A stretch of 64,000 nucleotides of DNA from assembly GCA_036630325.1 (NCBI GenBank), contig CP142727.1, positions 1,302,001-1,366,000 of the forward strand, in the 5' to 3' direction. The translations under genes were made by a program, and so were the position numbers. The stretch's first letter is position 1. Every line of letters starts with the position of its first letter. Positions 1 to 64,000 of this stretch are shown here, in pieces. The stretch is from Vairimorpha necatrix. Lineage: Eukaryota. The notes under the pieces are model-generated. The model searched no databases and was not told the origin of the DNA. It was given only the letters and a program-made list of their open reading frames with translations.

Positions 1-1844
1 ACACTTTTTTTTCATGTTTTAATGTTAAATCGTTTATCCTTTGAAGAATAAATTTTTAACGTGAATAATGTATATTATTTAATTCTCTGGTTTAAATGGT
101 AATCTATAATTCTTAGAGAATGGTTATTGGCATAAAATTACAAAAATAGTGCCCAATATTCTTAACGCTGTCAATAGTATTTTACTTTCTATGCCTTTAT
201 TAATTGTTTATTGCTATGTTAAACACATTTGAGACATTAATCGTGTTTATAATATTTTAAGATTATCTACCTAACTTTTTAATACAAAATACGTTCATTT
301 TCATTTTTAGAAATTTCTTTTAATTTCCAAAGACAATTAAAAGTAAAATTTCTTTGTTGTGTTTTTTTAAAATGTTTCAAGTCATATATTACATCGTATG
401 ATCTTAAAACAAATTCAAATTCGTCTGTTCAAGTATTGTTGCTTTGCGTTTATAAATTTTAAATACTTTTATTTGAAAATTTACTAATAAAGGTTACCGA
501 AAAAACTCATTTAATGTTTCTCCTGTTGTTTAGGGGGTTACGTCATATAATTTTCCACATAATTTTAATAAATGATAAGAAGAGAAATTCATGCAAATAA
601 ATTATGTACAATACGTATTTGACAATCTTTCTCTAGATTTTCGTCCCGATATTGCTAGTTTCTCGTTCATGCTGCGTATTTTCTTGAAGATTGCGCTATT
701 AATATACCTAATGACTTGTTCACCCAAATCCTTTTTATTGTTATAAATTAACATATGCTACAATTCAATTTTTCACCCTTATTTTTCATATATGTGCTTC
801 GCAATACTTTGATATTATACACTCAAAAGATATCAGCAAACTTATTAGCTAGGTTCAACCATGAATTGAGCATAAACTATTAATTAAGATATATTAATTC
901 ATCAATTTTCCGATTCCGCCCATTGTTAATTATCGAAAAATTGTATGTTATCTTTTTATCTAGATCCTTTTCTTTTTTATATATTAAATAAAATTTGGTC
1001 TTTGTGGAAAATTCGGTTAAATCTTCTCAAATATCTACCAGAAATTACAAGTATCTGTCTGCGGCCATCTCTTGTGCAGAATGGTTTATAAATAGTTTTT
1101 TGGCGATATAACAAATTTTTCGCACAATACAAGAAATGTAAAGATAAAAAATCATAGATTGTATTCGAGCTAAATAATTCTTTACATTTATTCCAATTTT
1201 TAATGCGAAATGAACAACAATTATAATTTTTTAGACGTGAGTTTATTTTCTTTACACGGAGTCATTTTTCTTGTATTGTATTTAGAAGCCGTTTTGTGAT
1301 TAGTAGGTACATTGCGATGTCTGAATTAAATCGAGAAATCTTTTATTCAAATTCTATTACTCAGAGTCCAGAGTAAAACTTTTTTACAATAAGTTTCGGC
1401 TAAAGAGAACTTACAGCCCCCGCATTTGAGGCGCTACGATTTTTTTTTCGAACCCCAAAAATGAAGTGTAAAAAAAGGAGGAGCAAAGAAGAGACGAAAA
1501 TTACTAGGCACTTATGATATTAAAAATACTAAATAAAAATATGCTTTTATACAAAAATTAATTTTTAATACATGTTTTTTACAAAATTATAAACCAATAA
1601 GCATTTTTTGCAATTCTGATTTTTTAGAATTGGGGACAAAAAACGCTCCCCTCTGAGGGCGTTCACTTTATTATTTTGAACCCCAAAAACGAAGTGCAAA
1701 ATAAAGGAGAAGCAATCATTAGTACTCAAATTACTTGCATCTTCAAACAGTAAAAATACCAAATAAATATATATTCTTATACGAAATTTAATTTAAAAAA
1801 AGAATATAACCATAAAACTTTATAATTCTAAATAACTTAACATA

Positions 1845-1892
1845 TGTCTTTATTTATCATAATGGGGATAGAAATTATACAAATATATCACA
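1845..1892 (-). repeat. 3' LTR of copy A (48 bp)
   Basis: Identical to 4609-4657 except one fewer base in the G/C run; preceded on the minus strand by PPT GAGGGGGGGA (1893-1902). Confidence 0.92.
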
Positions 1893-1915
1893 TCCCCCCC
1901 TCAAGACGGTTAGTC

Positions 1916-4624
1916 TCATCTAATTTTCACATCTACCCCAAGCATACCCTTCAGATCATAATGTCTCTTCTTCACAAGCCTACCATTACTAAGTTTTACA
2001 ATATAAGAATCCTTTCCACACTTTTCAACAATTTTTCCTGTATCCAAAAATCTTCCTTTTTCATACTTATTAACACCTGCCAAATTTTCTCGTTTAGCTA
2101 TTCTTACCAATTGACCTTTACTAAATTTTTCGATCTTTCCCTTTCCAAACCTATTACAATATTTCCCTATAGGGCTATTTGCAAGCATTACGTCTCCAGT
2201 TTTATCTTCAGTCGCTTCTAATGGTGTACATTTTATTCCCGTATGATAGCTCTGATTATATATATCGATACTTTTATACACTTTACCTTCAAAAGTTTTC
2301 GCATCCGACTTTAAAATACTTTCTCTCAAAGTTCCTATAACACGCTCTACTCTTCCGTTACTTCTATGCGCTTCTATACTTACTTGTCGGTGTATTATAT
2401 CGAGATCTCTACAAAATTTTCTAAATTCCGCGTTAATAAACTCCTTCCCGTTATCTGTAATAATTTCTTCTGGTTTCTTCCCTTGCTCACATAATCTTTT
2501 CAAAAATCCAACAACATTATTACTTGACTTGTTATTTATAACTACTCCCCATACTCTACGTGTAAAATAATCGATAGCAACTAAAACATATTTCTTCTCA
2601 TTTCTAAAGTCTATCAAATCTAATGCAACCTTCTCTAAGTATCTCGACGTATCTACAAATTCACAACCACCCATATTTTTCCTGTTATTATTAAAAAACG
2701 GTTTATTTCTTATCTCCACCAGTGCTTTGTGATCCGTTTCTATCTTGAATTTCCTACCTCTTAACTCGTATTTAAATTTATCAATGCCCCAATATATCGC
2801 AAGCATTTCCTTTTCTGATATTCCATATCTTATTTCGGTAGGTGTTAGCTTTTTAGATGCCCATTGTATAGCAACCCATTCCCCATTCTCATTCTTCTGA
2901 AGTAACACCGCACCCAATCTCAAATTGCTAGCGTCTGTTCTTAGTATGAACTCCTTATTATAGTCCGGTAATCTTAGTCTTCCCATATTTCTTAACACAT
3001 TTTTCATTTTAGTAAATTCCTCTTTCATCTCTTCCGTAAATTTCCACGAATTGCCATTTTTCTTCAAACTATCTGTCATTTTCAACGTCAGCCCGGCATA
3101 ATCTTTTATAAATGGTCTGAACCACCCAGTCAATCCTAGAAACCTCCTCAATTCCGTCAAAGTTTTTGGATCCGGATACTCCAAGGCTTCATTTTTCTTT
3201 ATTTCGTCGGCCGTCATGTCTATTCCATTCAGCGTCACACCTAATAATTTTACTTCCGCTTGTCTAAACTGTATTTTCCCAATATTTAATTTCATTTTAT
3301 TTCTCTTAATTCTTTCTATAACCTCTATTACTAATTCATCGTGTTTACGTTTATTGTTGGCATGTATTACTATATCGTCCATGTATACCTCAACACCATT
3401 TCCTCGCAAATCTTCAAAAATCATATTCATCGTTCTCTGTAGTATCTGTGGGGAATTTTTGTATCCCATCACCATACTATTCCATTCGTAAACTTTTTTA
3501 TTGAATTCAAACGCCGTCTTATGTTTATCTTTTTCTTCGATTTCAAAATGGTAAAATGCTTCTTTGCAATCAACAACAGTAAATATTATCGACCCTTGCG
3601 TAGCTCTTATTATTTCTCTCATATTCGTTAGCTCATACGGGTCTTTCTCGACTAAATCATTCAACCCTATAAAATTACTAACTACTCTTACTTCACCACT
3701 TGGTTTAAGTATCGCTCTTATTGGGTTTCGCCATTCCGAAGACGATCTTCTTATAATTTTTCTATTTTCTAAATCATTAATATATTCCTCAGTCTGTTTG
3801 ATCAAAGCCTGTGGGATCGTCTGTCCCTTTCTGACTATCTTCTTACCCTCTGGAGTATCTATCTTACACTTCTCTAATGTACAATAACTTATAACCTCAT
3901 CTCCTTGTTTAAAAACTTCTTCATATTCCGCTTTGAGATCTTCCAACGTAAATTCCCTCTTCAGTAATCTTCTTTTCGTCTCTTTATTGCTCGCATATAT
4001 TCTTTCTTTATGTCTTCTATCACTATTATCACATTCCTTTAACTTAACTCGTTTTGTCTTTCCACTTGGTTTATATTCTTTATTATCATTACTGCTACTA
4101 CAACTTTGGTTTTCGTCTAAATTTAAGTACTTATTAAACTTTTTATTATTTTTCTGATTATTGTTCCTTCCTAAATAGCAGTTCCTAGCCATATGACCAA
4201 ATTTACCACAATTAAAACAATTCCTATTATTTCTTATTTCTTGTACTGTACTCCTTAAAACTAAATCTTTCTCTTGAATTTCTTTTCTCACAGTTTCTCT
4301 AACATTCTCAGCTATGACCTCCATAAGTTCTCTCCTATTTTCTTCTTCTTTTTTAGTTCTTTCTTCTCTACATATTTCCTCCTCTAATTTTTCAATTATT
4401 TTATAATATTCGTCCTCTTTACTAATTCTTTCTACCATGAAATTTTTTATTTCTTCACTTCCTTCCATAAATATTCTCTGCTTCCACAAACTGATTTCTA
4501 CTTCCTCCATCTCCAACCTATACATTATTCTTCTAACTTCCTTTATTAACTTTTTGGCCTCTAGACCACAGTCCACACTTGTAAACTGACGATTCGGTAT
4601 CGCCCCCATGTCTTTATTTATCAT
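1916..4624 (-). CDS. Gag-Pol polyprotein (short Gag with CCHC knuckle, RT, RNase H, integrase core; no protease motif; integrase zinc finger deleted)
   Basis: CFNCGKFGHMARNC knuckle; RT YMDD; RNase H TDAS and TDH; integrase IDYFTR, TDNG, SNGRVER. The ATG lies inside the 5' LTR after a CCCCC run. Confidence 0.9.
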   Translation of the reverse strand: MINKDMGAIPNRQFTSVDCGLEAKKLIKEVRRIMYRLEMEEVEISLWKQRIFMEGSEEIKNFMVERISKEDEYYKIIEKLEEEICREERTKKEEENRRELMEVIAENVRETVRKEIQEKDLVLRSTVQEIRNNRNCFNCGKFGHMARNCYLGRNNNQKNNKKFNKYLNLDENQSCSSSNDNKEYKPSGKTKRVKLKECDNSDRRHKERIYASNKETKRRLLKREFTLEDLKAEYEEVFKQGDEVISYCTLEKCKIDTPEGKKIVRKGQTIPQALIKQTEEYINDLENRKIIRRSSSEWRNPIRAILKPSGEVRVVSNFIGLNDLVEKDPYELTNMREIIRATQGSIIFTVVDCKEAFYHFEIEEKDKHKTAFEFNKKVYEWNSMVMGYKNSPQILQRTMNMIFEDLRGNGVEVYMDDIVIHANNKRKHDELVIEVIERIKRNKMKLNIGKIQFRQAEVKLLGVTLNGIDMTADEIKKNEALEYPDPKTLTELRRFLGLTGWFRPFIKDYAGLTLKMTDSLKKNGNSWKFTEEMKEEFTKMKNVLRNMGRLRLPDYNKEFILRTDASNLRLGAVLLQKNENGEWVAIQWASKKLTPTEIRYGISEKEMLAIYWGIDKFKYELRGRKFKIETDHKALVEIRNKPFFNNNRKNMGGCEFVDTSRYLEKVALDLIDFRNEKKYVLVAIDYFTRRVWGVVINNKSSNNVVGFLKRLCEQGKKPEEIITDNGKEFINAEFRKFCRDLDIIHRQVSIEAHRSNGRVERVIGTLRESILKSDAKTFEGKVYKSIDIYNQSYHTGIKCTPLEATEDKTGDVMLANSPIGKYCNRFGKGKIEKFSKGQLVRIAKRENLAGVNKYEKGRFLDTGKIVEKCGKDSYIVKLSNGRLVKKRHYDLKGMLGVDVKIR
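4591..4608 (-). promoter_or_regulatory. Primer-binding site, probably tRNA-Pro
   Basis: TGGGGGCGATACCG abuts the LTR. Its complement ...TATCGCC-C-CCA fits a tRNA 3' end with a C discriminator, as in eukaryotic tRNA-Pro. The same 13 nt occur at 47348-47360. Confidence 0.65.
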
Positions 4625-4657
4625 AATGGGGGATAGAAATTATACAAATATATCACA
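4609..4657 (-). repeat. 5' LTR of copy A (49 bp)
   Basis: Minus strand reads TGTGATATATTTGTATAATTTCTATCCCCCATTATGATAAATAAAGACA. Confidence 0.92.
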
Positions 4658-4745
4658 ACATATTTAAATTAAATTTTTTGATTTAACAATCTGTATAGAT
4701 CGTTGAACATTTATTTAAATTTTCTTATATAAATAATATTTATAA

Positions 4746-4818
4746 TTTTAATTGTTGGTTTATTATAAAAGTAGATTTTCTTCAAAAATCTACTTTCATA
4801 ATAAACCAACAATTAAAA
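4746..4818. repeat. Near-perfect palindrome/hairpin (~35-bp arms) inside the MITE
   Basis: TTTTAATTGTTGGTTTATTATAAAAGTAGATTTT ... AAAAATCTACTTTCATAATAAACCAACAATTAAAA. Confidence 0.8.
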
Positions 4819-4878
4819 AAAATTGAAAAAATAAGAAGGGCGAAAAAAGACACAATACTTCAAATGATTATTATAACT

Positions 4879-5228
4879 TGTCAGGCTGCAGACCTGCACT
4901 GACGATACGGCTTCCAGTTAAACAATAATAATTGGACCTGTCAAACATCTCGAAGTAGTGTAAACAAACATTGAACATTTGACATGCACAAACTAAAAGT
5001 AGGAAAGGTGCATGTCACATGACGTACTACTACTTTAGTAGAACTTTGGTTTCTTGTTTGTTTGTTTACATCTTAAAGAGTTTGACAGTTAATCTAATTA
5101 ACTATTTAAACGGAATTTACCCCTAACCCACAATTCCGATGAGCAACAAAAAAGATAACAACTTAAATAAATATGTTAACTTAGACTCACCCTCTTCTAC
5201 TTCGGATCAGGCTACATGCCGGATCACA
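4879..5228 (+). repeat. 5' LTR (350 bp)
   Basis: Direct repeat of 8925-9270; differences seen are two substitutions and one 4-bp TGTT indel. Confidence 0.95.
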
Positions 5229-8200
5229 AATGGCGACAACGAAGAGATTTGTAAAGAAGAAAATATGGATTCAATACTCTTAAAATTAAAAAATTTAATG
5301 TCAATGGAAAAGTGGATAACTTTTCAAGGACTAAAAACTGAACATCCAAAGACATTTTTAGGGCAATTCTTAGAATATGAGAAGCAATGGCCTCAGAGCA
5401 CCCTATATGCAAAAGCGACTTCAATGCTTAAGGGAAAAGCCGAACTATGGTTTAGAGCGAATGAAGAATCGATGCTCACATATAAGCAATTTGTTGAAAA
5501 TTTTAAACGTAATTTTATTAAAAGAGAATCAGAAATAGATAAAACTGAAAAGTTCTGGGACCTAATCAGGGAAGGCCCAATTCATCCAGATATGCTGTCA
5601 TACAGTTACAGCCTACATATATACGCTGGACAATCAGAATCCTTATTTAAAAGAAGTAAAGAGAAACTCAGAGATTTATTAGATGACGAATACCTTCGCG
5701 ATGGTATAGAAAGATGTCATGATTGGAACGAGTTAGAGGAATACATAAAGTTAAAAGAAGAAAGATTAAACAAAAAAATTCGAATCTTCTATAAAAAACA
5801 ATATAAAAATAAAAACGAATATAAAAATAAGAATGAATATAAAAATAAAAATGAATATAAAAGTAGTGAAAGAAAAATAGACTACAGGGGCAACGAGACA
5901 AGAGTCAGCCCCGATTCAAAGCCTTATAAAAAAGAATTATTTAAAAAGAATGAGCAAAAGAAAGCTCTAATTATCTCAGCAAAACTACTAAAAGTAAATG
6001 ATCGAAGACCAAGAGTAAAATTAAATTTTGAAGATCAAGTTATAGTAGCATTATTGGACTCAGGGGCTAACGTATCAGTTATACGTAGAAAAGAAGCGGA
6101 AGAGCTGAGTGATGAAATTCTAAAGGAAAAAGGAGAAATAAAAGGTTTTAATGGAACAAGCAGAGTGATAGGCTCATGTAAACTTAAAATAAAACCAAAT
6201 AATCGCTCAGGAGCGGAAACAATTACCTTATTAGTGGTGAATGATATGGAGGAAGCGATAATTCTTGGAATAGAAGAAATCGAAAAATTAAATATGATAG
6301 ACTATATCCCAATAAATCAAAAGAAAGTCGGTAAAAAAAGATCAATACCTAAGAAAAAAAGGATTGTATTAAACGCGGAAGTTACTACAAAGAAGGAAGA
6401 TAGTAACCCGGATTTGAATGAATTAATTAAGAACATCAAATGTGAAAACACACTGTTAAGAAAGAAGTATACACACACTCTTGAAAAATATACTAAACTA
6501 TTCTCTGATGATAATTCTTTAAATAATATCGAGATCGAACACGCGATCGAATTAGTAAATGGAGCTACTATGTCTCCATGCCCAAAGTATAAAAGATCCC
6601 CGGAAGAACACAAGATCATTCGAGAAGAAGTTAAGAAATTTATTGAAAAGGGCATAATTGAGGAGAGTGAAAGTCAGTATATATCACCAGTGGTACTAGT
6701 AAAAAAAAAGGATGGAGGTATTAGGTTTTGTATAGACTTCCGACGATTGAATAAAATAACAATACCATATGAATATCCGATACCAAGGATTGATGAGACC
6801 CTGGATCAACTACAAGGGGCTAAAATATTTAGCACAATGGACGTTGAATCGGCTTATAACCAGATATCTGTAAGGCAAGAAGATAGATTTAAGACTGCTT
6901 TTTACACACGAGAAGGAATCTATCAATGGAGAAAAATGCCTTTCGGGTTAATTAATGCACCCTTCACATTTCAAAAGATCATGAATAAGTACTTTGCGAA
7001 ATATATGCACAAATTTGTAACAATATACTTAGATGATATTTTAGTATATTCAAACGATCATGATAGCCATCTACAACATTTAGAGACTATTCTGAGTATT
7101 ATTAAGAAGGTAGGGCTGAAACTAAATAAGAAAAAATGTCAATTTGTACAGGAAAGTGTGGAATTTCTTGGATTTAGTGTGTGCAACGGAGAGATTTCAA
7201 TACCTTCGCAGCAAAGGATGCGTTCAATCAATTGGCCCGAACCGAAGACAAAAAGAGATGTCAGGGCTTTTAATGGATATTCTTCATTTTTTAGCAAGTT
7301 TATTAATAATTACGCAGATAAAATGAATCCATTATACGATACGATTAAGGGAGCTAAAAATTCAAAACTGAAAATGACAGAAGAAGCTTTGCAAGCATTT
7401 AATAATATGAAAAAGGAAATCGCCAATGCATCTGGCTTGAAACTACCAGATTTTAGAAAGAAATTTTACTTATATACAGATGCATCAAAACTGGCATTGG
7501 GAGCAGTATTACAACAAGAAGATGAACATGGAGAATTGAGACCCATTATATGCATCTCAAGAACTTTGAGCCCAGCAGAAATTAACTACACGGTAACTGA
7601 AAAGGAGTGCTTAGGTGTAGTGTGGGGAGTTAAAAAACTACGAGTTTATCTGACACAACAGTTCATAATAAGGACAGATCATCAAGCATTAAAATGGCTA
7701 CTAAATCTAAAAGATGCTACAGGTAGACTAATGAGATGGATATTGACCTTACAAGAGTATAAATATATAATTGAATACATACCTGGAGAAGAAAATGTAA
7801 TGGCCGATGCACTCAGTAGAATTGTGATGATAGCATCAAATACTCAAGAAGAGGAAAAGCTATCCGCCGACGAGAAGGTTCGAGTAATACTAAAAAGTCA
7901 TCACGAGTGCGGACATGGCGGTGTTGATGCAACATACGTACTCACATTGAGAGAAAAAAATGGAAAGGCATGTATAAGGACGTGATCGAAACGATAAGAA
8001 GATGTAACATATGTAATCGACATTCACGTGGGGCCACTAATTTACAGAAAATCAGACTTCCACTGATGAATCCCCTGGATAGAATAGGGATAGACCTAGT
8101 AGGTCCTCTGCCGAAAAGTTATAATGGAAATAGATACGTAGTAATTACAACGGATTATGTAACTAGATGATGCGAAGCAGACGCAATAAAATCTAAATCT

Positions 8201-8884
8201 ACAAATGTGATTGCTTTATTTATACTAAAGAAGATAATTTGCCAACATGGACCACCTAAGGAAATATTGTCTGATCAAGGCACGGAATTCACGAGCAGAT
8301 TAATAAAAACTATATGTGGCATGATGAATTGTAAGAAATCGTTTACTTCAAGTTACAACCCGAAATGTAATGGGTTGGCAGAGCGCACTAATCAAACCCT
8401 AATAGGTAAACTAGCTAAATTAGTTGATGGTAGGTGGAAACAGTGGGATGAATACCTCCCCTATGCGATATTTGCTTACCGAATATCTCCAAGAAAACAA
8501 TCTAAAAGGTCCCCGTACGAACTTTTATATGGGAGATTGCCAAATATGTTTCTAGAGGCCAAGTTAGATGATAATATCCTTGAAGATAACGGCCTTATAG
8601 TCGAGAGATTAAACGAATTTCGTAAATTAATGATAAATGAAGAAAAAGAAATACGCGCAAAAGAAATAACAAATGTTAAGAAGGGTAGAAGCCTTGACGA
8701 TATTGAAGAAAATGATTACGTAAGAAGGAAAAAACTGTTAACTGAAAAAGAGAATAAGTTAGATGCAAACTTTGATGGAATCTATAAAGTCATAAAAAAA
8801 GGGAAGAATGGAAACTATGAAATTGAAGGTTTAAATGGAATGCGATACTCAGTGAATCGAAAAGACTTAATGAAAATTGAATAG
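5139..8884 (+). pseudogene. Gag-PR-RT-RH-IN polyprotein, disrupted in the integrase
   Basis: Protease LLDSGA; RT YLDD; RNase H TDAS; integrase HHCC, SDQG, NGLAER. Frameshift in the A-run near 7955 and an in-frame TGA at 8168-8170 where Trp is expected. Confidence 0.9.
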
Positions 8885-8924
8885 TCAGATCCAATAGATT
8901 GGATTCTTTCGAAGGAGGGGAGAG

Positions 8925-9270
8925 TGTCAGGCTGCAGACCTGCACTGACGATACGGCTTCCAGTTAAACAATAATAATTGGACCTGTCAAACATCTCGAA
9001 GTAGTGTAAACAAACATTGAACATTTGACATGCACAAACTAAAAGTAGGAAAGGTGCATGTCACATGAAGTACTACTACTTTAGTAGAACTTTGGTTTCT
9101 TGTTTGTTTACATCTCAAAGAGTTTGACAGTTAATCTAATTAACTATTTAAACGGAATTTACCCCTAACCCACAATTCCGATGAGCAACAAAAAAGATAA
9201 CAACTTAAATAAATATGTTAACTTAGACTCACCCTCTTCTACTTCGGATCAGGCTACATGCCGGATCACA
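8925..9270 (+). repeat. 3' LTR (346 bp)
   Basis: Direct repeat of 4879-5228, preceded by the PPT. Confidence 0.95.
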
Positions 9271-10079
9271 TAACTAAATCTAAAATTAATTTTTGTATAA
9301 AAGCATATTTTTATTTAGTATTTTTAATATCATAAGTGCCTAGTAATTTTCGTCTCTTCTTTGCTCCTCCTTTTTTTACACTTCATTTTGGGGGTTCGAA
9401 AAAAAAATCGTAGCGCCTCAAATGCGGGGGCTGTAAGTATCCCAGCTCCTAAGTTTCTTATTGTTGACGTTGTAAATGTCGTTCCAAGCTTTAACTAAAA
9501 TTTTCCTAATTATTAAGTTCTTTATACTGAATTTTAAATTCGTGTATCTTCTTATGGCCAAGCATGTTTCTTTGTCTTCTATTAAAATTGTAGCTCTTTC
9601 ATGATACGTGTTTAGTTTCGGGCGCAAAGGTCTGGGCCTTGACTTTCCTATATTTTTATGTACTGAATGCGGGTCTATATCGTAGAGTGGGTAAATGTTT
9701 TGTACCAAAAGTATGCTTAAAGTCGAAATTTAACAGATTTGTTCGAATTTCATTCGAATTATAATTTTTTGAGCCATAAACTTTTTTCGATATTATTTTC
9801 AAGACTATCTTGCACTAATGTTATGCCTGGAGGCACTTGAAAGTTGTTAAAAATCTTTAAGACACACTTGAGGCAATATGTAGCTAATGTATGAAATTTT
9901 ACTAAAATTGCCATATAATCTACGAATCGTCCTGTGATAATTCAATTAACCTCAGGAGATCGGTACATATACTGCCACGAGTTTAGTATTAGAAAATATG
10001 GGATTTCTAAGCATCGATTGGAGTTTTAAGTAATCATTTTCTACTTTTCGAATCCCTATTCATACTTATTTGTATGTTT

Positions 10080-10390
10080 TAACGTGTTTACCGGAAAGCT
10101 TGCCTGTGGCAAAGAAGCATTCAATAATGCTACGGTTTGGAGTGCCGTGAAAACCGAAGTTTAGATAGTTTGAAGGAAAATATTGTTTATTGTCACAAAA
10201 AGAGTTTGGCTTATCTGAATTAAGAAGGAAGAGTGTTTGTTAGTGTTCGAGTGATGTACCATGTTGTTCATGGATTTTCTTTATTTATATTACATGGTAA
10301 CCAATAGAACAGAAATGTGATGTGACTGACCATAATAACTGACTATCATTGATCATTCCTGGGAAGCATCAACGTTTTAGTTCTCATTAA
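10080..10390 (-). mobile_element. Decayed PIF/Harbinger-like transposase fragment
   Basis: Minus-strand fragments FPGMINDSQLL and RSIIECFF resemble the Harbinger PGSxHDS and RxxIExxF motifs; heavily frameshifted. Confidence 0.4.
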
Positions 10391-10554
10391 TTATTTATAA
10401 ATCATGTGGTATGATCCGCTATACCACAGTTTTGTATTCGTTTTATGAAAAAAAAGCCTATACATAACATAAACAAAACTCCTATGATCAACTTCATGTT
10501 TCTTTAGTGCTATAAAAAAATTTATGAAGCACATAAAAAAGATTTTAAACACCA

Positions 10555-10870
10555 AAAAAAATTAGGGGGAGGGGTTGAAGAAGTACGAAGAATCGATGAA
10601 ACGGTTATGATAAAAGGAAAATTTATCAAATCGCTATCGGAAAGACATAACAGTATATTTTACTTGGTTGGGGATAAAAAACAGATTAAGATTAGAATTG
10701 GAAGTGAAAATTATCTTAATTGGACCATGACTATACATACAACGACTTAATTTTTTAAGAAATACATAAAAACAAAAGCGTTTTGTGTAACTGATTTGCA
10801 TAAATTCTATTTCGCTTCAATAAAATCTATCAACGGCGAACACGGCATTGTAATTCATGACGAAGGCCCG
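10555..10870 (+). mobile_element. Decayed Merlin/IS1595-like transposase fragment
   Basis: Fragments LGG...RIDET and CVTDLHKFY...HGIVIH resemble the Merlin IGG..VEIDE, TDxxxxY and HxxVNH motifs. Confidence 0.55.
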
Positions 10871-11098
10871 AAAAAAAGCTGGAGAGACTATAGATTCAAT
10901 AGAAGGGTATCATTACATCTTAAATGTTATAATAATTAGAAAAGAGGATAGAGATTGTGCTATTCTGTTTTTTTTTAAAAAATGTAATTAGATTAGAAAT
11001 AGTGCAATTTATAAAAAGATCCAGAGTTACAAAGTTTTTATTTAAAAATATTAATTTTTTCTTGTAATATGATGATTTTGTTATTTGTTTTTTTTTTT

Positions 11099-11180
11099 GT
11101 TAAAGAGAACTATCAGCCCTTGCATTTTAGGTGCTACGATATTTTTCGAACCCCCCAAAATGAAGTGTAAAAAAAAGAAA
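11099..11180 (+). repeat. Diverged second copy of the Merlin-MITE left terminus
   Basis: TAAAGAGAAC...CAGCCC..GCATTT.AGG.GCTACGAT...CGAACCCC...ATGAAGTGTAAAAAAA matches 1401-1477. Confidence 0.75.
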
Positions 11181-11201
11181 CCCTGAAGAAAAGAAAGAAA
11201 T

Positions 11202-12949
11202 TCTGGGCGCAATCTATGACCCCTATATATTTCCAACCTGTGCAGGCGTTGGCCCCAAGGATTTTTACCCCGTACAGGCGTGACCCCTATCAATTCCCAA
11301 CCTGTGCAGGCGTTTACCCCTAGTATTTCTAACCTGTGCAAGCATTGAACCCCGAGTTTTCCTTAAGAAAAGCCCTTTCTAAATCATATCTCAATTAGAA
11401 TAATAAATACTAAAATTGGATTAGAACCCACGGCCCATACGAGGAAACACCTAAGCATGCCACTAGACTATAGCATACTAAAAAAACATAAAGTTTTATC
11501 ATAAAGCAACACTTAAATTATTTAATTTGATATATAAATTAATGTTTTTTTGTCGTTAAAAAATTAATCTTTCTCCCAGAAATGCTGTTGATTATGATGA
11601 TTTAACATTAATCTTACAAGGCAGAGATAATGAAAATGTTTTACAAAAGCAACAAAAAAACGGTTGAAACAAAAAGCTGTCAATTACCTTCTTATAGATG
11701 GGGCACTATATTTAAGGGATGAGGTCAATGGAAACCATCCGAAGGATTTCTATTGTAAACAGCTCGAAGCCATGGAAGTTGAATGTAGAGCTTTCCTCCA
11801 GCTTCATCACAGGGGCGTTATAAGATTTGAAGCATCATGCAATAAGGTTTTTTTAAAATCCCTAGGGACATTATTAGAAAAGTCGTCTTCACATGCATTG
11901 TTTGTGGACAGTCGCAACCGTTAAAAAATAAAGAGCGCCAAGCCATATTGCGGGCTTTAAGCCTATAGAACGCTTTAATCGATTTAATCAAAATGACGCG
12001 CTATAAAAAGTTTATCAAGGGGTATTGTTGGATTTTAACAATAATTGATGTGTATTCTAAGTTATCCTGAGCCTTTCCATTAAAGAGTAAAACGGGAAAG
12101 AGGGCACAAAACCCCTAAAATTTTTATTTCACAATATAACTGGTCCTCCCAAGATCCTTCAAATCGATAATGGGAATATATTCTGCAATTCCCATATATA
12201 ATAAACTTCTTGCAGACTTTGCTATTGTTCAAAAATTAGTAGGCAGCGTCACCAAAAATCAAACTGGCAAATAGAAAGGTTCAACCAAACTTAAACTCGC
12301 ACTATTCAAAAACATGTTTTGAAGAATTTTTGCATGCTGTTGATAATTCTAGAGCCGAAGATGAAAAGTAATGGCTTTAACATCTTAATAGAGTCGTATA
12401 CAACTATAATTTAGCCAAAAATAGTGCGACAAATCAGGTTCCCTTTAACCTATTTTTAAAAATACCAGAATTTAATTCTGTTTTTGTCCAGGATGGTAAC
12501 GAGCCTTTAGATGATAGTATGAAAGAAGTTGAATTGATGATTGATGCAGAAAATAAAAATGAAGTTGAGATTGGTGTTCTTGAAGAAAAAACAGAGGCTG
12601 GTGCAGTTGAACAAAATTACCTTGCAAGAATGGATCGTCATTCGTTGGTTCATATCTCAAAAATATACTTTTAAAATTACGGACAAGGTAATTGTAGCTA
12701 GAGACTTTGATAATAATATAAAAACAAAAAAACTAAAATTATCTTCCTTTTTTTTCAAAGAAGTTACAATTGCAGAAATTCTCCAAACAACCGAGTGAAA
12801 TGTGAAACTGAAGAAGGTACACAGATTTGATATGTCTAGGCTCAAAAAACTCTAATATTAAACAATCGATTTTAAATTTGTTTGTTTTTGCTTTTTATTT
12901 CTTATTATTTTTACTTTCTAATGGGAGGGGTCAACGCTCGCGCGCCACA
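11202..12949 (+). mobile_element. Integrase-only (Ginger-like) DNA transposon relic
   Basis: Degraded rve integrase at ~11600-12450 (HHRG..CIVC zinc finger, IIDVYSK, GPPKILQIDNG, SNWQIERFNQ) with no Gag, RT or LTR. Degenerate inverted ends (TGACCCCT motif near 11217; its reverse complement near 12926, ending CCACA). Confidence 0.55.
11216..11353 (+). repeat. ~30-bp subterminal tandem repeats (about 4 copies)
   Basis: Unit approximates TGACCCCTAnnnATTTCnAACCTGTGCAGGCGT. Confidence 0.75.
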
Positions 12950-13702
12950 GTCATTTTTACCTATTTGCTTTCATCAAGCTCTATAATAAGATTTTCGCCA
13001 CCAATTTGTTTTGTTTTATTTTTATACTTCTCGAAAATTTTAAATTTATATAATTTTTTAAGGATGTAACTTACATTTTAAAGATTACATCCCAAAATTC
13101 TTGATATGTTGTCATTTTATAGCCGTTACCTATAAATTTATAAGTTTTCTCATGCGTAAGTATTCTACTTTTGTGTTTGTAAATAATAGACTATTCCAAA
13201 CCTAAAATAAATATCTACACTTCGGAGCCTTTCATCTTAAGAAAGCAGTTTACTTTGTTTAAAACTTGTATACCACCCATATTGTATACGAAGTTGGTTG
13301 TATTTTCTTTTTGTTAGTGATATATAAAAATCTACAATATCTTCGTAACTCAGCATTTACTTCCTTTTTTTAAAAACGAGGCAATTTTATAAAAATTTTG
13401 AACTCCAATTTTTTTTACACTAATGCTGATATTAGCCCAGCAAATACTTATAATTTGTAGTTGAAAAAAAATACATATATAGATATGCAGATTTATTACT
13501 TCTTGAAAATACACTAGAAAGCATTTGATGTAATATTGAACGAGATTAAAGAGAAGAACATAAAATATTTTTTCTCCTAGACAATCGACATAGTTATACA
13601 TACATTATTTTTAATATAATATTTATCATTTAAATTACGGTTATAAGATCGTATATATACAAACAAATGCGTACAAAAAAAAACCCATAACAAATAAATA
13701 AT

Positions 13703-15628
13703 TTATATACATCGTTTATTTTTTTTAATGTTTTTTAATTTATAATTATGTTTTCGGCTCATCACCTCACAAATATTTTTTATGCGCTTAGACAAAGATT
13801 CTTTTTGTTTATAAAAGTCCTCAAACTTATAAACCAAAGACAACAAATCATATAATATTTCAATTTTTTTTTCATTCTCGCATATCGTTTTGTTATTTAA
13901 ATTATAATAAATTATTCTAGTAAAATCTGATAGATTGATTTTATTTAACGCGGTTTCTATTTTCCAATAATCTAATGAGAAATAAAAAAACAGTTTATAA
14001 TATTCTTTACACACACCTAAAAGTCTGTTTGGAGGTATTACGAAATTGCATACCGAGATTACAAAGTTTAATGAATTGATAATCAATTCATTATGTTGGC
14101 TTTCTAAGCAACTGACTTTATCTTTTATAGAATAGGCGTACGTTATCAAGTTCTTTTCGTAAAACTCAAATTTAGACTTCAAATAATTTCTATTAATTTT
14201 TATTGTTTTCATTTCTTGTTTATTTAATGTAAGTTTTTTTCTGTAGTTTGGTATACGCGAAATAAATAATGCTTCTTCATCTCTTAAAGTCTCTAATGTG
14301 ATTTTTAGATCTTTTAATCGTTTATCTAATAAAAGACCATTATTTATTGCAGGAAACGTAAGCTTATTATTAGTTTCATTCTGGATTCTCTTACTGGCAC
14401 GATCTATGGATATTGATTCGCCATTAGCTATAGTTGTCGATGATATGTCATTAATAATTGCATTGTTTTTTTCTTGGAATGTGTCGTCATCTATTAAACC
14501 TTCCTTTGCATTATAATTACCGCTAGTGTCATAAATAATTGGATATTTTCTATCCAAAAATGTATCTTCATGTGCTTCTTGCTCATATATTCTTTGACTT
14601 TGTATAAAAACACGATCGGTATGTAGATTTACATCCTTGAGATTTTCTCCGCATGATAAATCACTATTGTTGTTATATTTACTTCGCACATATGTGATAT
14701 TGCGATATCTTTTTTTTTGTATTTGTTCATAAATTGAATCATCACAAAAAGCATTTTGATTATCTTGAGATTTCTCTCTTTCATGTGATGAAAACATCGG
14801 CCTCTCGTCAGTCGTAATTGTTGTACGTTCGATATCATGACTTTCTCGATACATTGGCTCTTGGGTTGATAATTGCTCGTGTGTTTTACTATGATTAATT
14901 ACTGCGCTACAAAGGTTATTATCTTTTTTATTGTGTGTCTCGCTAGATGTTTTTTTCTTTTTATAACTAATTATACCACAATTATAACCAGGATTTTCCT
15001 CGTGTAGTATATTTTTTTGTGTTTTATATTTGTTTGTTATAGACTTTCCTCCGACGACACAACCTGCATTACTTTTTTTCTCATGAAAATTTTCACTAGT
15101 ATTTACAACTGTATTTTTTACATTCGATAAATTAATATCAAATTTTTTATTATTATAATAATACGCTTTGTTTATTTTGTCACAAGTGAAATTATTATTT
15201 GTTACATGGTTCTCTATGCCAGAATCAAATTGATAATTTCGTTCATTAAAATTCCCATAATACGTTAAATCTTCATTCACTGCATTTTTTGCTTCAGATT
15301 TACATTCAAATTGACGATTTTTTGCGACGTCTAAATCTTCATCAAATAAGTCGCGGAATGGTATATTTTTAGTAGAGACACAATTATAATTTTGAATATA
15401 TTCAATCTGGTGACTTTCCTCATGTGTATTATCAGTATTCATAATGTTTTTTAATTTTTCTCCTGGAATTTTCTCTTTATTAATTCCTAAAATAGTCTCA
15501 ATATCTTCTCCGTTAGATAAAACCGAGTCGATATCTTCATGTGTAAATCCTAACAAAGATTCAAGATCCTTTTCATCAGAAGATATATTTATCTCAGTGC
15601 ATTTTAGCAAAGAAATAATTAGTAACAT
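13703..15628 (-). CDS. Hypothetical protein, probably secreted (641 aa)
   Basis: Long ORF in AT-rich DNA; short hydrophobic N-terminus MLLIISLLKC; N/K/D-rich middle; helical C-terminal region; CCCC about 15 nt upstream on the minus strand. Confidence 0.75.
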   Translation of the reverse strand: MLLIISLLKCTEINISSDEKDLESLLGFTHEDIDSVLSNGEDIETILGINKEKIPGEKLKNIMNTDNTHEESHQIEYIQNYNCVSTKNIPFRDLFDEDLDVAKNRQFECKSEAKNAVNEDLTYYGNFNERNYQFDSGIENHVTNNNFTCDKINKAYYYNNKKFDINLSNVKNTVVNTSENFHEKKSNAGCVVGGKSITNKYKTQKNILHEENPGYNCGIISYKKKKTSSETHNKKDNNLCSAVINHSKTHEQLSTQEPMYRESHDIERTTITTDERPMFSSHEREKSQDNQNAFCDDSIYEQIQKKRYRNITYVRSKYNNNSDLSCGENLKDVNLHTDRVFIQSQRIYEQEAHEDTFLDRKYPIIYDTSGNYNAKEGLIDDDTFQEKNNAIINDISSTTIANGESISIDRASKRIQNETNNKLTFPAINNGLLLDKRLKDLKITLETLRDEEALFISRIPNYRKKLTLNKQEMKTIKINRNYLKSKFEFYEKNLITYAYSIKDKVSCLESQHNELIINSLNFVISVCNFVIPPNRLLGVCKEYYKLFFYFSLDYWKIETALNKINLSDFTRIIYYNLNNKTICENEKKIEILYDLLSLVYKFEDFYKQKESLSKRIKNICEVMSRKHNYKLKNIKKNKRCI

Positions 15629-16399
15629 ACTTATCTGATTCAGGGGCTTAAAAAATTAGTAAATTAAGAATAACTTTATTTTTAAAATTAATTCAAGTTA
15701 AATTTTTTTAAAAAATAGAAAATAAATATAAAACAGTTTTTAAACTAAAAATTCGACTAAAAAAGTAGACACATATTTGAATTATTTTATAAAAAGGATC
15801 TGTGTATATTAAATATTTTTTATTTATTTTTACCTTTTATTGAAAGTTGAAGATGAAACCATTCGAAGAAAAACCAAACACAAAGGGCTTAATTGCGTCA
15901 TGCCTTATCTTTATTTCATTAATCATTTTTTTTACATTTTTGCCACAAATCAATATAAACGAAACGGAGTTATAGACTAGAACTCATACCCAAAACATTT
16001 TCCTGGCACTTTACATAGTGGATTTACCATATTTCGCGGAACAACAAAAAAATCAAAAACAAATTCAAACATTATATATTGCAGTTGAAAGAATCATAAA
16101 AGCGAGAGCAATAATATAGTTCAAAATGGGTTCTATGATACAACCAATGTAACACTTAAGGTCTTAAATTAAATGGGACAGGTGAAGTGGCCGGGTCATA
16201 TAAACTGGCCTCCCTAGCTAGTAATTTATAGTGACAAGTTTATTTAAAGCTTCTTTTTAATTTAAAATTTTTCTAGGTCAATGTCAACCCCTCATATATA
16301 CACTCAATGTTATAATAAACCCAATTGACGACTGCTTCTTAGATGTTAAATATCTCCAACGTGTCATCAGCAATTAAATAAATAAATATACGCAGGATA

Positions 16400-16630
16400 T
16401 AAAATCAAGAAAAGGAACAAGCTTGTAGGCCATAAAATAGCGAAAAGAAGGCTCTTAGCCAAATTTCGAAGCCAATGGTTCCACTGAGCAATGGCTTAGT
16501 TCAAATTCCGGGGGCGCCAAAATTGTTTCTACTTCATAATTTAGTTAAACCAACTCAGATAATAAAAATCTTACGATAATCATTAAGTTGATTTAATGAA
16601 ACTTGTGTGTGTCCAGCCGCAAGGGGTTAA
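16400..16630 (+). mobile_element. Dispersed repeat, possibly a piggyBac-like relic
   Basis: GCGCCAAAATTGTTTCTACT...TAATCATTAAGTT..AATGAAACTTGT recurs in reverse complement at ~55840-55937. Confidence 0.35.
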
Positions 16631-18632
16631 AGCATCTAGTGTAGAAACGCACCTCAAAACCAAAAAACAGTATCCCCCTTGTGCTTACAAAATGATACAT
16701 AAAAGTATCTGATGTGTACGGCCCAGTTGAACCCCTTGGCAGGTGCATTCTAGGTCGGATCTAGAGCTAACTAAGAGACTAGACGAAGTTGCGAAGAAGG
16801 TCTTTTGGACCATATTCTACAAGATTCTGTAACATGGTGGCCGAAACTGTGAGAGAATGTTGGTTAACGCAGCACAATAAAAATCAGGGGTCTTGATTTG
16901 GCGGTATAAGGTGCCTATATTTGATACAGAAAATTAAGGTCCTTTGATTAGTACGATGGTGTCTCTTCACAGGTTCAATAACAACTTGTTGTGCAGTATA
17001 TCTGCTGTGAGGTCACTCTGGATGTGATTTGAGGTATAAATGAAAAATAATTATTTGGAGCCAATGTTCAAATGGGACGGCGGAGCTTGCTCCACTGGCA
17101 AATTATTCAATGTGAAAAGGTGATAAAAATTTTACAATGACAATTGGATAAGGATCCCATCAAAACCAACTGCCCCCTATGTGAGGTTGCACGCTGCTTC
17201 AAACTTGAAAAAAAAATTAATCTTATAGACGTGAGTTTTCTATCACAGTAAATATTCCTGTATTATACATAGTGTCTGTTTTTTGTTTCGTAGGTATTTT
17301 ACAAATGTTTATGATAAATATAGCATCTTTAATTAATATATTTTTGAATCATAGATTTGTGCAACGTTTTTTTTTTTATAATTTTTATTTGTGGCAGTTC
17401 TACGTATTGTTGTAGATTTTACTTACTTTTCCCGATTATTGGGACCTTTAAACTAAATTTAATACGGTACATGATCGTTTAGAACCTGTTTTGAAATTTT
17501 AAAGGACTTCCTTTATAAAATGGCAAAATTGGCAAAAACAATGTTTGATGAGTCAGATGAGCTTTTTAGTGATGAAATGTATTTATACATGTGAAACAAA
17601 GAAAACTTTATTTTATGGAACATTTGATACTGAATAGGCGTGCGCCTTGTTTGTTTCTGAAACTAGTAGAAACTGCTATTTCCTTGAGGTAATACAAGAT
17701 GATGTATAATCTGTTTCTATTATGATCTCTAATCAATGGGTAGCATATGAGGCCACATTAAACAAGCAAATGGATGAAGCACAGTACTATGGATCACTCC
17801 ATCAATGCTGTAACGCCTAGCGGCGATTCTGAGACATAATATCAAATAATTTAGTTGGTTTTGGCTCATTTCTAAATGAAATATTCGATCTAGACATAAA
17901 CAAAGACGAACACCATGTGCACCTTTTACAGTTTCACTAGGCTTTTCAAATTCCCAAAAATCTCCGGATAAATTCTCTTTTATCACATTTAAAATAAATC
18001 ATCAAGTCCCTTTTTTTATAATTTTTTTATTTTTCCCTTTTTTTCAAAGCGGGTTCATTTTCACAAAGCGGGTTTTAAACGGTCATGTACCTTTTATGAT
18101 TTTAGACCATTATCAGTAGTTTAGCTTCTATTATTAGCTAGCAATTTATCCATAGATAGATAAAAATTTTATTCTCTGTAGTTTAAATAAATAAAGGGGT
18201 TCAGACACACTACTGACATACATTTTATGGTGCGCCGCCTCTCTGGTCGCTCGACTTGTTTTATTAGTTGGTAGTATCTAAATGTTTATTGGTTTTTAAT
18301 TTTCAAGGCAACTTATACAACTGAAATTCGTCCAGCATATTTTATTTTAAATAAGTGTTAAACTTATACTTTATTAGTAAGAAAGCTAGTTTCTTGTACA
18401 GCTTTCAATATTATGACACTATATACTAGAGTAGACATCTTGTTATTCGTTGACGATGATGTATTTGTTTACGCCCATGACTCTGCCGTGATTGAGATAT
18501 GACGGCCCCGAGGTTCGAGTCTATGAGTCTTACTTAACTGTACGAGGTATAGAAAGGATGTCGTGTGACACATTTGGTTCAAGTATCTATAAATTTTGTC
18601 GTCTTCTTTTTTACGCTTCGACTTATAAAAAA

Positions 18633-18800
18633 TAAATAAAATCTTTGCCTAGAGGGTAAAATACAAAAAAATAAAATCTTTGCCTAGAGGGTAAAATGCG
18701 AAAAATAAAATCTTTAGCAAGAGAGTAAAATGCAAAAAATAAAATCTTTCCTAAGAGAGTAAAATGAAATAAAATCTTTGCTTAGAGGGTAAAATGCAAA
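18633..18800 (+). repeat. Minisatellite, ~33-35 bp x5
   Basis: Unit AAATAAAATCTTTGCCTAGAGGGTAAAATGCAAA with variants. Confidence 0.9.
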
Positions 18801-19455
18801 ATGTTTTATTTCATTTTCTAACACTAAATTCATTTGATCAAATAAAAATGCTCTTTTATCAAAAATGACTTTATTCAATAAGATCATTGTTAATTTATTT
18901 AAGCAATTTCTTAATTATATTATTTTGTATAAAAATGTGCTCTCCTTATAATTAAGTAGAATGATATAAAATCTAAGAAGTGATAAAAATACCAGACGAC
19001 AACAAATAGTCAGTTCATTACATTTACTAGTGCAATAAGAAATTACAATACTAGGTCTGAATCCTGTTCTTTATGCGTCTCAAGACAATGATTAGTGGGC
19101 TTTTTAGAAGATAGTATTTGTCATATTGTTCATTACCCTCTTAGGCCAATTTGCTTAAATACTTTTCTTAAAGATGTTTGATTTCCAGAAGTGTCAAATA
19201 TCTCATTTATTCCAAACAAATACAGAATTCATTATAACTGAGAATTCTGATGATCAGCTTGGGTTTACCGCATGACATAAACTAGTGCTGAATTTTATAG
19301 CCATTAGATTTATAAATTTGACTTAGAGCAATAAGTCCAGAATATATTCTAAAATGTTAATATTGAGATATTAGTTGACTCACAACAAATCTTTCTTTGG
19401 CCAAAGTGCACTTTGGCTCTTTCTTTTCGTTCTTTTTACCCCCTTTAAGATCTCA

Positions 19456-20670
19456 ATGAAGAGTCAGAAATATCCACCCATTTTAATTCACAATCTCAAC
19501 ATAGAATTAATTAGTAAACTCTGCTCTTATTTATCAATCAAATCCTTAAAAAATCTCTCTAAATCTTCCTCCTACATCTCCCGCCATTTAAATTCAGACT
19601 TGAATTTCTGGCAGTCTGCCTGTAAATTAAACTTGCCCACTGTGCTCGAGTGTAAAAATGTCTTAAAAACCAAGTACAAGTTATTTAGAAATATCAAGTC
19701 AGGATCAAATGAGTCATCTTACACATTTATAACCCACCAGAAAGATATTACTTATCTTAAGATACATGATAAATATGTGTACACATCTTCTGATGATACG
19801 ACAATGAAGCAGTTTAGTTTCAGTGGTGTTTTAATTAATACTTTTTTGGGTCATAAAGGGGGTATTTGGAGTTTTAGTGTGGATAAAGTTTTAGTTACTG
19901 GCAGTACTGACAAGACTGCTATTATTTGGGATATGGCGTCAGGGATACCTCTTCATAAGTTGAAAGGACACACTAATACTGTCAGGGTAGTCAAGACATA
20001 TGGGGATTATGTCTGCACAGGAGGCAGAGATTGTTTCATAAGAATATGGAATTTGATAGGAGAGTGTCTTTTTATTCTAAGTGGTCATACGTCATCAGTA
20101 AGATGTCTTGATATAAACAGAGACTTCCTTCTTAGTGGATCTTATGACGGGTCAGTGGTCTTATGGGACTATAAAAAGGGAAAGAGGTGTTTCAATTTGG
20201 TATCTCATAAATCTAGAGTTTACAGTGTTTTACTGGGTAAGAAGTATATTATAAGTGGGGGACTTGATGCTTTCGTCCATATTTCTACATTTGATAATAA
20301 ATTAGTGACCAGATACAAGTGTCATGACATTTTAGTAATTTCTCTTAGTTTTAGTCATGCCGAGAGATATTTAGTAAGTAGTGCGGCGGATAATATCTTA
20401 GTAAAATGGGATGTACTTGATAATAAGAAGGAGTATACGATAAATGAGAAGTGTCTGATTACTAGTCATTTTATTTATGAAGAGTTATTATTTCTTACTA
20501 CTATTAATGAGTTACAAGTTTATGATTATGAGACGGGGTTATTTATAAGGACAGTAATGAAAGCAGACAAATTCATAAAAGTAGAAATGTATGAAGATAA
20601 ATTGATAGTAGCATATTTATTACAGAAGAATTATCATATTAAAATATACACTTATACCAATAATTCATAA
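19456..20670 (+). CDS. CDC4: F-box/WD40 protein (Cdc4/Fbw7-like SCF substrate receptor)
   Basis: N-terminal F-box-like LNIELISKLCSYL and multiple GH...WD repeats. Start moved to the ATG at 19456, which follows a CCCCC run. Orthology to Cdc4 rather than Met30 is not certain. Confidence 0.75.
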   Translation: MKSQKYPPILIHNLNIELISKLCSYLSIKSLKNLSKSSSYISRHLNSDLNFWQSACKLNLPTVLECKNVLKTKYKLFRNIKSGSNESSYTFITHQKDITYLKIHDKYVYTSSDDTTMKQFSFSGVLINTFLGHKGGIWSFSVDKVLVTGSTDKTAIIWDMASGIPLHKLKGHTNTVRVVKTYGDYVCTGGRDCFIRIWNLIGECLFILSGHTSSVRCLDINRDFLLSGSYDGSVVLWDYKKGKRCFNLVSHKSRVYSVLLGKKYIISGGLDAFVHISTFDNKLVTRYKCHDILVISLSFSHAERYLVSSAADNILVKWDVLDNKKEYTINEKCLITSHFIYEELLFLTTINELQVYDYETGLFIRTVMKADKFIKVEMYEDKLIVAYLLQKNYHIKIYTYTNNS

Positions 20671-20716
20671 AATAGATTTAATATGAGAATATATTTTTTT
20701 CTATTAGATTTACCCC

Positions 20717-21025
20717 ATGTTGGAAATAAAGAAGAAATATCTCGAAATGATAGACAGTGGATTTAATTTGATCTTAGAGAAACTTGAGCCATATTCTAAT
20801 AATATCATAGAAAACGAGGGATCTATAAATCTCTCTATAAGTAAAATAGGGGAATATTTATTTAATAGACAACCTTCATCCTTACAATTATGGGGGTCTT
20901 CACCCCTGACGGGGCCAAGTAGATTTAGAATGGAAGAAAAGGAGTGGATTCATGAGAAGAAGAATATTCCCTTAAAGAAATATTTAGAATTAGAAGTATC
21001 TGACATATGTCAGAAAAGGAATTAG
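20717..21025 (+). CDS. YFH1: Frataxin (mitosomal Fe-S assembly)
   Basis: Signature GEYLFNRQP..QLWGSSPLTGPSRF; CCCC immediately before the ATG. Confidence 0.92.
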   Translation: MLEIKKKYLEMIDSGFNLILEKLEPYSNNIIENEGSINLSISKIGEYLFNRQPSSLQLWGSSPLTGPSRFRMEEKEWIHEKKNIPLKKYLELEVSDICQKRN

Positions 21026-21350
21026 ATTTATCTATATATTATATATATATATTATAGATGAATCTATATAATATATAGATAAATCCTTATTATAGATAAA
21101 TCCATTTATATTATAGATAAGTCTATATATTATATATATATATATAAATCTATATATTAATCTATATATTATAAATAAATTTATATATTATATTTAATAT
21201 ACTATATTTATATATAATATATAAATACATAAAATAAATGGTATACATTTAGATAAAAATCTATATAACTTGGCAATGCACTATAAATTAAATGGTATTT
21301 AACAACTAGATAAAAATCTATATAACTAAGCGAATACACTATAAAATAAA
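21025..21350. repeat. AT-rich low-complexity tract plus a ~57-bp tandem duplication
   Basis: Repeated TATATATTATAGATAAATC motifs; AAATGGTA...TAGATAAAAATCTATATAACT...CACTATAAA occurs twice at ~21235-21350. Confidence 0.7.
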
Positions 21351-21377
21351 AATTATAACATTTTTTCTATTTATTGT

Positions 21378-23996
21378 TCAAAATCTCTTATATACTGATA
21401 ATAACTTCTCTTTCTCTTCTATACTCCTCATCAAAATATAAAAAGACTTCCCCCTCTTAAAAGCACTGTATAATTCACAGGACACATCTCCCAAAATATA
21501 ACAGGCATTATGGACTACCATCTTACAATCCTTACACTCTAACCCCTGGTCACTTACCCCATAAAGCACTTCATTGCAGTGCTCACAGAGGGTCCCAGGG
21601 GGGAAAGTCTTGGAAGAAAAAAGATGATTATTAAATTCATACAATTTTACTGGGTCTTCTTCTTCATCTTCTTGAGGAAGTGTGCACTTCCTTGCTGTCT
21701 CCATTTCTCTTTCTAGCTGGGAAATCTTCTTAAGAGTCCCTTCATACTGAAGCCTGGCCTCTTCTAATTGTCTCCCTTGTAGAAGAGGCATCATATTCTC
21801 TAATCCCGACTTCATACTCATTTCTATCTTGTAATCTCCCTCTAGAGACTTAATACTTCGTCTACTAGAAGAACTAATAGACTTGACTGACTCAGAAATA
21901 AAAATAATCTTGAGAATTAGAGATCTATTCTTATATGACTCATGATACATCTCATTATTCTTCAATTCCTTAATATACACATTTCCAATGTGACAAGATA
22001 AATCATTTATATAAAACATATCCTCAAGGATCCTTATTACAGATCTAAGCTTTTGTTTGTCTACAAACAAATTGCAAATAAACTCAGAATTATAGGAGAC
22101 TGGCGTCTCTTTATTTTTACTGGATTTTATACTCTTTAATTCTTCCTCTAATTGTTTCCTCATTTGTATTTCTTGATTAAATTTCTGCTGGTATTCTTTT
22201 ACTTCTGACGTCAGCATCCTGACTTGTTTCTTGAGATTATCTGTATTTACTTGTTTATTTTTATTTAGAAAATATTTTATATTTCTAAAATTCTCTTCTA
22301 ATAATTGTGTCTGGTTATAACACAGTAAAAATTTACTATTTATTTCATTTAATTTCTCAGAATCATAATCTAAGAAATTTATCTTTATATTTTTATTATT
22401 CGTAATTTTTAAATAATCTTCAGAGATGGATTTTCTCTCTTCTATAATTTTATTTATGTTTTCTATTTCTCTGCGTTTTTCTTGTAATTCATTTTCAAGG
22501 CTAGAAAATTCTTCCTTTTCATTTATTAGATTTTTGAGTAAATTTTTATATTCTTCTGTTTTTTCTTTTAATTTCCCCTGTGCTTCATTTATTTGTTTTT
22601 CTATATTTTGTAGTTCATCAGTCTTTTTTATTAGATCTTTTTTATCGTCGTCATTTTTACATGTATTCATTGATGTCTCGTTTTTGTTATTTGTATTCTG
22701 GGTTGACTCGTTTTTGTTATTTCTTATTGTATCTTTCTCGTCATTATTATTTAGTACTTTGGTATCTCTATAGTCTTCTTTGATGATGTCTTTTTCGTCT
22801 TGTATATTGTTAATATTCATTTTATTAAAAGTACCTTCTAAATCTTGCGAGACATTAGTTGAGTCATCAATTTTAATTACTTTTCTTAAATGACTTACCA
22901 TTTTTGGATCATATGAAAATCCTACAAAATCTATATAATTAATCTTCTCTGATTTCTGATTCTCCATCTCAAATGAAGTGTCCATGAAATTAGATGTATC
23001 TAATTCACTACTAATCTCAGGTATAAATGGTGGTATCATTTCTTTTACATTATTCCAATCTACTCCTTGAAAGAATTTATGACTTTTTATTTCTTTAATT
23101 CCTAATCTTTCTTCTTTTTTACATATCAATTTACTTATTAAATCTTTTATATCTTCAGAAATCTTAAATGGATAAGTAAAAGACACACTTGTGATTTTCT
23201 TATAAGTTTCTACAAGTGTAGCCGAGTAAAAAGGCGTAGCACCAAATAACATTTCATAAATTATGACTCCTAGAGTCCAGAAATCTATATTTTCATTGTA
23301 GTCATTTTCTAATTGACCAGATTCTAATATGTCAGGGGAGACGTAGTCGGGTGTGCCGACTACGTAAGAAGATCTTGCTATACCATTTTCCATTTTTATA
23401 CTACTACCAAAATCGGCCAATTTTATATGACCATCTTTGCCTATTAAAATATTATCTGGTTTTAAATCTCTATGAATCCATCCTAATTTATGAAGTTCAT
23501 CAAGTGCTGCTACTAATTCTATAACATAAAATCTTACCCAATCTTCTTCTAAGACATCTTCTTTACTCAATAAACCCATGAAATCTCCACCAGGTATAAA
23601 ATCCATAAAATAATATAAAAAGTCGTCATCTTGTAGTGTCATTTTTGCAGAAACAAGCCACTTTGAATTTATAGAGTCAACTAGTAGAGATTTCTCTGCC
23701 ATAAATAAGGCAGTGTTTGGTTGTCTCAAAATGACATCTTTGGCTACACGCTTCATAGCATAAATTTGATCTTTTTTTACAAGAAATACTTCCCCGTATC
23801 CTCCTTTTGCTATAGTTTTGAGTATTTCAAAATCATGGGGATTTGTTTTATTTTTTATAAGGTGGTTTAGGTTGTCTATGGGTAAATGTGTGTTTGTTTT
23901 GTCTATGCATTTGTAGACTGTTTCTATACAATCACCAATGAGATTTAGTGTTTCTTCGTCTGTATTTATATTTTCACATTTTTTTTGTGTTTCCAT
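21378..23996 (-). CDS. ROCK/MRCK/DMPK-family AGC Ser/Thr kinase with coiled coil, HR1-like motif and C1 domain
   Basis: GGYGEV, HRDLKPDN, LADFG, VGTPDYVSPD, FVGFSY hydrophobic motif, long coiled coil, C1 H..CEHC..CKDC..H..C. The ATG at 23996 follows CCCCC. Confidence 0.9.
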   Translation of the reverse strand: METQKKCENINTDEETLNLIGDCIETVYKCIDKTNTHLPIDNLNHLIKNKTNPHDFEILKTIAKGGYGEVFLVKKDQIYAMKRVAKDVILRQPNTALFMAEKSLLVDSINSKWLVSAKMTLQDDDFLYYFMDFIPGGDFMGLLSKEDVLEEDWVRFYVIELVAALDELHKLGWIHRDLKPDNILIGKDGHIKLADFGSSIKMENGIARSSYVVGTPDYVSPDILESGQLENDYNENIDFWTLGVIIYEMLFGATPFYSATLVETYKKITSVSFTYPFKISEDIKDLISKLICKKEERLGIKEIKSHKFFQGVDWNNVKEMIPPFIPEISSELDTSNFMDTSFEMENQKSEKINYIDFVGFSYDPKMVSHLRKVIKIDDSTNVSQDLEGTFNKMNINNIQDEKDIIKEDYRDTKVLNNNDEKDTIRNNKNESTQNTNNKNETSMNTCKNDDDKKDLIKKTDELQNIEKQINEAQGKLKEKTEEYKNLLKNLINEKEEFSSLENELQEKRREIENINKIIEERKSISEDYLKITNNKNIKINFLDYDSEKLNEINSKFLLCYNQTQLLEENFRNIKYFLNKNKQVNTDNLKKQVRMLTSEVKEYQQKFNQEIQMRKQLEEELKSIKSSKNKETPVSYNSEFICNLFVDKQKLRSVIRILEDMFYINDLSCHIGNVYIKELKNNEMYHESYKNRSLILKIIFISESVKSISSSSRRSIKSLEGDYKIEMSMKSGLENMMPLLQGRQLEEARLQYEGTLKKISQLEREMETARKCTLPQEDEEEDPVKLYEFNNHLFSSKTFPPGTLCEHCNEVLYGVSDQGLECKDCKMVVHNACYILGDVSCELYSAFKRGKSFYILMRSIEEKEKLLSVYKRF

Positions 23997-24236
23997 GGGG
24001 GAAATATTTTTTATAAATTTATGCATTAATTTTTCTTTTTATGTTTTTTTCTGTTCATGGAACGTTGTAAAAAAATAAAATAAACAAAATTAAGATTAAT
24101 TGAAATTTTCTTATTTAATTTTTATTTGGAAACAATATAGTGCAATTTTATTTATGCACATTTAAATCTGTGTTCAATGTAAATTTAATATTTATTTTGC
24201 ATTATATTTTATGTTTCGTTTTTTTTATGCCCCAAA

Positions 24237-24617
24237 ATGGGCTCAAATGAAAATCTCGCTCCTCGTGACGCTAAAGTAATTTCTATAATTCTCAGATCTC
24301 TGGGAATTGAAGAATGTGAACCAAAAGTCATTGTCCAATTATTAGAACTGGCTTATAAATATTCCACTGATGTCATGAAAGATGCGCGTCTTTATTCTGA
24401 GCATTGTGGTCGATCTTCTATAAATGTCAGTGACATGAAACTGGCTCTACAGACCAAAGTGGGTAAGCATTTTGTCCCTCCTCCTCCTAGACATTATCTT
24501 ATGGAGATAGCCAACACAGTGAACTCTAAGCCGCTTAATACTTCAGAAACATCAGAAAATCTAATTAAAGTTCCCAATAGAGATCATTTCCTTGGAGGAT
24601 ATGAATATGAAGAGTAA
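24237..24617 (+). CDS. TAF9: TFIID subunit TAF9
   Basis: PRDAKVISIILRSLGI..EPKVIVQLLELAYKY histone fold and PPPR...N..PL motif; CCCAAA before the ATG. Confidence 0.93.
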   Translation: MGSNENLAPRDAKVISIILRSLGIEECEPKVIVQLLELAYKYSTDVMKDARLYSEHCGRSSINVSDMKLALQTKVGKHFVPPPPRHYLMEIANTVNSKPLNTSETSENLIKVPNRDHFLGGYEYEE

Positions 24618-24734
24618 AAGCAAGAGATATAATATAAACTAAATAATGAAATAAAGAATTACTAATTGTTAAATATAAGACCTAAATTTAAATCAAGAAA
24701 TTTAAAATATGAAAAACTTTACTTCCCTTTATTT

Positions 24735-25028
24735 ATGAGAAATACATTTGAACTTGGCAAATATTTGAGATCAAATACAAATCCAAAAATAGATCTGAAA
24801 AATATGAAGAAACTGGAAGATCCAGAAATAATAAACATAAAAGAAATAGAAAACTGTACTAAAATAACTAAATACTTATTTTTTATAAAAAGTCATACAG
24901 AAAAATATTTTGTCTCTTTAATATTGAATGAAGAAGAAATAAAAAAGATCGAGAATAGGGAATTCACTACAATAAAACTTAATAAAAAATATAATAAAAT
25001 ATATTATGATGTGGAATTAGATGTGTAG
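24735..25028 (+). CDS. Small hypothetical protein (97 aa)
   Basis: ATG 24735 preceded by CCC; sits at the end of the core island; no recognised motif. Confidence 0.5.
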   Translation: MRNTFELGKYLRSNTNPKIDLKNMKKLEDPEIINIKEIENCTKITKYLFFIKSHTEKYFVSLILNEEEIKKIENREFTTIKLNKKYNKIYYDVELDV

Positions 25029-27288
25029 AATATAAATATTTAAAAAAAAAATTAGCATAAATTTACATAAAAGAAAACTTGCAATTTTATAGTTTGATAA
25101 TTTACAAGTGCTTTATTTTATTGGGAAAAGCATTATGTTGATACATAAGGACAAAATGGTTTTTTACAACTAAAGATGTTTGAGCAATAGATAATTATTG
25201 AACATGATTTAACGAAAAATATCAGTTACATTCATAAACCTTGTATGCTCCAACTACAAGAGTTTGATATATTTTATGTCTAGTTTAGAAGCGCACCTCA
25301 AGGCCGGAATTAATGTAGTCTTAATTTTTTTTTTTCAATGTAAAAAATTTTTAAACTGCATGGACCAATAGAAAAGAGCATATTAATGCTTTATTGGAGT
25401 GCATCTAAGGTTCGGGATTATATAGAGCTATAATGACGCAAGTCCTTGTTTATTGATTTCCACAACGGAACTATTTTTACCTTAGTCCTTTACCAAAATA
25501 AATAAATAAAATTCATTTTTAGTCTTGTTTTTCAAAAGTCAGTCTGGAAAAAAATGCGGAGAACCAATTTATTAAAAAAAATTAAAGTTATAATAAAATG
25601 CCATAATTACCAAAAATAAAGAAATAAGTTTTTTATTATTTTTTTCCATTTCTTTTAAAAGACTTCTTTTTTTATACATTGCAATGTATAAAAAAGTAAG
25701 GCTTAATCAATATTTACATAAACAACATAATAAGGTAATTACATTTTTAAAAACGACATTCTATTAAGATAAAAGAAGAAATAATTTATTAAATAAATCT
25801 TCTCCTTTGCTTTGGTTTTTGTAGCACAGCTTGTCCCGGTATCGCCCATGGGATTCAAATCTTCACAGACTATGTTTTTTATGGAATTATTTTCGATTTT
25901 CAACTTTAAACTTTTAGCTTTATCCTCTTTTTTAGACGCCACATATTTTTTATATCGCCATATTTGAAGTGCGTTTTTTTTTTCTTTGCAAGTAATAGGT
26001 AGGGAAACCCCTTACACAAGGACCAGAGGGATTTGTGTGTGATCTTTTTTTTTCTAGTGCGCTTACAGCTAGCCACGTCTTTTCTGCAAAATTTTAATCC
26101 TATTCTTGCCTTCGTTCTTATACTTAGGCTCTAGAGTCTTCTCAGGCTTTAAAAGAAATAAACAATTAATAAATACATATATATATGTGGGATTTTTGAT
26201 GCAGTAATATATCATATCTTACGAAGCCGAGGTTTTATATGATATAAAAATAATTTTAAGGGCAAGAATATATCTTATTAAGATATAGTTTTTCTATATA
26301 ATAAATAATTAAGAAAAAAGACCAAATAATATATACACTGCTAAAATACTGATAAATAAACCTAGAAACTGTTTAAAAACATATTCAACAATAACAAAAA
26401 TTACTTGCGATTTTGACCATAAAATTTTACAAATCTAGGCTTTTTTTAACACGTAAATTTGTATAAACACATAATTAAAAAGGATTATAAGTAATAACAT
26501 TATAAGTAATAATAAAACTAGATCTTAATTAGTTTATTTTGGACTAAGTAAATTTTTGTTTATTCTTTAACTCTCTGGACGCTTCGACCTTAAAAACAAA
26601 GCCTAATAAATTCTGTATCGATGTGGTAAGAGAGGACACAAGTGGAATTTAGCCCGCAACGTGTTTTTAGAACTTTTTTTGTTATTGTTTAAACGTGCCC
26701 ATTGAAATCTAAGGCTACGTATAAAACAAGGACACGACGAATTTAATACACATGAACCAAAAATAAACAAGGACATCTTACTCTTCCAATTTTATATGAT
26801 CAAATTTTTTTTTTTTGAAAATATTTTCATATTACAGTGTCTTGCAATTAGAAAATCACATCGATAAGTAAAAGTGAATTGAACCTCGGCAGAAGAATAT
26901 TTATCGTCATATATACGTGTAAACTTCTAAATAAGTTGTCTTTTTATTTATAATCTGCAAGAAAAACATATTATGTTAATATAGCGCAATAAAATGTTTA
27001 AAAAGTCATGTTTCGTTCTATTAAAAATACATACAAGACTATGTATAAATTTTTAAAAAATTTGTAAATCGAACGAGTGTAACGTGTATGGAATACATAA
27101 AAAAAATAGATAAATTGTAAAATAAAGCTTATGTTTTCCAAATTTACTTATTTGTTCATCAAAAGTTTTCAGACAAACTCTTAATCACAAAAAAACATAC
27201 CACATCAAAAATCGTTAAATTCCGCAAAAATAATATAAATAAGGTTTATTTAAAAGATGAAATAAATACAAAATTTATTTTTCTCCCA

Positions 27289-27975
27289 ATGATAATTTTA
27301 TTTTTTTCTAAAATTTTTACCATATCGGAACGAGAGCTATTTTATTCATGGACAAAAGATTTGGTTAAAACCAATATAACAAATTATACCGATACCTTAA
27401 AACTGATAGAAAATAGTCGTTATGTGCACAAAGATCCTTTAGATTATTCATCTTGTAATGCTACCGAATACTTTTCTTATATTGAGCCTCTCGACATAAG
27501 TGAACTTAACTATGATGATCTAGAAATAGCTTCTAGATATATTTATCTAAAATTAATACAAGACAAGCTTTACAGAAAAACACTTAAAGAAATGTTAAAA
27601 TATAAACCATTAATCTATTTTGCTGATAAATTTGAGAATTTTCATAAGTACGTTTTAAGTTTTATTGAAAATACTAACGACGACGACGAGACATGGGCTC
27701 CGCTCTTGCTTGTGAAATCAATGGCATATATGAGTTATAAGCTAATTTATTTACTTTCGTTCGTCGAATTAGATGAACAGGCGATGTTTCTTGTGTGTTG
27801 GTCGATAAGAAATAATATTGCGTTCAAGACTGAAGAAAAATGTCAATGGCGATTAAATCAAATAATGAAAATTTTTAGCTATAACCCTTTATGTTGGTCA
27901 ATTGAGAAGGCTCTCACTCCTAATAATGATAAATATGATTGGCTTTGGGTAAAATATTTTCATAGAAAGCGGTAA
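27289..27975 (+). CDS. ~227-aa putative secreted multigene family member 1
   Basis: CCCA-ATG; hydrophobic leader; family motifs YSSCN..YFS..E.LD.S, KS.A...YKLIY..SF and C.W; close paralog of 57542-58225. Confidence 0.85.
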   Translation: MIILFFSKIFTISERELFYSWTKDLVKTNITNYTDTLKLIENSRYVHKDPLDYSSCNATEYFSYIEPLDISELNYDDLEIASRYIYLKLIQDKLYRKTLKEMLKYKPLIYFADKFENFHKYVLSFIENTNDDDETWAPLLLVKSMAYMSYKLIYLLSFVELDEQAMFLVCWSIRNNIAFKTEEKCQWRLNQIMKIFSYNPLCWSIEKALTPNNDKYDWLWVKYFHRKR

Positions 27976-30900
27976 AATTGTCTTCTAATTGTATTGATTA
28001 AATTTGTTGTTAACTAAAAGATGACATACATATTATTTAGTTAAATTATATATACCATTTCAAAAAAAAATATATGTGAAAACATCGTTAAAAAATAATT
28101 ATATTTTATTTTTGGTTATTTCTTAGCTTTAAAGTTGTTTTTTAAAGCACTAATTTATATAACACTTGTACAGCAAACATTTGTCCTCATACCAGGTCAT
28201 TCTTATTTATATAATGCTCAATTCGTAGACTATTAATATCTATACTCAGTCTTTCGAATTGGCTATTATGTAATTTATAGACCCTATCGAATATATATTT
28301 TATGTTTTTGCAAAACTAGATTTTTTTACTTACTTGTTTTTTTCATGTCTTTGGCAATTTTTATCATTATTAATTTTTTTTTGATATATTTATTTTTGCT
28401 TGTATAGGCAAGCATTTATTTTTTGCACACAGAATCAAATAGTAATAAATAGGTTTTTTTTATGTTTAAAATTTATTAAGTTAGAAAATGCATTTGACTT
28501 TATAGACAATAAGTATGTATTGTGGTATCTATAATTTATAAAGTTAGATTAATAATTAGCAATGTATAAGATAAAAATTAGGGCATAAGTTATAATACGC
28601 CCACATTGTACCACTTTGTTCAAAAATTTTTAACCATATTATTTTTTCGAAAAAAAGTGAGAAGGCCAAAAAACACTTGTTTTTTTTTTTAATACATAAA
28701 TTTAACAGCTGCATTTTTCTTAATCGAACTTTGTTCGATCTGTAAATTTATCCAATATAATAAGTATTTAAGACCTATAAATTTTTTGTTATTTGATACG
28801 TATTGTATGATTAGAATTTAATATATTAACTCTACCTAAAGTATATAATTTATGTCAAACAATAAACAATTTGGTGAATAACATTGCACAAATTAATTGA
28901 CTATGAGGTTAAAAAAGATAATTTCGGAAATGCTTAATGAATTTTAAATAAGTTATCCCTGCTATACAACGAACATTGATCATTTTCCCGTTTTTTAAAT
29001 TACAATAAAATTTAATAAAATTTTTTCACATATCGTAAGAAAATATTTAGTAATTATTGTATCATTATACTAAATTATGCACTCAAATATAAATTCTTGT
29101 TAAAATCTGTATATAAAAGGACTAATTGAATTGGATTTTTTTCTATATTGTTTTTTTTGAGCTGATTTTTTAATGAACAAAATTTTAAAATACAGGTTCG
29201 GATGCGGAGCAAGGGGATTTTATGTAACATATAGCTACTATGTTATTTGAACATTTATTGGGTATCCACAAATTTAATATGTAAATTGTAGAAATAACTA
29301 CACATAACTAATATACAATAAAACTAAAATTAACCAAAAGAGTCAAGAATAATAATCATTTAATTTATCTTTTACATTATTGACTTTAATATTTTCTTAT
29401 TCATTTTTTTTATCACGATACCTAGATTAAGGAATCAGCAAATTTTTGTATTAATTTTTGCCATTTCTCATTGACAATGAGCTTTGGTTTAAAATATGTC
29501 AACATTTTATGGTTAGTTCCTTGCTAAATGCATGACTTGATTTGTGAATGCAAAAAAGATTGCTCATAAATCTCATTTTCTAATGATTTAAATATCTCAT
29601 ACAAATTTTCTTCATTACGTGGCTCCCTTAGATTTTTAATTAAATTTAATACATACCTAAAAAACCTTTAGCTTACATGATTTCTGAATTGCTTTTTAAA
29701 TGTGTTTGTCGTATAAATTTTATATAAATATATCTAGACGCATTTATTATTTTTTATAATCAATTTGATTTAAGTCAAGTGCTTCTACAATTGAAAAATT
29801 AAGTAGTACTTTAAAAAGTATGATTTAAAGAATCATCAAATTAAAACTAATAGCAATGCATTCGCAAGTGTAATTATTGATTGTTTTATTAGGAATTATC
29901 ATTTTTTTGTACAAAGTAGAATATTTTTCTATCTTTTTTACAAGTTTTTAAATAATAGAAAGCAGAGTAAAATTTATGTATATAAAAAATTTTTGTGCGA
30001 CTTATATAGAATTTTTTTAATGTAATAAGAAATCCTGATAATCAGTCTTTGCATTTTGTATGCTATTACAATGATCTTAAGTCAACATGTTAATTTTTTA
30101 TGTACTATAAAAAATCTTTTGTTTATACATATCTAATTTGCAGTATATTGTGTATTTTTTATAGTATAACATATTTATCTCTATAGGGCTTTTACCGTTG
30201 ATTTCTAGTTCATCTTTTGCTAATATATTCATCTTATAAATATTGAAGTAATTAAAATTATTCTAGTAATAAAATGGTATCAAAGATTGTTATAAGATTT
30301 TCCTAAATATATCGTATATATGACGAATATTTATATGCTTAATGTTTTTTTGCTAGACAACAAAAAGACTCGGCAGATAATTTAGAGTAATATGAGCGGT
30401 TTATACTAAAAATATAATCGAACTATTTTATGGCGAATTTGCTTAAAAATTAGACTTCAGCTACAAAATTTTTTTGTTCTATTATCATACAGGGTTATCA
30501 TAAACCAAAAAATTTATAGATCTTGTTAATGAGTTCTAGAGATCATTACAAATTTAGACTTGCCGCTCACACAATTATTCGCGTCATACATATACATATC
30601 TACAATATTACTTTATATAGAGTAAAATGATTACTTATCTTTTCTTTCGACAATGAGTCATAAAAGGATAAAGATATGAGAATCGTAAACTTTTAACGAC
30701 ATTATTTATAGATTTAAAATTGTCTCAAGAATTACAAAAGTTATCAAACATAAAATTAATATAAAGCATATAGTAATATTTTTACATAAAAAAGCGCGTA
30801 TCTCTTTTTCTTAGACTTTAAGTATTTTTTTGGTTAAACGTAAATCCTCGAAGACAAGCAACACAACTTTTGCATATTAACTTAGAATTTTCTAAACAAA

Positions 30901-32979
30901 ATTTATAAATCGTAGGAATTAACCACATCTTAAATTTTTTTTTCGGTGGTAGTCGTGAAATATTCTGATCTTATTTTATCAACAGAATGCATTCTGCACA
31001 ATGTAAAGACGCTTGCTATAAAACCCAATAATTTAGAAGAATATAACTTCTGAAAATATTGATTAAAATGACTGTATTATTACTTTTAAAAGTATTGATC
31101 AAAAAAATATAAATTTTTTTTTGGAAATTCTTTGTATTTAAAGAAATTTTGTTTTATTCCATGTTGGTTTAGACTACTGATTTTTATGCTTTTTTTCAAC
31201 ATTAACTTATTATATGTAGCCATTGTATAAATAAAAAACATAAAAATGAATACTCGAATGAAATGTTTGTCTTTTGATTGGACCATTCAATATAAAGTTT
31301 TATTTTAAAATCAAAATTTTTATAATGATTTATAAGACTATTGCAAGTAAAAATACATAAAGAAAAGTAATAAAATTAATAGGATAATTCGTTATTTTAA
31401 TTATATTCGAAAATTCTATAAACCAATATAGTTATTAAGTTTAATAATTATATATGACTTACAAATATATTTTTAGTTTGATTTTTCTTAAAAAAACAGT
31501 TGCAAATTTATTTAGTCATTTTTAAATTAAAATTTTATTAATTAAAATGATTATATTGTTTCCCTAGTTATATAAATACTGTATATCAAATCCAATATTT
31601 TTAACTATTTTTTTATCTAATAAGGCAACATATTAAAAAAAAGGCATTTTGCATAGTATCAAAAAAGGAAAGACGAACGATATTCTTAATAATTTCATGA
31701 CAGTGTATCTTCATAGTTTTGATTTTTCAATTTATATATTTCAGAGAAAACATTTATGAGAATTATATTTATAAAATTTATTAATAAGAGAATATGAGGA
31801 ATATTTATTATCATCTTATATTAAATTTTACCGCGATAGAAAACAAAAGGAAAGTGTTTCTTTTTTGTGCCATGCATTCTCGTTCTCTGGCTGTGATAAT
31901 AAATGTATATACAATTAACAATTTATGAATATCATTTTATGTTATACTAAATCTAAGCTTTAATTGTGTGTAGGCTCTAATTTAGAATTTACGTCTGGTC
32001 CCATTACAAAGTCTTTACGTACTTATTCAAGATTATAATTCTTTCATCTAAATAAAGAACAGAAACCCCCGATTTTTTATTTAATATTATCATTTAAGCT
32101 AATTTGAAAACTTTAAATTGTATTTGTAGTTCTTAGAAGAAATTTTAATGTGAAAACAATTTTGCCATGCAAAAACATAGATTTATTCTTGGAATTCTGA
32201 TCTGAAAACGAGTTTATTTATTTTGTTATAACATGTCAGACATACAAATTACAAAGTTAATATAATAGAGATATAAAGGAACGCGAAAATCAAAATGAAA
32301 AAATAGAAACAATACGTTAAATGGATTTAAAAAAATTACTAATATACATTACAAAACAAATACATTAAAAACAGCGGACCATTTTTATCCTAGATGTAAG
32401 AAGTTTCACCATAGAAAGAAAATTGAACATATATACTTTGATACGCTGCTTTGAGCTATAAATTTAACAAAAAAAAATATAACTCGAAAAATTACTAACT
32501 CAAAAAAACAAGTTCAAAAATGACAATTGATATTAAACTACATAAATATAGAATATTATTACAGAAAAATTCACATAGACTATATAAAAAAAATTAGCTT
32601 ATACGCATGTCCATGAACTGTTGCTATGGTATCTGTTTCATATATGAAAACAAAAAAATCATTACATGAGCCTCTAAATGAAATATATTAATTTACAAAT
32701 ATGAAAAAAAAATAAGTTTGCAATATAGCAATGAATCAAGTCCATAGTTGCTAAGATTAAATTTGTAATTCGGCTGGAAACGCCATTAAAAACTACAAAA
32801 TATAACGATGAAAAACAATTGAGAATCTGTATGTTTTTTTAAATTAGTCTATACAAATATTAAAGATATTTAATATAAGTTCTTCATAGTGCATTTAAAA
32901 ATAAATAGGTATAATTTTAATGTAAGAACTTTAGAATAAATCAAAAAATTTTATAGAAAAACAAAATTAAAATTCATTT

Positions 32980-33670
32980 AATTATTTTTTTTATAAAACA
33001 ATGGCCATTAATGTTTTCTTAACGGATCTGATTCATTATATACGTCTTCGTGCAATAATCTCTTTAAATATTTATTCATGCCGAGTTCCAATATTTGTTG
33101 TATTTGTCATTGACAATTCCATTATTTATTAGCCTCTTTGATATTATATTTGCATCAGACACTGCTTTACACGCTCTTGCATCTAATTCTATATAAAAAA
33201 GTAAATAAATAAGCTTGCAATTCATAAAAGCCAATGATTTCAAGAATAAATATGGATGTTCTTCATCATTTTTTTGCTCGACATTTTTGATAATATTTAA
33301 ACGAATTCATGAAAAACATTTAAAATTATCAACTTTTTGTATTAAAGGTTTAAGTGCTACCATCTTTTAAATGTTTCCCTAGAATTCAAATCTTGTCTGA
33401 GTAGTAGATAAATAAACTTAGACGCGGCTTTTAAATCATCATATTAATTTGACTTAGATCAAGTGGATCAACATTAGAAAAGTATTTGGTTGGATTACAA
33501 GATGAATAATTAATGGATTCTTTGTGATTAAAACCATTTATAGCAATGTCATACGTGTCAGTATATATTGTTTCAATGGTTTGTAGCGGCGAGTTCATTA
33601 ATTGTTGAAAAAAATTTCTCCAAAGTACTTGTAATCTTAGAAACAAATTGAAATAACATAAGGAAAACAT
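32980..33670 (-). pseudogene. Family member 2, frameshifted
   Basis: NYSSCNPTKYFSNVDPLDLSQIN followed by a frameshift; downstream HPYLFLKSLAFMNCKL and C.W motifs in other frames. 3' end approximate. Confidence 0.75.
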
Positions 33671-33888
33671 ACATTTCTATTAATAAATAAAATATTTATA
33701 AACAATCTTATCATCTATTATATACAATAAGACAGATTCAAAATTACTATTTAATCAAGATATTCGACAATTTTTTATTTTAAATTCAAAATCTTAGTTG
33801 TTTTAATAAAAAGATAGACCTAAATTAAAGTCTTTTATATATGTCAAGGTATATTAGACATACGATACCATTTTTGTCGCATCGGATA

Positions 33889-35947
33889 TATAATTTATTT
33901 GGGTATAATATTCGGCTTATTAATTACTTTTCACAAGATACGCTTACAGTCTTATCTAGCAATTCCAGGACTTCCTTCTGAGATTCACTCATTGTGCTCT
34001 CGAAGACCCCTTCCTGAACTGTATCAAGCCCATGTCTGGCTGACATAGTTAGGCTTTCTAAAGTCATTTAAAGGACTCTTGGCTGTATATATGCTTCCGT
34101 TCTGGGTTCTAATCTGAGCGCTTTTATATGCGTACGGTAAAAATAGTTAACTATTCCATCCCACGTCATCACATAAGGAATAATTTTCGGTTTGTATTTG
34201 TAGAGAGAAGCCACATGATTTGCGAGCAAGTCGTATTTATGTTTCTTTTCTGTTTCTACTGCATGGAGGTTGTTAAAACTTGTGATTCTAACTTCTAAAA
34301 CGATCACTTCTTTCCTCAACTTGTCTACAATTAGTATATCAGGCTTGTTATACTATATTTTAATACTTGAATGTATCCTACTGTCGACTCGTATCTCAAC
34401 ATACTCATAACCTACACATTCCTGGACTGAATGATTTCTAATTCTTTTGGCATGGGACAGACCATACGTCTAACACAACTGCAGGTGGATGCATCGCAGT
34501 GCCTCATTGTGCCGTCTCATGTAATCATGTGAAAGCATACGATCACATTGGGTGGCAATATGATCTACTGTCTTTGCATATTCATGGCAGTGTAGGCATT
34601 TTATCTGTTTCTCTAAGAAAATATTTCAGTCTTGTAATGCACATAAATTGCCTTCCTCTCTCGGGCTTATATTTCCTTTTGTGAGCCACGTGGCAGTCTA
34701 TTTTATATCAATAAGTGGATCGTCTCTTGGTCTAAATAGCTTTAAATGGCTTGTTTTTATTTTTATATCGCTATAAAGAGATTCGGTTTGTGCCTCTATT
34801 AATATTTTAGTTGTTACGTTTTCCTTAAGTTTATATTTCTCTTTTATATTTCCTTCTATGGTGGATAGATATGTGTAATTAGTTTTCTCGGAGTGGAAAA
34901 TCGCTTTGCGTTAAAGAACAGATTCTTTCGTGCTTTCAAATTCTTTTGCTAGTTGTAAAAGCATTCCTTCACTTTTATGTTCAACGCATTGGAGCCCTCT
35001 TCCAAGTTCGGCTCTGGAGAGATATAATCTTTCTATAGTTGCAGGTTGTTGATGGACGTGATATTTAATCAATAATTCTATGATGTTGTCGTCTATGATC
35101 TTGTATTCTTCTGGTTGAGCATCTATTATTCCTATATAGTAATTTATCAGGCTTATTCCATGTTCATTGATTGCTTTAAACAAATGTTTCGCATTCAGCT
35201 TAGTCTTACATAACTTTTCGATTCTTAATAAGATGGCCTTCCATATTTTTTCCTTTGTTTCCTTCATTATCTTACCTTCGTGGCTTTCTGTAATGTCTAG
35301 ATATTTATACCCCTCATGCCCCTCTAGCAGCTTACCTTCATCTTTACACTTTATACTATTTGTAGCCGATTTTCCGCGTTGATTTCTAGACCTACAGTAT
35401 TAAAGAATTTTCTTGTCTCATCTATCATCTCTTTCAATACTTCCTCATTTTCCGCAAGTAAGTTTAAATCGTCAATAAACAACAAATGGTTAGTTACAAA
35501 AGCTTGTTCTCCCAACGGGATGCTTAACTTGGGGTATATACTATTCAATTTACGACTTAGCGGGTCTATACACAGCACAAACAATAACGGGGACAAACTA
35601 TCTCCTTGTAATATTCCTCTTCGGACCTTCTTTTTCATGATCTTCTCATCTACTTCAAATACTTCTAGATTCCACTTGCTGGACAGTATTTCTATTGTCT
35701 TACATATCCACTCTGGTAGTCCCAGAGCTTTAATGCATTTTATTAAATAGTCATGTCTTACTGAGTCGTACGCCTTCTTAACATCTATCCAGGCCGTTTT
35801 GATTTTTTAATTATATTCTCTATTCAGCATGTTATTTGTCATTGCCTGTTCTTTAGCTCCCTGCACTTTCCTCTTTGTTCCCATCTAATTATCTGCTAAT
35901 GAAAAGTTTATTTCCACTAGTTCCTGGAGTACGTATGTAATACATTT
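33889..35947 (-). mobile_element. 5'-truncated non-LTR retrotransposon with RT and a restriction-like endonuclease (R4/Dong/NeSL-type), degraded
   Basis: RT QGDSLSP, LFIDD, YRYL; C-terminal CxxC..H..C knuckle, RHN and KPDI..D....VLEV. Candidate 12-bp TSD TCGCATCGGATA at 33877-33888 and 35948-35959. Confidence 0.88.
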
Positions 35948-36629
35948 TCGCATCGGATAAATAAATATTTTTGACCAATTCGACTTTTATTTGTATATTT
36001 CGACGAACTGATTTTTTAATACTTTTGTATAAGATTTTTACGTGAGTGGAAAAGTCCGTTGACTATAAAAGAAAAATTGTAAAAATAAACTCGAAAACAT
36101 AAACAAAAAATGAATAAAATATAAATAAAATATCATCTTTAAGTAAAAAATATGGATTTTTCAAGAAATTATAAACAACAAATGCATTATCTGTTTTCAT
36201 ATTTTTGGTAGTGTTTTTTTATCGTTATTGTTATTTAAATATTTTTTTTTGTTATTCAAATCAAACACGTCATTTTAAAACAATGAAGTCAAAAACACGT
36301 TTTAAATTTCAGTCAAGCCCAAATATAAGACTTTAAAACTCCTTTTTAAGAAGTATCAAATTCTCCTCTTTATTAATAGAATAAGTTTAAAAACTCCTTT
36401 CTTTATATCGTCATAATAAACTTAGTCTAATTGTGTATTCATCATTATTTAAATGTTTTCATATTTGTTTTCTTGTCAGTAATTCATTTATAAAATAAGC
36501 AGAAGGAATAAATAGTGTATTCGTCTAAAATATCACATGTTAGACAGAGACCAAATAAAGAGTGGAAAATAAACATATATATATGTAAAAGTTTGTAAAA
36601 TATAAAACTTAATAGGGTATGCTTAGTGT

Positions 36630-38020
36630 AGTTTATACTTCTAATTTTACAAGGATAGGTTCCACGTTAGCGTCTCCTGCTTGTAGGAAGCTTCCAGCTC
36701 CAAAGTCCTTTCCACGTCGGCTTCGTCTTATCTCCTTCAGTAGTCCAGAGAGACGCTTTCTAGCTTCTTCTATAGCGTGATCATCTAGATGTACGCTTCT
36801 ACCTTCTTAAAGATTTCGAGTCTTGCGGTATAAGATTTGTAAAACATAGTCACTATACCGTCCCAAGTGATTACGTGAAAATTATTTCTGTTTTAAAGTC
36901 ATATATTAAATCCAGTACGTTCGAAAGGACACTATACTTTCTTAATTTTTTGTTTTCTACTTGCTGTAGATTTTCTTGTGAATGACTCCTAGTTCGTTTT
37001 TCTGATCAATTTGTTCTAGATATCTACTAAGACAATGTTTGGTTTACCCTATTTGATCTTTATATCTGTTTTTACCGCCGTGTCTATTCTTTTTTTTAAC
37101 ATCTTTGTTGGCAACTATCTGTTGTACTGAGTGGTTTATTAATCTCTTCTTCTGCTGCTTATATATTTTTACACAGTAGTAGGTGAATGCATTTAACCAT
37201 TTCATTATGCATTCTCAAATAATCTTGTCCTGGTATTTTTTCGAACCTTGTCGCTAGATGATCCACGGTCTTTGCTGATTTACAATGGGGGCAGTTTCCA
37301 ATCGATTTATTATATATATTTCGGTCTTGTAGTGCACATAACTTACTTATTGTCACGGTATTAGTGTTATCTACTTTAAGCCATAGTGACGAATTTTTAA
37401 TGTCGACTATTTAATTTTATTTTGTCTAAACTGTTTTTTATATTCTGTATTATTATTTATGTTGTTGTAAAGAATATTATGCTGAGCCTTCTCTAATGAT
37501 TTCTGTTCCACATTTTTAAGTTCATATTTTTCTGGTCGTATGCTTTAATTAAAAAAAAGTGAGTTTTCTATTTTTCTTGTTTTAAAAAAAAGCTCATCTT
37601 CTAGATAGATATTGATCGATTGTTTAAAGTCTCTCCTTAGAAAGGAAGCAAGCTTTACCTTTTAAATACTGCGCTAGTATGTCCTCTTCCGAGCGCATCA
37701 TTAGGCAGATATAGCCCTTCTTTGCATTCCGGTTGTGTGTGGCCTCCATGTATGTTCATTGATTTCTAAAAAAGAGTCTATCTCATCAAATATCTACTGT
37801 TCTAAATTTGGTACTCCGACATATAATTTATTATTGAGATAGCAAATCCATTAATTGATAATAAGGTGTTCTTGGCGTAAAATTTGTATTGCAATTAATC
37901 TTACTTGTGACTTGCTTTTTCCCTAATGAGTTAAATTGCACTATCACTTGGTTTGTTTTCCTTAGTTTCTAGAACTCCTAGATATTTATATTCGTCATTC
38001 TGGTCCATAATTGACATTAT
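36630..38020 (-). mobile_element. Degraded RLE non-LTR retrotransposon, diverged subfamily, 5'-truncated
   Basis: CPHCKSAKTVDHLATR...MHNEMVKCIHL; KYLG near 37980; ITWDGIV near 36860. Ends approximate. Confidence 0.75.
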
Positions 38021-39704
38021 GTAAAAGAATATTTGTATATTAACATTTTCATTTTAATAACATGCTGTTTCTCAATCTTTTTTTAATAAAAAATTGCCAT
38101 AGCTTTTTAATGTGGTAAAGATTTTGTTAATAATAACTTGCTGGTAATTTAATAATAATAGAGTATATGATTTATGGTCTAAGTTTCGTATAACTAAAAA
38201 TTTTCTTTTGACATACTTATGCTTTCCTGCATTTGCCTTTCTTATAAGCTAGATTGAGTTAACAACAGATATATTTGATTTTTTTCAGATTATAAAACTA
38301 TCTATTTTTATATTGTCATACCCACGGGGATAAGGCCTGTCTTTAAGGTATTTTTCTATTATACTTAATATATTTTTACTATTTATCTTAATTATTTTAT
38401 CATCTTTTGGCTTTTAACCTAGTCTAGACCTCTTTTGATGCATTTGATCTCTCCTCATTTTCTTCTTTCTTTTTTTTTTCACTTTTATTTAAATACTTTT
38501 GTAAAATATGATTAATGGAATTTTTTATAAAAATTAAATATCAAAAATTCTTGACATATCATCAGGCTATGACCTATATTTAATGCAAACTATCTAAATT
38601 GATAATTAAAAGGTTTTCTTTGTTAATTTATTGGTATAAATATATTTCATATAATATAAAATCAAAAAATCTGCATTTTTTTGACTGTCTTTAGAAAACA
38701 GGACTAATTTTTTGTGAAATACCAGCATAGTTTTGATGATATTAGAACTTTTCATATAGATTCATAGATTTGTCTTTGATTCAGCACTCGCGTTTTCATA
38801 TTTTAAATACGTGATTTCGTTTTTCATTTTCGATTGATTATTCCATAACGTTGACCAAAATTAAATTCATTAACAGATTATACAGCCGCTTCATGATACA
38901 AAAAGTTTTAACACTGATTTATTATATTAAAGTTTTTTTTACTATCATGTAATTCTAATTTATCATAGGTTTATTGATTTTTCCTTATTCTGTATGTTTG
39001 TTTTAATTTCATGTATTTAAAAATATCACATGTAAGTTAGAAGAGGTTTTCACCAACGAATATATGGAATATAAATGATAGTGAAGAGATTAAGGAACAT
39101 ATTTATGGTCACATTTTATGATTTTCCTACATTAAACAAAATTTTATCTTTGTTTTACGTTAAGTATGCTAATCAAATCAAAATAATTTTTGGATATACA
39201 GGCATTTTAGTGTGTGAAAATCTTTAATTAAAAAGTCAATTGTGTTTTTTGTTTGAAAATCACTTGTACTGATTAAACGACAAATGACGCACATTTATGT
39301 TAGTTGCATGAAAAAATATGAAGCTATTAAGCGTTCGACATGTATAAAATATACTTTGCAAACTTGTTTATAGCTTGAACTGCCTTTTAAACTAAACTTT
39401 CTGTAAATTCAAAAATAAAAAAAAATCGAATGTACATAGTTGGTTTAAAAGTTAACTTTACAAGCCAGCTAGCTGATAATTTAAATAATATAAAAAAACG
39501 TAGATTGTATTTAAAAGCGTCAAAATATAATATGTAAATATGTTAATTAAAAGTTTACATATTAACTGAAAATGATTGAAAACAACATGTAAAAGCCAAA
39601 GGCAGCAAATGTTTTATTTCTAAATTTCAATTAAAAATACTTTAATAAAGTCACTTTAAATATTTTTTTTTTATAGCTATATATATAACAAAAAAAATAC
39701 CCAA

Positions 39705-40385
39705 ATGATGTTTCTATTATTTTATAGTACTTGTAAACTGAGTAGAGATGTACTCGACTTGCATACAAAAACAATGGTAAAAACCAATGAGACAACTAAC
39801 AAAACAACTGTAGAATATAGTACTAATAGTTTATATCATGAAGAAACTTCAAATTATATTTATTGTAATACTACTGATTACTTTTCTAATCTAGAAAAAC
39901 TCGATTTGAGTCAAATCGAATATACATTTCTAAGAGTTGCGTCTTGGCATGTTTATAAAATTCTTAGGAAAGCAAAACCATTTAAAAAAAAGATTCGAAG
40001 AATGGTAAAGTCAAAGGTAATGAGACGGAAAATTTTTGAATTTACTAATTTTAATTTTTATGTTAACTTTTTTATTAGAAACCTTCCACAGGTACGTGAT
40101 GATGAATATCCGTATTTGTTCTTAAGATCACTAGCATTACAAAGTTATAAACTAATTTATTTATTTTCGTTTGTTATAATAGATGATGTATATTGTAGGG
40201 ACTTGTTTGATATAATGAGAAAAAAAATGATATTAAGAACTGCAGATCACTGTCCATGGAAAATAACGAAACTTTATAACGAAAAAATTTATGATTATTT
40301 AATCGAAGCATTAGAATCCGTTGTATACGAAGATGAACATATAAGAAAAAAATTTACATTATCTAAATTAAACTTCGAAAACTAA
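39705..40385 (+). CDS. ~227-aa putative secreted family member 3
   Basis: CCCAA-ATG; same family motifs; tandem paralog of 44996-45676. Confidence 0.85.
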   Translation: MMFLLFYSTCKLSRDVLDLHTKTMVKTNETTNKTTVEYSTNSLYHEETSNYIYCNTTDYFSNLEKLDLSQIEYTFLRVASWHVYKILRKAKPFKKKIRRMVKSKVMRRKIFEFTNFNFYVNFFIRNLPQVRDDEYPYLFLRSLALQSYKLIYLFSFVIIDDVYCRDLFDIMRKKMILRTADHCPWKITKLYNEKIYDYLIEALESVVYEDEHIRKKFTLSKLNFEN

Positions 40386-41944
40386 TCATACTAATTATTT
40401 TTTTACCCATTGTATATTAAATAATGTTTTAATTTATTTTTTCGCTTTTAAAATTTTAATTATATGTATGCTCCTTATCGTATGAAATATGTATAAAATA
40501 TAAATGTTAACTATTATTTACACAGAAGCAACTATATAAAATATCAAGTCACTATCAACGCTTAGTGAAGTATACGCTTTCATGATTTTTTATTGACAAG
40601 GTTGATTGAGATCTTAGATGTCGTCCTGTTTGTTATACATTTTAGAAACTTCATGCTGATATTTAGTCTACTTTTTCTGTAGGATTTATTGATTGATAAT
40701 TATCTAATCTTCGCTTCACGCAAATAATATTTTGAATCCTTATATGGTATTGTTATTATTAGCATACATAAGTTGGCATTTGTGTTGCGCCATTATTCAT
40801 TCTTGCGATGATCTTTGTGGTCGTTAGTTTTATTATACTTTTTAATTGTATTATTAACCTATTTTATTTACGTGATCTTATTTATTTTCATTACATTATT
40901 AGCTGGTACATATTAGTATGAAGGCATATATGTAAAATCACATGTTATATTGTGTTTCTATGTTGAATTTTGGGCTTTCGAATGCAAACAATTTTTTTTC
41001 GATTAGTTTTTCATCTTTTGTTCTTATATTGTAGTTTTGTAAGATATTATAGACTTTTACCTTTTTGTACTGAACGTATCTATATCAAAAGTAAAAATTA
41101 TCCGAGTATGAAATTACGTTGATGTTTCTATTCTACATGTTTAATATGAGGAAAATAATTACAAAACATATCATATTTATATTCGAAATCGAAAATGAAA
41201 ACCTCAATATTGTATTTCAATAAAAGTCCGAATATGTATATGTTCTTCCTAATACAAATTATATGATTTATATTGTATACTTTACTTAACGTACATTACA
41301 AATACAAAAACATAGTTTTTTTTTTCTGATACCTCGTTTAATAACTATCTACAATTATACATAATGACAGCCTTGCCAGATTATTAAGATATTTATCAGA
41401 CTAGATACAAAGGGTAGAAAATAGTACAAGTTAACTTTAAGATTAGTATATGGAGATATCAAAGAATTCGCTCCATGCATTAATTTTTAATGTTAAAAAA
41501 TAAGTTTTTACATCCAAAAAGATATTTTAAGGCCAAAACATACATTAGATTTATTTATTATTCATTAAATTTAAGAATCACAAAAATTGTACTGAATATA
41601 ATCTATAATGAACGAATTTTATTGGTATGTTTTCGATATTATTTACAGAAAATTAAAAAATTTCTATACGTTGAATTCGTCATTGGATAATCCTAGAAAT
41701 TATTTGTTTTTGTTGATAAAAACATAATACTGCATTTTCGTCTATTTATAAATAATTTAAAGGTAAGTACATAACATGCAATTGATATATAATGTCTGTG
41801 TTTTGATGGCAGAACAGTTATAATTAAATATGAATCAAATCTTAACTTAAATTTTTTACATGTTTTACATGGCAATTATTCTTAAATAAAATAAGTCACA
41901 ATCCTTTATTCATAGATTATAAGCACGTACTGAACCCGATATAG

Positions 41945-43530
41945 AAAATCTATTTGAGTATAATATCTTACTTACTAATTACTTTCACAATCTAGACTCA
42001 CAATTTCTTCTAAATAGTTCCCGGAGTTCCTTCAGAAATCCACATATTAAGTCCGCGAATACCCTTCCTGTTCAGTATCAAGCCCATGTTCGATTGACAT
42101 AGTTGAGCTTTCTTAAGCAATTTTAAGGACCCTTGTCTGTATATATGCTTGTGTTCTGGGTTTAAATATAAGCTTTTTATATTCGAGCGGTTATAATTAG
42201 TTACTATTCCATCCCAAGTCATCACATAAAAAATAATTTTCGGGATATATTATAGAGAGAAGCAACATGATTTTCAAGCAAGTCGATTATTGTTTCTTTT
42301 CTGTTTCTACATCATGAAGGTTATTAAAGCTTGTTTTTCTAACTTCAAAAACGATAAATTCTTTTCTCAACTTAACCACAATTATTACATCAGGCTTGTT
42401 ATAATTTATTTCGATAGATGAATGTATCCTAGCGTCAGCTTTTATCTCAAAATACTTATTAGCTACACATATGGACTAAATGATTTCTTAATTTTTTAAG
42501 CCTGGAATAATCCATACGTCTTGCATGTCTAAAGGTTTATGCATTGCAGTGCCTTATTGTGCCCTCTCATGTAATCATGTGAAAGTATACGATCACATTA
42601 GGTGGCCATACTATATACTGTCCTTGCATGTTAATGGCATTTTAGCATTTTTTCTGTTTTTCTAAAAATATGTGACGATCTTTTAATGTACATAAATTGC
42701 CTTCCTCTCTTGGGCCTATATTTTTTTTTGTAAGCCACATAACAGCCTCTTTATATCAACGAGTGGATCGTCTCGTGGTCTAGATAGCTTTGAATGGTTT
42801 TTTTTTATTTTATATAGCTATAAAGAGTTTTGGTTTAAGACTCTATTTAAGTTTTAACCGTGACGTTTTTAAAGTTTATATTTCTCTTTAATGGATCCTT
42901 CATTGGTTGATAAATATGTGTAACCAATTTCTCGGAGTTTAATTTTGCTTTGCGGCTTAGAAAAGATTTTTTTGTGCATTCAATGCCTTTGGCCAATTGT
43001 AATAACAAACTTCCAATTCTATGTTTTATGCATTGGAGCCCTCTTTTAAGTTCGGTTCTAAAAATATATAATCTTTCTTTATTAACTGTTGTTAATGGAC
43101 ATGATTTTTAGTCAATAATTTTCATATGTTGTCGTCTATGGTCTTGTATTTCTCTGGTTCGGCATCTATTATCCCTATAAAATAGTTAATTGAGCTTATT
43201 CCATGTTTATTCATTGCTTTAAATAAATGTTTTTTATTAGCTTTGTCTTACGCAGCTTTTCAATTCTTAATAAGATTTTTTTATATTCTTTTTCGTTTTC
43301 TTCATTATGTAACATCACGGATTTCTGTGATACCTAACTATTTATACCCCTCATGCCCCCCTAGCAGCTTACCTCTACTTTACACTTTTTACTATTTGTA
43401 TCTGATTTTTTCGCATTAATTTCTAGGCCTACAGTATCGAAAAATCTTTGCGTTTAATCTATCATCTCTTTCAATACTGTTTCATTTTCCGCAAGTAATT
43501 TTAGATCGTCATAAACATCAGGCGGTTTAT
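41945..43530 (-). mobile_element. Degraded 5'-truncated RLE non-LTR retrotransposon, same family as 33889-35947
   Basis: Colinear nucleotide similarity to ~33900-35490, including the 3' end TAATTACTTT(T)CACAA. Confidence 0.85.
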
Positions 43531-44995
43531 ATATGTATAAGTTTTATTTGTATATATTTACATTTTGATTAAATCAATACATTGTTTATCTATCTTTATC
43601 AATAAAAAAAATTGTTATAGCTTTTTAATATGGTACAGATTATTATTAATAACCCATTGGAAAGGTAATAATAATAGAGATATGAATTATGGTCTTAATT
43701 TCGTATAAAAAATTTTCCTTGTACTATACTAATACTTTCAAGTTTTTGACTCTCTTTAATCACTTAGATTGAGTTACCAACTGTTATACTTTGATTTAGT
43801 TTTCAGCTATTAATGTTATCTATTTTATTCTTGATGTAAAACTATCTAAACTGAAGAATTACACAAGTTTTCTATGATAATTTTTTGGTATAAATATATT
43901 TCATCGAATATAAAATCAAACAATCTGCATTTTTTGCCTGTCTTTAGATAACAGCACTAATTTTTTGTGAAATACCAGCATAGTTTTTATGCTATTAAAA
44001 ATTTTCATGTAGATTCATAGATTTGTCTTCGATTCGACAACTAGTCTTTCATATTTTAAATACATGATTTTGTTTTTCATTTGAAATTGATTATTTATTA
44101 CGTTAACTAAAATTAAATTTATTAACAGATTTGACAGCAGCTTCATGGTACAAAAAGGTTAAACATTGATTGTATTATTTTAAGTTTTTGTTTGCTATCA
44201 TGTTATTCTAATTCAACATTAATTAATTAATTTTTCCTTAATTCTGTATGAATGTTTTAATTTGCATGTATTTTAAAAATATCATATATAAGTTAGAGAG
44301 AAATTTCTATTGACGTATATATGAAATAAAATAATAGTGCTGAGATTAAGGAACATATTTATGGTCGCATTTTATGATTTTCTCTACATTAAACATAATT
44401 ATATCTCTGTTTTACGTTCAGTATGCTTATCAAATCAAAATAATTTTTGGAGATACAGGCATTTTAGTGTGTAAAAATCCTTAATTAAAAAGTCAATTGT
44501 GTTTTACGTTTGAAAATCACTTGTACTGATTAAACAACAAATGACCCACATTTATGTTAGTATGCATGAAAAAATATAAAGCTTTCATTGTTCGACATGT
44601 ATAAAATATATCTTGTAAACTTGTTTTAACCTTGAACTGCCTTTAAAACTAAACTTTCTGTAGATTTCAAAAATAAAAAAAATCGAATGTACATAATTAG
44701 TTTAAAAGTTAACTATACAAGCCAGCTAGCTGATACATTGAATAATATAAAAAAACCGTAGATTGTAATTAAAAGTGTCAAAATAAAATTTTAATTGTTA
44801 ATTAAAAGCATCAAAATATAATATTTAAATATGCTAATTAAAAGTTTACATATTAACTGAAAATGATTGAAAACAACATGTAAAAGCCAAAGGCAGTAAA
44901 CTTTGTATTTCTAAATTTCAATTAAAAATACTTAAATAAAGTCACTTTAAATATTTTTTTTATAGCTATATATATAACAAAAAAAATTAACCCAA

Positions 44996-45676
44996 ATGAT
45001 GTTTCTATTATTTTATAGTACTTGTAAACTGAGTAGAGATGTACTCGACTTGCATACAAAAACAATGGTAAAAACCAATGAATCAAAAAACAATCAAACT
45101 GTCGAATACAATGCTAAAAGTTCATATCTCGAAGAAATTTCAAATCATACCTTTTGTCTTACTACTGAATACTTTTCTAACGTAGAAGTACTTGATTTAA
45201 GTTTAATTGAATTTAGAAAAGTAAGAATCGCGTCTTGGCATGTTTATCATATCTTTAGAGATGCGAGACCATTTAAAAAAAAGATTCAAAGGATGGTTCA
45301 GTCAAAGACATTGAGACGAAAAATTTTTAATTTTGATAATTTTTATTTTTATGTATTACATTTTATAAGAAACCTCGAACAGGAGAATGATGAAGAATAT
45401 CCGTATTTGTTCCTAAAATCATTAGCATTTAAGTGTTATAGGCTAATCTATATACTTTCTTTTTTTGATTTAGATTATGAATACAATAAATTATTGCTTG
45501 ATAAATTGAGAACAAAAATAAAATTAAGAACTAAACGCTTCTGTCCATGGGAAATAACGAATATTTTTAGCGAAAATATTTATGATCTTTTAATCTGGAC
45601 ATTAGAATCCATTGTCGATGAAGATGACGAAGTAAGAAAAAAATTTACTTTTTCAAAAATTACTCTTGAAATCTAA
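44996..45676 (+). CDS. ~227-aa putative secreted family member 4
   Basis: First 29 residues identical to 39705-40385; same motifs. Confidence 0.85.
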   Translation: MMFLLFYSTCKLSRDVLDLHTKTMVKTNESKNNQTVEYNAKSSYLEEISNHTFCLTTEYFSNVEVLDLSLIEFRKVRIASWHVYHIFRDARPFKKKIQRMVQSKTLRRKIFNFDNFYFYVLHFIRNLEQENDEEYPYLFLKSLAFKCYRLIYILSFFDLDYEYNKLLLDKLRTKIKLRTKRFCPWEITNIFSENIYDLLIWTLESIVDEDDEVRKKFTFSKITLEI

Positions 45677-47298
45677 TCATTCTTCATTAGTTTTTTACCC
45701 ACTGTATATTAAATTATTTTGATTTTATTGTTATTAAAATGTTCACTATATGTATGCCTGCTTATTGTATAATAAATACGTATTAAAATGTCATAAAAAA
45801 ATAAAAGATTTGAACAAAAACAACTTTATTAAAATATCTAAGCTACTTTAAAGGCCTTTTGCTTTTTACTCTTTCACGAGTTTTTATTGACATGACTGGT
45901 AGATTATAGATGCCGTCCTATTTGTTGTATATTTCTAAAAAATTCATGCTAAATTTCTAGTCTACTTTTTCAATAGGATCTATTGATCGACTAGTATCTA
46001 TACTTCAATTCACATTAATAATTTTTGTATACTTGAGCAAAAAGGTCATTTTTAGAATACATATGTGGTTATGTGTGGTGGTACTCCTCATTCGTTCTAA
46101 TTTCTTTGTATTTGCTTGTTATTATACTGTCAAATTGTATTTTTAGCATATTTTATTTGATTATCTCATTTTATTTCTTTCTACCAATAACTAGGACGTA
46201 TTTGTATGAAAAAATATTGTAACATTACATGTTATAGTGTGTTTCTATGCTACACATCGATACCTCATATTGCACACCTTTTCTTTATTTGATAGTTTTT
46301 CAATTAAAGTTCATATATTTTAGTTTCGTAAAATAATATTGTGTTAATTTTTTTACAACACGTATTATTATCCTAAGTGATAATTATCTGCTTATGAAAA
46401 ATAAATTTATGTTTCTATTAAAATTTTTAATGTGAAAGTTAAATAAAAAACATAACATATTTATATCCGAAATTTAAAATAAAAACCTTAATATTGTAAA
46501 GCAATAAGAGGTTGACTTTTGTATTTGTCTAATTAATGCTAATTTTATGATTTAAATCTAATAACTTACTTTATTCGCATATAACAAATAAAAAAGGCTT
46601 AAAATTTTTCTGATACATTGTTTAATTATGCATCTACAATTATAGGTAATGGCACACTTGACAGATTATTTAAGATATTTATTAGAGTAGATACAAAAGG
46701 TAAAAAAGAACAAGTCAACTTATAAGATCTCTATTTAGCGATCTCATAAAATAAGCCCGTAGATAAATTTTTACCTTAAACATACGTTATTACTTGCAGA
46801 TTGACGCATATACGGAAAAAAATATTCTTGATTTGTTTATAACCTCATAAATCGAATGATCACAAAAAGTGTACTGAAATAGCATATATTATATAAATTT
46901 TTTTGAGATGATTTTTAATAATGATTTAGAAAATTTTCTATACGTTGATTGAGTTTTTTTATAGTCAGAGTATTGTTTGTTTTTGTTTATGATAATATAA
47001 TACCGCATCTTTGTCTATTTATAAATTATCGAAAGGTAAATACACAACATTATCGAAATCGGTATATATTGTTTTATACCGATGGCAGAACAGTTTCAAT
47101 AACTATAATTAATTTTAATATAAACCTTTGCAAGGTATGACTGGCATGAAATTTTTTTATATATAAGTACACAATATTTTTATTCGTAGATCATAAGCAC
47201 GTACTGACCATGATTAATAAAAATGTTTTATTTCGTTCAAAATTTAGAGCTAAATGTTTATATTTTCTTTCTTTATATTCTTAATACTCCATTATATA

Positions 47299-50200
47299 TG
47301 TTATATATCCTTATTATTTTTACCCCTCATTATGGAAAATAAACACATGGGGGCGATACCAGAAAATGGGTCTACAAAGGAGGACCGTGGCCAAGAGGCT
47401 AGAATATTATTAAAAGAGGTTAAAAGGATTGTTTATGAGTTGTTTTTAGAGAAAATTGATGAGTGTGGATTTAAATTAGAAATTTTTAGGAGAGGTTCTA
47501 TTTTATTGAGAAATTTTATTGTTGAGAGGATCTCGCAAGAGGGTAGTTGGAAGGAAATTGAGGAAAAATTAGAGTTGCTAGCTATTCAGGAGGAAAAGGA
47601 ACAAGTGAGAAAAAAAGAATTTGAAGAGTTGTCCCTAGCGTTATGGGCTAAATTTGAGGAGAAGAATAAGTTGTCTCGTGAGGAAAATAAAAAGAATATG
47701 CGTTGCTACAATTGTGGGAAGTTAGGCCATAGTGTTAGATTTTGTAGGGGAATGAGGCGAGATTCTGAAGACAGAAGAAATAAAAGTAGTTTTAATTATG
47801 TTGGTAAATGTAAAGTGCAATTAGACTTAGAGGGTAAATGTGATGACGATTCCAATTCGGACAAATGTGATTATTATAATGTTGATGGTGGGAAACGTAA
47901 GAAGAAAAATTTAGGGGATATACAAGATTATAGCAAAAGGGACAATAATAAGAGAGTTCTGTTGAGAAGGGATGTAAGAGGCATCGCGTATTTAGAGGAG
48001 ATTATTTCACGGGTAGGAGGAAGAGAGGATGAAGATATTAGTTTTTGTAAGGTTGAAAAATGTATTATCAAGACTCAAGAAGGCAAGAAAGTTGTTAAAA
48101 AAGGGCAGGCTATAGCTCAGGCTTTGTTGAAGAAGACGGAAGATTATATTAATAGTTTGGAAAGAAGAAAGATAATTAGAAGGTCGACATCTGACTGGAG
48201 AAATCCCATTAGAGCGATTGAGAAACCGAATGGTGATATAAGATTAGTAAGTAATTTAATTGCTCTTAATGACATTGTAGAGAAGGATCCTTATGAGTTA
48301 ACTAGGATAAGAGATGTTATTAGAAGTACAAGGTATCTGAATTTTTTACCGTGATAGATCTAAAGGAGGGGTTTTATAGTATTGAGATTGAAGAGAAGGA
48401 TAGGTTTAAGACGGCTTTTGAGTTTAATAAAAAGGTATACGAGTGGAATTCGATGGTCATGGGGTTTAAAAACTCACCGCAGATATTACAAAGAATAATG
48501 AATGGGATTTTTGAAAAATTTATTGGTAAGGGAATCGAAATTTATATGGACGATATTGTGATTCATAGTAAGACAATAGAGGGTCACGACAAATTGTTGA
48601 AAGAGGCTGTGGATATATTAGAGGAGAATAGTATGAAAATTAATTTGGCTAAGGTTCAATTATGTAAACGAGAGGTGATGTTGTTAGGAGTAACAGTTAA
48701 TGGCAAACAGATACTGCCATCTGAAATAAAGCAAAATGAAGCGTTAGAATTTCCCAAACCGGAGTGTGTATCAGATGTTAGGAAGTTTCTTGGGCTGGCT
48801 GGATGGTTTAGAAATCATATTGATAATTATGCAAAACGTACATTGGCGTTGACGGATTCTCTTAAAGGACGAGGAAGTAATTGGAAATGGACAGAAGAAA
48901 TGGAAAAAGAATATACTAGTTTAAGGGAAGTGATTAGGGATTTAAAAGGTTTAGCAATTGTTAATTATAATAAGGAATTTTTGTTACGCACGGATGCGAG
49001 TAATGTTGGAATGGGTGCTGTTTTAATGCAGGAAGATGATCAAGGTAATTGGGTACCAGTACAGTGGGCATCAAAAAAGTTTACGCCTACGGAAACGAGA
49101 TATGGAATCAGTGAGAAGGAGATGTATGCAGTCTTTTGGGGAATTAAAAAGTTTGAATATGAACTACGCGGAAGAAGATTTAGGGTAGAAACTGATCATA
49201 AGGCATTGATCGAGATTAGAAATAAACCAGCATTTAACAATAATAGAATTAACAGGTGGATTGAAAAGATTCAAGAGTTCGACTTTAGCATTGAATATAG
49301 AGAGCCTAGTACCATGGTTGTAGCAGATGCACTGAGTAGGGTACATGAAAATGAGAAAACGCTAATGAATAAGGAGAGAAGTATTAAACAGGCACAGGGT
49401 AAATGGGACAAGCATGTTAAAGTTGTTGATGGGAAGGAAATTTGGGTATTTGACTCTGGTAGAGAAGCGGAGATTCCAAAGAAAGAATTGCGTGAAGGTT
49501 TAATTGTCAATGCTCATGAAAATTTGGGACATAGAAGTTTAGGATCAGTGTACTATGCAATGAAGTTTGAATTTTATTGGCCGGGTATGAAGAAGGATAT
49601 CGAGGATGTTTTAAAGAAGTGTGAAGTTTGCCAAATATATAATAGGAAAAAGAGTGGTGGTTGTGATTTTGTTAGTTCAAGATTTTATTTGGAAAAGGTT
49701 GCTTTGGATTTGATTGAGTTTAGAGATTTAGGGAAATATGTGTTGGTCGTGATTGATTATTATACTAGGATCGTTTGGGGAAAAGTAATAGAGGACAAAC
49801 GCGGAAGCTCGGTTGTAGGATTTTTAAAACAGTTGTGTGGATCAGGAATGAAACCGGTAGAAATAATTACTGACAACGGTAAAGAATTTAGTAATGAATA
49901 TATGAGGAATTGGTGTTCAGAGGAAAATGTATTACATAGGAAAGTAAGCGTAGAAAGTCATAGAAGTAATGGAAGAGTGGAAAGGGTAATAGGAACCATA
50001 AGAGAAGGAATATTGAAAGATGATGCTGTGGATTTTGAAGCCAAGGTTAATAGATGTATATGGCGTTATAATAACAGCTATCATGAAGGGTTGAGATATA
50101 CACCGTTTGAGGCCTCAAGAGACGAAACGGGCCATGTTATGATCGAGAATGGACCTGAAGGATTTTATAGTAGGAGGTTTGTGGCTCGCAAAAGAGAGAA

Positions 50201-50481
50201 ATTCTATAAAGGTCAGAGAGTTAGGGTAGCGAAGAAAAAGAACTGATCGGGTTGTAGTAAGTATGAGAAAGGAAGGTTTTTAGGATATGGTGTTATCAAG
50301 GAAGTTTGCGGAGGTGACTCGTACTTAGTTAGTTTGGAAAATGGTAGGATCGTGAAAAAGCGGCATTATGATTTAAAAGGTCTGCTTGGGATTAATGAGT
50401 TCTAGTATGAGACTACCGTCTTGGAGGGGGGATGTTATATATCCTTATTATTTTTACCCCTCATTATGGAAAATAAACACA
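47299..50481 (+). mobile_element. Ty3/Gypsy LTR retrotransposon with ultra-short 49-bp LTRs (copy B, full length, 3183 bp)
   Basis: Identical LTRs at 47299-47347 and 50433-50481. TSD ATATA (47294-47298 and 50482-50486). PBS TGGGGGCGATACC at 47348-47360. PPT GGAGGGGGGA at 50423-50432. Confidence 0.94.
47332..50405 (+). pseudogene. Gag-RT-RH-IN polyprotein without a protease motif; one frameshift and one nonsense codon
   Basis: ATG inside the LTR; CYNCGKLGHSVRFC, YMDD, TDAS, H..GH..CEVC, TDNG. Frameshift near 48330. After the TGA at 50244-50246 the frame continues (KYEKGRF...VKKRHYDLKG) to a TAG ending at 50405, matching the C-terminus of copy A. Confidence 0.88.
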
Positions 50482-53400
50482 ATATATATTAATTACAACT
50501 TATTGGATTATTAAAAATAAAATTTTATGGTTTAGTAACACAACTATTTTAATGAATTAAACAATATTGTATGCCTTCCAAACAGCATTTCGTATGCACT
50601 AATTTTTTAAAACTAAAATGCGCAGATAAACATCTGGCAATCTCTATCTAAAAATTATTTTGTTTTGAATTAGAAATGTTTAGTTCAAAGTAATATTATT
50701 ATATATAACTGACATTTTTTAAGCAGAGCAAATTTGACCTAATGTCTAAATTTTTTTTTTAACATTTTAAGATAAATTTTTACGGTTCATTTCGCTATAA
50801 TTCTCTTTGATTACAATTTTTAGACAACAAAATTTTAAAAAGTGTTATTACCTTTGCGCAACAATCATTGTATTTATTATAAAGAACTGAATGTTCTTTA
50901 TTAGCATCAGAAGTCTTTTTAAGAGGATCTTTTAGTTCCGTTCATAATGTAATGTTTCAACAAAAATTCCTTATGATGTTATGAAACTTCTATGGCCTCT
51001 AGAAAATAAAGCACTGCTGCTAATAGAAAAACACAAACTAAGAACGATATGAAGAGGTCTAGATTTACAATATGAGAGAAAGACTTGATGCGTTAAGAAA
51101 CTTAACTTGAAACTCTCAGAGTAACTATCTATCCAATTAAAGATCTAGAAGAAGTAACCCGGTCGGCCCAGCACATTCTATCTCACAAAATTACTTAGTA
51201 CTGCAAAAAAAAAACTTCGGATGAGTCAACTGGTCAACGTGATTTATTAAAGGGAAAAATGGTAGTATGGTAGGTAAGGGTGCGTATGCAAAAAGAGGAC
51301 GCAAGTAAAGCTGTATATTTAATACGACTATATCTCTCGTTGGCATTTGAAATCTTACCCGCTAATTATATCTAATGTGAATCAGTTTAGGCGGGTTAGA
51401 ATAATAGTTATACGAATCCCCAGTAAAAAAAGTTCAATAGATACGCGAAATTACTGTGCTAGAAGTTTAATTCAGAATATTTTGATGTGTAAGATGTTGA
51501 GTATAATTAGATGAAAATATAATCTCAAGTACTATAAATTCTTTTGGAACATCTAAATTTCCTACTTAATAATTGAAAAAATATAAACCTATATTTTAAA
51601 TTTCTACGGCCTTTAGATTAATATATCGAAGTCAAATTTTTGTAGTTATTTAAAAATAATAGCTGTTCTAAGTTCGAGCAAACCGTAGACTAAACTCTCA
51701 TGTTATAAGCTCAATATAATTCACTTATAGTTCTTGTGCCTCTTCATATAATTTTTTTTTTGTTTAATTATTTTACACAAATTATCAAGATGCAAATCAT
51801 AGTAGTGTTGAATGTGCTTAAATCTAATTCCGCGATTTTTTTTGGTTTGTAGTATTCAAAAGTTTCTTATATGAATTATATCAAAAATATATTTCAAATC
51901 CCCTAATAACTTTCCTTTTTGAACCTATCGTACGTACTCATATTTAATTTTGTTGCTATCTCGCGTCAAAAAAATAATTTTTTATGTTTTTCTTATAAGA
52001 TCTCACACATTTGATGTAAAAAAATATTTATAAAATTTGATGTCTAAAATTATACATTGAATGGGTTATCTGCGAGAATTACATGGAAACTTATAAATCT
52101 TAAACTAAGAATATATCAAAAATCTACCTTGGAAACAGGATGTTTTTTCACTATATAGAAGTTCTAGCTGTGTTATATAAGTGTTTATTCACTAAAACAA
52201 TTTTATATAAGCTGTAGATAGCCATAACATTTGACAATTAGAGTTGTTCAAAAAAGGAACATTTTTTTATATCGCGATTGAAAGCTTACGTAAACATATT
52301 TACACCATATTTCTAGTGGCGCCCTAAAACATAAAGTACTAACACGGAAGACTACTCTTTATTTATTCAACAAATGAGACTCTAATCCCGTGGGAATAAA
52401 TCTAGAATTTTATAGACCCGTTGAACTTTTGTTTTCTTTGTGTTGATCCAAAGCTGAAAAAACAACTCAAAAAGGAAGTTTGATAATTTTTTTTGATGTG
52501 GAAGTATGATTGATCTTTTAGCTCAAGGATCGACCTATAAGAATAAAACCGGGCCTTTGTCGCCATGTAGTACTTTAAAAAATTAAAGTAGCGTGTAAAC
52601 AATATTTTTCTCAACGAAAGGTGTGTTTACATTTGACGTAAATGCCACATAAGTTTGATAACCAACTTACCATTTAATGAGAACACATTTTATATTTCAA
52701 GAATAAACATTACATCTAAGTAGCTGCGTATAATGGTGTTTTTTTATAGACTCTGATTTTTATTATCATTAATTCTTAAAAACTCAACTATGGTATTCGT
52801 TTTTTCATTGTTTTGAAAATATTTCTCACGCGTTATAATATGTTTATGTTTTGTTATTTGCCTTTCAGATTGTGTTTTAAAGCCTCGGAAAATTGTAATA
52901 TAAATTTTATACACCGAAAGTCATAAGGAATGTAATCACATTTTTGATTTGACATGCTTAATGTACTAGGTAAAATATAAAAAAACCTTTCAAATGTTAC
53001 ATCTAGGGTATCATGTTAGAAAAACGTAACCAATAGATGTAATAAAGTTGTCGATTCGGCCGAACAAACGAATTTATGTAAATTGTTTTGTAAGTTGTGG
53101 GGAAAATGTCAGCACACACCAAAGAGAAATTTCAAGATATGTATATATATTATGCAGAAAATTAAAAAGTTTTATAATGTTCTTATTGATCTCCTCTGGA
53201 AATATAATATTTTAAAAGATACTTTCTGCCTTTTTTCATTTGAAAGCGAAAATGAAAAACACACGTATCTTGGAAATGATTCCCTTTTATAATTTAATTT
53301 TTCACAATTTTAATTTATTATTTCTAATTTAAAAATTTAAAGTATTTACAGATTTAGAATATCATTCTCGAGTTCTTTGTTAATGTAAAAAAAATATATG

Positions 53401-53519
53401 TTTAATTCTAGAGACATATTAAATAATTTAGACATAGTGGGAAGGACCAAATATACTCAAATATATTATTAAGTCTAGTTTTTTTTTTGAAAATATAATT
53501 GCAATTATATTCAAAATGA

Positions 53520-54030
53520 TATAATTTATTTAGGCATAATATCTTGCATACTAATTACTTTTCACAAGATACACTCACAATCTCTTCTGACAGTTTCCGG
53601 AGTTCCATTTGAAATCTCAGTAGTAGCACTCGCATGCCCTTTCTTGATCAGTATCAAGCCCATGTCTGATTAACATAATTAGTATTTCTAAATATTTATT
53701 GGACTCTTGTCTGTATATATGCTTTCGTTATTGGTTATAATAGATGGTCTACGATATTGGCGCGTTGAAAATTAGCTACTATTCCTTCATAGTCGTTACG
53801 TAAGGGATAATTTCAACTTTTTCGCAGAGAGATGACACATAATTTGTAAAAAAAGTCGTATTTAAATTTTGTTTATTGTTCCTAAAGCATGGATATTGTT
53901 AAAACTAGATTACAAGCTCGACATCATTCACTTCATTTCTCAACTTGTTCAAAAACAGTATATCAGACTTGCATACATTATTTTGTTACTTGAATGTATC
54001 CTACTGTCGACTCGTATCTAAACATACTAG
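53520..54030 (-). mobile_element. 3'-end fragment of the RLE non-LTR family
   Basis: Matches ~33890-34405 (TAATTACTTTTCACAAGATAC, GTATCAAGCCCATGTCTG, GAATGTATCCTACTGTCGACTCGTATCT). Confidence 0.8.
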
Positions 54031-55139
54031 TAAATATATATAATAATAATTAATATATATAGCGCGAAAAAACGTGAATGTGCTGTAATATATTATTCAT
54101 ATACTTGGGCTTAATTATAAAATTTTCAAATTTTCAATAAGTGACACATGACAAATTATTTTTAATATTCTAAAAGAAATGCAGTGACTAAATGATTATT
54201 TTTTGTAAAATTGTAAGGTAAAATATTGCTGCTAGAATTGTCATTTTTCGAATATTTAATTTATTGTAAAAAGCGATTTTTTCCTTATGTTTTTTATTTC
54301 GCTCAAAATTGTATATGTCACCTAAAAGAAATAATTTAATCACCAAATAAATTACGTTTAAAAAATAAAGCAATAAACACCTTTTTAAAAATCGTTTAAA
54401 ATGGTTTTTTCAAGAAAAATCACTAAATTATTTATCTTGCAATGCGTCCAAATATTTTGCTAATGTTAAGCCACTTGACATGACACAATTTATTATTAGG
54501 ATCTAAAAGCCTCATCAAGATTAATTTACTTACTTCTGAGATGAGATTTAAATTATAAGAAAACAAAAAAAGGATGCTGGTATTTAAACCTTTAATACGA
54601 AATGTTGACATTTTGATAATTTTCGATAAATTAGTATTATTTTTATTATATATTTCCAATTCTAAAATAATAAAAGAACATTCATATACATTATTTAAAT
54701 GATTAGAATTCATGAATTATAAGCTTTTTTATTTCCTATCTTTTCTAAAATTAGACTTAAAGACGTATAACGCAGTGTCTATTATAATGGTAAACTTAAA
54801 GGTTTTTAAAATTACTTGGTCTTGCCAGAGGTCAATACTCAAACAATGGAAAATGATATTCTATAAAGGTTAATGATAGCGTCGAACATGTTACGAAAAA
54901 TTTCTATATTTTCAAGATGCATAAAATGGAAAATTTCTTGTAAAACCATAATTGATATTATATTTATTTAATTTTATAAATTTTTTGTATGCTAAAATTT
55001 TTTTAATTTTTTTTACAGTTTTTTCATTATAGTTTATACCTATTTTTTTTAATAGTCATAAATTACAACTTTAAAACAAAAAAAAAATTCTAGAATTATT
55101 ACAAGGTCGATATTAATAATATCGAATGAATTCTCATTT

Positions 55140-56050
55140 TTTAGTAGACAATTTTACGTTTTCGAATGTGTGTCAGGCAGAAAGGTTCATATGTCTTCTT
55201 AGCCGCCATTACCTAGTTTGATTTATTTTTTTTCTACTATAAGTAAGATTAGGGAGAACCCCCAAATAAGGACCTAAGGAAATTGGGTTGATGCTTATCT
55301 AACTGGACCTGTGATGTTTCTACTTACTGAAACTCCTTCCATGTAACTCGCCGGTGTAGCAAGCTCTGCCGTATCATTGTACCTTGTCTTAGGAAGACAC
55401 TTTCCATTTATACTTTTCTCCGTTCAGAAAAACCTCACAGCGGATATACTTGGCGGCCATGGTTTTTTATAAATTGAGTTCGAACATCATCGTACATTAT
55501 AAGGTTTTCACAAACATCTGTAACGCACACACGGCTCCTTACACGACAACAAACCAGCCGGAGATTTTTATTAAACTTCGTTGACCACAAGTCTCCTTCT
55601 AAATTTGTCCAACCTGATACAGATTCTCGTAGGGTGCACTTCACGAGATCTTCTATTGCTCTACATAGTCTAGTCTTTTAGCTAACCAAAGATTTAATCT
55701 CTAGAGAGCACCAGGCATGGGCTTCAATTAGACCATCCACATCTAAACTTTTATATATCATTAAGTCATTAAAAAAAAATACTTTTTTTTGCATTTAAGT
55801 CGTTATACACTAGATGTTAATTTACTTATGGCAGGAGGAAACAAGTTTCATTGAATAACTTAATGATTACAATGGAATTTGTTAACGTCTGAATTGTTAC
55901 AATTTCATCATAGAAAGTAGAAACAATTTTGGCGCTTTGTAATTCGAACCCAACAATTGCACAACTTTCCCTTCAACTACACTACTTCTTTCAAGTCGCC
56001 ATATTTGTTAGTCGGTTACGGCTCTAGCCACTTCTTTTCCTATATCATTT
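55140..56050 (-). mobile_element. Decayed DNA transposon, possibly piggyBac-like
   Basis: GC-richer patch; fragment NLEGDLWST; shares sequence with ~16510-16610 and ~25995-26045. Family assignment weak. Confidence 0.3.
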
Positions 56051-57061
56051 TGATATTTTTCTTGTCGTCGGTCCTAAGAATTGGACTCGTGGATCTTCTC
56101 TAGATTCTTTAGAATAAAACAATCATATAAATACATGATATTTTACTCTGAAAAAACATTTGTTGTTTCTTCTAAATTTATGGTACAAGTATTTACGAAT
56201 GCCAAAAAGCATATATATGATTACAATTTATATTCTCAGTTTGTATGTAAATAATAATTTAACTAAAAAAAAATACCGAATAAATATTTGTACTGCTAAA
56301 ATAAAAATTAAACTTAAAATCTGTTTAATCAGTACAAAAACAATTGCAATCATATATATAAAAAAAAAATTTTACAAATTTCGACTTCTTTAAACACACA
56401 TTAATGGAACACTTTTTAAAAAGAATAATTATGATTATTCTTATATACATAAAATAAAAATAGATCTTTTTAAGACCATTTATGCACAATATGAGATTTT
56501 TCTGTTAATTTTCGCTTTATGTTTCAATTTTATAAGGGCCCAAACATAAAAATTTTTTATAAAAAATGGTAAGGGCGGACTAAAGTGAAATTGGCATGAA
56601 AAGTATTATCAGCTTTTTTGATTGGTTTTACGTGCTTATTGAAATCAAGATTCGCTAAAACATTTTATCGACGAATTTAACAAACAGAAAATAAAAATAA
56701 CGACAAAACCTTCGCCCGTACAATTCTGTATGATTGAAATTCTTTTTTTTGTAAATATGAAAATTTTACAGCGCTTGCTATTCCGGAGAGTCATATCAGT
56801 AGGTAAAAAGGCAAAAGAAATCTTAATAAAAAAGTAAAATATCACAGATGTTTATAAGCAAATGATTAAAATGCCTTTTTTATATTTATTTACAAAATAA
56901 AATATGTTAATTTAGCGCAATAAAATGTCAAAAAAGTTGTGTTTTGTTCTTTAAAATGCCATCAAGACTATGTATAATTTTTTAAAATTTCGTATATCGA
57001 ACGAGTGGAACGTGTGTGCAATATGATGAAATTATTATAAATAAATATTAATAAAGCTTAT

Positions 57062-57380
57062 TGTTGTCGAGTTGGTCACGAGACAAGTAAAAGTGGGCTT
57101 TCTAGAAGATAAAGGTTTATTTGATAATTGTTTATTGCTCATTATGCCCTTTATTGTTCAATTGTCTTAAATACTTTTCGTAAACGCCTCCATCCAAAAT
57201 GTAGCATTTTGTGCGGCAAATAAAAGTAAAACAAAAGTTGTACGAAAATGCGTAAAACGCATATTTGTAACATAATTGTTTGAATTACTCAAAGTGTCAA
57301 ATACATCATTTGCACCAGACAAAAACAGAATTTATTATGGGTGGTAATTCTGATGGTCTGCGTAATTTTACAGCATGACA
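57062..57380 (-). mobile_element. Solo LTR (319 bp)
   Basis: TG...CA ends; 5-bp TSD CTTAT (57057-57061 and 57381-57385); absent from the paralogous site near 27128 (AAAGCTTATGTTTTCC). Confidence 0.85.
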
Positions 57381-57541
57381 CTTATGTTTTCCAAATTTAC
57401 TATTTGCTCATCATAAGTTTTCATCCCAAACTTTATATTACATAAAAACATACCAAATCATAAATTGTAAATTTCTAAAAACAATATAAATAAGGTTTAT
57501 ATAAAATATCAATTTAAATTCAAAATTTATTTTTTCCCCCA

Positions 57542-58225
57542 ATGATATTTCTATTTCTTTATAAAATTTTTACAATGTCTGGCAGAGAAATATTTGATTC
57601 ATGGACAAAAAATTTAGTACGTACCAATACGACAATTTATACAGATACCATGGAACTTGTACCAAATAGTCGTTATGTCCGCGAAGATTCTTTAGATTAT
57701 TCATCTTGTAATGCTGACAAATACTTTTCTTACATTGAGCCTCTTGACATAAGTAGACTTAACTATAAAGATCTAAGAATAGCCTCTAAATTTATTTATC
57801 TTGAATTAAGACAGGACAAGCTTTACAGAAAAACACTTAAAGAAATGTTAAAAACTGAGCCTATGATAAATATTACTGATAATTTTGAGAATTTTCACAT
57901 GTACGTATTAAGTTTTATTAAATCAGATATAGACGAAGAAATATGGGAACCGTACTTGCTTGTAAAATCAATGGCATATAGGAGTTATAAGTTAATTTAT
58001 TTACTTTCGTATATCGAATTAGATGAACAGGCGAAAAATTTTGTGTCCAAATTGATAAAAAGAAGCCTTGAGATCAAGACTGAAAAAACATGTAAATGGC
58101 AATTATATCAGCTAATGAGAGTTTTTAGCTATTACCCATTATGTTTATCAATTGAAGGGGCTATTAATCGTGAACATGGTGGTTATGGTTGGCCTTGGGG
58201 AAGTTATTTCCATAAAAAACAATAA
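57542..58225 (+). CDS. ~227-aa putative secreted family member 5
   Basis: CCCCCA-ATG; close paralog of 27289-27975. Confidence 0.85.
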   Translation: MIFLFLYKIFTMSGREIFDSWTKNLVRTNTTIYTDTMELVPNSRYVREDSLDYSSCNADKYFSYIEPLDISRLNYKDLRIASKFIYLELRQDKLYRKTLKEMLKTEPMINITDNFENFHMYVLSFIKSDIDEEIWEPYLLVKSMAYRSYKLIYLLSYIELDEQAKNFVSKLIKRSLEIKTEKTCKWQLYQLMRVFSYYPLCLSIEGAINREHGGYGWPWGSYFHKKQ

Positions 58226-61200
58226 ACTTGTCTTTTACTTGTATTGCTAAATTTGTAATTACTAAAGATGACATAATCATTACAAAGTTAAATTATTTAT
58301 GCCCATTTATTTAAAAAATATATGTAAAAACATTGTTATAAAAAACAATTAGATTCTATATTAAGTCATTTCTCAGATTTTCAATTGTTGCAAAATACAC
58401 TAATTTATATAAAACTTTTACTGTAAACATTTCTTTGCGCACCAAGTAACTCTAATTTTATAATGCTCATATTCGTAGACTAATGAATGTCTATTCTTTG
58501 CCTTTCTAATCGAATAATATGTAATTATAAGGCTCTGATCGATTTGAATTTTATTTTAAGCAAAGACGACATTAATGACTTACTTTATTTTTCTTTTGTT
58601 TTTGATGTTTTATATAGTACTTGCTTAAATTTTTCTATTTATCATTTTTTGCATTTTTTTATGTTATTGCACACTGAATTTTTGTTTTATAGAAAAGTCT
58701 ATTTATTTTTCATACGTGATTGAGTTGAAAAGGCATTAGATTATATTAAAATAAGTATGTATTAAAATATATTAGTCTAACGACTTTCAAAATGAGTATT
58801 ATTAGTTTGATGTTTATTAGATTATGAGTTACAATACATCCACATTTAATCCCGTTGGCAAAAATTTTTAACCTCAAAAATAATTTTTCAAAAAGCGTAA
58901 TAAAAACATTATAATACTAGTAACTTCTTATATTAATGCTAAATAAACATATGAGTATATTTTAAAAAAAAATTTATTTCATAATCTTTTTAAAAGATGT
59001 GTATTTCTCCCTTCGAACTTTTTTATTTTGTAAGAGATGGTATGCTTGGAATTGTGTTTTAAAAACACTCTCTCAAAGTGTTTTTTAATGTAAAAAATAC
59101 TAGATTTGCGCCATATCTTGTATCAATTCATCGAATATAATTTCAAAAAAATCCTATCAAAAATGCAACGGAAATTTATATCGTAAAACTTTTCTGGAAC
59201 TAATATTGGACCTGATTTTTCGATTTTTTTACACTTTTCATGAAAATTTGACGAATTATTATTTTGCTAAAATAGTAGTAAACTGAATTGCACTTAAATA
59301 TATGTTGTTGTGTTAAGATTTTTCAAAAATTTTATAAATACACTTTTCTCTTTTTTTTTGAATTTTTTGAGGACTCGCTTTTCAAATCGGGATCAATGCT
59401 GAACGATGGTTAAATGTAATTTATAGCTTAGTATTTTTATTTTACACTATATAGTATGTTTATCATATATTTTTTATTGTAGAATAAACGATTTGTCTTT
59501 TTAATTACGGAAAAAAACCAAATGAATAAAAGATTTAAGCTAAAAAAGAATATTCAAAATATAATTTTTACATTTAGTATTCTTTTCTTAAAGATTATAT
59601 GCTGGTATCCGATTAAAGATCACAAAATGGGGATCATTCATATGTATTATTTTCCATTATCAATAGCTATAAGATTTTGTTTTTAGATTCCCCCATTTGA
59701 TAGATAGATCTTTATTTAATACATGTCTTAAAATAAACGAGAAAATATAAGAGGATTTGGGATTATCAAGGCTGTAGATTTCATCAACAACTACGGATAT
59801 TCTTAATCATTTTCGTTTCTATTTTTTTTTTTTTTGCAAAATTCAATGCAAACATATTAAAATTATAAATATATATTTCTCATCGCATTCTTTCTGACTT
59901 GACCATTATTTAATTATTATTTAAAAGCTTCTCTTTTCTCAATATAAAATAAATATTTTTTAAACGCGATCCATAATTTTTAATTATCAATTTGACACAA
60001 ATCAAGTGCATCTACATTAGAAAAGTAGTTTTTAGTGCTAGGAAAATATTATCTCGGTGGCTTTGTAAGTTTTTTAACAAATAGCAAAAAGCGAAGTGTT
60101 TTGTTAATTTTTATATTGGGTTTACTATTTTTTGTAGCAAAATAGAAAAAATCCTGTCTATTTACACATAGATAAAAAAAATAAACCCCTTTCTAATATA
60201 TAGCATTGAAAAAATTATGAGCGACTTTAACTAAGTCTTCGAATAGAATTTGTTATATTTAGCATTTTTGTCTGTAGGTTTTGTATGTCGTTTACATCAT
60301 TTAATGCAAAAGTAAGCTTTTAGAAAAAAAATTTTAAAATACTTTCTATTGTTTTTTTTTATTTACAGTATATTTTTTGTTTTTTTATATATTGATATAT
60401 ATTATCAACTACCTGGATTTTATTATTGACTTTTAATTTTATTATAGACGTGGATTGTTTATCTCAAAATATCATATTATTTATAGGCATTAATGTAAAA
60501 ATGTCATTTCGATTTTATACTAATTTTTCTTGAAAAATTACATACATTTTAGACATTTAAAACTTCAAATTTTTTCATGCATATCTTAAAAAAATGCGGC
60601 AATGTTATTAAATCGATATCAGTGTTTTTATACTAAAAACACAATTGATTGATTGAATAAAAATCATCGAATATACAATAGACCTTAACATGAAAAAATT
60701 GTTTTTACTCGATGGCATACGAAATTATCATAAAACGATAAATTTATTGAACATTTTGAGAGAGTTAGAAGATGTAATATACTTTAACAAATGCGATTCA
60801 AAATATTATTTACATTGTAGACATACATATTTCCAATGTTACTTTTTATATAGCGCTGACCCAGATCTTCTTTTTTTCGATCAGCAAGTTTAAAGAAATA
60901 AACAAAAATATTTTAACGACATTTTCTATATTGTAAGCTTGTCTTAATAATTACATAGAGACGATCAAACATGGGGTTATTTCGAAGCATATAATATTTT
61001 GCTCCTAAAAAATAGCACATACCAGTTGTAATTAGCATTAAAATGTTTTTTAAACTATACATTATCCCAGAGACAAGTTAAAAAGTTCTGCTAAAAGACT
61101 TAGCAATTACTTTAATACAATTTATGAAGCGAAATAATTTTGCAAATCTACATAAAAAAAGATTTTCGGTGCTAGTCGGGAAATATTCTAGATCTTATTG

Positions 61201-62710
61201 TAACAAAACAATGCTTTTTTAACAAGGCATAAACTCTTGCTTTACAAAACAATGAATTATTAGAAAATAAATTTTAAAAAGTATTGTCTTTATTAATTGT
61301 ATAAAAAAACGTAAAAATATTGTTAATAAGATCATAGTATTTTTTTGAAAATTTGCCGTATTTAGGATCGTTATTTTTAGATTATGTTGGTTTAGACTAC
61401 TTTTTTATTTTTAATAAAATATTTTATGTTTTTTCGTTTTAAGCTAATTATAAAATGACCTTGTACATTAAATAAACATAAAAAAGAATACTCGAATCAA
61501 ATGATTACTCCTTGTTATGACCATATTAATCAGTTTTATGATGAAATAAAATTTTTTTTACTGTGACTATAAGACAGTTGTATGTTATAATATTGCAAGT
61601 AAAAACTTTAATAATAAAATTTTTGGGCATGATCGTTTTCTTTTCAATAAAATTTTTATATTTATTGTCAGGGAACAGATCTCCAGTGGTCTTAATATTT
61701 GCCTAAAAACAGAGAATACTAGTCTATAAGTATTCTCTTGAGTTTTCCAACAATGTTTTTAAAAGGAAAAAATTTAAATATTTTTCCTCAGAAAAAAATA
61801 AAAGAAATACATGCCCAAAAGGATATAGAGGATATTAAAAACATTGTTTAAAACATTCTTCTCGGTCTGGTGGGAAACTGATAGACCACAATTATTAAGC
61901 TCTGTAACTAAATATGATTTAAAAATAGAATTGTAATTTTTTATTCTAAAAAACATTTTCCAATTTAAATGGTGATTTTTTTATTGTTTTTAACCTTTTC
62001 AATGGAAATAATTGTATTGTTTCTTATGATTATATTTTACTTTTGATTGATTTCATGATTGTAATTGTACACTTATTCAATATTGTATAATATTACAAAA
62101 AAAGCATTCTAATACTCTCAAAGAAGATAAACAAGCAAAAATTTTTTTTATTTAAGCACGAATTTGTTTTTAAGGCTTATTTTTTTCAATTAAATATCTT
62201 AAAACCCATTTTTAAGATTCATTTAGTAAAAGTCAAATATAAACGATAATTTTACATAGTCTTATTTTAAAGATTACTGCGATAGAAAAGAAAGAAAATG
62301 TTTCTTTTTGTACTATGCATTCTCGTTTTTTTTGTGCTTATAGGTGTTTATAAAAAATTTAAATTATGAATATCATTTTTTCTAAAATATTCAAAGTTAA
62401 ATAAGTGTTTGTGGCCATATACTGGTTTTGAATTTAGTTCTATAAATAGTCTTTACATACTCTTTTATGATCATCATTTATTTATCTTTCTATAAAATAA
62501 AACAATAACTATTTTTTTATTTGTGGTCGATTAAACTATTATAAAAACTGTAAATCATGTATTTAAATTTATGAGGGAAATTGCAAATATCAAGACATTT
62601 TGTTTTTTTTTCATGTTCTTGTTTGAAATTAAGTTTCTTCATTTAATAACAACGTGTCAATCATACAATTTACAAGACGGTACATCCAAGGTATGCGGAA
62701 ACGCGAATTT

Positions 62711-62713
<3 letters not shown>

Positions 62714-62747
<34 letters not shown>
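62714..62747. repeat. (AT)n microsatellite
   Basis: About 17 uninterrupted AT units; absent at the paralogous site near 32290. Confidence 0.9.
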
Positions 62748-62751
<4 letters not shown>

Positions 62752-63396
62752 CACAACAAAAAAAAAGGATCTAAAAAATTAGTACAGATATCACAAAACA
62801 AATACATTGAAAATCCCCGTATTTATCTTAGATATAAGGATTTTCAACATGAAAATGCAAATTAGCATAAAAGACTTTAACGCTGTTTTGACCCAGATAC
62901 GACATAGATGTAAAATAATATTCACAAAATAAATCCAAATAAACAAGTCAAAAAATAATAAGTAGAATCAAGTAATAATAATAATAATTTAAAATCTAAA
63001 TGCTTTTTATAGACTATAGCACATTAGCTTGTTCCTGATATACTTTGAGTAGTTCATTTATAATTTAAAGCAAGAAAATCTTCACATGGTACCATAAATT
63101 AAAAATAATTAGTTAACAAATCTAAAATATTCTCTTAAAATTCAAATTTGATATGAAGTTGGATATAATTTCTAAGATTAAATTTGTGATCTCGAACTGT
63201 AAAATATAAACGGTGAAAAACAATTGCAAATCTGTGCGATGTTTATTATATTAGACTTTATTATATTTTAAAGCTTTTAAATTTGGTTTTTTATATTTTT
63301 ATTTGCTAATAAATAGGTACAATTTTGATAAATAAAAATTTTAAAATAATCAATTAATTGAGTGTATAAAAAATTCTAGAAAGATAAAAATTAAAA

Positions 63397-64000
63397 TCAT
63401 TTATATGTTTTTTTACGAAACTCCCCTACTTTATATTCTCTTGATGAATCTGAATCATTGTATTTAGCGATTTCGCATAATCTTATTAAAAGTTCATCCA
63501 TGTCATTTTTAAATATTTGCAGTATTTGCCATTGACAATTCCATTTCGTTATAAATCTCATTGACTTTTTAATTATAATAGAAAGTTGTCTACACGTCTT
63601 GTCATTTAATTCTATAAACGAAAGTGTATAAATAAGCTTGTAATTCATAAAAGCTAATGATTTTAAGAATAAATATGAATGTTCTTCGTCATTACTAATT
63701 TAATATTTCTGATAAAACATAAGACGTATTTATGAAAATTTTCAAAATTGTCAACTTTCTGTATCAAATTATCAATTACAAGCATCTTTTTTAATGTTTT
63801 TTTGTAATTTTTATCTTCTCTAAGTAGCAAATAAATCAATTTAGACGCGGCCTTTAGATCATCATAATTAATTTGAGCTAAGTCAAGTGACTCGACATTA
63901 GAAAAGTATTCAGTGGAATTACAAGATGAATAATTTAAGGGATCTTTGTAAATAACACCGCTTGGAACTATTTTTAACGACTCGGTATTTATTGTTTCTT
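63397..64000 (-). pseudogene. Family member 6 (5' end outside the window), frameshift near 63700
   Basis: KDPLNYSSCNSTEYFSNVESLDL...FHKYVL in one frame and DEEHSYLFLKSLAFMNYKLIY...CQW in another. Confidence 0.7.

What the first reader, a model, noticed from the sequence alone, without database searches (positions are those of the whole stretch)
1916..4624. Short-LTR elements lack the aspartic protease and have a tiny Gag
Seen: in both copies ~130-135 aa of charged helical Gag and a CCHC knuckle are joined to RT by only ~75 aa of low-complexity linker with no D(S/T)G motif. The one DTG in copy A is near the C-terminus and is not conserved in copy B. The neighbouring 350-bp-LTR element does have LLDSGA. 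Two diverged copies share the loss and both have matching LTRs and intact TSDs, so it looks like a family trait of recently mobile elements. Inference: the polyprotein works uncleaved, or is processed in trans by a host or helper-element protease.
Basis: partly seen in the sequence, partly recalled or inferred. Interest (0 to 1): 0.75.

Follow-up and report, generated by a model that had tools for sequence, protein, structure and literature searches.

The report
Protease-less compact microsporidian gypsy retrotransposons
Two small jumping genes of a microsporidian parasite belong to an old, widespread branch of retrovirus-like elements that has lost the protease normally used to cut their single large protein into working parts, so they must replicate uncut or borrow a protease.

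Summary
Copy A (window 1845-4657, minus strand) and copy B (47299-50481) are Ty3/gypsy-type elements with 48/49-nt LTRs, 5-bp target duplications and one Gag-CCHC-RT-RNaseH-integrase frame. Between the zinc knuckle and RT lie only about 78 residues, predicted disordered. No protease was found by Pfam, a home-made protease profile, PDB sequence search or fold search. The same fold pipeline did recover a retropepsin in the neighbouring 350-bp-LTR element.

The loss is family-wide: 0 of 53 close relatives, including Nosema, Vairimorpha, Enteropsectra, Pseudoloma and Nematocida, carry a protease. On a rooted RT-RNaseH tree the protease-less rows form one clade nested among compact protease-bearing lineages. 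This points to an old single loss, not recent deletion derivatives.

Copy A has an in-frame deletion removing the integrase HHCC finger. Copy B has one frame change and one stop, though a 97-98% identical intact 1024-aa relative exists.

How the polyprotein works (uncleaved, host-trimmed or helper-cleaved) stays untested; I favour no dedicated cleavage. This scan had already noted the same protease-less family elsewhere in this genome. I found no paper describing it.

The parts
1845..4657 (-). Copy A, whole element (2813 bp) with flanking 5-bp target duplications TATGT at 4658-4662 and 1840-1844
   Evidence: Direct repeats and sequence reading
4609..4657 (-). Copy A 5' LTR, 49 nt, TG...CA ends. 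It holds the first in-frame ATG (4624-4622). Its last A, with the TG of the primer-binding site, forms the second ATG (4609-4607).
4596..4608 (-). Putative tRNA primer-binding site TGGGGGCGATACC, lying inside the coding frame. Copy B has the same 13 nt.
   Evidence: The tRNA was not identified, and the window has no tRNA gene.
4226..4570 (-). Small Gag helical domain (residues 19-133): three short helices plus one helix of about 60 residues
   Evidence: AlphaFold2 with a 33-row alignment, pLDDT about 95. Fold matches were only generic helical ones, best Z 6.7. Arc C-lobe (Z 5.8) and RSV CA-CTD (Z 5.6) tie with unrelated rows.
4178..4219 (-). CCHC zinc knuckle (residues 136-149), nucleocapsid-like
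   Evidence: Pfam zf-CCHC E 9.9e-5. PDB sequence search matches retroviral NC proteins only, best E 3.4e-4.
3944..4177 (-). Linker (residues 150-227, 78 aa) where relatives carry the protease. It is charged and polar, predicted disordered, and has no D[ST]G.
   Evidence: pLDDT <50 over 159-223. No protease by Pfam, by the home-made profile or by Foldseek. hhalign of family linkers against sister protease regions gives probability 0.03%.
2690..3943 (-). Reverse transcriptase and RNase H (residues 228-645), with YMDD at 414
   Evidence: Pfam; family profile
2684..2692 (-). Junction of a copy-specific in-frame deletion of about 125-130 aa. It removed the RNase H tail and the whole integrase HHCC zinc finger.
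   Evidence: Alignment with 7 relatives, all of which keep the segment. Integrase_H2C2 is absent from copy A but present in 43 of 54 family members.
1916..2620 (-). Integrase catalytic core (rve, residues 669-746), C-terminal region and stop codon (1918-1916)
1893..1902 (-). Polypurine tract GAGGGGGGGA abutting the 3' LTR
1845..1892 (-). Copy A 3' LTR, 48 nt
47299..50481 (+). Copy B, whole element (3183 bp). LTRs are 47299-47347 and 50433-50481; TSD ATATA lies at 47294-47298 and 50482-50486. There is one frame change near 48331-48340 and one in-frame stop at 50244-50246. It keeps the integrase HHCC finger and has no protease.
4879..9270 (+). Neighbouring 350-bp-LTR gypsy element, used as comparison and positive control, not part of the family. 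Its protease is at residues 288-384 of ORF 5139-7985 (about 6000-6290), with LLDSGA at residue 305.
   Evidence: AF2 plus Foldseek recover the retropepsin fold. It groups with animal and plant gypsy elements on the tree.

Best explanation
Both copies belong to an ultra-compact clade of Ty3/gypsy LTR retrotransposons. All named members but one come from microsporidia. Elements are about 2.8-3.2 kb, LTRs about 49 nt, and there is one Gag-Pol frame.

Shown: this clade lost the retropepsin domain once, early in its history. In its place sits a short, sequence-variable, charged and disordered tether between the CCHC knuckle and RT.

Inferred: the element has no dedicated maturation step. The roughly 1000-aa protein most likely acts as an uncleaved fusion, or one trimmed only unspecifically by the host. 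In that fusion a small helical domain and a CCHC nucleic-acid-binding knuckle are tethered to RT-RNaseH-integrase. It would work more like a ribonucleoprotein, as in LINE-type elements, than like a capsid that matures by cleavage.

The two window copies are recent insertions but are themselves defective. Copy A lacks the integrase HHCC finger. Copy B has a frame change and a stop. They were probably made or mobilised by intact relatives.
For: No protease in the window copies or their relatives:
- Pfam at E<=1 and E<=10 finds none in copy A or copy B.
- 0 of 53 close relatives have a precomputed protease Pfam domain, against 11 of the 56 more distant hits.
- No retropepsin family appears among the 25 families shown for the 54 members.
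- 0 of 54 members match a home-made protease profile at E<=10, although that profile detects non-seed relatives.
- Pfam at E<=10 finds none in five further members, including Nematocida and Pseudoloma.

No room for a protease:
- The knuckle-to-RT spacer has a median of 49 aa (27-170; 32 of 37 measurable; 29 of 32 are <=80 aa).
- In protease-bearing compact relatives the median is 116.5 aa (107-191; 8 of 14 measurable).

No protease fold:
- AF2 gives pLDDT <50 over residues 159-223, and Foldseek gives 0 hits at E<=0.001.
- The same pipeline on the neighbour's spacer gave a beta-rich domain and at least 289 hits at E<=0.001, led by Ddi1, EIAV and HIV proteases.

Linker composition: 43% charged and 28% hydrophobic, against 26% and 40% in protease spacers. 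The linkers do not align with each other.

Derived single loss:
- On the careful 38-row tree rooted on five protease-bearing gypsy elements, the 20 protease-less rows form one clade (support 89/67; one change in 88% of 200 bootstrap trees).
- Its sister and the successive outgroups all carry a protease.
- On the 97-row tree a 46-row clade (98*) has all 35 assessable rows without a protease.

Long-term viability: many diverged relatives keep intact frames of about 1000 aa. They include a 1024-aa protein 97-98% identical to copy B. Named members come from five microsporidian genera.
Against: - No protein, RNA or transposition data exist here, and no RNA run was listed.
- In retroviruses and in Ty1/Ty3, protease-defective mutants do not transpose (recalled, established knowledge). 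Working uncleaved would therefore be a real departure.
- A helper is at hand: a young protease-bearing gypsy element lies 216 bp from copy A.
- Neither window copy is demonstrably autonomous.
- Monophyly of all protease-less rows has only moderate support (89/67). The larger tree leaves a trichotomy that would allow two losses.
- The home-made protease profile under-scored six distant outgroup rows, so it is not fully sensitive.
- Most relatives are unnamed contigs, and their host is inferred.
Confidence: 0.55

Rival explanations
1. The polyprotein is cleaved in trans by the retropepsin of co-resident protease-bearing gypsy elements. The family would then be a long-term parasite of other elements' protease.
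For: A young protease-bearing element with an LLDSGA active site lies next to copy A. Compact protease-bearing sister lineages exist.
Against: - The linker is not conserved in sequence or length (27-170 aa) across the family, so no shared cleavage site is visible.
- The neighbour's RT-RNaseH is phylogenetically far away, grouping with animal and plant gypsy elements.
- The clade has persisted and diversified across five named genera. That would need a helper to be present in every host.
- Co-occurrence could not be tested because no genome is held.
Confidence: 0.2
2. A host protease, for example a Ddi1-type retropepsin or another cytosolic protease, specifically cuts in the disordered linker and releases Gag-NC from Pol.
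For: The linker is predicted disordered and rich in K, R, E, N and S, the kind of segment proteases reach. Cellular Ddi1 shares the retropepsin fold, as seen among the top hits of the control search.
Against: No conserved motif is seen at the linker or its borders. Whether this organism encodes Ddi1 could not be checked. This reading is pure inference.
Confidence: 0.15
3. The copies are recent non-autonomous deletion derivatives of full-length, protease-bearing members of the same family.
For: Copy A does carry one internal in-frame deletion, in the integrase. This shows that such deletions occur.
Against: 0 of 53 close relatives have a protease. The protease-less rows form a deep, diversified clade with branch lengths of 0.2-1.5 changes per site, distinct from the protease-bearing sisters. 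The spacer is short in 29 of 32 members.
Confidence: 0.03
4. A cryptic or non-canonical protease is hidden in the polyprotein, either in the linker or elsewhere.
For: Weak Peptidase_A17 matches occur in 3 of 54 members, best E 0.029.
Against: - Those matches lie in the RT-RNaseH connection (P0009 residues 496-615; P0132 residues 506-615). They are far below the curated cut-off.
- All 902 residues of copy A are accounted for by Gag, knuckle, disordered linker, RT, RNaseH and integrase.
- There is no NPGP 2A-type motif in any of the 111 sequences scanned.
- The antisense ORFs have no Pfam match.
Confidence: 0.02

Closest known systems
Microsporidian Ty3/gypsy single-polyprotein elements (groups of Parisot et al. 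2014, PMC4202319; Nbr elements of Nosema bombycis, Xu et al. 2006)
   Same: Microsporidian host range, gypsy-type RT-RNaseH-integrase order, and one frame for gag and pol. Passages of PMC4202319 state this single polyprotein.
   Different: - In PMC4202319 the word 'protease' occurs 0 times.
- A passage of PMC2474625 says nearly all N. bombycis elements encode Gag, protease, RT, RNaseH and integrase.
- Xu et al. 2006 is not held, so I could not see whether any Nbr element lacks a protease.
- I did not compare their sequences with this family.
Unnamed compact protease-bearing relatives (P0137, P0255, P0203, P0180, P0198, P0205, P0215, P0217 and others; 975-1170 aa on 3.4-3.7 kb contigs)
   Same: They fall in the same 100*-supported clade on the RT-RNaseH tree, have a single frame, and are small.
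   Different: - They keep a retropepsin, with D-T/S-G 36-50 aa after the knuckle where one is present.
- Their knuckle-to-RT spacer has a median of 116.5 aa.
- Their Gag is roughly 50-100 aa longer at the N-terminus, judged from profile match offsets.
DGLT-A of Dictyostelium discoideum
   Same: A gypsy-type element of a compact genome with gag fused in frame to pol (passages of PMC6101501).
   Different: DGLT-A is 1437 aa and has a protease domain at residues 231-425. This family is about 1000 aa and has none.
Ty3 of yeast and the single-frame Tf1 of fission yeast (recalled)
   Same: LTR, PBS and PPT layout, Gag with a CCHC knuckle, and RT-RNaseH-integrase order.
   Different: Both encode a protease that is required for transposition (recalled, not tested here). 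Their LTRs are hundreds of bases long.
Retroelements that work without their own protease: DIRS/Ngaro elements and LINEs (recalled); foamy-virus PR-RT, which stays uncleaved (abstract in search listing of 10.1101/2020.11.23.395087)
   Same: Reverse transcription is carried out by a large multi-domain protein that is not fully processed. This is what the family may work like.
   Different: DIRS elements use a tyrosine recombinase, and LINEs use target-primed reverse transcription without LTRs. Foamy viruses still encode a protease. This family has a DDE integrase, LTRs, a PBS and a PPT.

Membership tests
Ty3/gypsy (Metaviridae) LTR retrotransposons | Direct terminal repeats with TG...CA ends, flanked by a short target-site duplication | tested here: met
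   48/49-nt LTRs with 5-bp TSDs in both copies. The LTRs are far shorter than usual.
Ty3/gypsy (Metaviridae) LTR retrotransposons | Primer-binding site next to the 5' LTR and polypurine tract next to the 3' LTR | tested here: met
   TGGGGGCGATACC follows the 5' LTR and GAGGGGGGGA precedes the 3' LTR in both copies. The priming tRNA was not identified.
Ty3/gypsy (Metaviridae) LTR retrotransposons | Pol domain order RT, RNase H, integrase | tested here: met
   Pfam coordinates. Homologues are named gypsy, 17.6 or Tf2 polyproteins by their sources.
Ty3/gypsy (Metaviridae) LTR retrotransposons | Gag with a nucleocapsid zinc knuckle | tested here: met
   zf-CCHC at 135-149; retroviral NC matches. 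A capsid-like fold for the 19-133 domain is inconclusive.
Ty3/gypsy (Metaviridae) LTR retrotransposons | Retropepsin (aspartic protease, D-T/S-G) between Gag and RT | tested here: not met
   The positive control on the neighbour element passed.
Ty3/gypsy (Metaviridae) LTR retrotransposons | Integrase with an N-terminal HHCC zinc finger and a DDE core | tested here: inconclusive
   Copy B and 43 of 54 family members have both. Copy A has the core only, after a copy-specific deletion.
Non-autonomous LTR elements (LARD/TRIM type) | No coding capacity for RT or integrase | tested here: not met
   A long frame with RT, RNase H and integrase is present.
DIRS/Ngaro-type protease-less retroelements | Tyrosine recombinase in place of a DDE integrase; split or inverted repeats | tested here: not met
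   An rve DDE core is present, and the repeats are direct LTRs with TSDs.
Microsporidia-specific gypsy groups of Parisot et al. 2014 | Single polyprotein frame; placement in their groups 1-3 | tested here: inconclusive
   The single frame is met.

The most novel reading that the evidence does not exclude
An autonomous Ty3/gypsy lineage replicates with no proteolytic maturation at all. A single uncleaved protein of about 115 kDa, made of a helical domain, a CCHC knuckle, RT, RNase H and integrase, binds its own RNA and carries out reverse transcription and integration as a ribonucleoprotein without a closed, maturing capsid. The lineage has persisted this way since before the named microsporidian genera (Nematocida to Nosema/Vairimorpha) acquired it.
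Probability: 0.3. Interest if true: 0.85.

Novelty: new variant of a known kind. Interest (0 to 1): 0.62.

Why it matters
A protease is treated as part of the core gene set of autonomous LTR retrotransposons and retroviruses, and polyprotein cleavage is treated as an obligatory step. An old, diversified clade with intact frames and recent insertions but no protease offers a natural test of that view. It asks whether capsid maturation and release of RT and integrase are truly needed, or whether a tethered fusion can do the job.

The finding also marks how far such elements can shrink: about 3 kb, 49-nt LTRs, and a start codon built across the LTR/primer-site border. Standard LTR finders and domain-based classifiers would miss or misfile them.

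The question is directly testable by immunoblot or proteomics in infected cells, and by a marked-element transposition assay with and without a helper protease.

Tried and rejected
- **Whole-genome survey.** No genome is held for this window. Copy counts, a host Ddi1 gene and co-occurrence with helper elements could not be checked.
- **RNA evidence.** No RNA holder was listed, and read laying was not used.
- **Self-association of the Gag domain.** Complex prediction with two copies of residues 16-152 gave no verdict, score 0.00.
- **Capsid-like fold of Gag.** Foldseek gave nothing at E<=0.001. The VIA wide search gave only generic helical matches, best Z 6.7. Arc C-lobe (Z 5.8, rmsd 2.7, 64 aligned) and RSV CA-CTD (Z 5.6) tie with unrelated rows, so this is a lead only.
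- **2A-type peptide.** No NPGP occurs in any of the 111 sequences scanned.
- **Premature polyadenylation in the linker as a source of Gag alone.** AATAAA is scattered along both elements (13 and 7 sites) with no focus on the linker.
- **Antisense ORFs in copy A** (1844-2221 and 3216-3491). No Pfam match.
- **Related DNA.** Viral contigs held no relative. Metagenome contigs gave only three family loci (L001-L003), and no terminal repeats were found in L001 or L002.
- **AU test of one protease-less clade on the 97-row set.** It did not finish in three runs and was replaced by a careful 38-row tree.
- **Representative search.** The top 150 hits were mostly long multi-copy gene models. Only those of <=1300 aa were examined.
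- **Literature.** Searches found no paper describing a protease-less gypsy lineage. DGLT-A, which I had suspected, does have a protease.
Full report
**What is at the coordinates**

The window is AT-rich eukaryotic DNA, GC 0.22-0.36. ORF 4624..1916 on the minus strand encodes 902 aa. Pfam finds these domains:
- a CCHC knuckle at 135-149;
- RVT_1 at 305-465;
- RNase H at 529-641;
- an integrase core at 669-746.

No aspartic-protease family appears at E<=1.

The element is bounded by 49- and 48-nt direct repeats with TG...CA ends (4657..4609 and 1892..1845) and a 5-bp duplication, TATGT. A TGG-type primer-binding site follows the 5' repeat, and GAGGGGGGGA precedes the 3' repeat.

Copy B (47299-50481) has identical 49-nt repeats, the duplication ATATA, and the same 13-nt primer site and purine tract. 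tblastn of copy A's protein against the window finds only copy A, copy B (43-62% identity) and the neighbouring 350-bp-LTR element (31%).

**The observation**

A family RT-RNaseH profile puts the RT start at residue 228. The spacer after the knuckle is therefore 78 aa.
- The only D[ST]G in copy A is at residue 861, and it is not kept in copy B.
- The neighbour has LLDSGA at residue 305 and an RVP match.

**Is a protease hidden?**

I tested this in four ways.
- **Sequence profiles.** Pfam at E<=10 finds none in copy B's N-terminal part, in the three family members with the longest spacers, or in the antisense ORFs. A PDB sequence search with residues 1-300 at E<=10 returns only nucleocapsid knuckles and chance rows.
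- **Home-made protease profile.** I built it from 20 protease-bearing relatives. It hits 0 of 54 family members at E<=10, yet it detects non-seed relatives such as P0137, P0182, P0144, P0180 and P0199. It under-scored six distant outgroup rows, so it is not perfectly sensitive.
- **Structure.** AlphaFold2 on residues 1-300 with a 33-row family alignment gives the following:
  - a confident helical domain at 19-133, pLDDT about 95;
  - the knuckle;
  - a segment at 159-223 with pLDDT below 50;
  - no beta-rich domain.

  Foldseek against the PDB gives 0 matches at E<=0.001.
- **Positive control.** The same pipeline on the neighbour's knuckle-to-RT spacer (window 5889-6473, 20-row alignment) gives a beta-rich domain with pLDDT about 90. 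It also gives at least 289 matches at E<=0.001, led by Ddi1, EIAV and HIV-1 proteases.

The weak Peptidase_A17 matches (3 of 54 members, best E 0.029) lie in the RT-RNaseH connection in the two members I looked at.

**Family-wide trait**

The search for homologous proteins returned 109 proteins at E<=1e-10. The best 53 (E<=4e-98) form the family.
- Named members come from Nosema granulosis, Vairimorpha necatrix, Enteropsectra breve and Pseudoloma neurophilia. One carries a bacterial MAG label.
- A further member is from Nematocida sp..
- None of the 53 has a precomputed protease Pfam domain, against 11 of the 56 more distant hits.

The distance from knuckle end to YxDD has a median of 239.5 aa in the family (210-356; 42 of 54 measurable). 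In the outgroup, 19 of 31 measurable values fall between 314 and 450.

| Group | Measurable | Median knuckle-to-RT spacer | Range |
|---|---|---|---|
| Protease-less family | 32 of 37 | 49 aa | 27-170 aa |
| Compact protease-bearing relatives | 8 of 14 | 116.5 aa | 107-191 aa |

In the family, 29 of 32 spacers are <=80 aa. The family spacers do not align with each other. They are 43% charged and 28% hydrophobic, against 26% and 40% in the protease spacers. hhalign shows no profile similarity between the two sets, probability 0.03%.

**Direction and number of losses**

The exhaustive representative search mostly returned long multi-copy gene models. Among hits of <=1300 aa it revealed compact relatives of 975-1170 aa on 3.4-3.7 kb contigs that do carry a protease.

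I built trees from RT-RNaseH segments. I left out proteins over 1600 aa, those without a near-full RT-RNaseH match, and four duplicates.

On the quick 97-row tree:
- the compact elements form a 63-row clade (100*), separate from animal and plant gypsy elements;
- the window's neighbour falls with the animal and plant elements;
- a 46-row clade (98*) holds copy A, and all 35 assessable rows in it lack a protease. The other 11 are N-terminally truncated.

On the careful 38-row tree rooted on five protease-bearing outgroups:
- the 20 protease-less rows form one clade, support 89/67;
- one change is inferred in 88% of 200 bootstrap trees;
- the sister group (P0203, P0144, P0137; node 96/97*) and all successive outgroups carry a protease.

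The simplest reading is one old loss. Two losses are not excluded, because P0053 and P0132 may have lost it separately. The AU test on the large set did not finish.

Protease-bearing relatives exist, but as separate, deeply diverged lineages. The window copies are not deletion derivatives of them.

**State of the two copies**

- **Copy A.** Aligned with seven relatives, copy A lacks about 125-130 aa that all seven keep: the RNase H tail and the whole integrase HHCC finger. The deletion is clean and in frame. Pfam finds Integrase_H2C2 in 43 of 54 members but not in copy A.
- **Copy B.** It is 97-98% identical over its whole length to an intact 1024-aa protein from an unnamed metagenome contig. 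It has one frame change near 48331-48340 and one in-frame stop at 50244-50246.

Both copies are therefore recent insertions that are defective themselves. Intact protease-less relatives exist.

**How it most likely works**

Shown: there is no element-encoded protease, a disordered and variable tether sits in its place, and the clade has persisted and diversified for a long time.

Inferred: there is no dedicated maturation cleavage, for three reasons.
- With one frame and no protease, Gag and Pol are made 1:1.
- A closed capsid built only from fusions of about 1000 aa is hard to picture. This is an inference from what is known of Ty3 and retroviral capsids (recalled).
- The Gag part is about half the size of that in the sister lineages.

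I therefore favour a tethered fusion acting as a ribonucleoprotein, possibly trimmed unspecifically in the linker.

The rivals are cleavage by a co-resident element's protease or by a specific host protease. Neither could be tested, because no genome or RNA data are available.

**Comparison with what is known**

Passages of Parisot et al. 2014 note the single polyprotein of microsporidian gypsy groups but never mention a protease. A passage of PMC2474625 says nearly all Nosema bombycis elements have one. The primary paper is not held. DGLT-A of Dictyostelium, another single-frame element of a compact genome, has a protease. Six full-text searches found no description of a protease-less gypsy lineage. 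Word searches can miss other phrasings, and I did not open supplements.

**Earlier notes of this scan**

The same protease-less, tiny-LTR family was already reported from other places in this genome. My results agree with those notes. They add the rooted phylogeny, the protease-bearing sister lineages, the Nematocida member, the positive control and the defects of these two copies.

Noticed in passing
window 4607-4609 (copy A) and 47347-49 (copy B): The ATG that opens the conserved N-terminus (MGAIP...) is formed by the last A of the 5' LTR plus the TG of the primer-binding site, so the primer site is translated. Many relatives start with similar M-A/G-x-T/I motifs preceded by a short, variable M-x(4-5) leader.
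   Followed up: partly
window 2684-2692 (copy A): The in-frame deletion that removed the integrase HHCC finger lies between two similar N-N-R / N-R-K spots. This suggests template switching or slippage at a short repeat.
   Followed up: partly
protein P0137 (unnamed ENA contig), residues about 255-262: A protease-bearing sister element has D-P-G where its relatives have D-T/S-G. This may be a decaying active site in the lineage next to the protease-less clade. The immediate sister group also lacks a canonical CCHC knuckle.
   Followed up: no
contig lengths of relatives: Many relatives of about 1000-1020 aa sit on contigs of only 3.0-3.2 kb, leaving about 30-100 nt outside the frame. That is expected if the whole family has LTRs of tens of bases and almost no non-coding sequence.
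   Followed up: no
window 4879-9270: The neighbouring gypsy element has 99-100% identical 350-bp LTRs, but its integrase region is split: ORF 5139-7985 ends early in the integrase, and a separate 187-aa ORF lies at 8321-8884. On the tree it groups with animal and plant gypsy elements, not with the microsporidian compact clade.
   Followed up: partly
window 27289-27975, 39705-40385, 44996-45676, 57542-58225: Four dispersed ORFs of 226-228 aa have no Pfam match. The first two are 33% identical (E 2e-25), so this is a local paralogous gene family of unknown function.
   Followed up: partly
window 11217-11343: A GC-rich 32-nt unit is repeated about four times in tandem within AT-rich DNA.
   Followed up: no
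window 13703-15628 (minus strand): A 641-aa ORF has no Pfam match at E<=1.
   Followed up: no

Follow-up and report, generated by a model that had tools for sequence, protein, structure and literature searches.

Compact Ty3/gypsy elements with 48-49 bp LTRs that hold a host-type CCC motif and an in-frame ATG

Two diverged copies of a compact Ty3/gypsy family, El1 (47299-50481, plus strand) and El2 (1845-4657, minus strand), lie in the window (the whole 64-kb stretch of DNA analyzed here), and the mobile unit terminates in long terminal repeats (LTRs) that are truly only 48-49 bp in length. We regard it as likely that El1 and El2 represent a very compact, Metaviridae-type family of a Nosematidae microsporidian that operates by the mechanism proposed below. 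Both copies are defective.

El1 opens with a 49-bp 5′ LTR (47299-47347, plus strand, as are all El1 features) with TG..CA ends, recognized by direct reading and repeat search, and closes with a 3′ LTR of the same length and sequence (50433-50481). Direct reading places a target-site duplication, ATATA, before the first LTR (47294-47298) and again behind the second (50482-50486). The 5′ LTR is directly followed by the primer binding site (PBS; TGGGGGCGATACC, 47348-47360), and the 3′ LTR is directly preceded by the polypurine tract (GGAGGGGGGA, 50423-50432); position 47357 is C in the runs X2 and X16, which reduces the invariant core of the PBS to 9 nt. The gag-RT-RNase H-integrase reading frame extends from 47332 to 50405, with its terminal stop, TAG, at 50403-50405. 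It is broken twice, by a 1-nt deletion near 48330-48351 that shifts frame 1 to frame 3 and by an in-frame TGA at 50244-50246; all four public runs examined have an extra base after 48330 and a different letter at 50245. Intact relatives are the contig from X1, which differs from El1 by 8 letters and 1 gap, and the 1024-aa protein P0004, which shares 97-98% amino acid identity with El1. Just 5′ of the El1 polypurine tract lies a conserved motif, GAGACTACCGTCT (50409-50421; GAGACTAMCCGTCT in its short form), in which CCGTCT is invariant and the remainder nearly so in all four family 3′ ends (El1, El2, L003, and L038).

El2 is read on the minus strand. Its 49-bp 5′ LTR (4609-4657) carries CCCCC, an ATG at position 34, and AATAAA at 40-45, and its 3′ LTR (1845-1892), with one C fewer, has 48 bp. 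The PBS (4596-4608) is a 13-mer identical to that of El1; direct reading gives a polypurine tract, GAGGGGGGGA, at 1893-1902 and the target-site duplication ACATA at 1840-1844 and 4658-4662. A single open frame of 902 aa (1916-4624) encodes gag with a CCHC knuckle, RT, RNase H, and the integrase core. A stretch of ~100 residues, the integrase zinc-binding domain included, is missing from El2, there being no counterpart to residues ~671-770 of P0004.

A preliminary description of this DNA had proposed two diverged elements with TG..CA LTRs of 48-49 bp, each having a 5-bp target-site duplication and an abutting PBS and polypurine tract; direct reading, repeat search, and shuffled sequences confirm this. 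The two LTRs are identical at 38 of 49 positions (78%, counted on the alignment) and end in the integrase-type TGT..ACA, and the PBS, a 13-mer starting with TGG, is the same in both elements although the LTRs are only 78% alike. The LTR match and the two PBS matches were each found in 0 of 100 shuffles. In all four public runs examined, all of them contigs, cover is restricted to 47298-50481, and loose contig ends in other runs fall at 47295-47297/47298, 47347/47348, 50431, and 50483-50490, where different flanking letters follow. Because these contigs break exactly at the LTR edges into other flanks, the repeats are true ends and not truncations, which rules out long LTRs cut short, the case that the preliminary description had named against itself. 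We give almost no credence to the idea that the 49-bp repeats are leftovers of longer LTRs, or chance repeats flanking a dead pol gene. Nothing but their unusual shortness speaks for it; against it stand the equal LTR length in two diverged elements, the target-site duplications that touch the repeats, the PBS and polypurine tract that abut them, the shuffles, and the breaks of other runs at the same edges. Contigs of 3165 letters (X1 and X16) were considered as circular DNA; their length equals the LTR-to-LTR period plus ~30, and they are read instead as a k-mer graph cycle through the LTR. No run listed as containing the element is on record as RNA, X16 being RNA by conjecture only.

The family LTR holds a T-rich/CCC motif, with an ATG 3-5 nt after the C run. 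In the El1 5′ LTR, a T-rich tract is followed by CCCC at positions 25-28, ATG at 34-36, and AATAAA at 40-45. The preliminary description read this layout correctly in both 49-bp 5′ LTRs: The T-rich tract and C run precede the ATG at position 34, and AATAAA is translated as Asn-Lys in a frame that continues through the PBS as (M)GAIP. Of the host ORFs in the window, seven reach 150 aa, and each of these also has, in the 20 nt before its likely start, a C run at a distance of 1-19 nt; CCC occurs in only 6% of all 20-nt windows. For E. cuniculi, PMC2803860 describes 5′ UTRs shorter than 7 nt and a motif resembling CCC directly before the start, and a promoter motif of N. ceranae is given as TTTTTTTACCCC in PMC11592040; its El1 counterpart reads ATTTTTACCCC.

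From these features we infer the assignments of promoter, R, and poly(A) signal. The first ~29-33 nt of the LTR would be U3, composed of the integrase end and the host's minimal T-rich/CCC core promoter; transcription would start a few nucleotides before the position-34 ATG, as for host genes, and R plus any U5 would take up the final 16-20 nt. Since microsporidian mRNAs are nearly without a 5′ leader, the start codon would have to lie in R, and with the start codon in R, U5 and the PBS would become coding. Minus-strand strong-stop DNA would then be shorter than ~20 nt and would transfer on a short R. It had been suggested at the outset that the element uses the compact CCC promoter to shrink U3, R, and U5; the LTR does contain a host-type CCC motif and an in-frame ATG, and the use of the motif as promoter, the start site, and the length of R stand as predictions.

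Transcripts might instead come from the flanks or from neighbor read-through, in which case the whole 49-bp repeat would be R, undivided into U3 and U5 and lacking a promoter. For E. cuniculi, overrunning transcription and mixed transcripts are on record (PMC2803860), and a 49-bp R would make strand transfer easier. Yet insertions in different flanks would have no dependable promoter, the LTR carries the start-site motif of host genes, spaced from the ATG as it is in them, and the motif block is conserved between the diverged El1 and El2 LTRs, of which positions 11-17 are variable; we judge a start in the flanks to be very improbable.

A stronger competitor to the position-34 ATG is the LTR/PBS junction (..CA/TGG), which forms a second in-frame ATG and is kept more widely in the family. 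Among 32 full-length family N-termini, 25 start as M[A/G] or M-x(1-6)-M[A/G], as an in-frame ..CA/TGG predicts, and 9 begin at the junction ATG, so that the position-34 ATG is not universal. Within the same architecture, the working start could be this junction ATG (the last A of the LTR plus TG of the PBS) and the position-34 ATG incidental; transcription could then start anywhere up to position 48, and R would be shorter still or placed otherwise. The M[A/G] in 25 N-termini and the 9 without a called upstream ATG favor this arrangement, as does L052, whose frame begins at the junction ATG; ATGG also supplies the G at +4 that is favored in E. cuniculi according to PMC2803860. Spacing points the other way: The C run ends 5 nt (El1) or 3 nt (El2) before the position-34 ATG, which matches the spacing in host genes, but 20 nt (El1) or 18 nt (El2) before the junction ATG. 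Further, P0020 and P0045 appear to read the TGG in another frame (..DG.. and ..HG..), where only an upstream ATG fits, and the distance from the ATG to the LTR end is 31-90 nt in L058, L056, and El3. On balance a working start at the junction seems to us unlikely, and we retain the position-34 ATG as the preferred start.

The poly(A) signal that had been proposed within the LTR is only partly upheld. AATAAA is present at positions 40-45 but stands only 4 nt from the LTR end, and cleavage follows AAUAAA by ~20 nt (PMC2803860); if the signal works, it would therefore overshoot and leave the RNA 3′ end in flanking DNA. In the relatives L003, L038, L039, and L052, AATAAA occurs elsewhere relative to CCC and ATG, and its presence may in part be chance in DNA of ~28% G+C. 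In the mechanism proposed here, the RNA 3′ end would probably fall at or just past the LTR end, and U5 may be vestigial.

Scans of the 64-kb window gave no tRNA genes and no Rfam matches. Eukaryotic tRNA-Pro is of the discriminator-C kind, and TGGGGGC of the PBS fits a tRNA with discriminator C. Pairing between the 5′ and 3′ parts of the RNA (the first 130 nt versus the 45 nt that precede the 3′ LTR) was no better than in shuffles (El1, -22.8 versus -20.2 ± 3.1; El2, -15.8 versus -18.8 ± 3.0). A Tf1-type self-priming fold-back was rejected, as no complement of the PBS was seen by eye in the LTR.

The intact element is ~3184 bp long and 96.6% coding; one 1024-aa polyprotein frame starts inside the 5′ LTR, reads across the PBS, and ends 27 nt short of the 3′ LTR. 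In the polyprotein, RT, RNase H, and integrase follow a short helical gag that has a CCHC knuckle, and the order of Pfam domains in El1, El2, and P0004 (RVT_1, RT_RNaseH(_2), Integrase_H2C2, and rve) is that of Ty3/gypsy elements. Direct TG..CA repeats with a 5-bp duplication, inside the 4-6 bp range of such elements, agree with the same assignment, at a repeat length (48-49 bp) far under the usual range. Among solved structures, the Ty3 Gag-Pol polyprotein is the best match (E 3e-57 in a PDB sequence search), and more distant homologs are gypsy-type polyproteins of animals and plants. The CCHC knuckle scores 22.7 bits in El2 and is below the cut-off in El1 and P0004, and the Pfam family Retrotrans_gag has no match in the family gag; the AlphaFold model of gag has four helices in ~120 residues, one of them of 48 residues, plus the knuckle.

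Autonomous Ty3/gypsy elements typically have an aspartic protease of the retropepsin type between gag and RT; none was found in the family. No protease domain is matched in Pfam at E ≤ 0.1, a protease family is present in none of the 53 closest homologs (distant homologs do have one), and of 22 aligned members, 21 are without D[ST]G in the stretch from the knuckle to RT; AlphaFold gives residues 144-216 a pLDDT below 50. Because we regard the protease as a typical and not a classifying feature, the element is filed as a Ty3/gypsy variant. Its polyprotein would work unprocessed or be cut by a protease in trans. The family as a whole could be non-autonomous, taking its protease, and perhaps its capsid, from elements such as El3 that carry a protease in the same genome. 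The missing protease, a predicted gag of four helices and a knuckle, and the presence of a protease-bearing gypsy element in the same window make this a serious alternative, if a somewhat unlikely one. Against it, open frames of ~1000 aa without protease are kept across a 43-row clade with named members in Nosema, Vairimorpha, Enteropsectra, and Pseudoloma, and function independent of a protease is the more economical reading when the alternative is lasting reliance, in every host, on a helper of unrelated origin.

El3 (4879-9270, plus strand; target-site duplication TAACT), a Ty3/gypsy element with a protease, serves as a comparison. Its LTRs measure 350 bp (4879-5228) and 346 bp (8925-9270), and here, too, the LTR contains the ATG (5139) downstream of a CCC motif, with AATAAA in frame and the frame continuing through the PBS (5231-5241). 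The same CCC/ATG module occurs in longer LTRs of related microsporidian elements: 350 bp in El3, ~175 bp in L056, 75 bp in L058, and 58 bp in L052. The target-site duplications of L052 and L058 do not match, which may come from metagenome contigs that join the flanks of different copies. LTR lengths for L003, L038, and L039 are based on one LTR each, L040 has no recognizable 5′ end, and the metagenome loci L001 and L002, chimeric and with an RNase H fragment ahead of gag, were left out for LTRs. A scan of viral contigs returned distant integrase matches only. In a tree composed of family rows, El3, and 18 elements from animals or plants (no copia or BEL references), the family forms a separate clade of 43 rows (SH-aLRT 100); the nearest named proteins are from Nosema granulosis and Vairimorpha necatrix.

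Yeast Ty3 resembles the family in having the closest solved RT/RNase H (7q5b and 4ol8) and the same RT-RNase H-integrase order. It shares, too, the 5-bp target duplication and a PBS adjoining the LTR, which is of the tRNA type in Ty3 and putatively so in the family. It differs in its 340-bp LTRs, separate GAG3 and POL3 frames, protease, two-domain capsid, and a gag start downstream of the LTR. Ty1 (Pseudoviridae) is like the family in one respect only, its gag start inside the 5′ LTR (R-U5) with the PBS within the gag frame; integrase precedes RT, the LTR is ~334 bp, and a protease is present.

Among microsporidian elements, Nbr1-8 of Nosema bombycis were reportedly described by Xu et al. in 2006 and microsporidia-specific gypsy groups by Parisot et al. 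in 2014. These share with the family the host phylum and a single gag-pol polyprotein (as described in PMC4202319 and PMC13174016), but nearly all Nbr elements have Gag, protease, RT, RNase H, and integrase according to PMC2474625, whereas the family is without protease. The main texts consulted on the microsporidian Nbr and Anncaliia elements give no LTR lengths, and the term "LTR" is absent from the text of PMC7313128 and PMC10759460. In the main texts searched, no LTRs shorter than 85 bp are described, nor is such a layout for any microsporidian element. SMART (FRetro129) of grasses, earlier called the smallest LTR retrotransposon, likewise has TGT..ACA ends and a 5-bp duplication; as portrayed in PMC3281118, it has 85-bp LTRs and is non-coding and non-autonomous, with LTRs of 105-163 bp in its putative autonomous relatives, whereas here an LTR of 48-49 bp belongs to an element that encodes RT and integrase. 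In plant Sire/Retrofit copia elements, R is ~10 bp and a promoter box lies near the poly(A) signal, but the LTRs are long (PMC3601003).

Tentatively, and with somewhat less than even confidence, we propose in addition that a microsporidian gypsy LTR has been rebuilt round the host's leaderless-type start, such that an integrase end and a ~25-nt core promoter would suffice, translation would begin within R, U5 and the PBS would be coding, strand transfer would take place on 20 nt or less, possibly with no U5, and RNA 3′ ends would lie in the flanks. The family, 96.6% coding and without protease, would then be the smallest self-encoding LTR retrotransposon, with the shortest working LTR known.

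As the preliminary description stated, common LTR finders use by default a minimum of 100 bp, the default listed for LTRharvest in Table 1 of PMC2253517. A floor of ~100 bp in finders and annotators means that such elements are annotated only as stray polyprotein genes, and transposable element load, insertion ages, and solo LTRs are miscounted in microsporidian genomes as a result. The family offers a natural test of the least U3, R, and U5 that an LTR element needs, and of reverse transcription and integration from an unprocessed polyprotein. If the proposal is true, it sets an empirical minimum for U3/R/U5 and a gag-pol polyprotein acts without a protease of its own; host rules for gene starts, with their near-absent 5′ leader, can then force a mobile element to make its U5 and PBS coding, and this stripped-down Ty3/gypsy family may mark the lower size limit of such elements.

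El1 (47299-50481, plus strand) is bounded by two identical 49-bp LTRs with TG..CA ends (47299-47347 and 50433-50481) and carries the target duplication ATATA at both flanks. A putative primer-binding site (PBS; TGGGGGCGATACC) abuts the 3′ side of the 5′ LTR, and a polypurine tract, GGAGGGGGGA, abuts the 3′ LTR on its 5′ side. El2 (1845-4657, minus strand), a diverged copy of the same compact Ty3/gypsy family, has a 49-bp 5′ LTR and a 48-bp 3′ LTR (minus one C), the target duplication ACATA, the same 13-nt PBS and the polypurine tract GAGGGGGGGA. Direct reading and a repeat search bear out the positions of both elements in the preliminary description; LTR matches appeared in none of 100 shuffles of the window. 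The LTRs of El1 and El2 are identical at 38 of 49 positions (counted on the alignment), sharing the blocks TGT.ATATAT, ATTT.TA.CCC, CATTATG, AAATAAA and a terminal ACA; positions 11-17 differ. As described earlier, both 49-bp 5′ LTRs have an ATG at position 34 and an AATAAA at 40-45 read as Asn-Lys, and the reading frame from this ATG crosses the PBS in both copies (MGAIP). Direct repeats of 37 and 67 nt at 1440-1564 and 1668-1794 (228-230 bp apart, 76-84% alike) adjoin the El2 insertion site.

In twenty public sequencing runs from 14 studies, an 8-kb region spanning El1 is partly represented, with a share of at most 0.41; El1 alone accounts for 0.40 of that region. Contigs from four runs (X1-X3, guessed to be DNA; X16, guessed to be RNA) were aligned to the window. 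Cover is limited to 47298-50481 in all four, with a depth of at least 33 over the element versus 0-4.5 in the flanks. The contigs diverge from the window at 47295-47297, 47347/47348, 50431 and 50483-50490, and the letters beyond these points differ from run to run. Because the contigs diverge there into run-specific flanks, the LTR edges are the edges of a mobile unit in independent insertions. That the 49-bp repeats are truncations of longer LTRs, a case the preliminary description had raised against itself, is ruled out by this divergence at the repeat edges.

El2 is a single open frame of 902 aa, and the El1 frame is split. Pfam domains follow the gypsy order (CCHC knuckle, RVT_1, RT_RNaseH, Integrase_H2C2, rve), and among proteins of solved structure the Ty3 Gag-Pol polyprotein is closest (E 3e-57). 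Compared with P0004, an intact 1024-aa polyprotein from a metagenome contig (97-98% identity with El1), El1 has lost 1 nt near 48330-48351 and carries an in-frame TGA (50244-50246), and El2 is missing ~100 residues, the integrase zinc-binding domain among them; both window copies are thus defective. Both El1 lesion sites differ from the window in all four aligned runs. An intact element would be 3184 bp long with 3075 bp (96.6%) coding, from LTR position 34 to a stop 27 nt before the 3′ LTR. One X3 contig runs from 48045 straight to 50084, omitting 2038 bases; this would represent a derivative with an internal deletion, retaining gag and the 3′ end. Its depth is 1193 versus 15-78 for contigs within the omitted part, contig depth not being copy number; in X3 the derivative may far exceed the full element in abundance.

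A Pfam search of P0004 found no protease, even at E ≤ 0.1, and the 53 closest homologues are all without a listed protease family, which several distant homologues do have (P0058, P0060, P0068, P0073 and others). The knuckle and the RT N terminus are separated by only ~40-100 unconserved residues, with D[ST]G absent in 21 of 22 aligned members. In an AlphaFold model based on a 22-row alignment (mean pLDDT 78), residues 144-216 have pLDDT <50, and gag is predicted to comprise four helices (22-120; one 48 residues long) and the knuckle. By contrast, nearly all Nbr elements of N. bombycis are said to have a protease (PMC2474625).

In a quick maximum-likelihood tree of 62 rows (El2, El3, 42 of 53 close homologues after those of <700 aa, 11 in all, had been omitted, and 18 hand-picked from 57 distant ones), the compact family forms one 43-row clade (SH-aLRT 100), and El3, the third Ty3/gypsy element of the window, groups with distant elements. 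Named members come from Nosema granulosis, Vairimorpha necatrix, Enteropsectra breve and Pseudoloma neurophilia. Where a single LTR could be read in closer family members, its length fits 49 bp (L003:3222-3270), 47 bp (L039:2390-2436) or 38 bp (L038:2724-2761), with one edge inferred in every case. The motif GAGACTA(A/C)CCGTCT, just 5′ of the polypurine tract, is conserved in four of four family 3′ ends (El1 50409-50421; El2 1904-1917, minus strand; and, approximately, L003:3196-3209 and L038:2701-2714), the proteins being only ~50% identical. The motif may fold into a small AGAC/GTCT hairpin or be a second site of primer contact, and its pairing with the 5′ region is not significant. Two metagenome contigs (L001:50-3133 and L002:1092-4139) share an odd arrangement: in an 830-aa frame, a family gag without its first ~18 residues is joined in frame behind an RNase H fragment from another element, and neither contig has a recognisable LTR or PBS. 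Many microsporidian-type retroelement contigs (L038/L050, L039, L051-L076) sit in MAGs G001/G002, labelled Clostridium sp. and Turicibacter sp.; these have 52 and 16 family-profile matches, respectively, and both bins are therefore contaminated with eukaryotic parasite DNA.

The order of C run, ATG, in-frame AATAAA and in-frame ..CA/TGG PBS is found again in LTRs of different length. El3 (4874-9275), an ordinary Ty3/gypsy element, has LTRs of 350 and 346 bp, the target duplication TAACT, a protease and a pol frame split at ~7985/8207; its gag ATG at 5139 (LTR position 261) stands behind TTTACCCCTAACCC, AATAAA is in frame, and the frame crosses the PBS, which follows a 2-nt spacer. In L056 (LTR ~175 bp) 49 nt separate the ATG from the end of the LTR, and L058 (75-bp LTRs, protease present) has only a 9-nt polypurine tract between stop and 3′ LTR. 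The frame of L052 (58-bp LTRs) begins at the junction ATG and stops at 3550-3552 within the 3′ LTR (L052:3535-3592), which makes the polypurine region and the initial 15 bases of the LTR coding sequence. These three loci come from microsporidian contigs that had been placed in bacterial MAGs; no matching target duplications were seen at any of them, perhaps because the contigs join different copies.

N termini were compared in 32 of the 53 close homologues, those with an initial M and at least 100 residues ahead of the knuckle; the remaining 21 were truncated or gave no knuckle match and were set aside. The N terminus reads M[A/G] in 9, M plus 1-6 residues plus M[A/G] in 16 and otherwise in 7, as expected of a ..CA/TGG junction read in frame. 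The junction ATG is more widely conserved than the upstream LTR ATG across these 32; in P0020 and P0045 TGG seems to be in another frame, so only the LTR ATG can serve.

In each of the seven ORFs of ≥150 aa in the window that do not belong to an element, a C run lies ≤20 nt ahead of the likely start codon; for the host kinase the start taken is the second ATG, in agreement with the recorded start. This kinase is 64% identical to its Vairimorpha bombi counterpart, which identifies the window as DNA of a Nosematidae microsporidian. CCC occurs in only 6% of all 20-nt windows. The corresponding N. ceranae motif is TTTTTTTACCCC (PMC11592040). El1 reads ATTTTTACCCC-TCATT-ATG and El2 TTTCTATCCCCC-ATT-ATG, so that in its C run and ATG layout the LTR resembles the start of a host gene. 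A T-rich/CCC motif also precedes each ORF of two paralogous pairs of ~226-228 aa with near-identical N termini (39705-40385 and 44996-45676; 27289-27975 and 57542-58225), probably a lineage-specific multigene family; the two tested had no Pfam match.

These sequence features suggest a plausible model of transcription and strand transfer for a 49-bp LTR. U3 would occupy approximately positions 1-30, combining the integrase end with a T-rich/CCC core promoter; transcription would start a few nt before position 34, and the last 16-20 nt would be R plus any U5. Because the host has almost no 5′ leader, translation would begin within R, making U5 and the PBS coding. Plant Sire elements offer a precedent for an R of ~10 bp (PMC3601003). 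The AATAAA hexamer ends 4 nt short of the LTR end; working at the usual spacing, it would place RNA 3′ ends in flanking DNA, which would still be compatible with strand transfer onto the internal R copy.

LTRharvest defaults to a minimum LTR length of 100 (PMC2253517), in line with what the preliminary description said of common LTR finders. The smallest LTR retrotransposon that we found in print is a non-coding element with 85-bp LTRs, and LTRs of 105-163 bp are given for its putative autonomous relatives (PMC3281118); the El1/El2 family, by contrast, is coding with LTRs of 48-49 bp. No account of the El1/El2 layout was found in the literature covered, and its priority is uncertain because Xu 2006, Xiang 2010, the Parisot 2014 supplements and Repbase lay outside that coverage. 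The structure of the family is firmly established: it is a real, unusually reduced form of a known element type.
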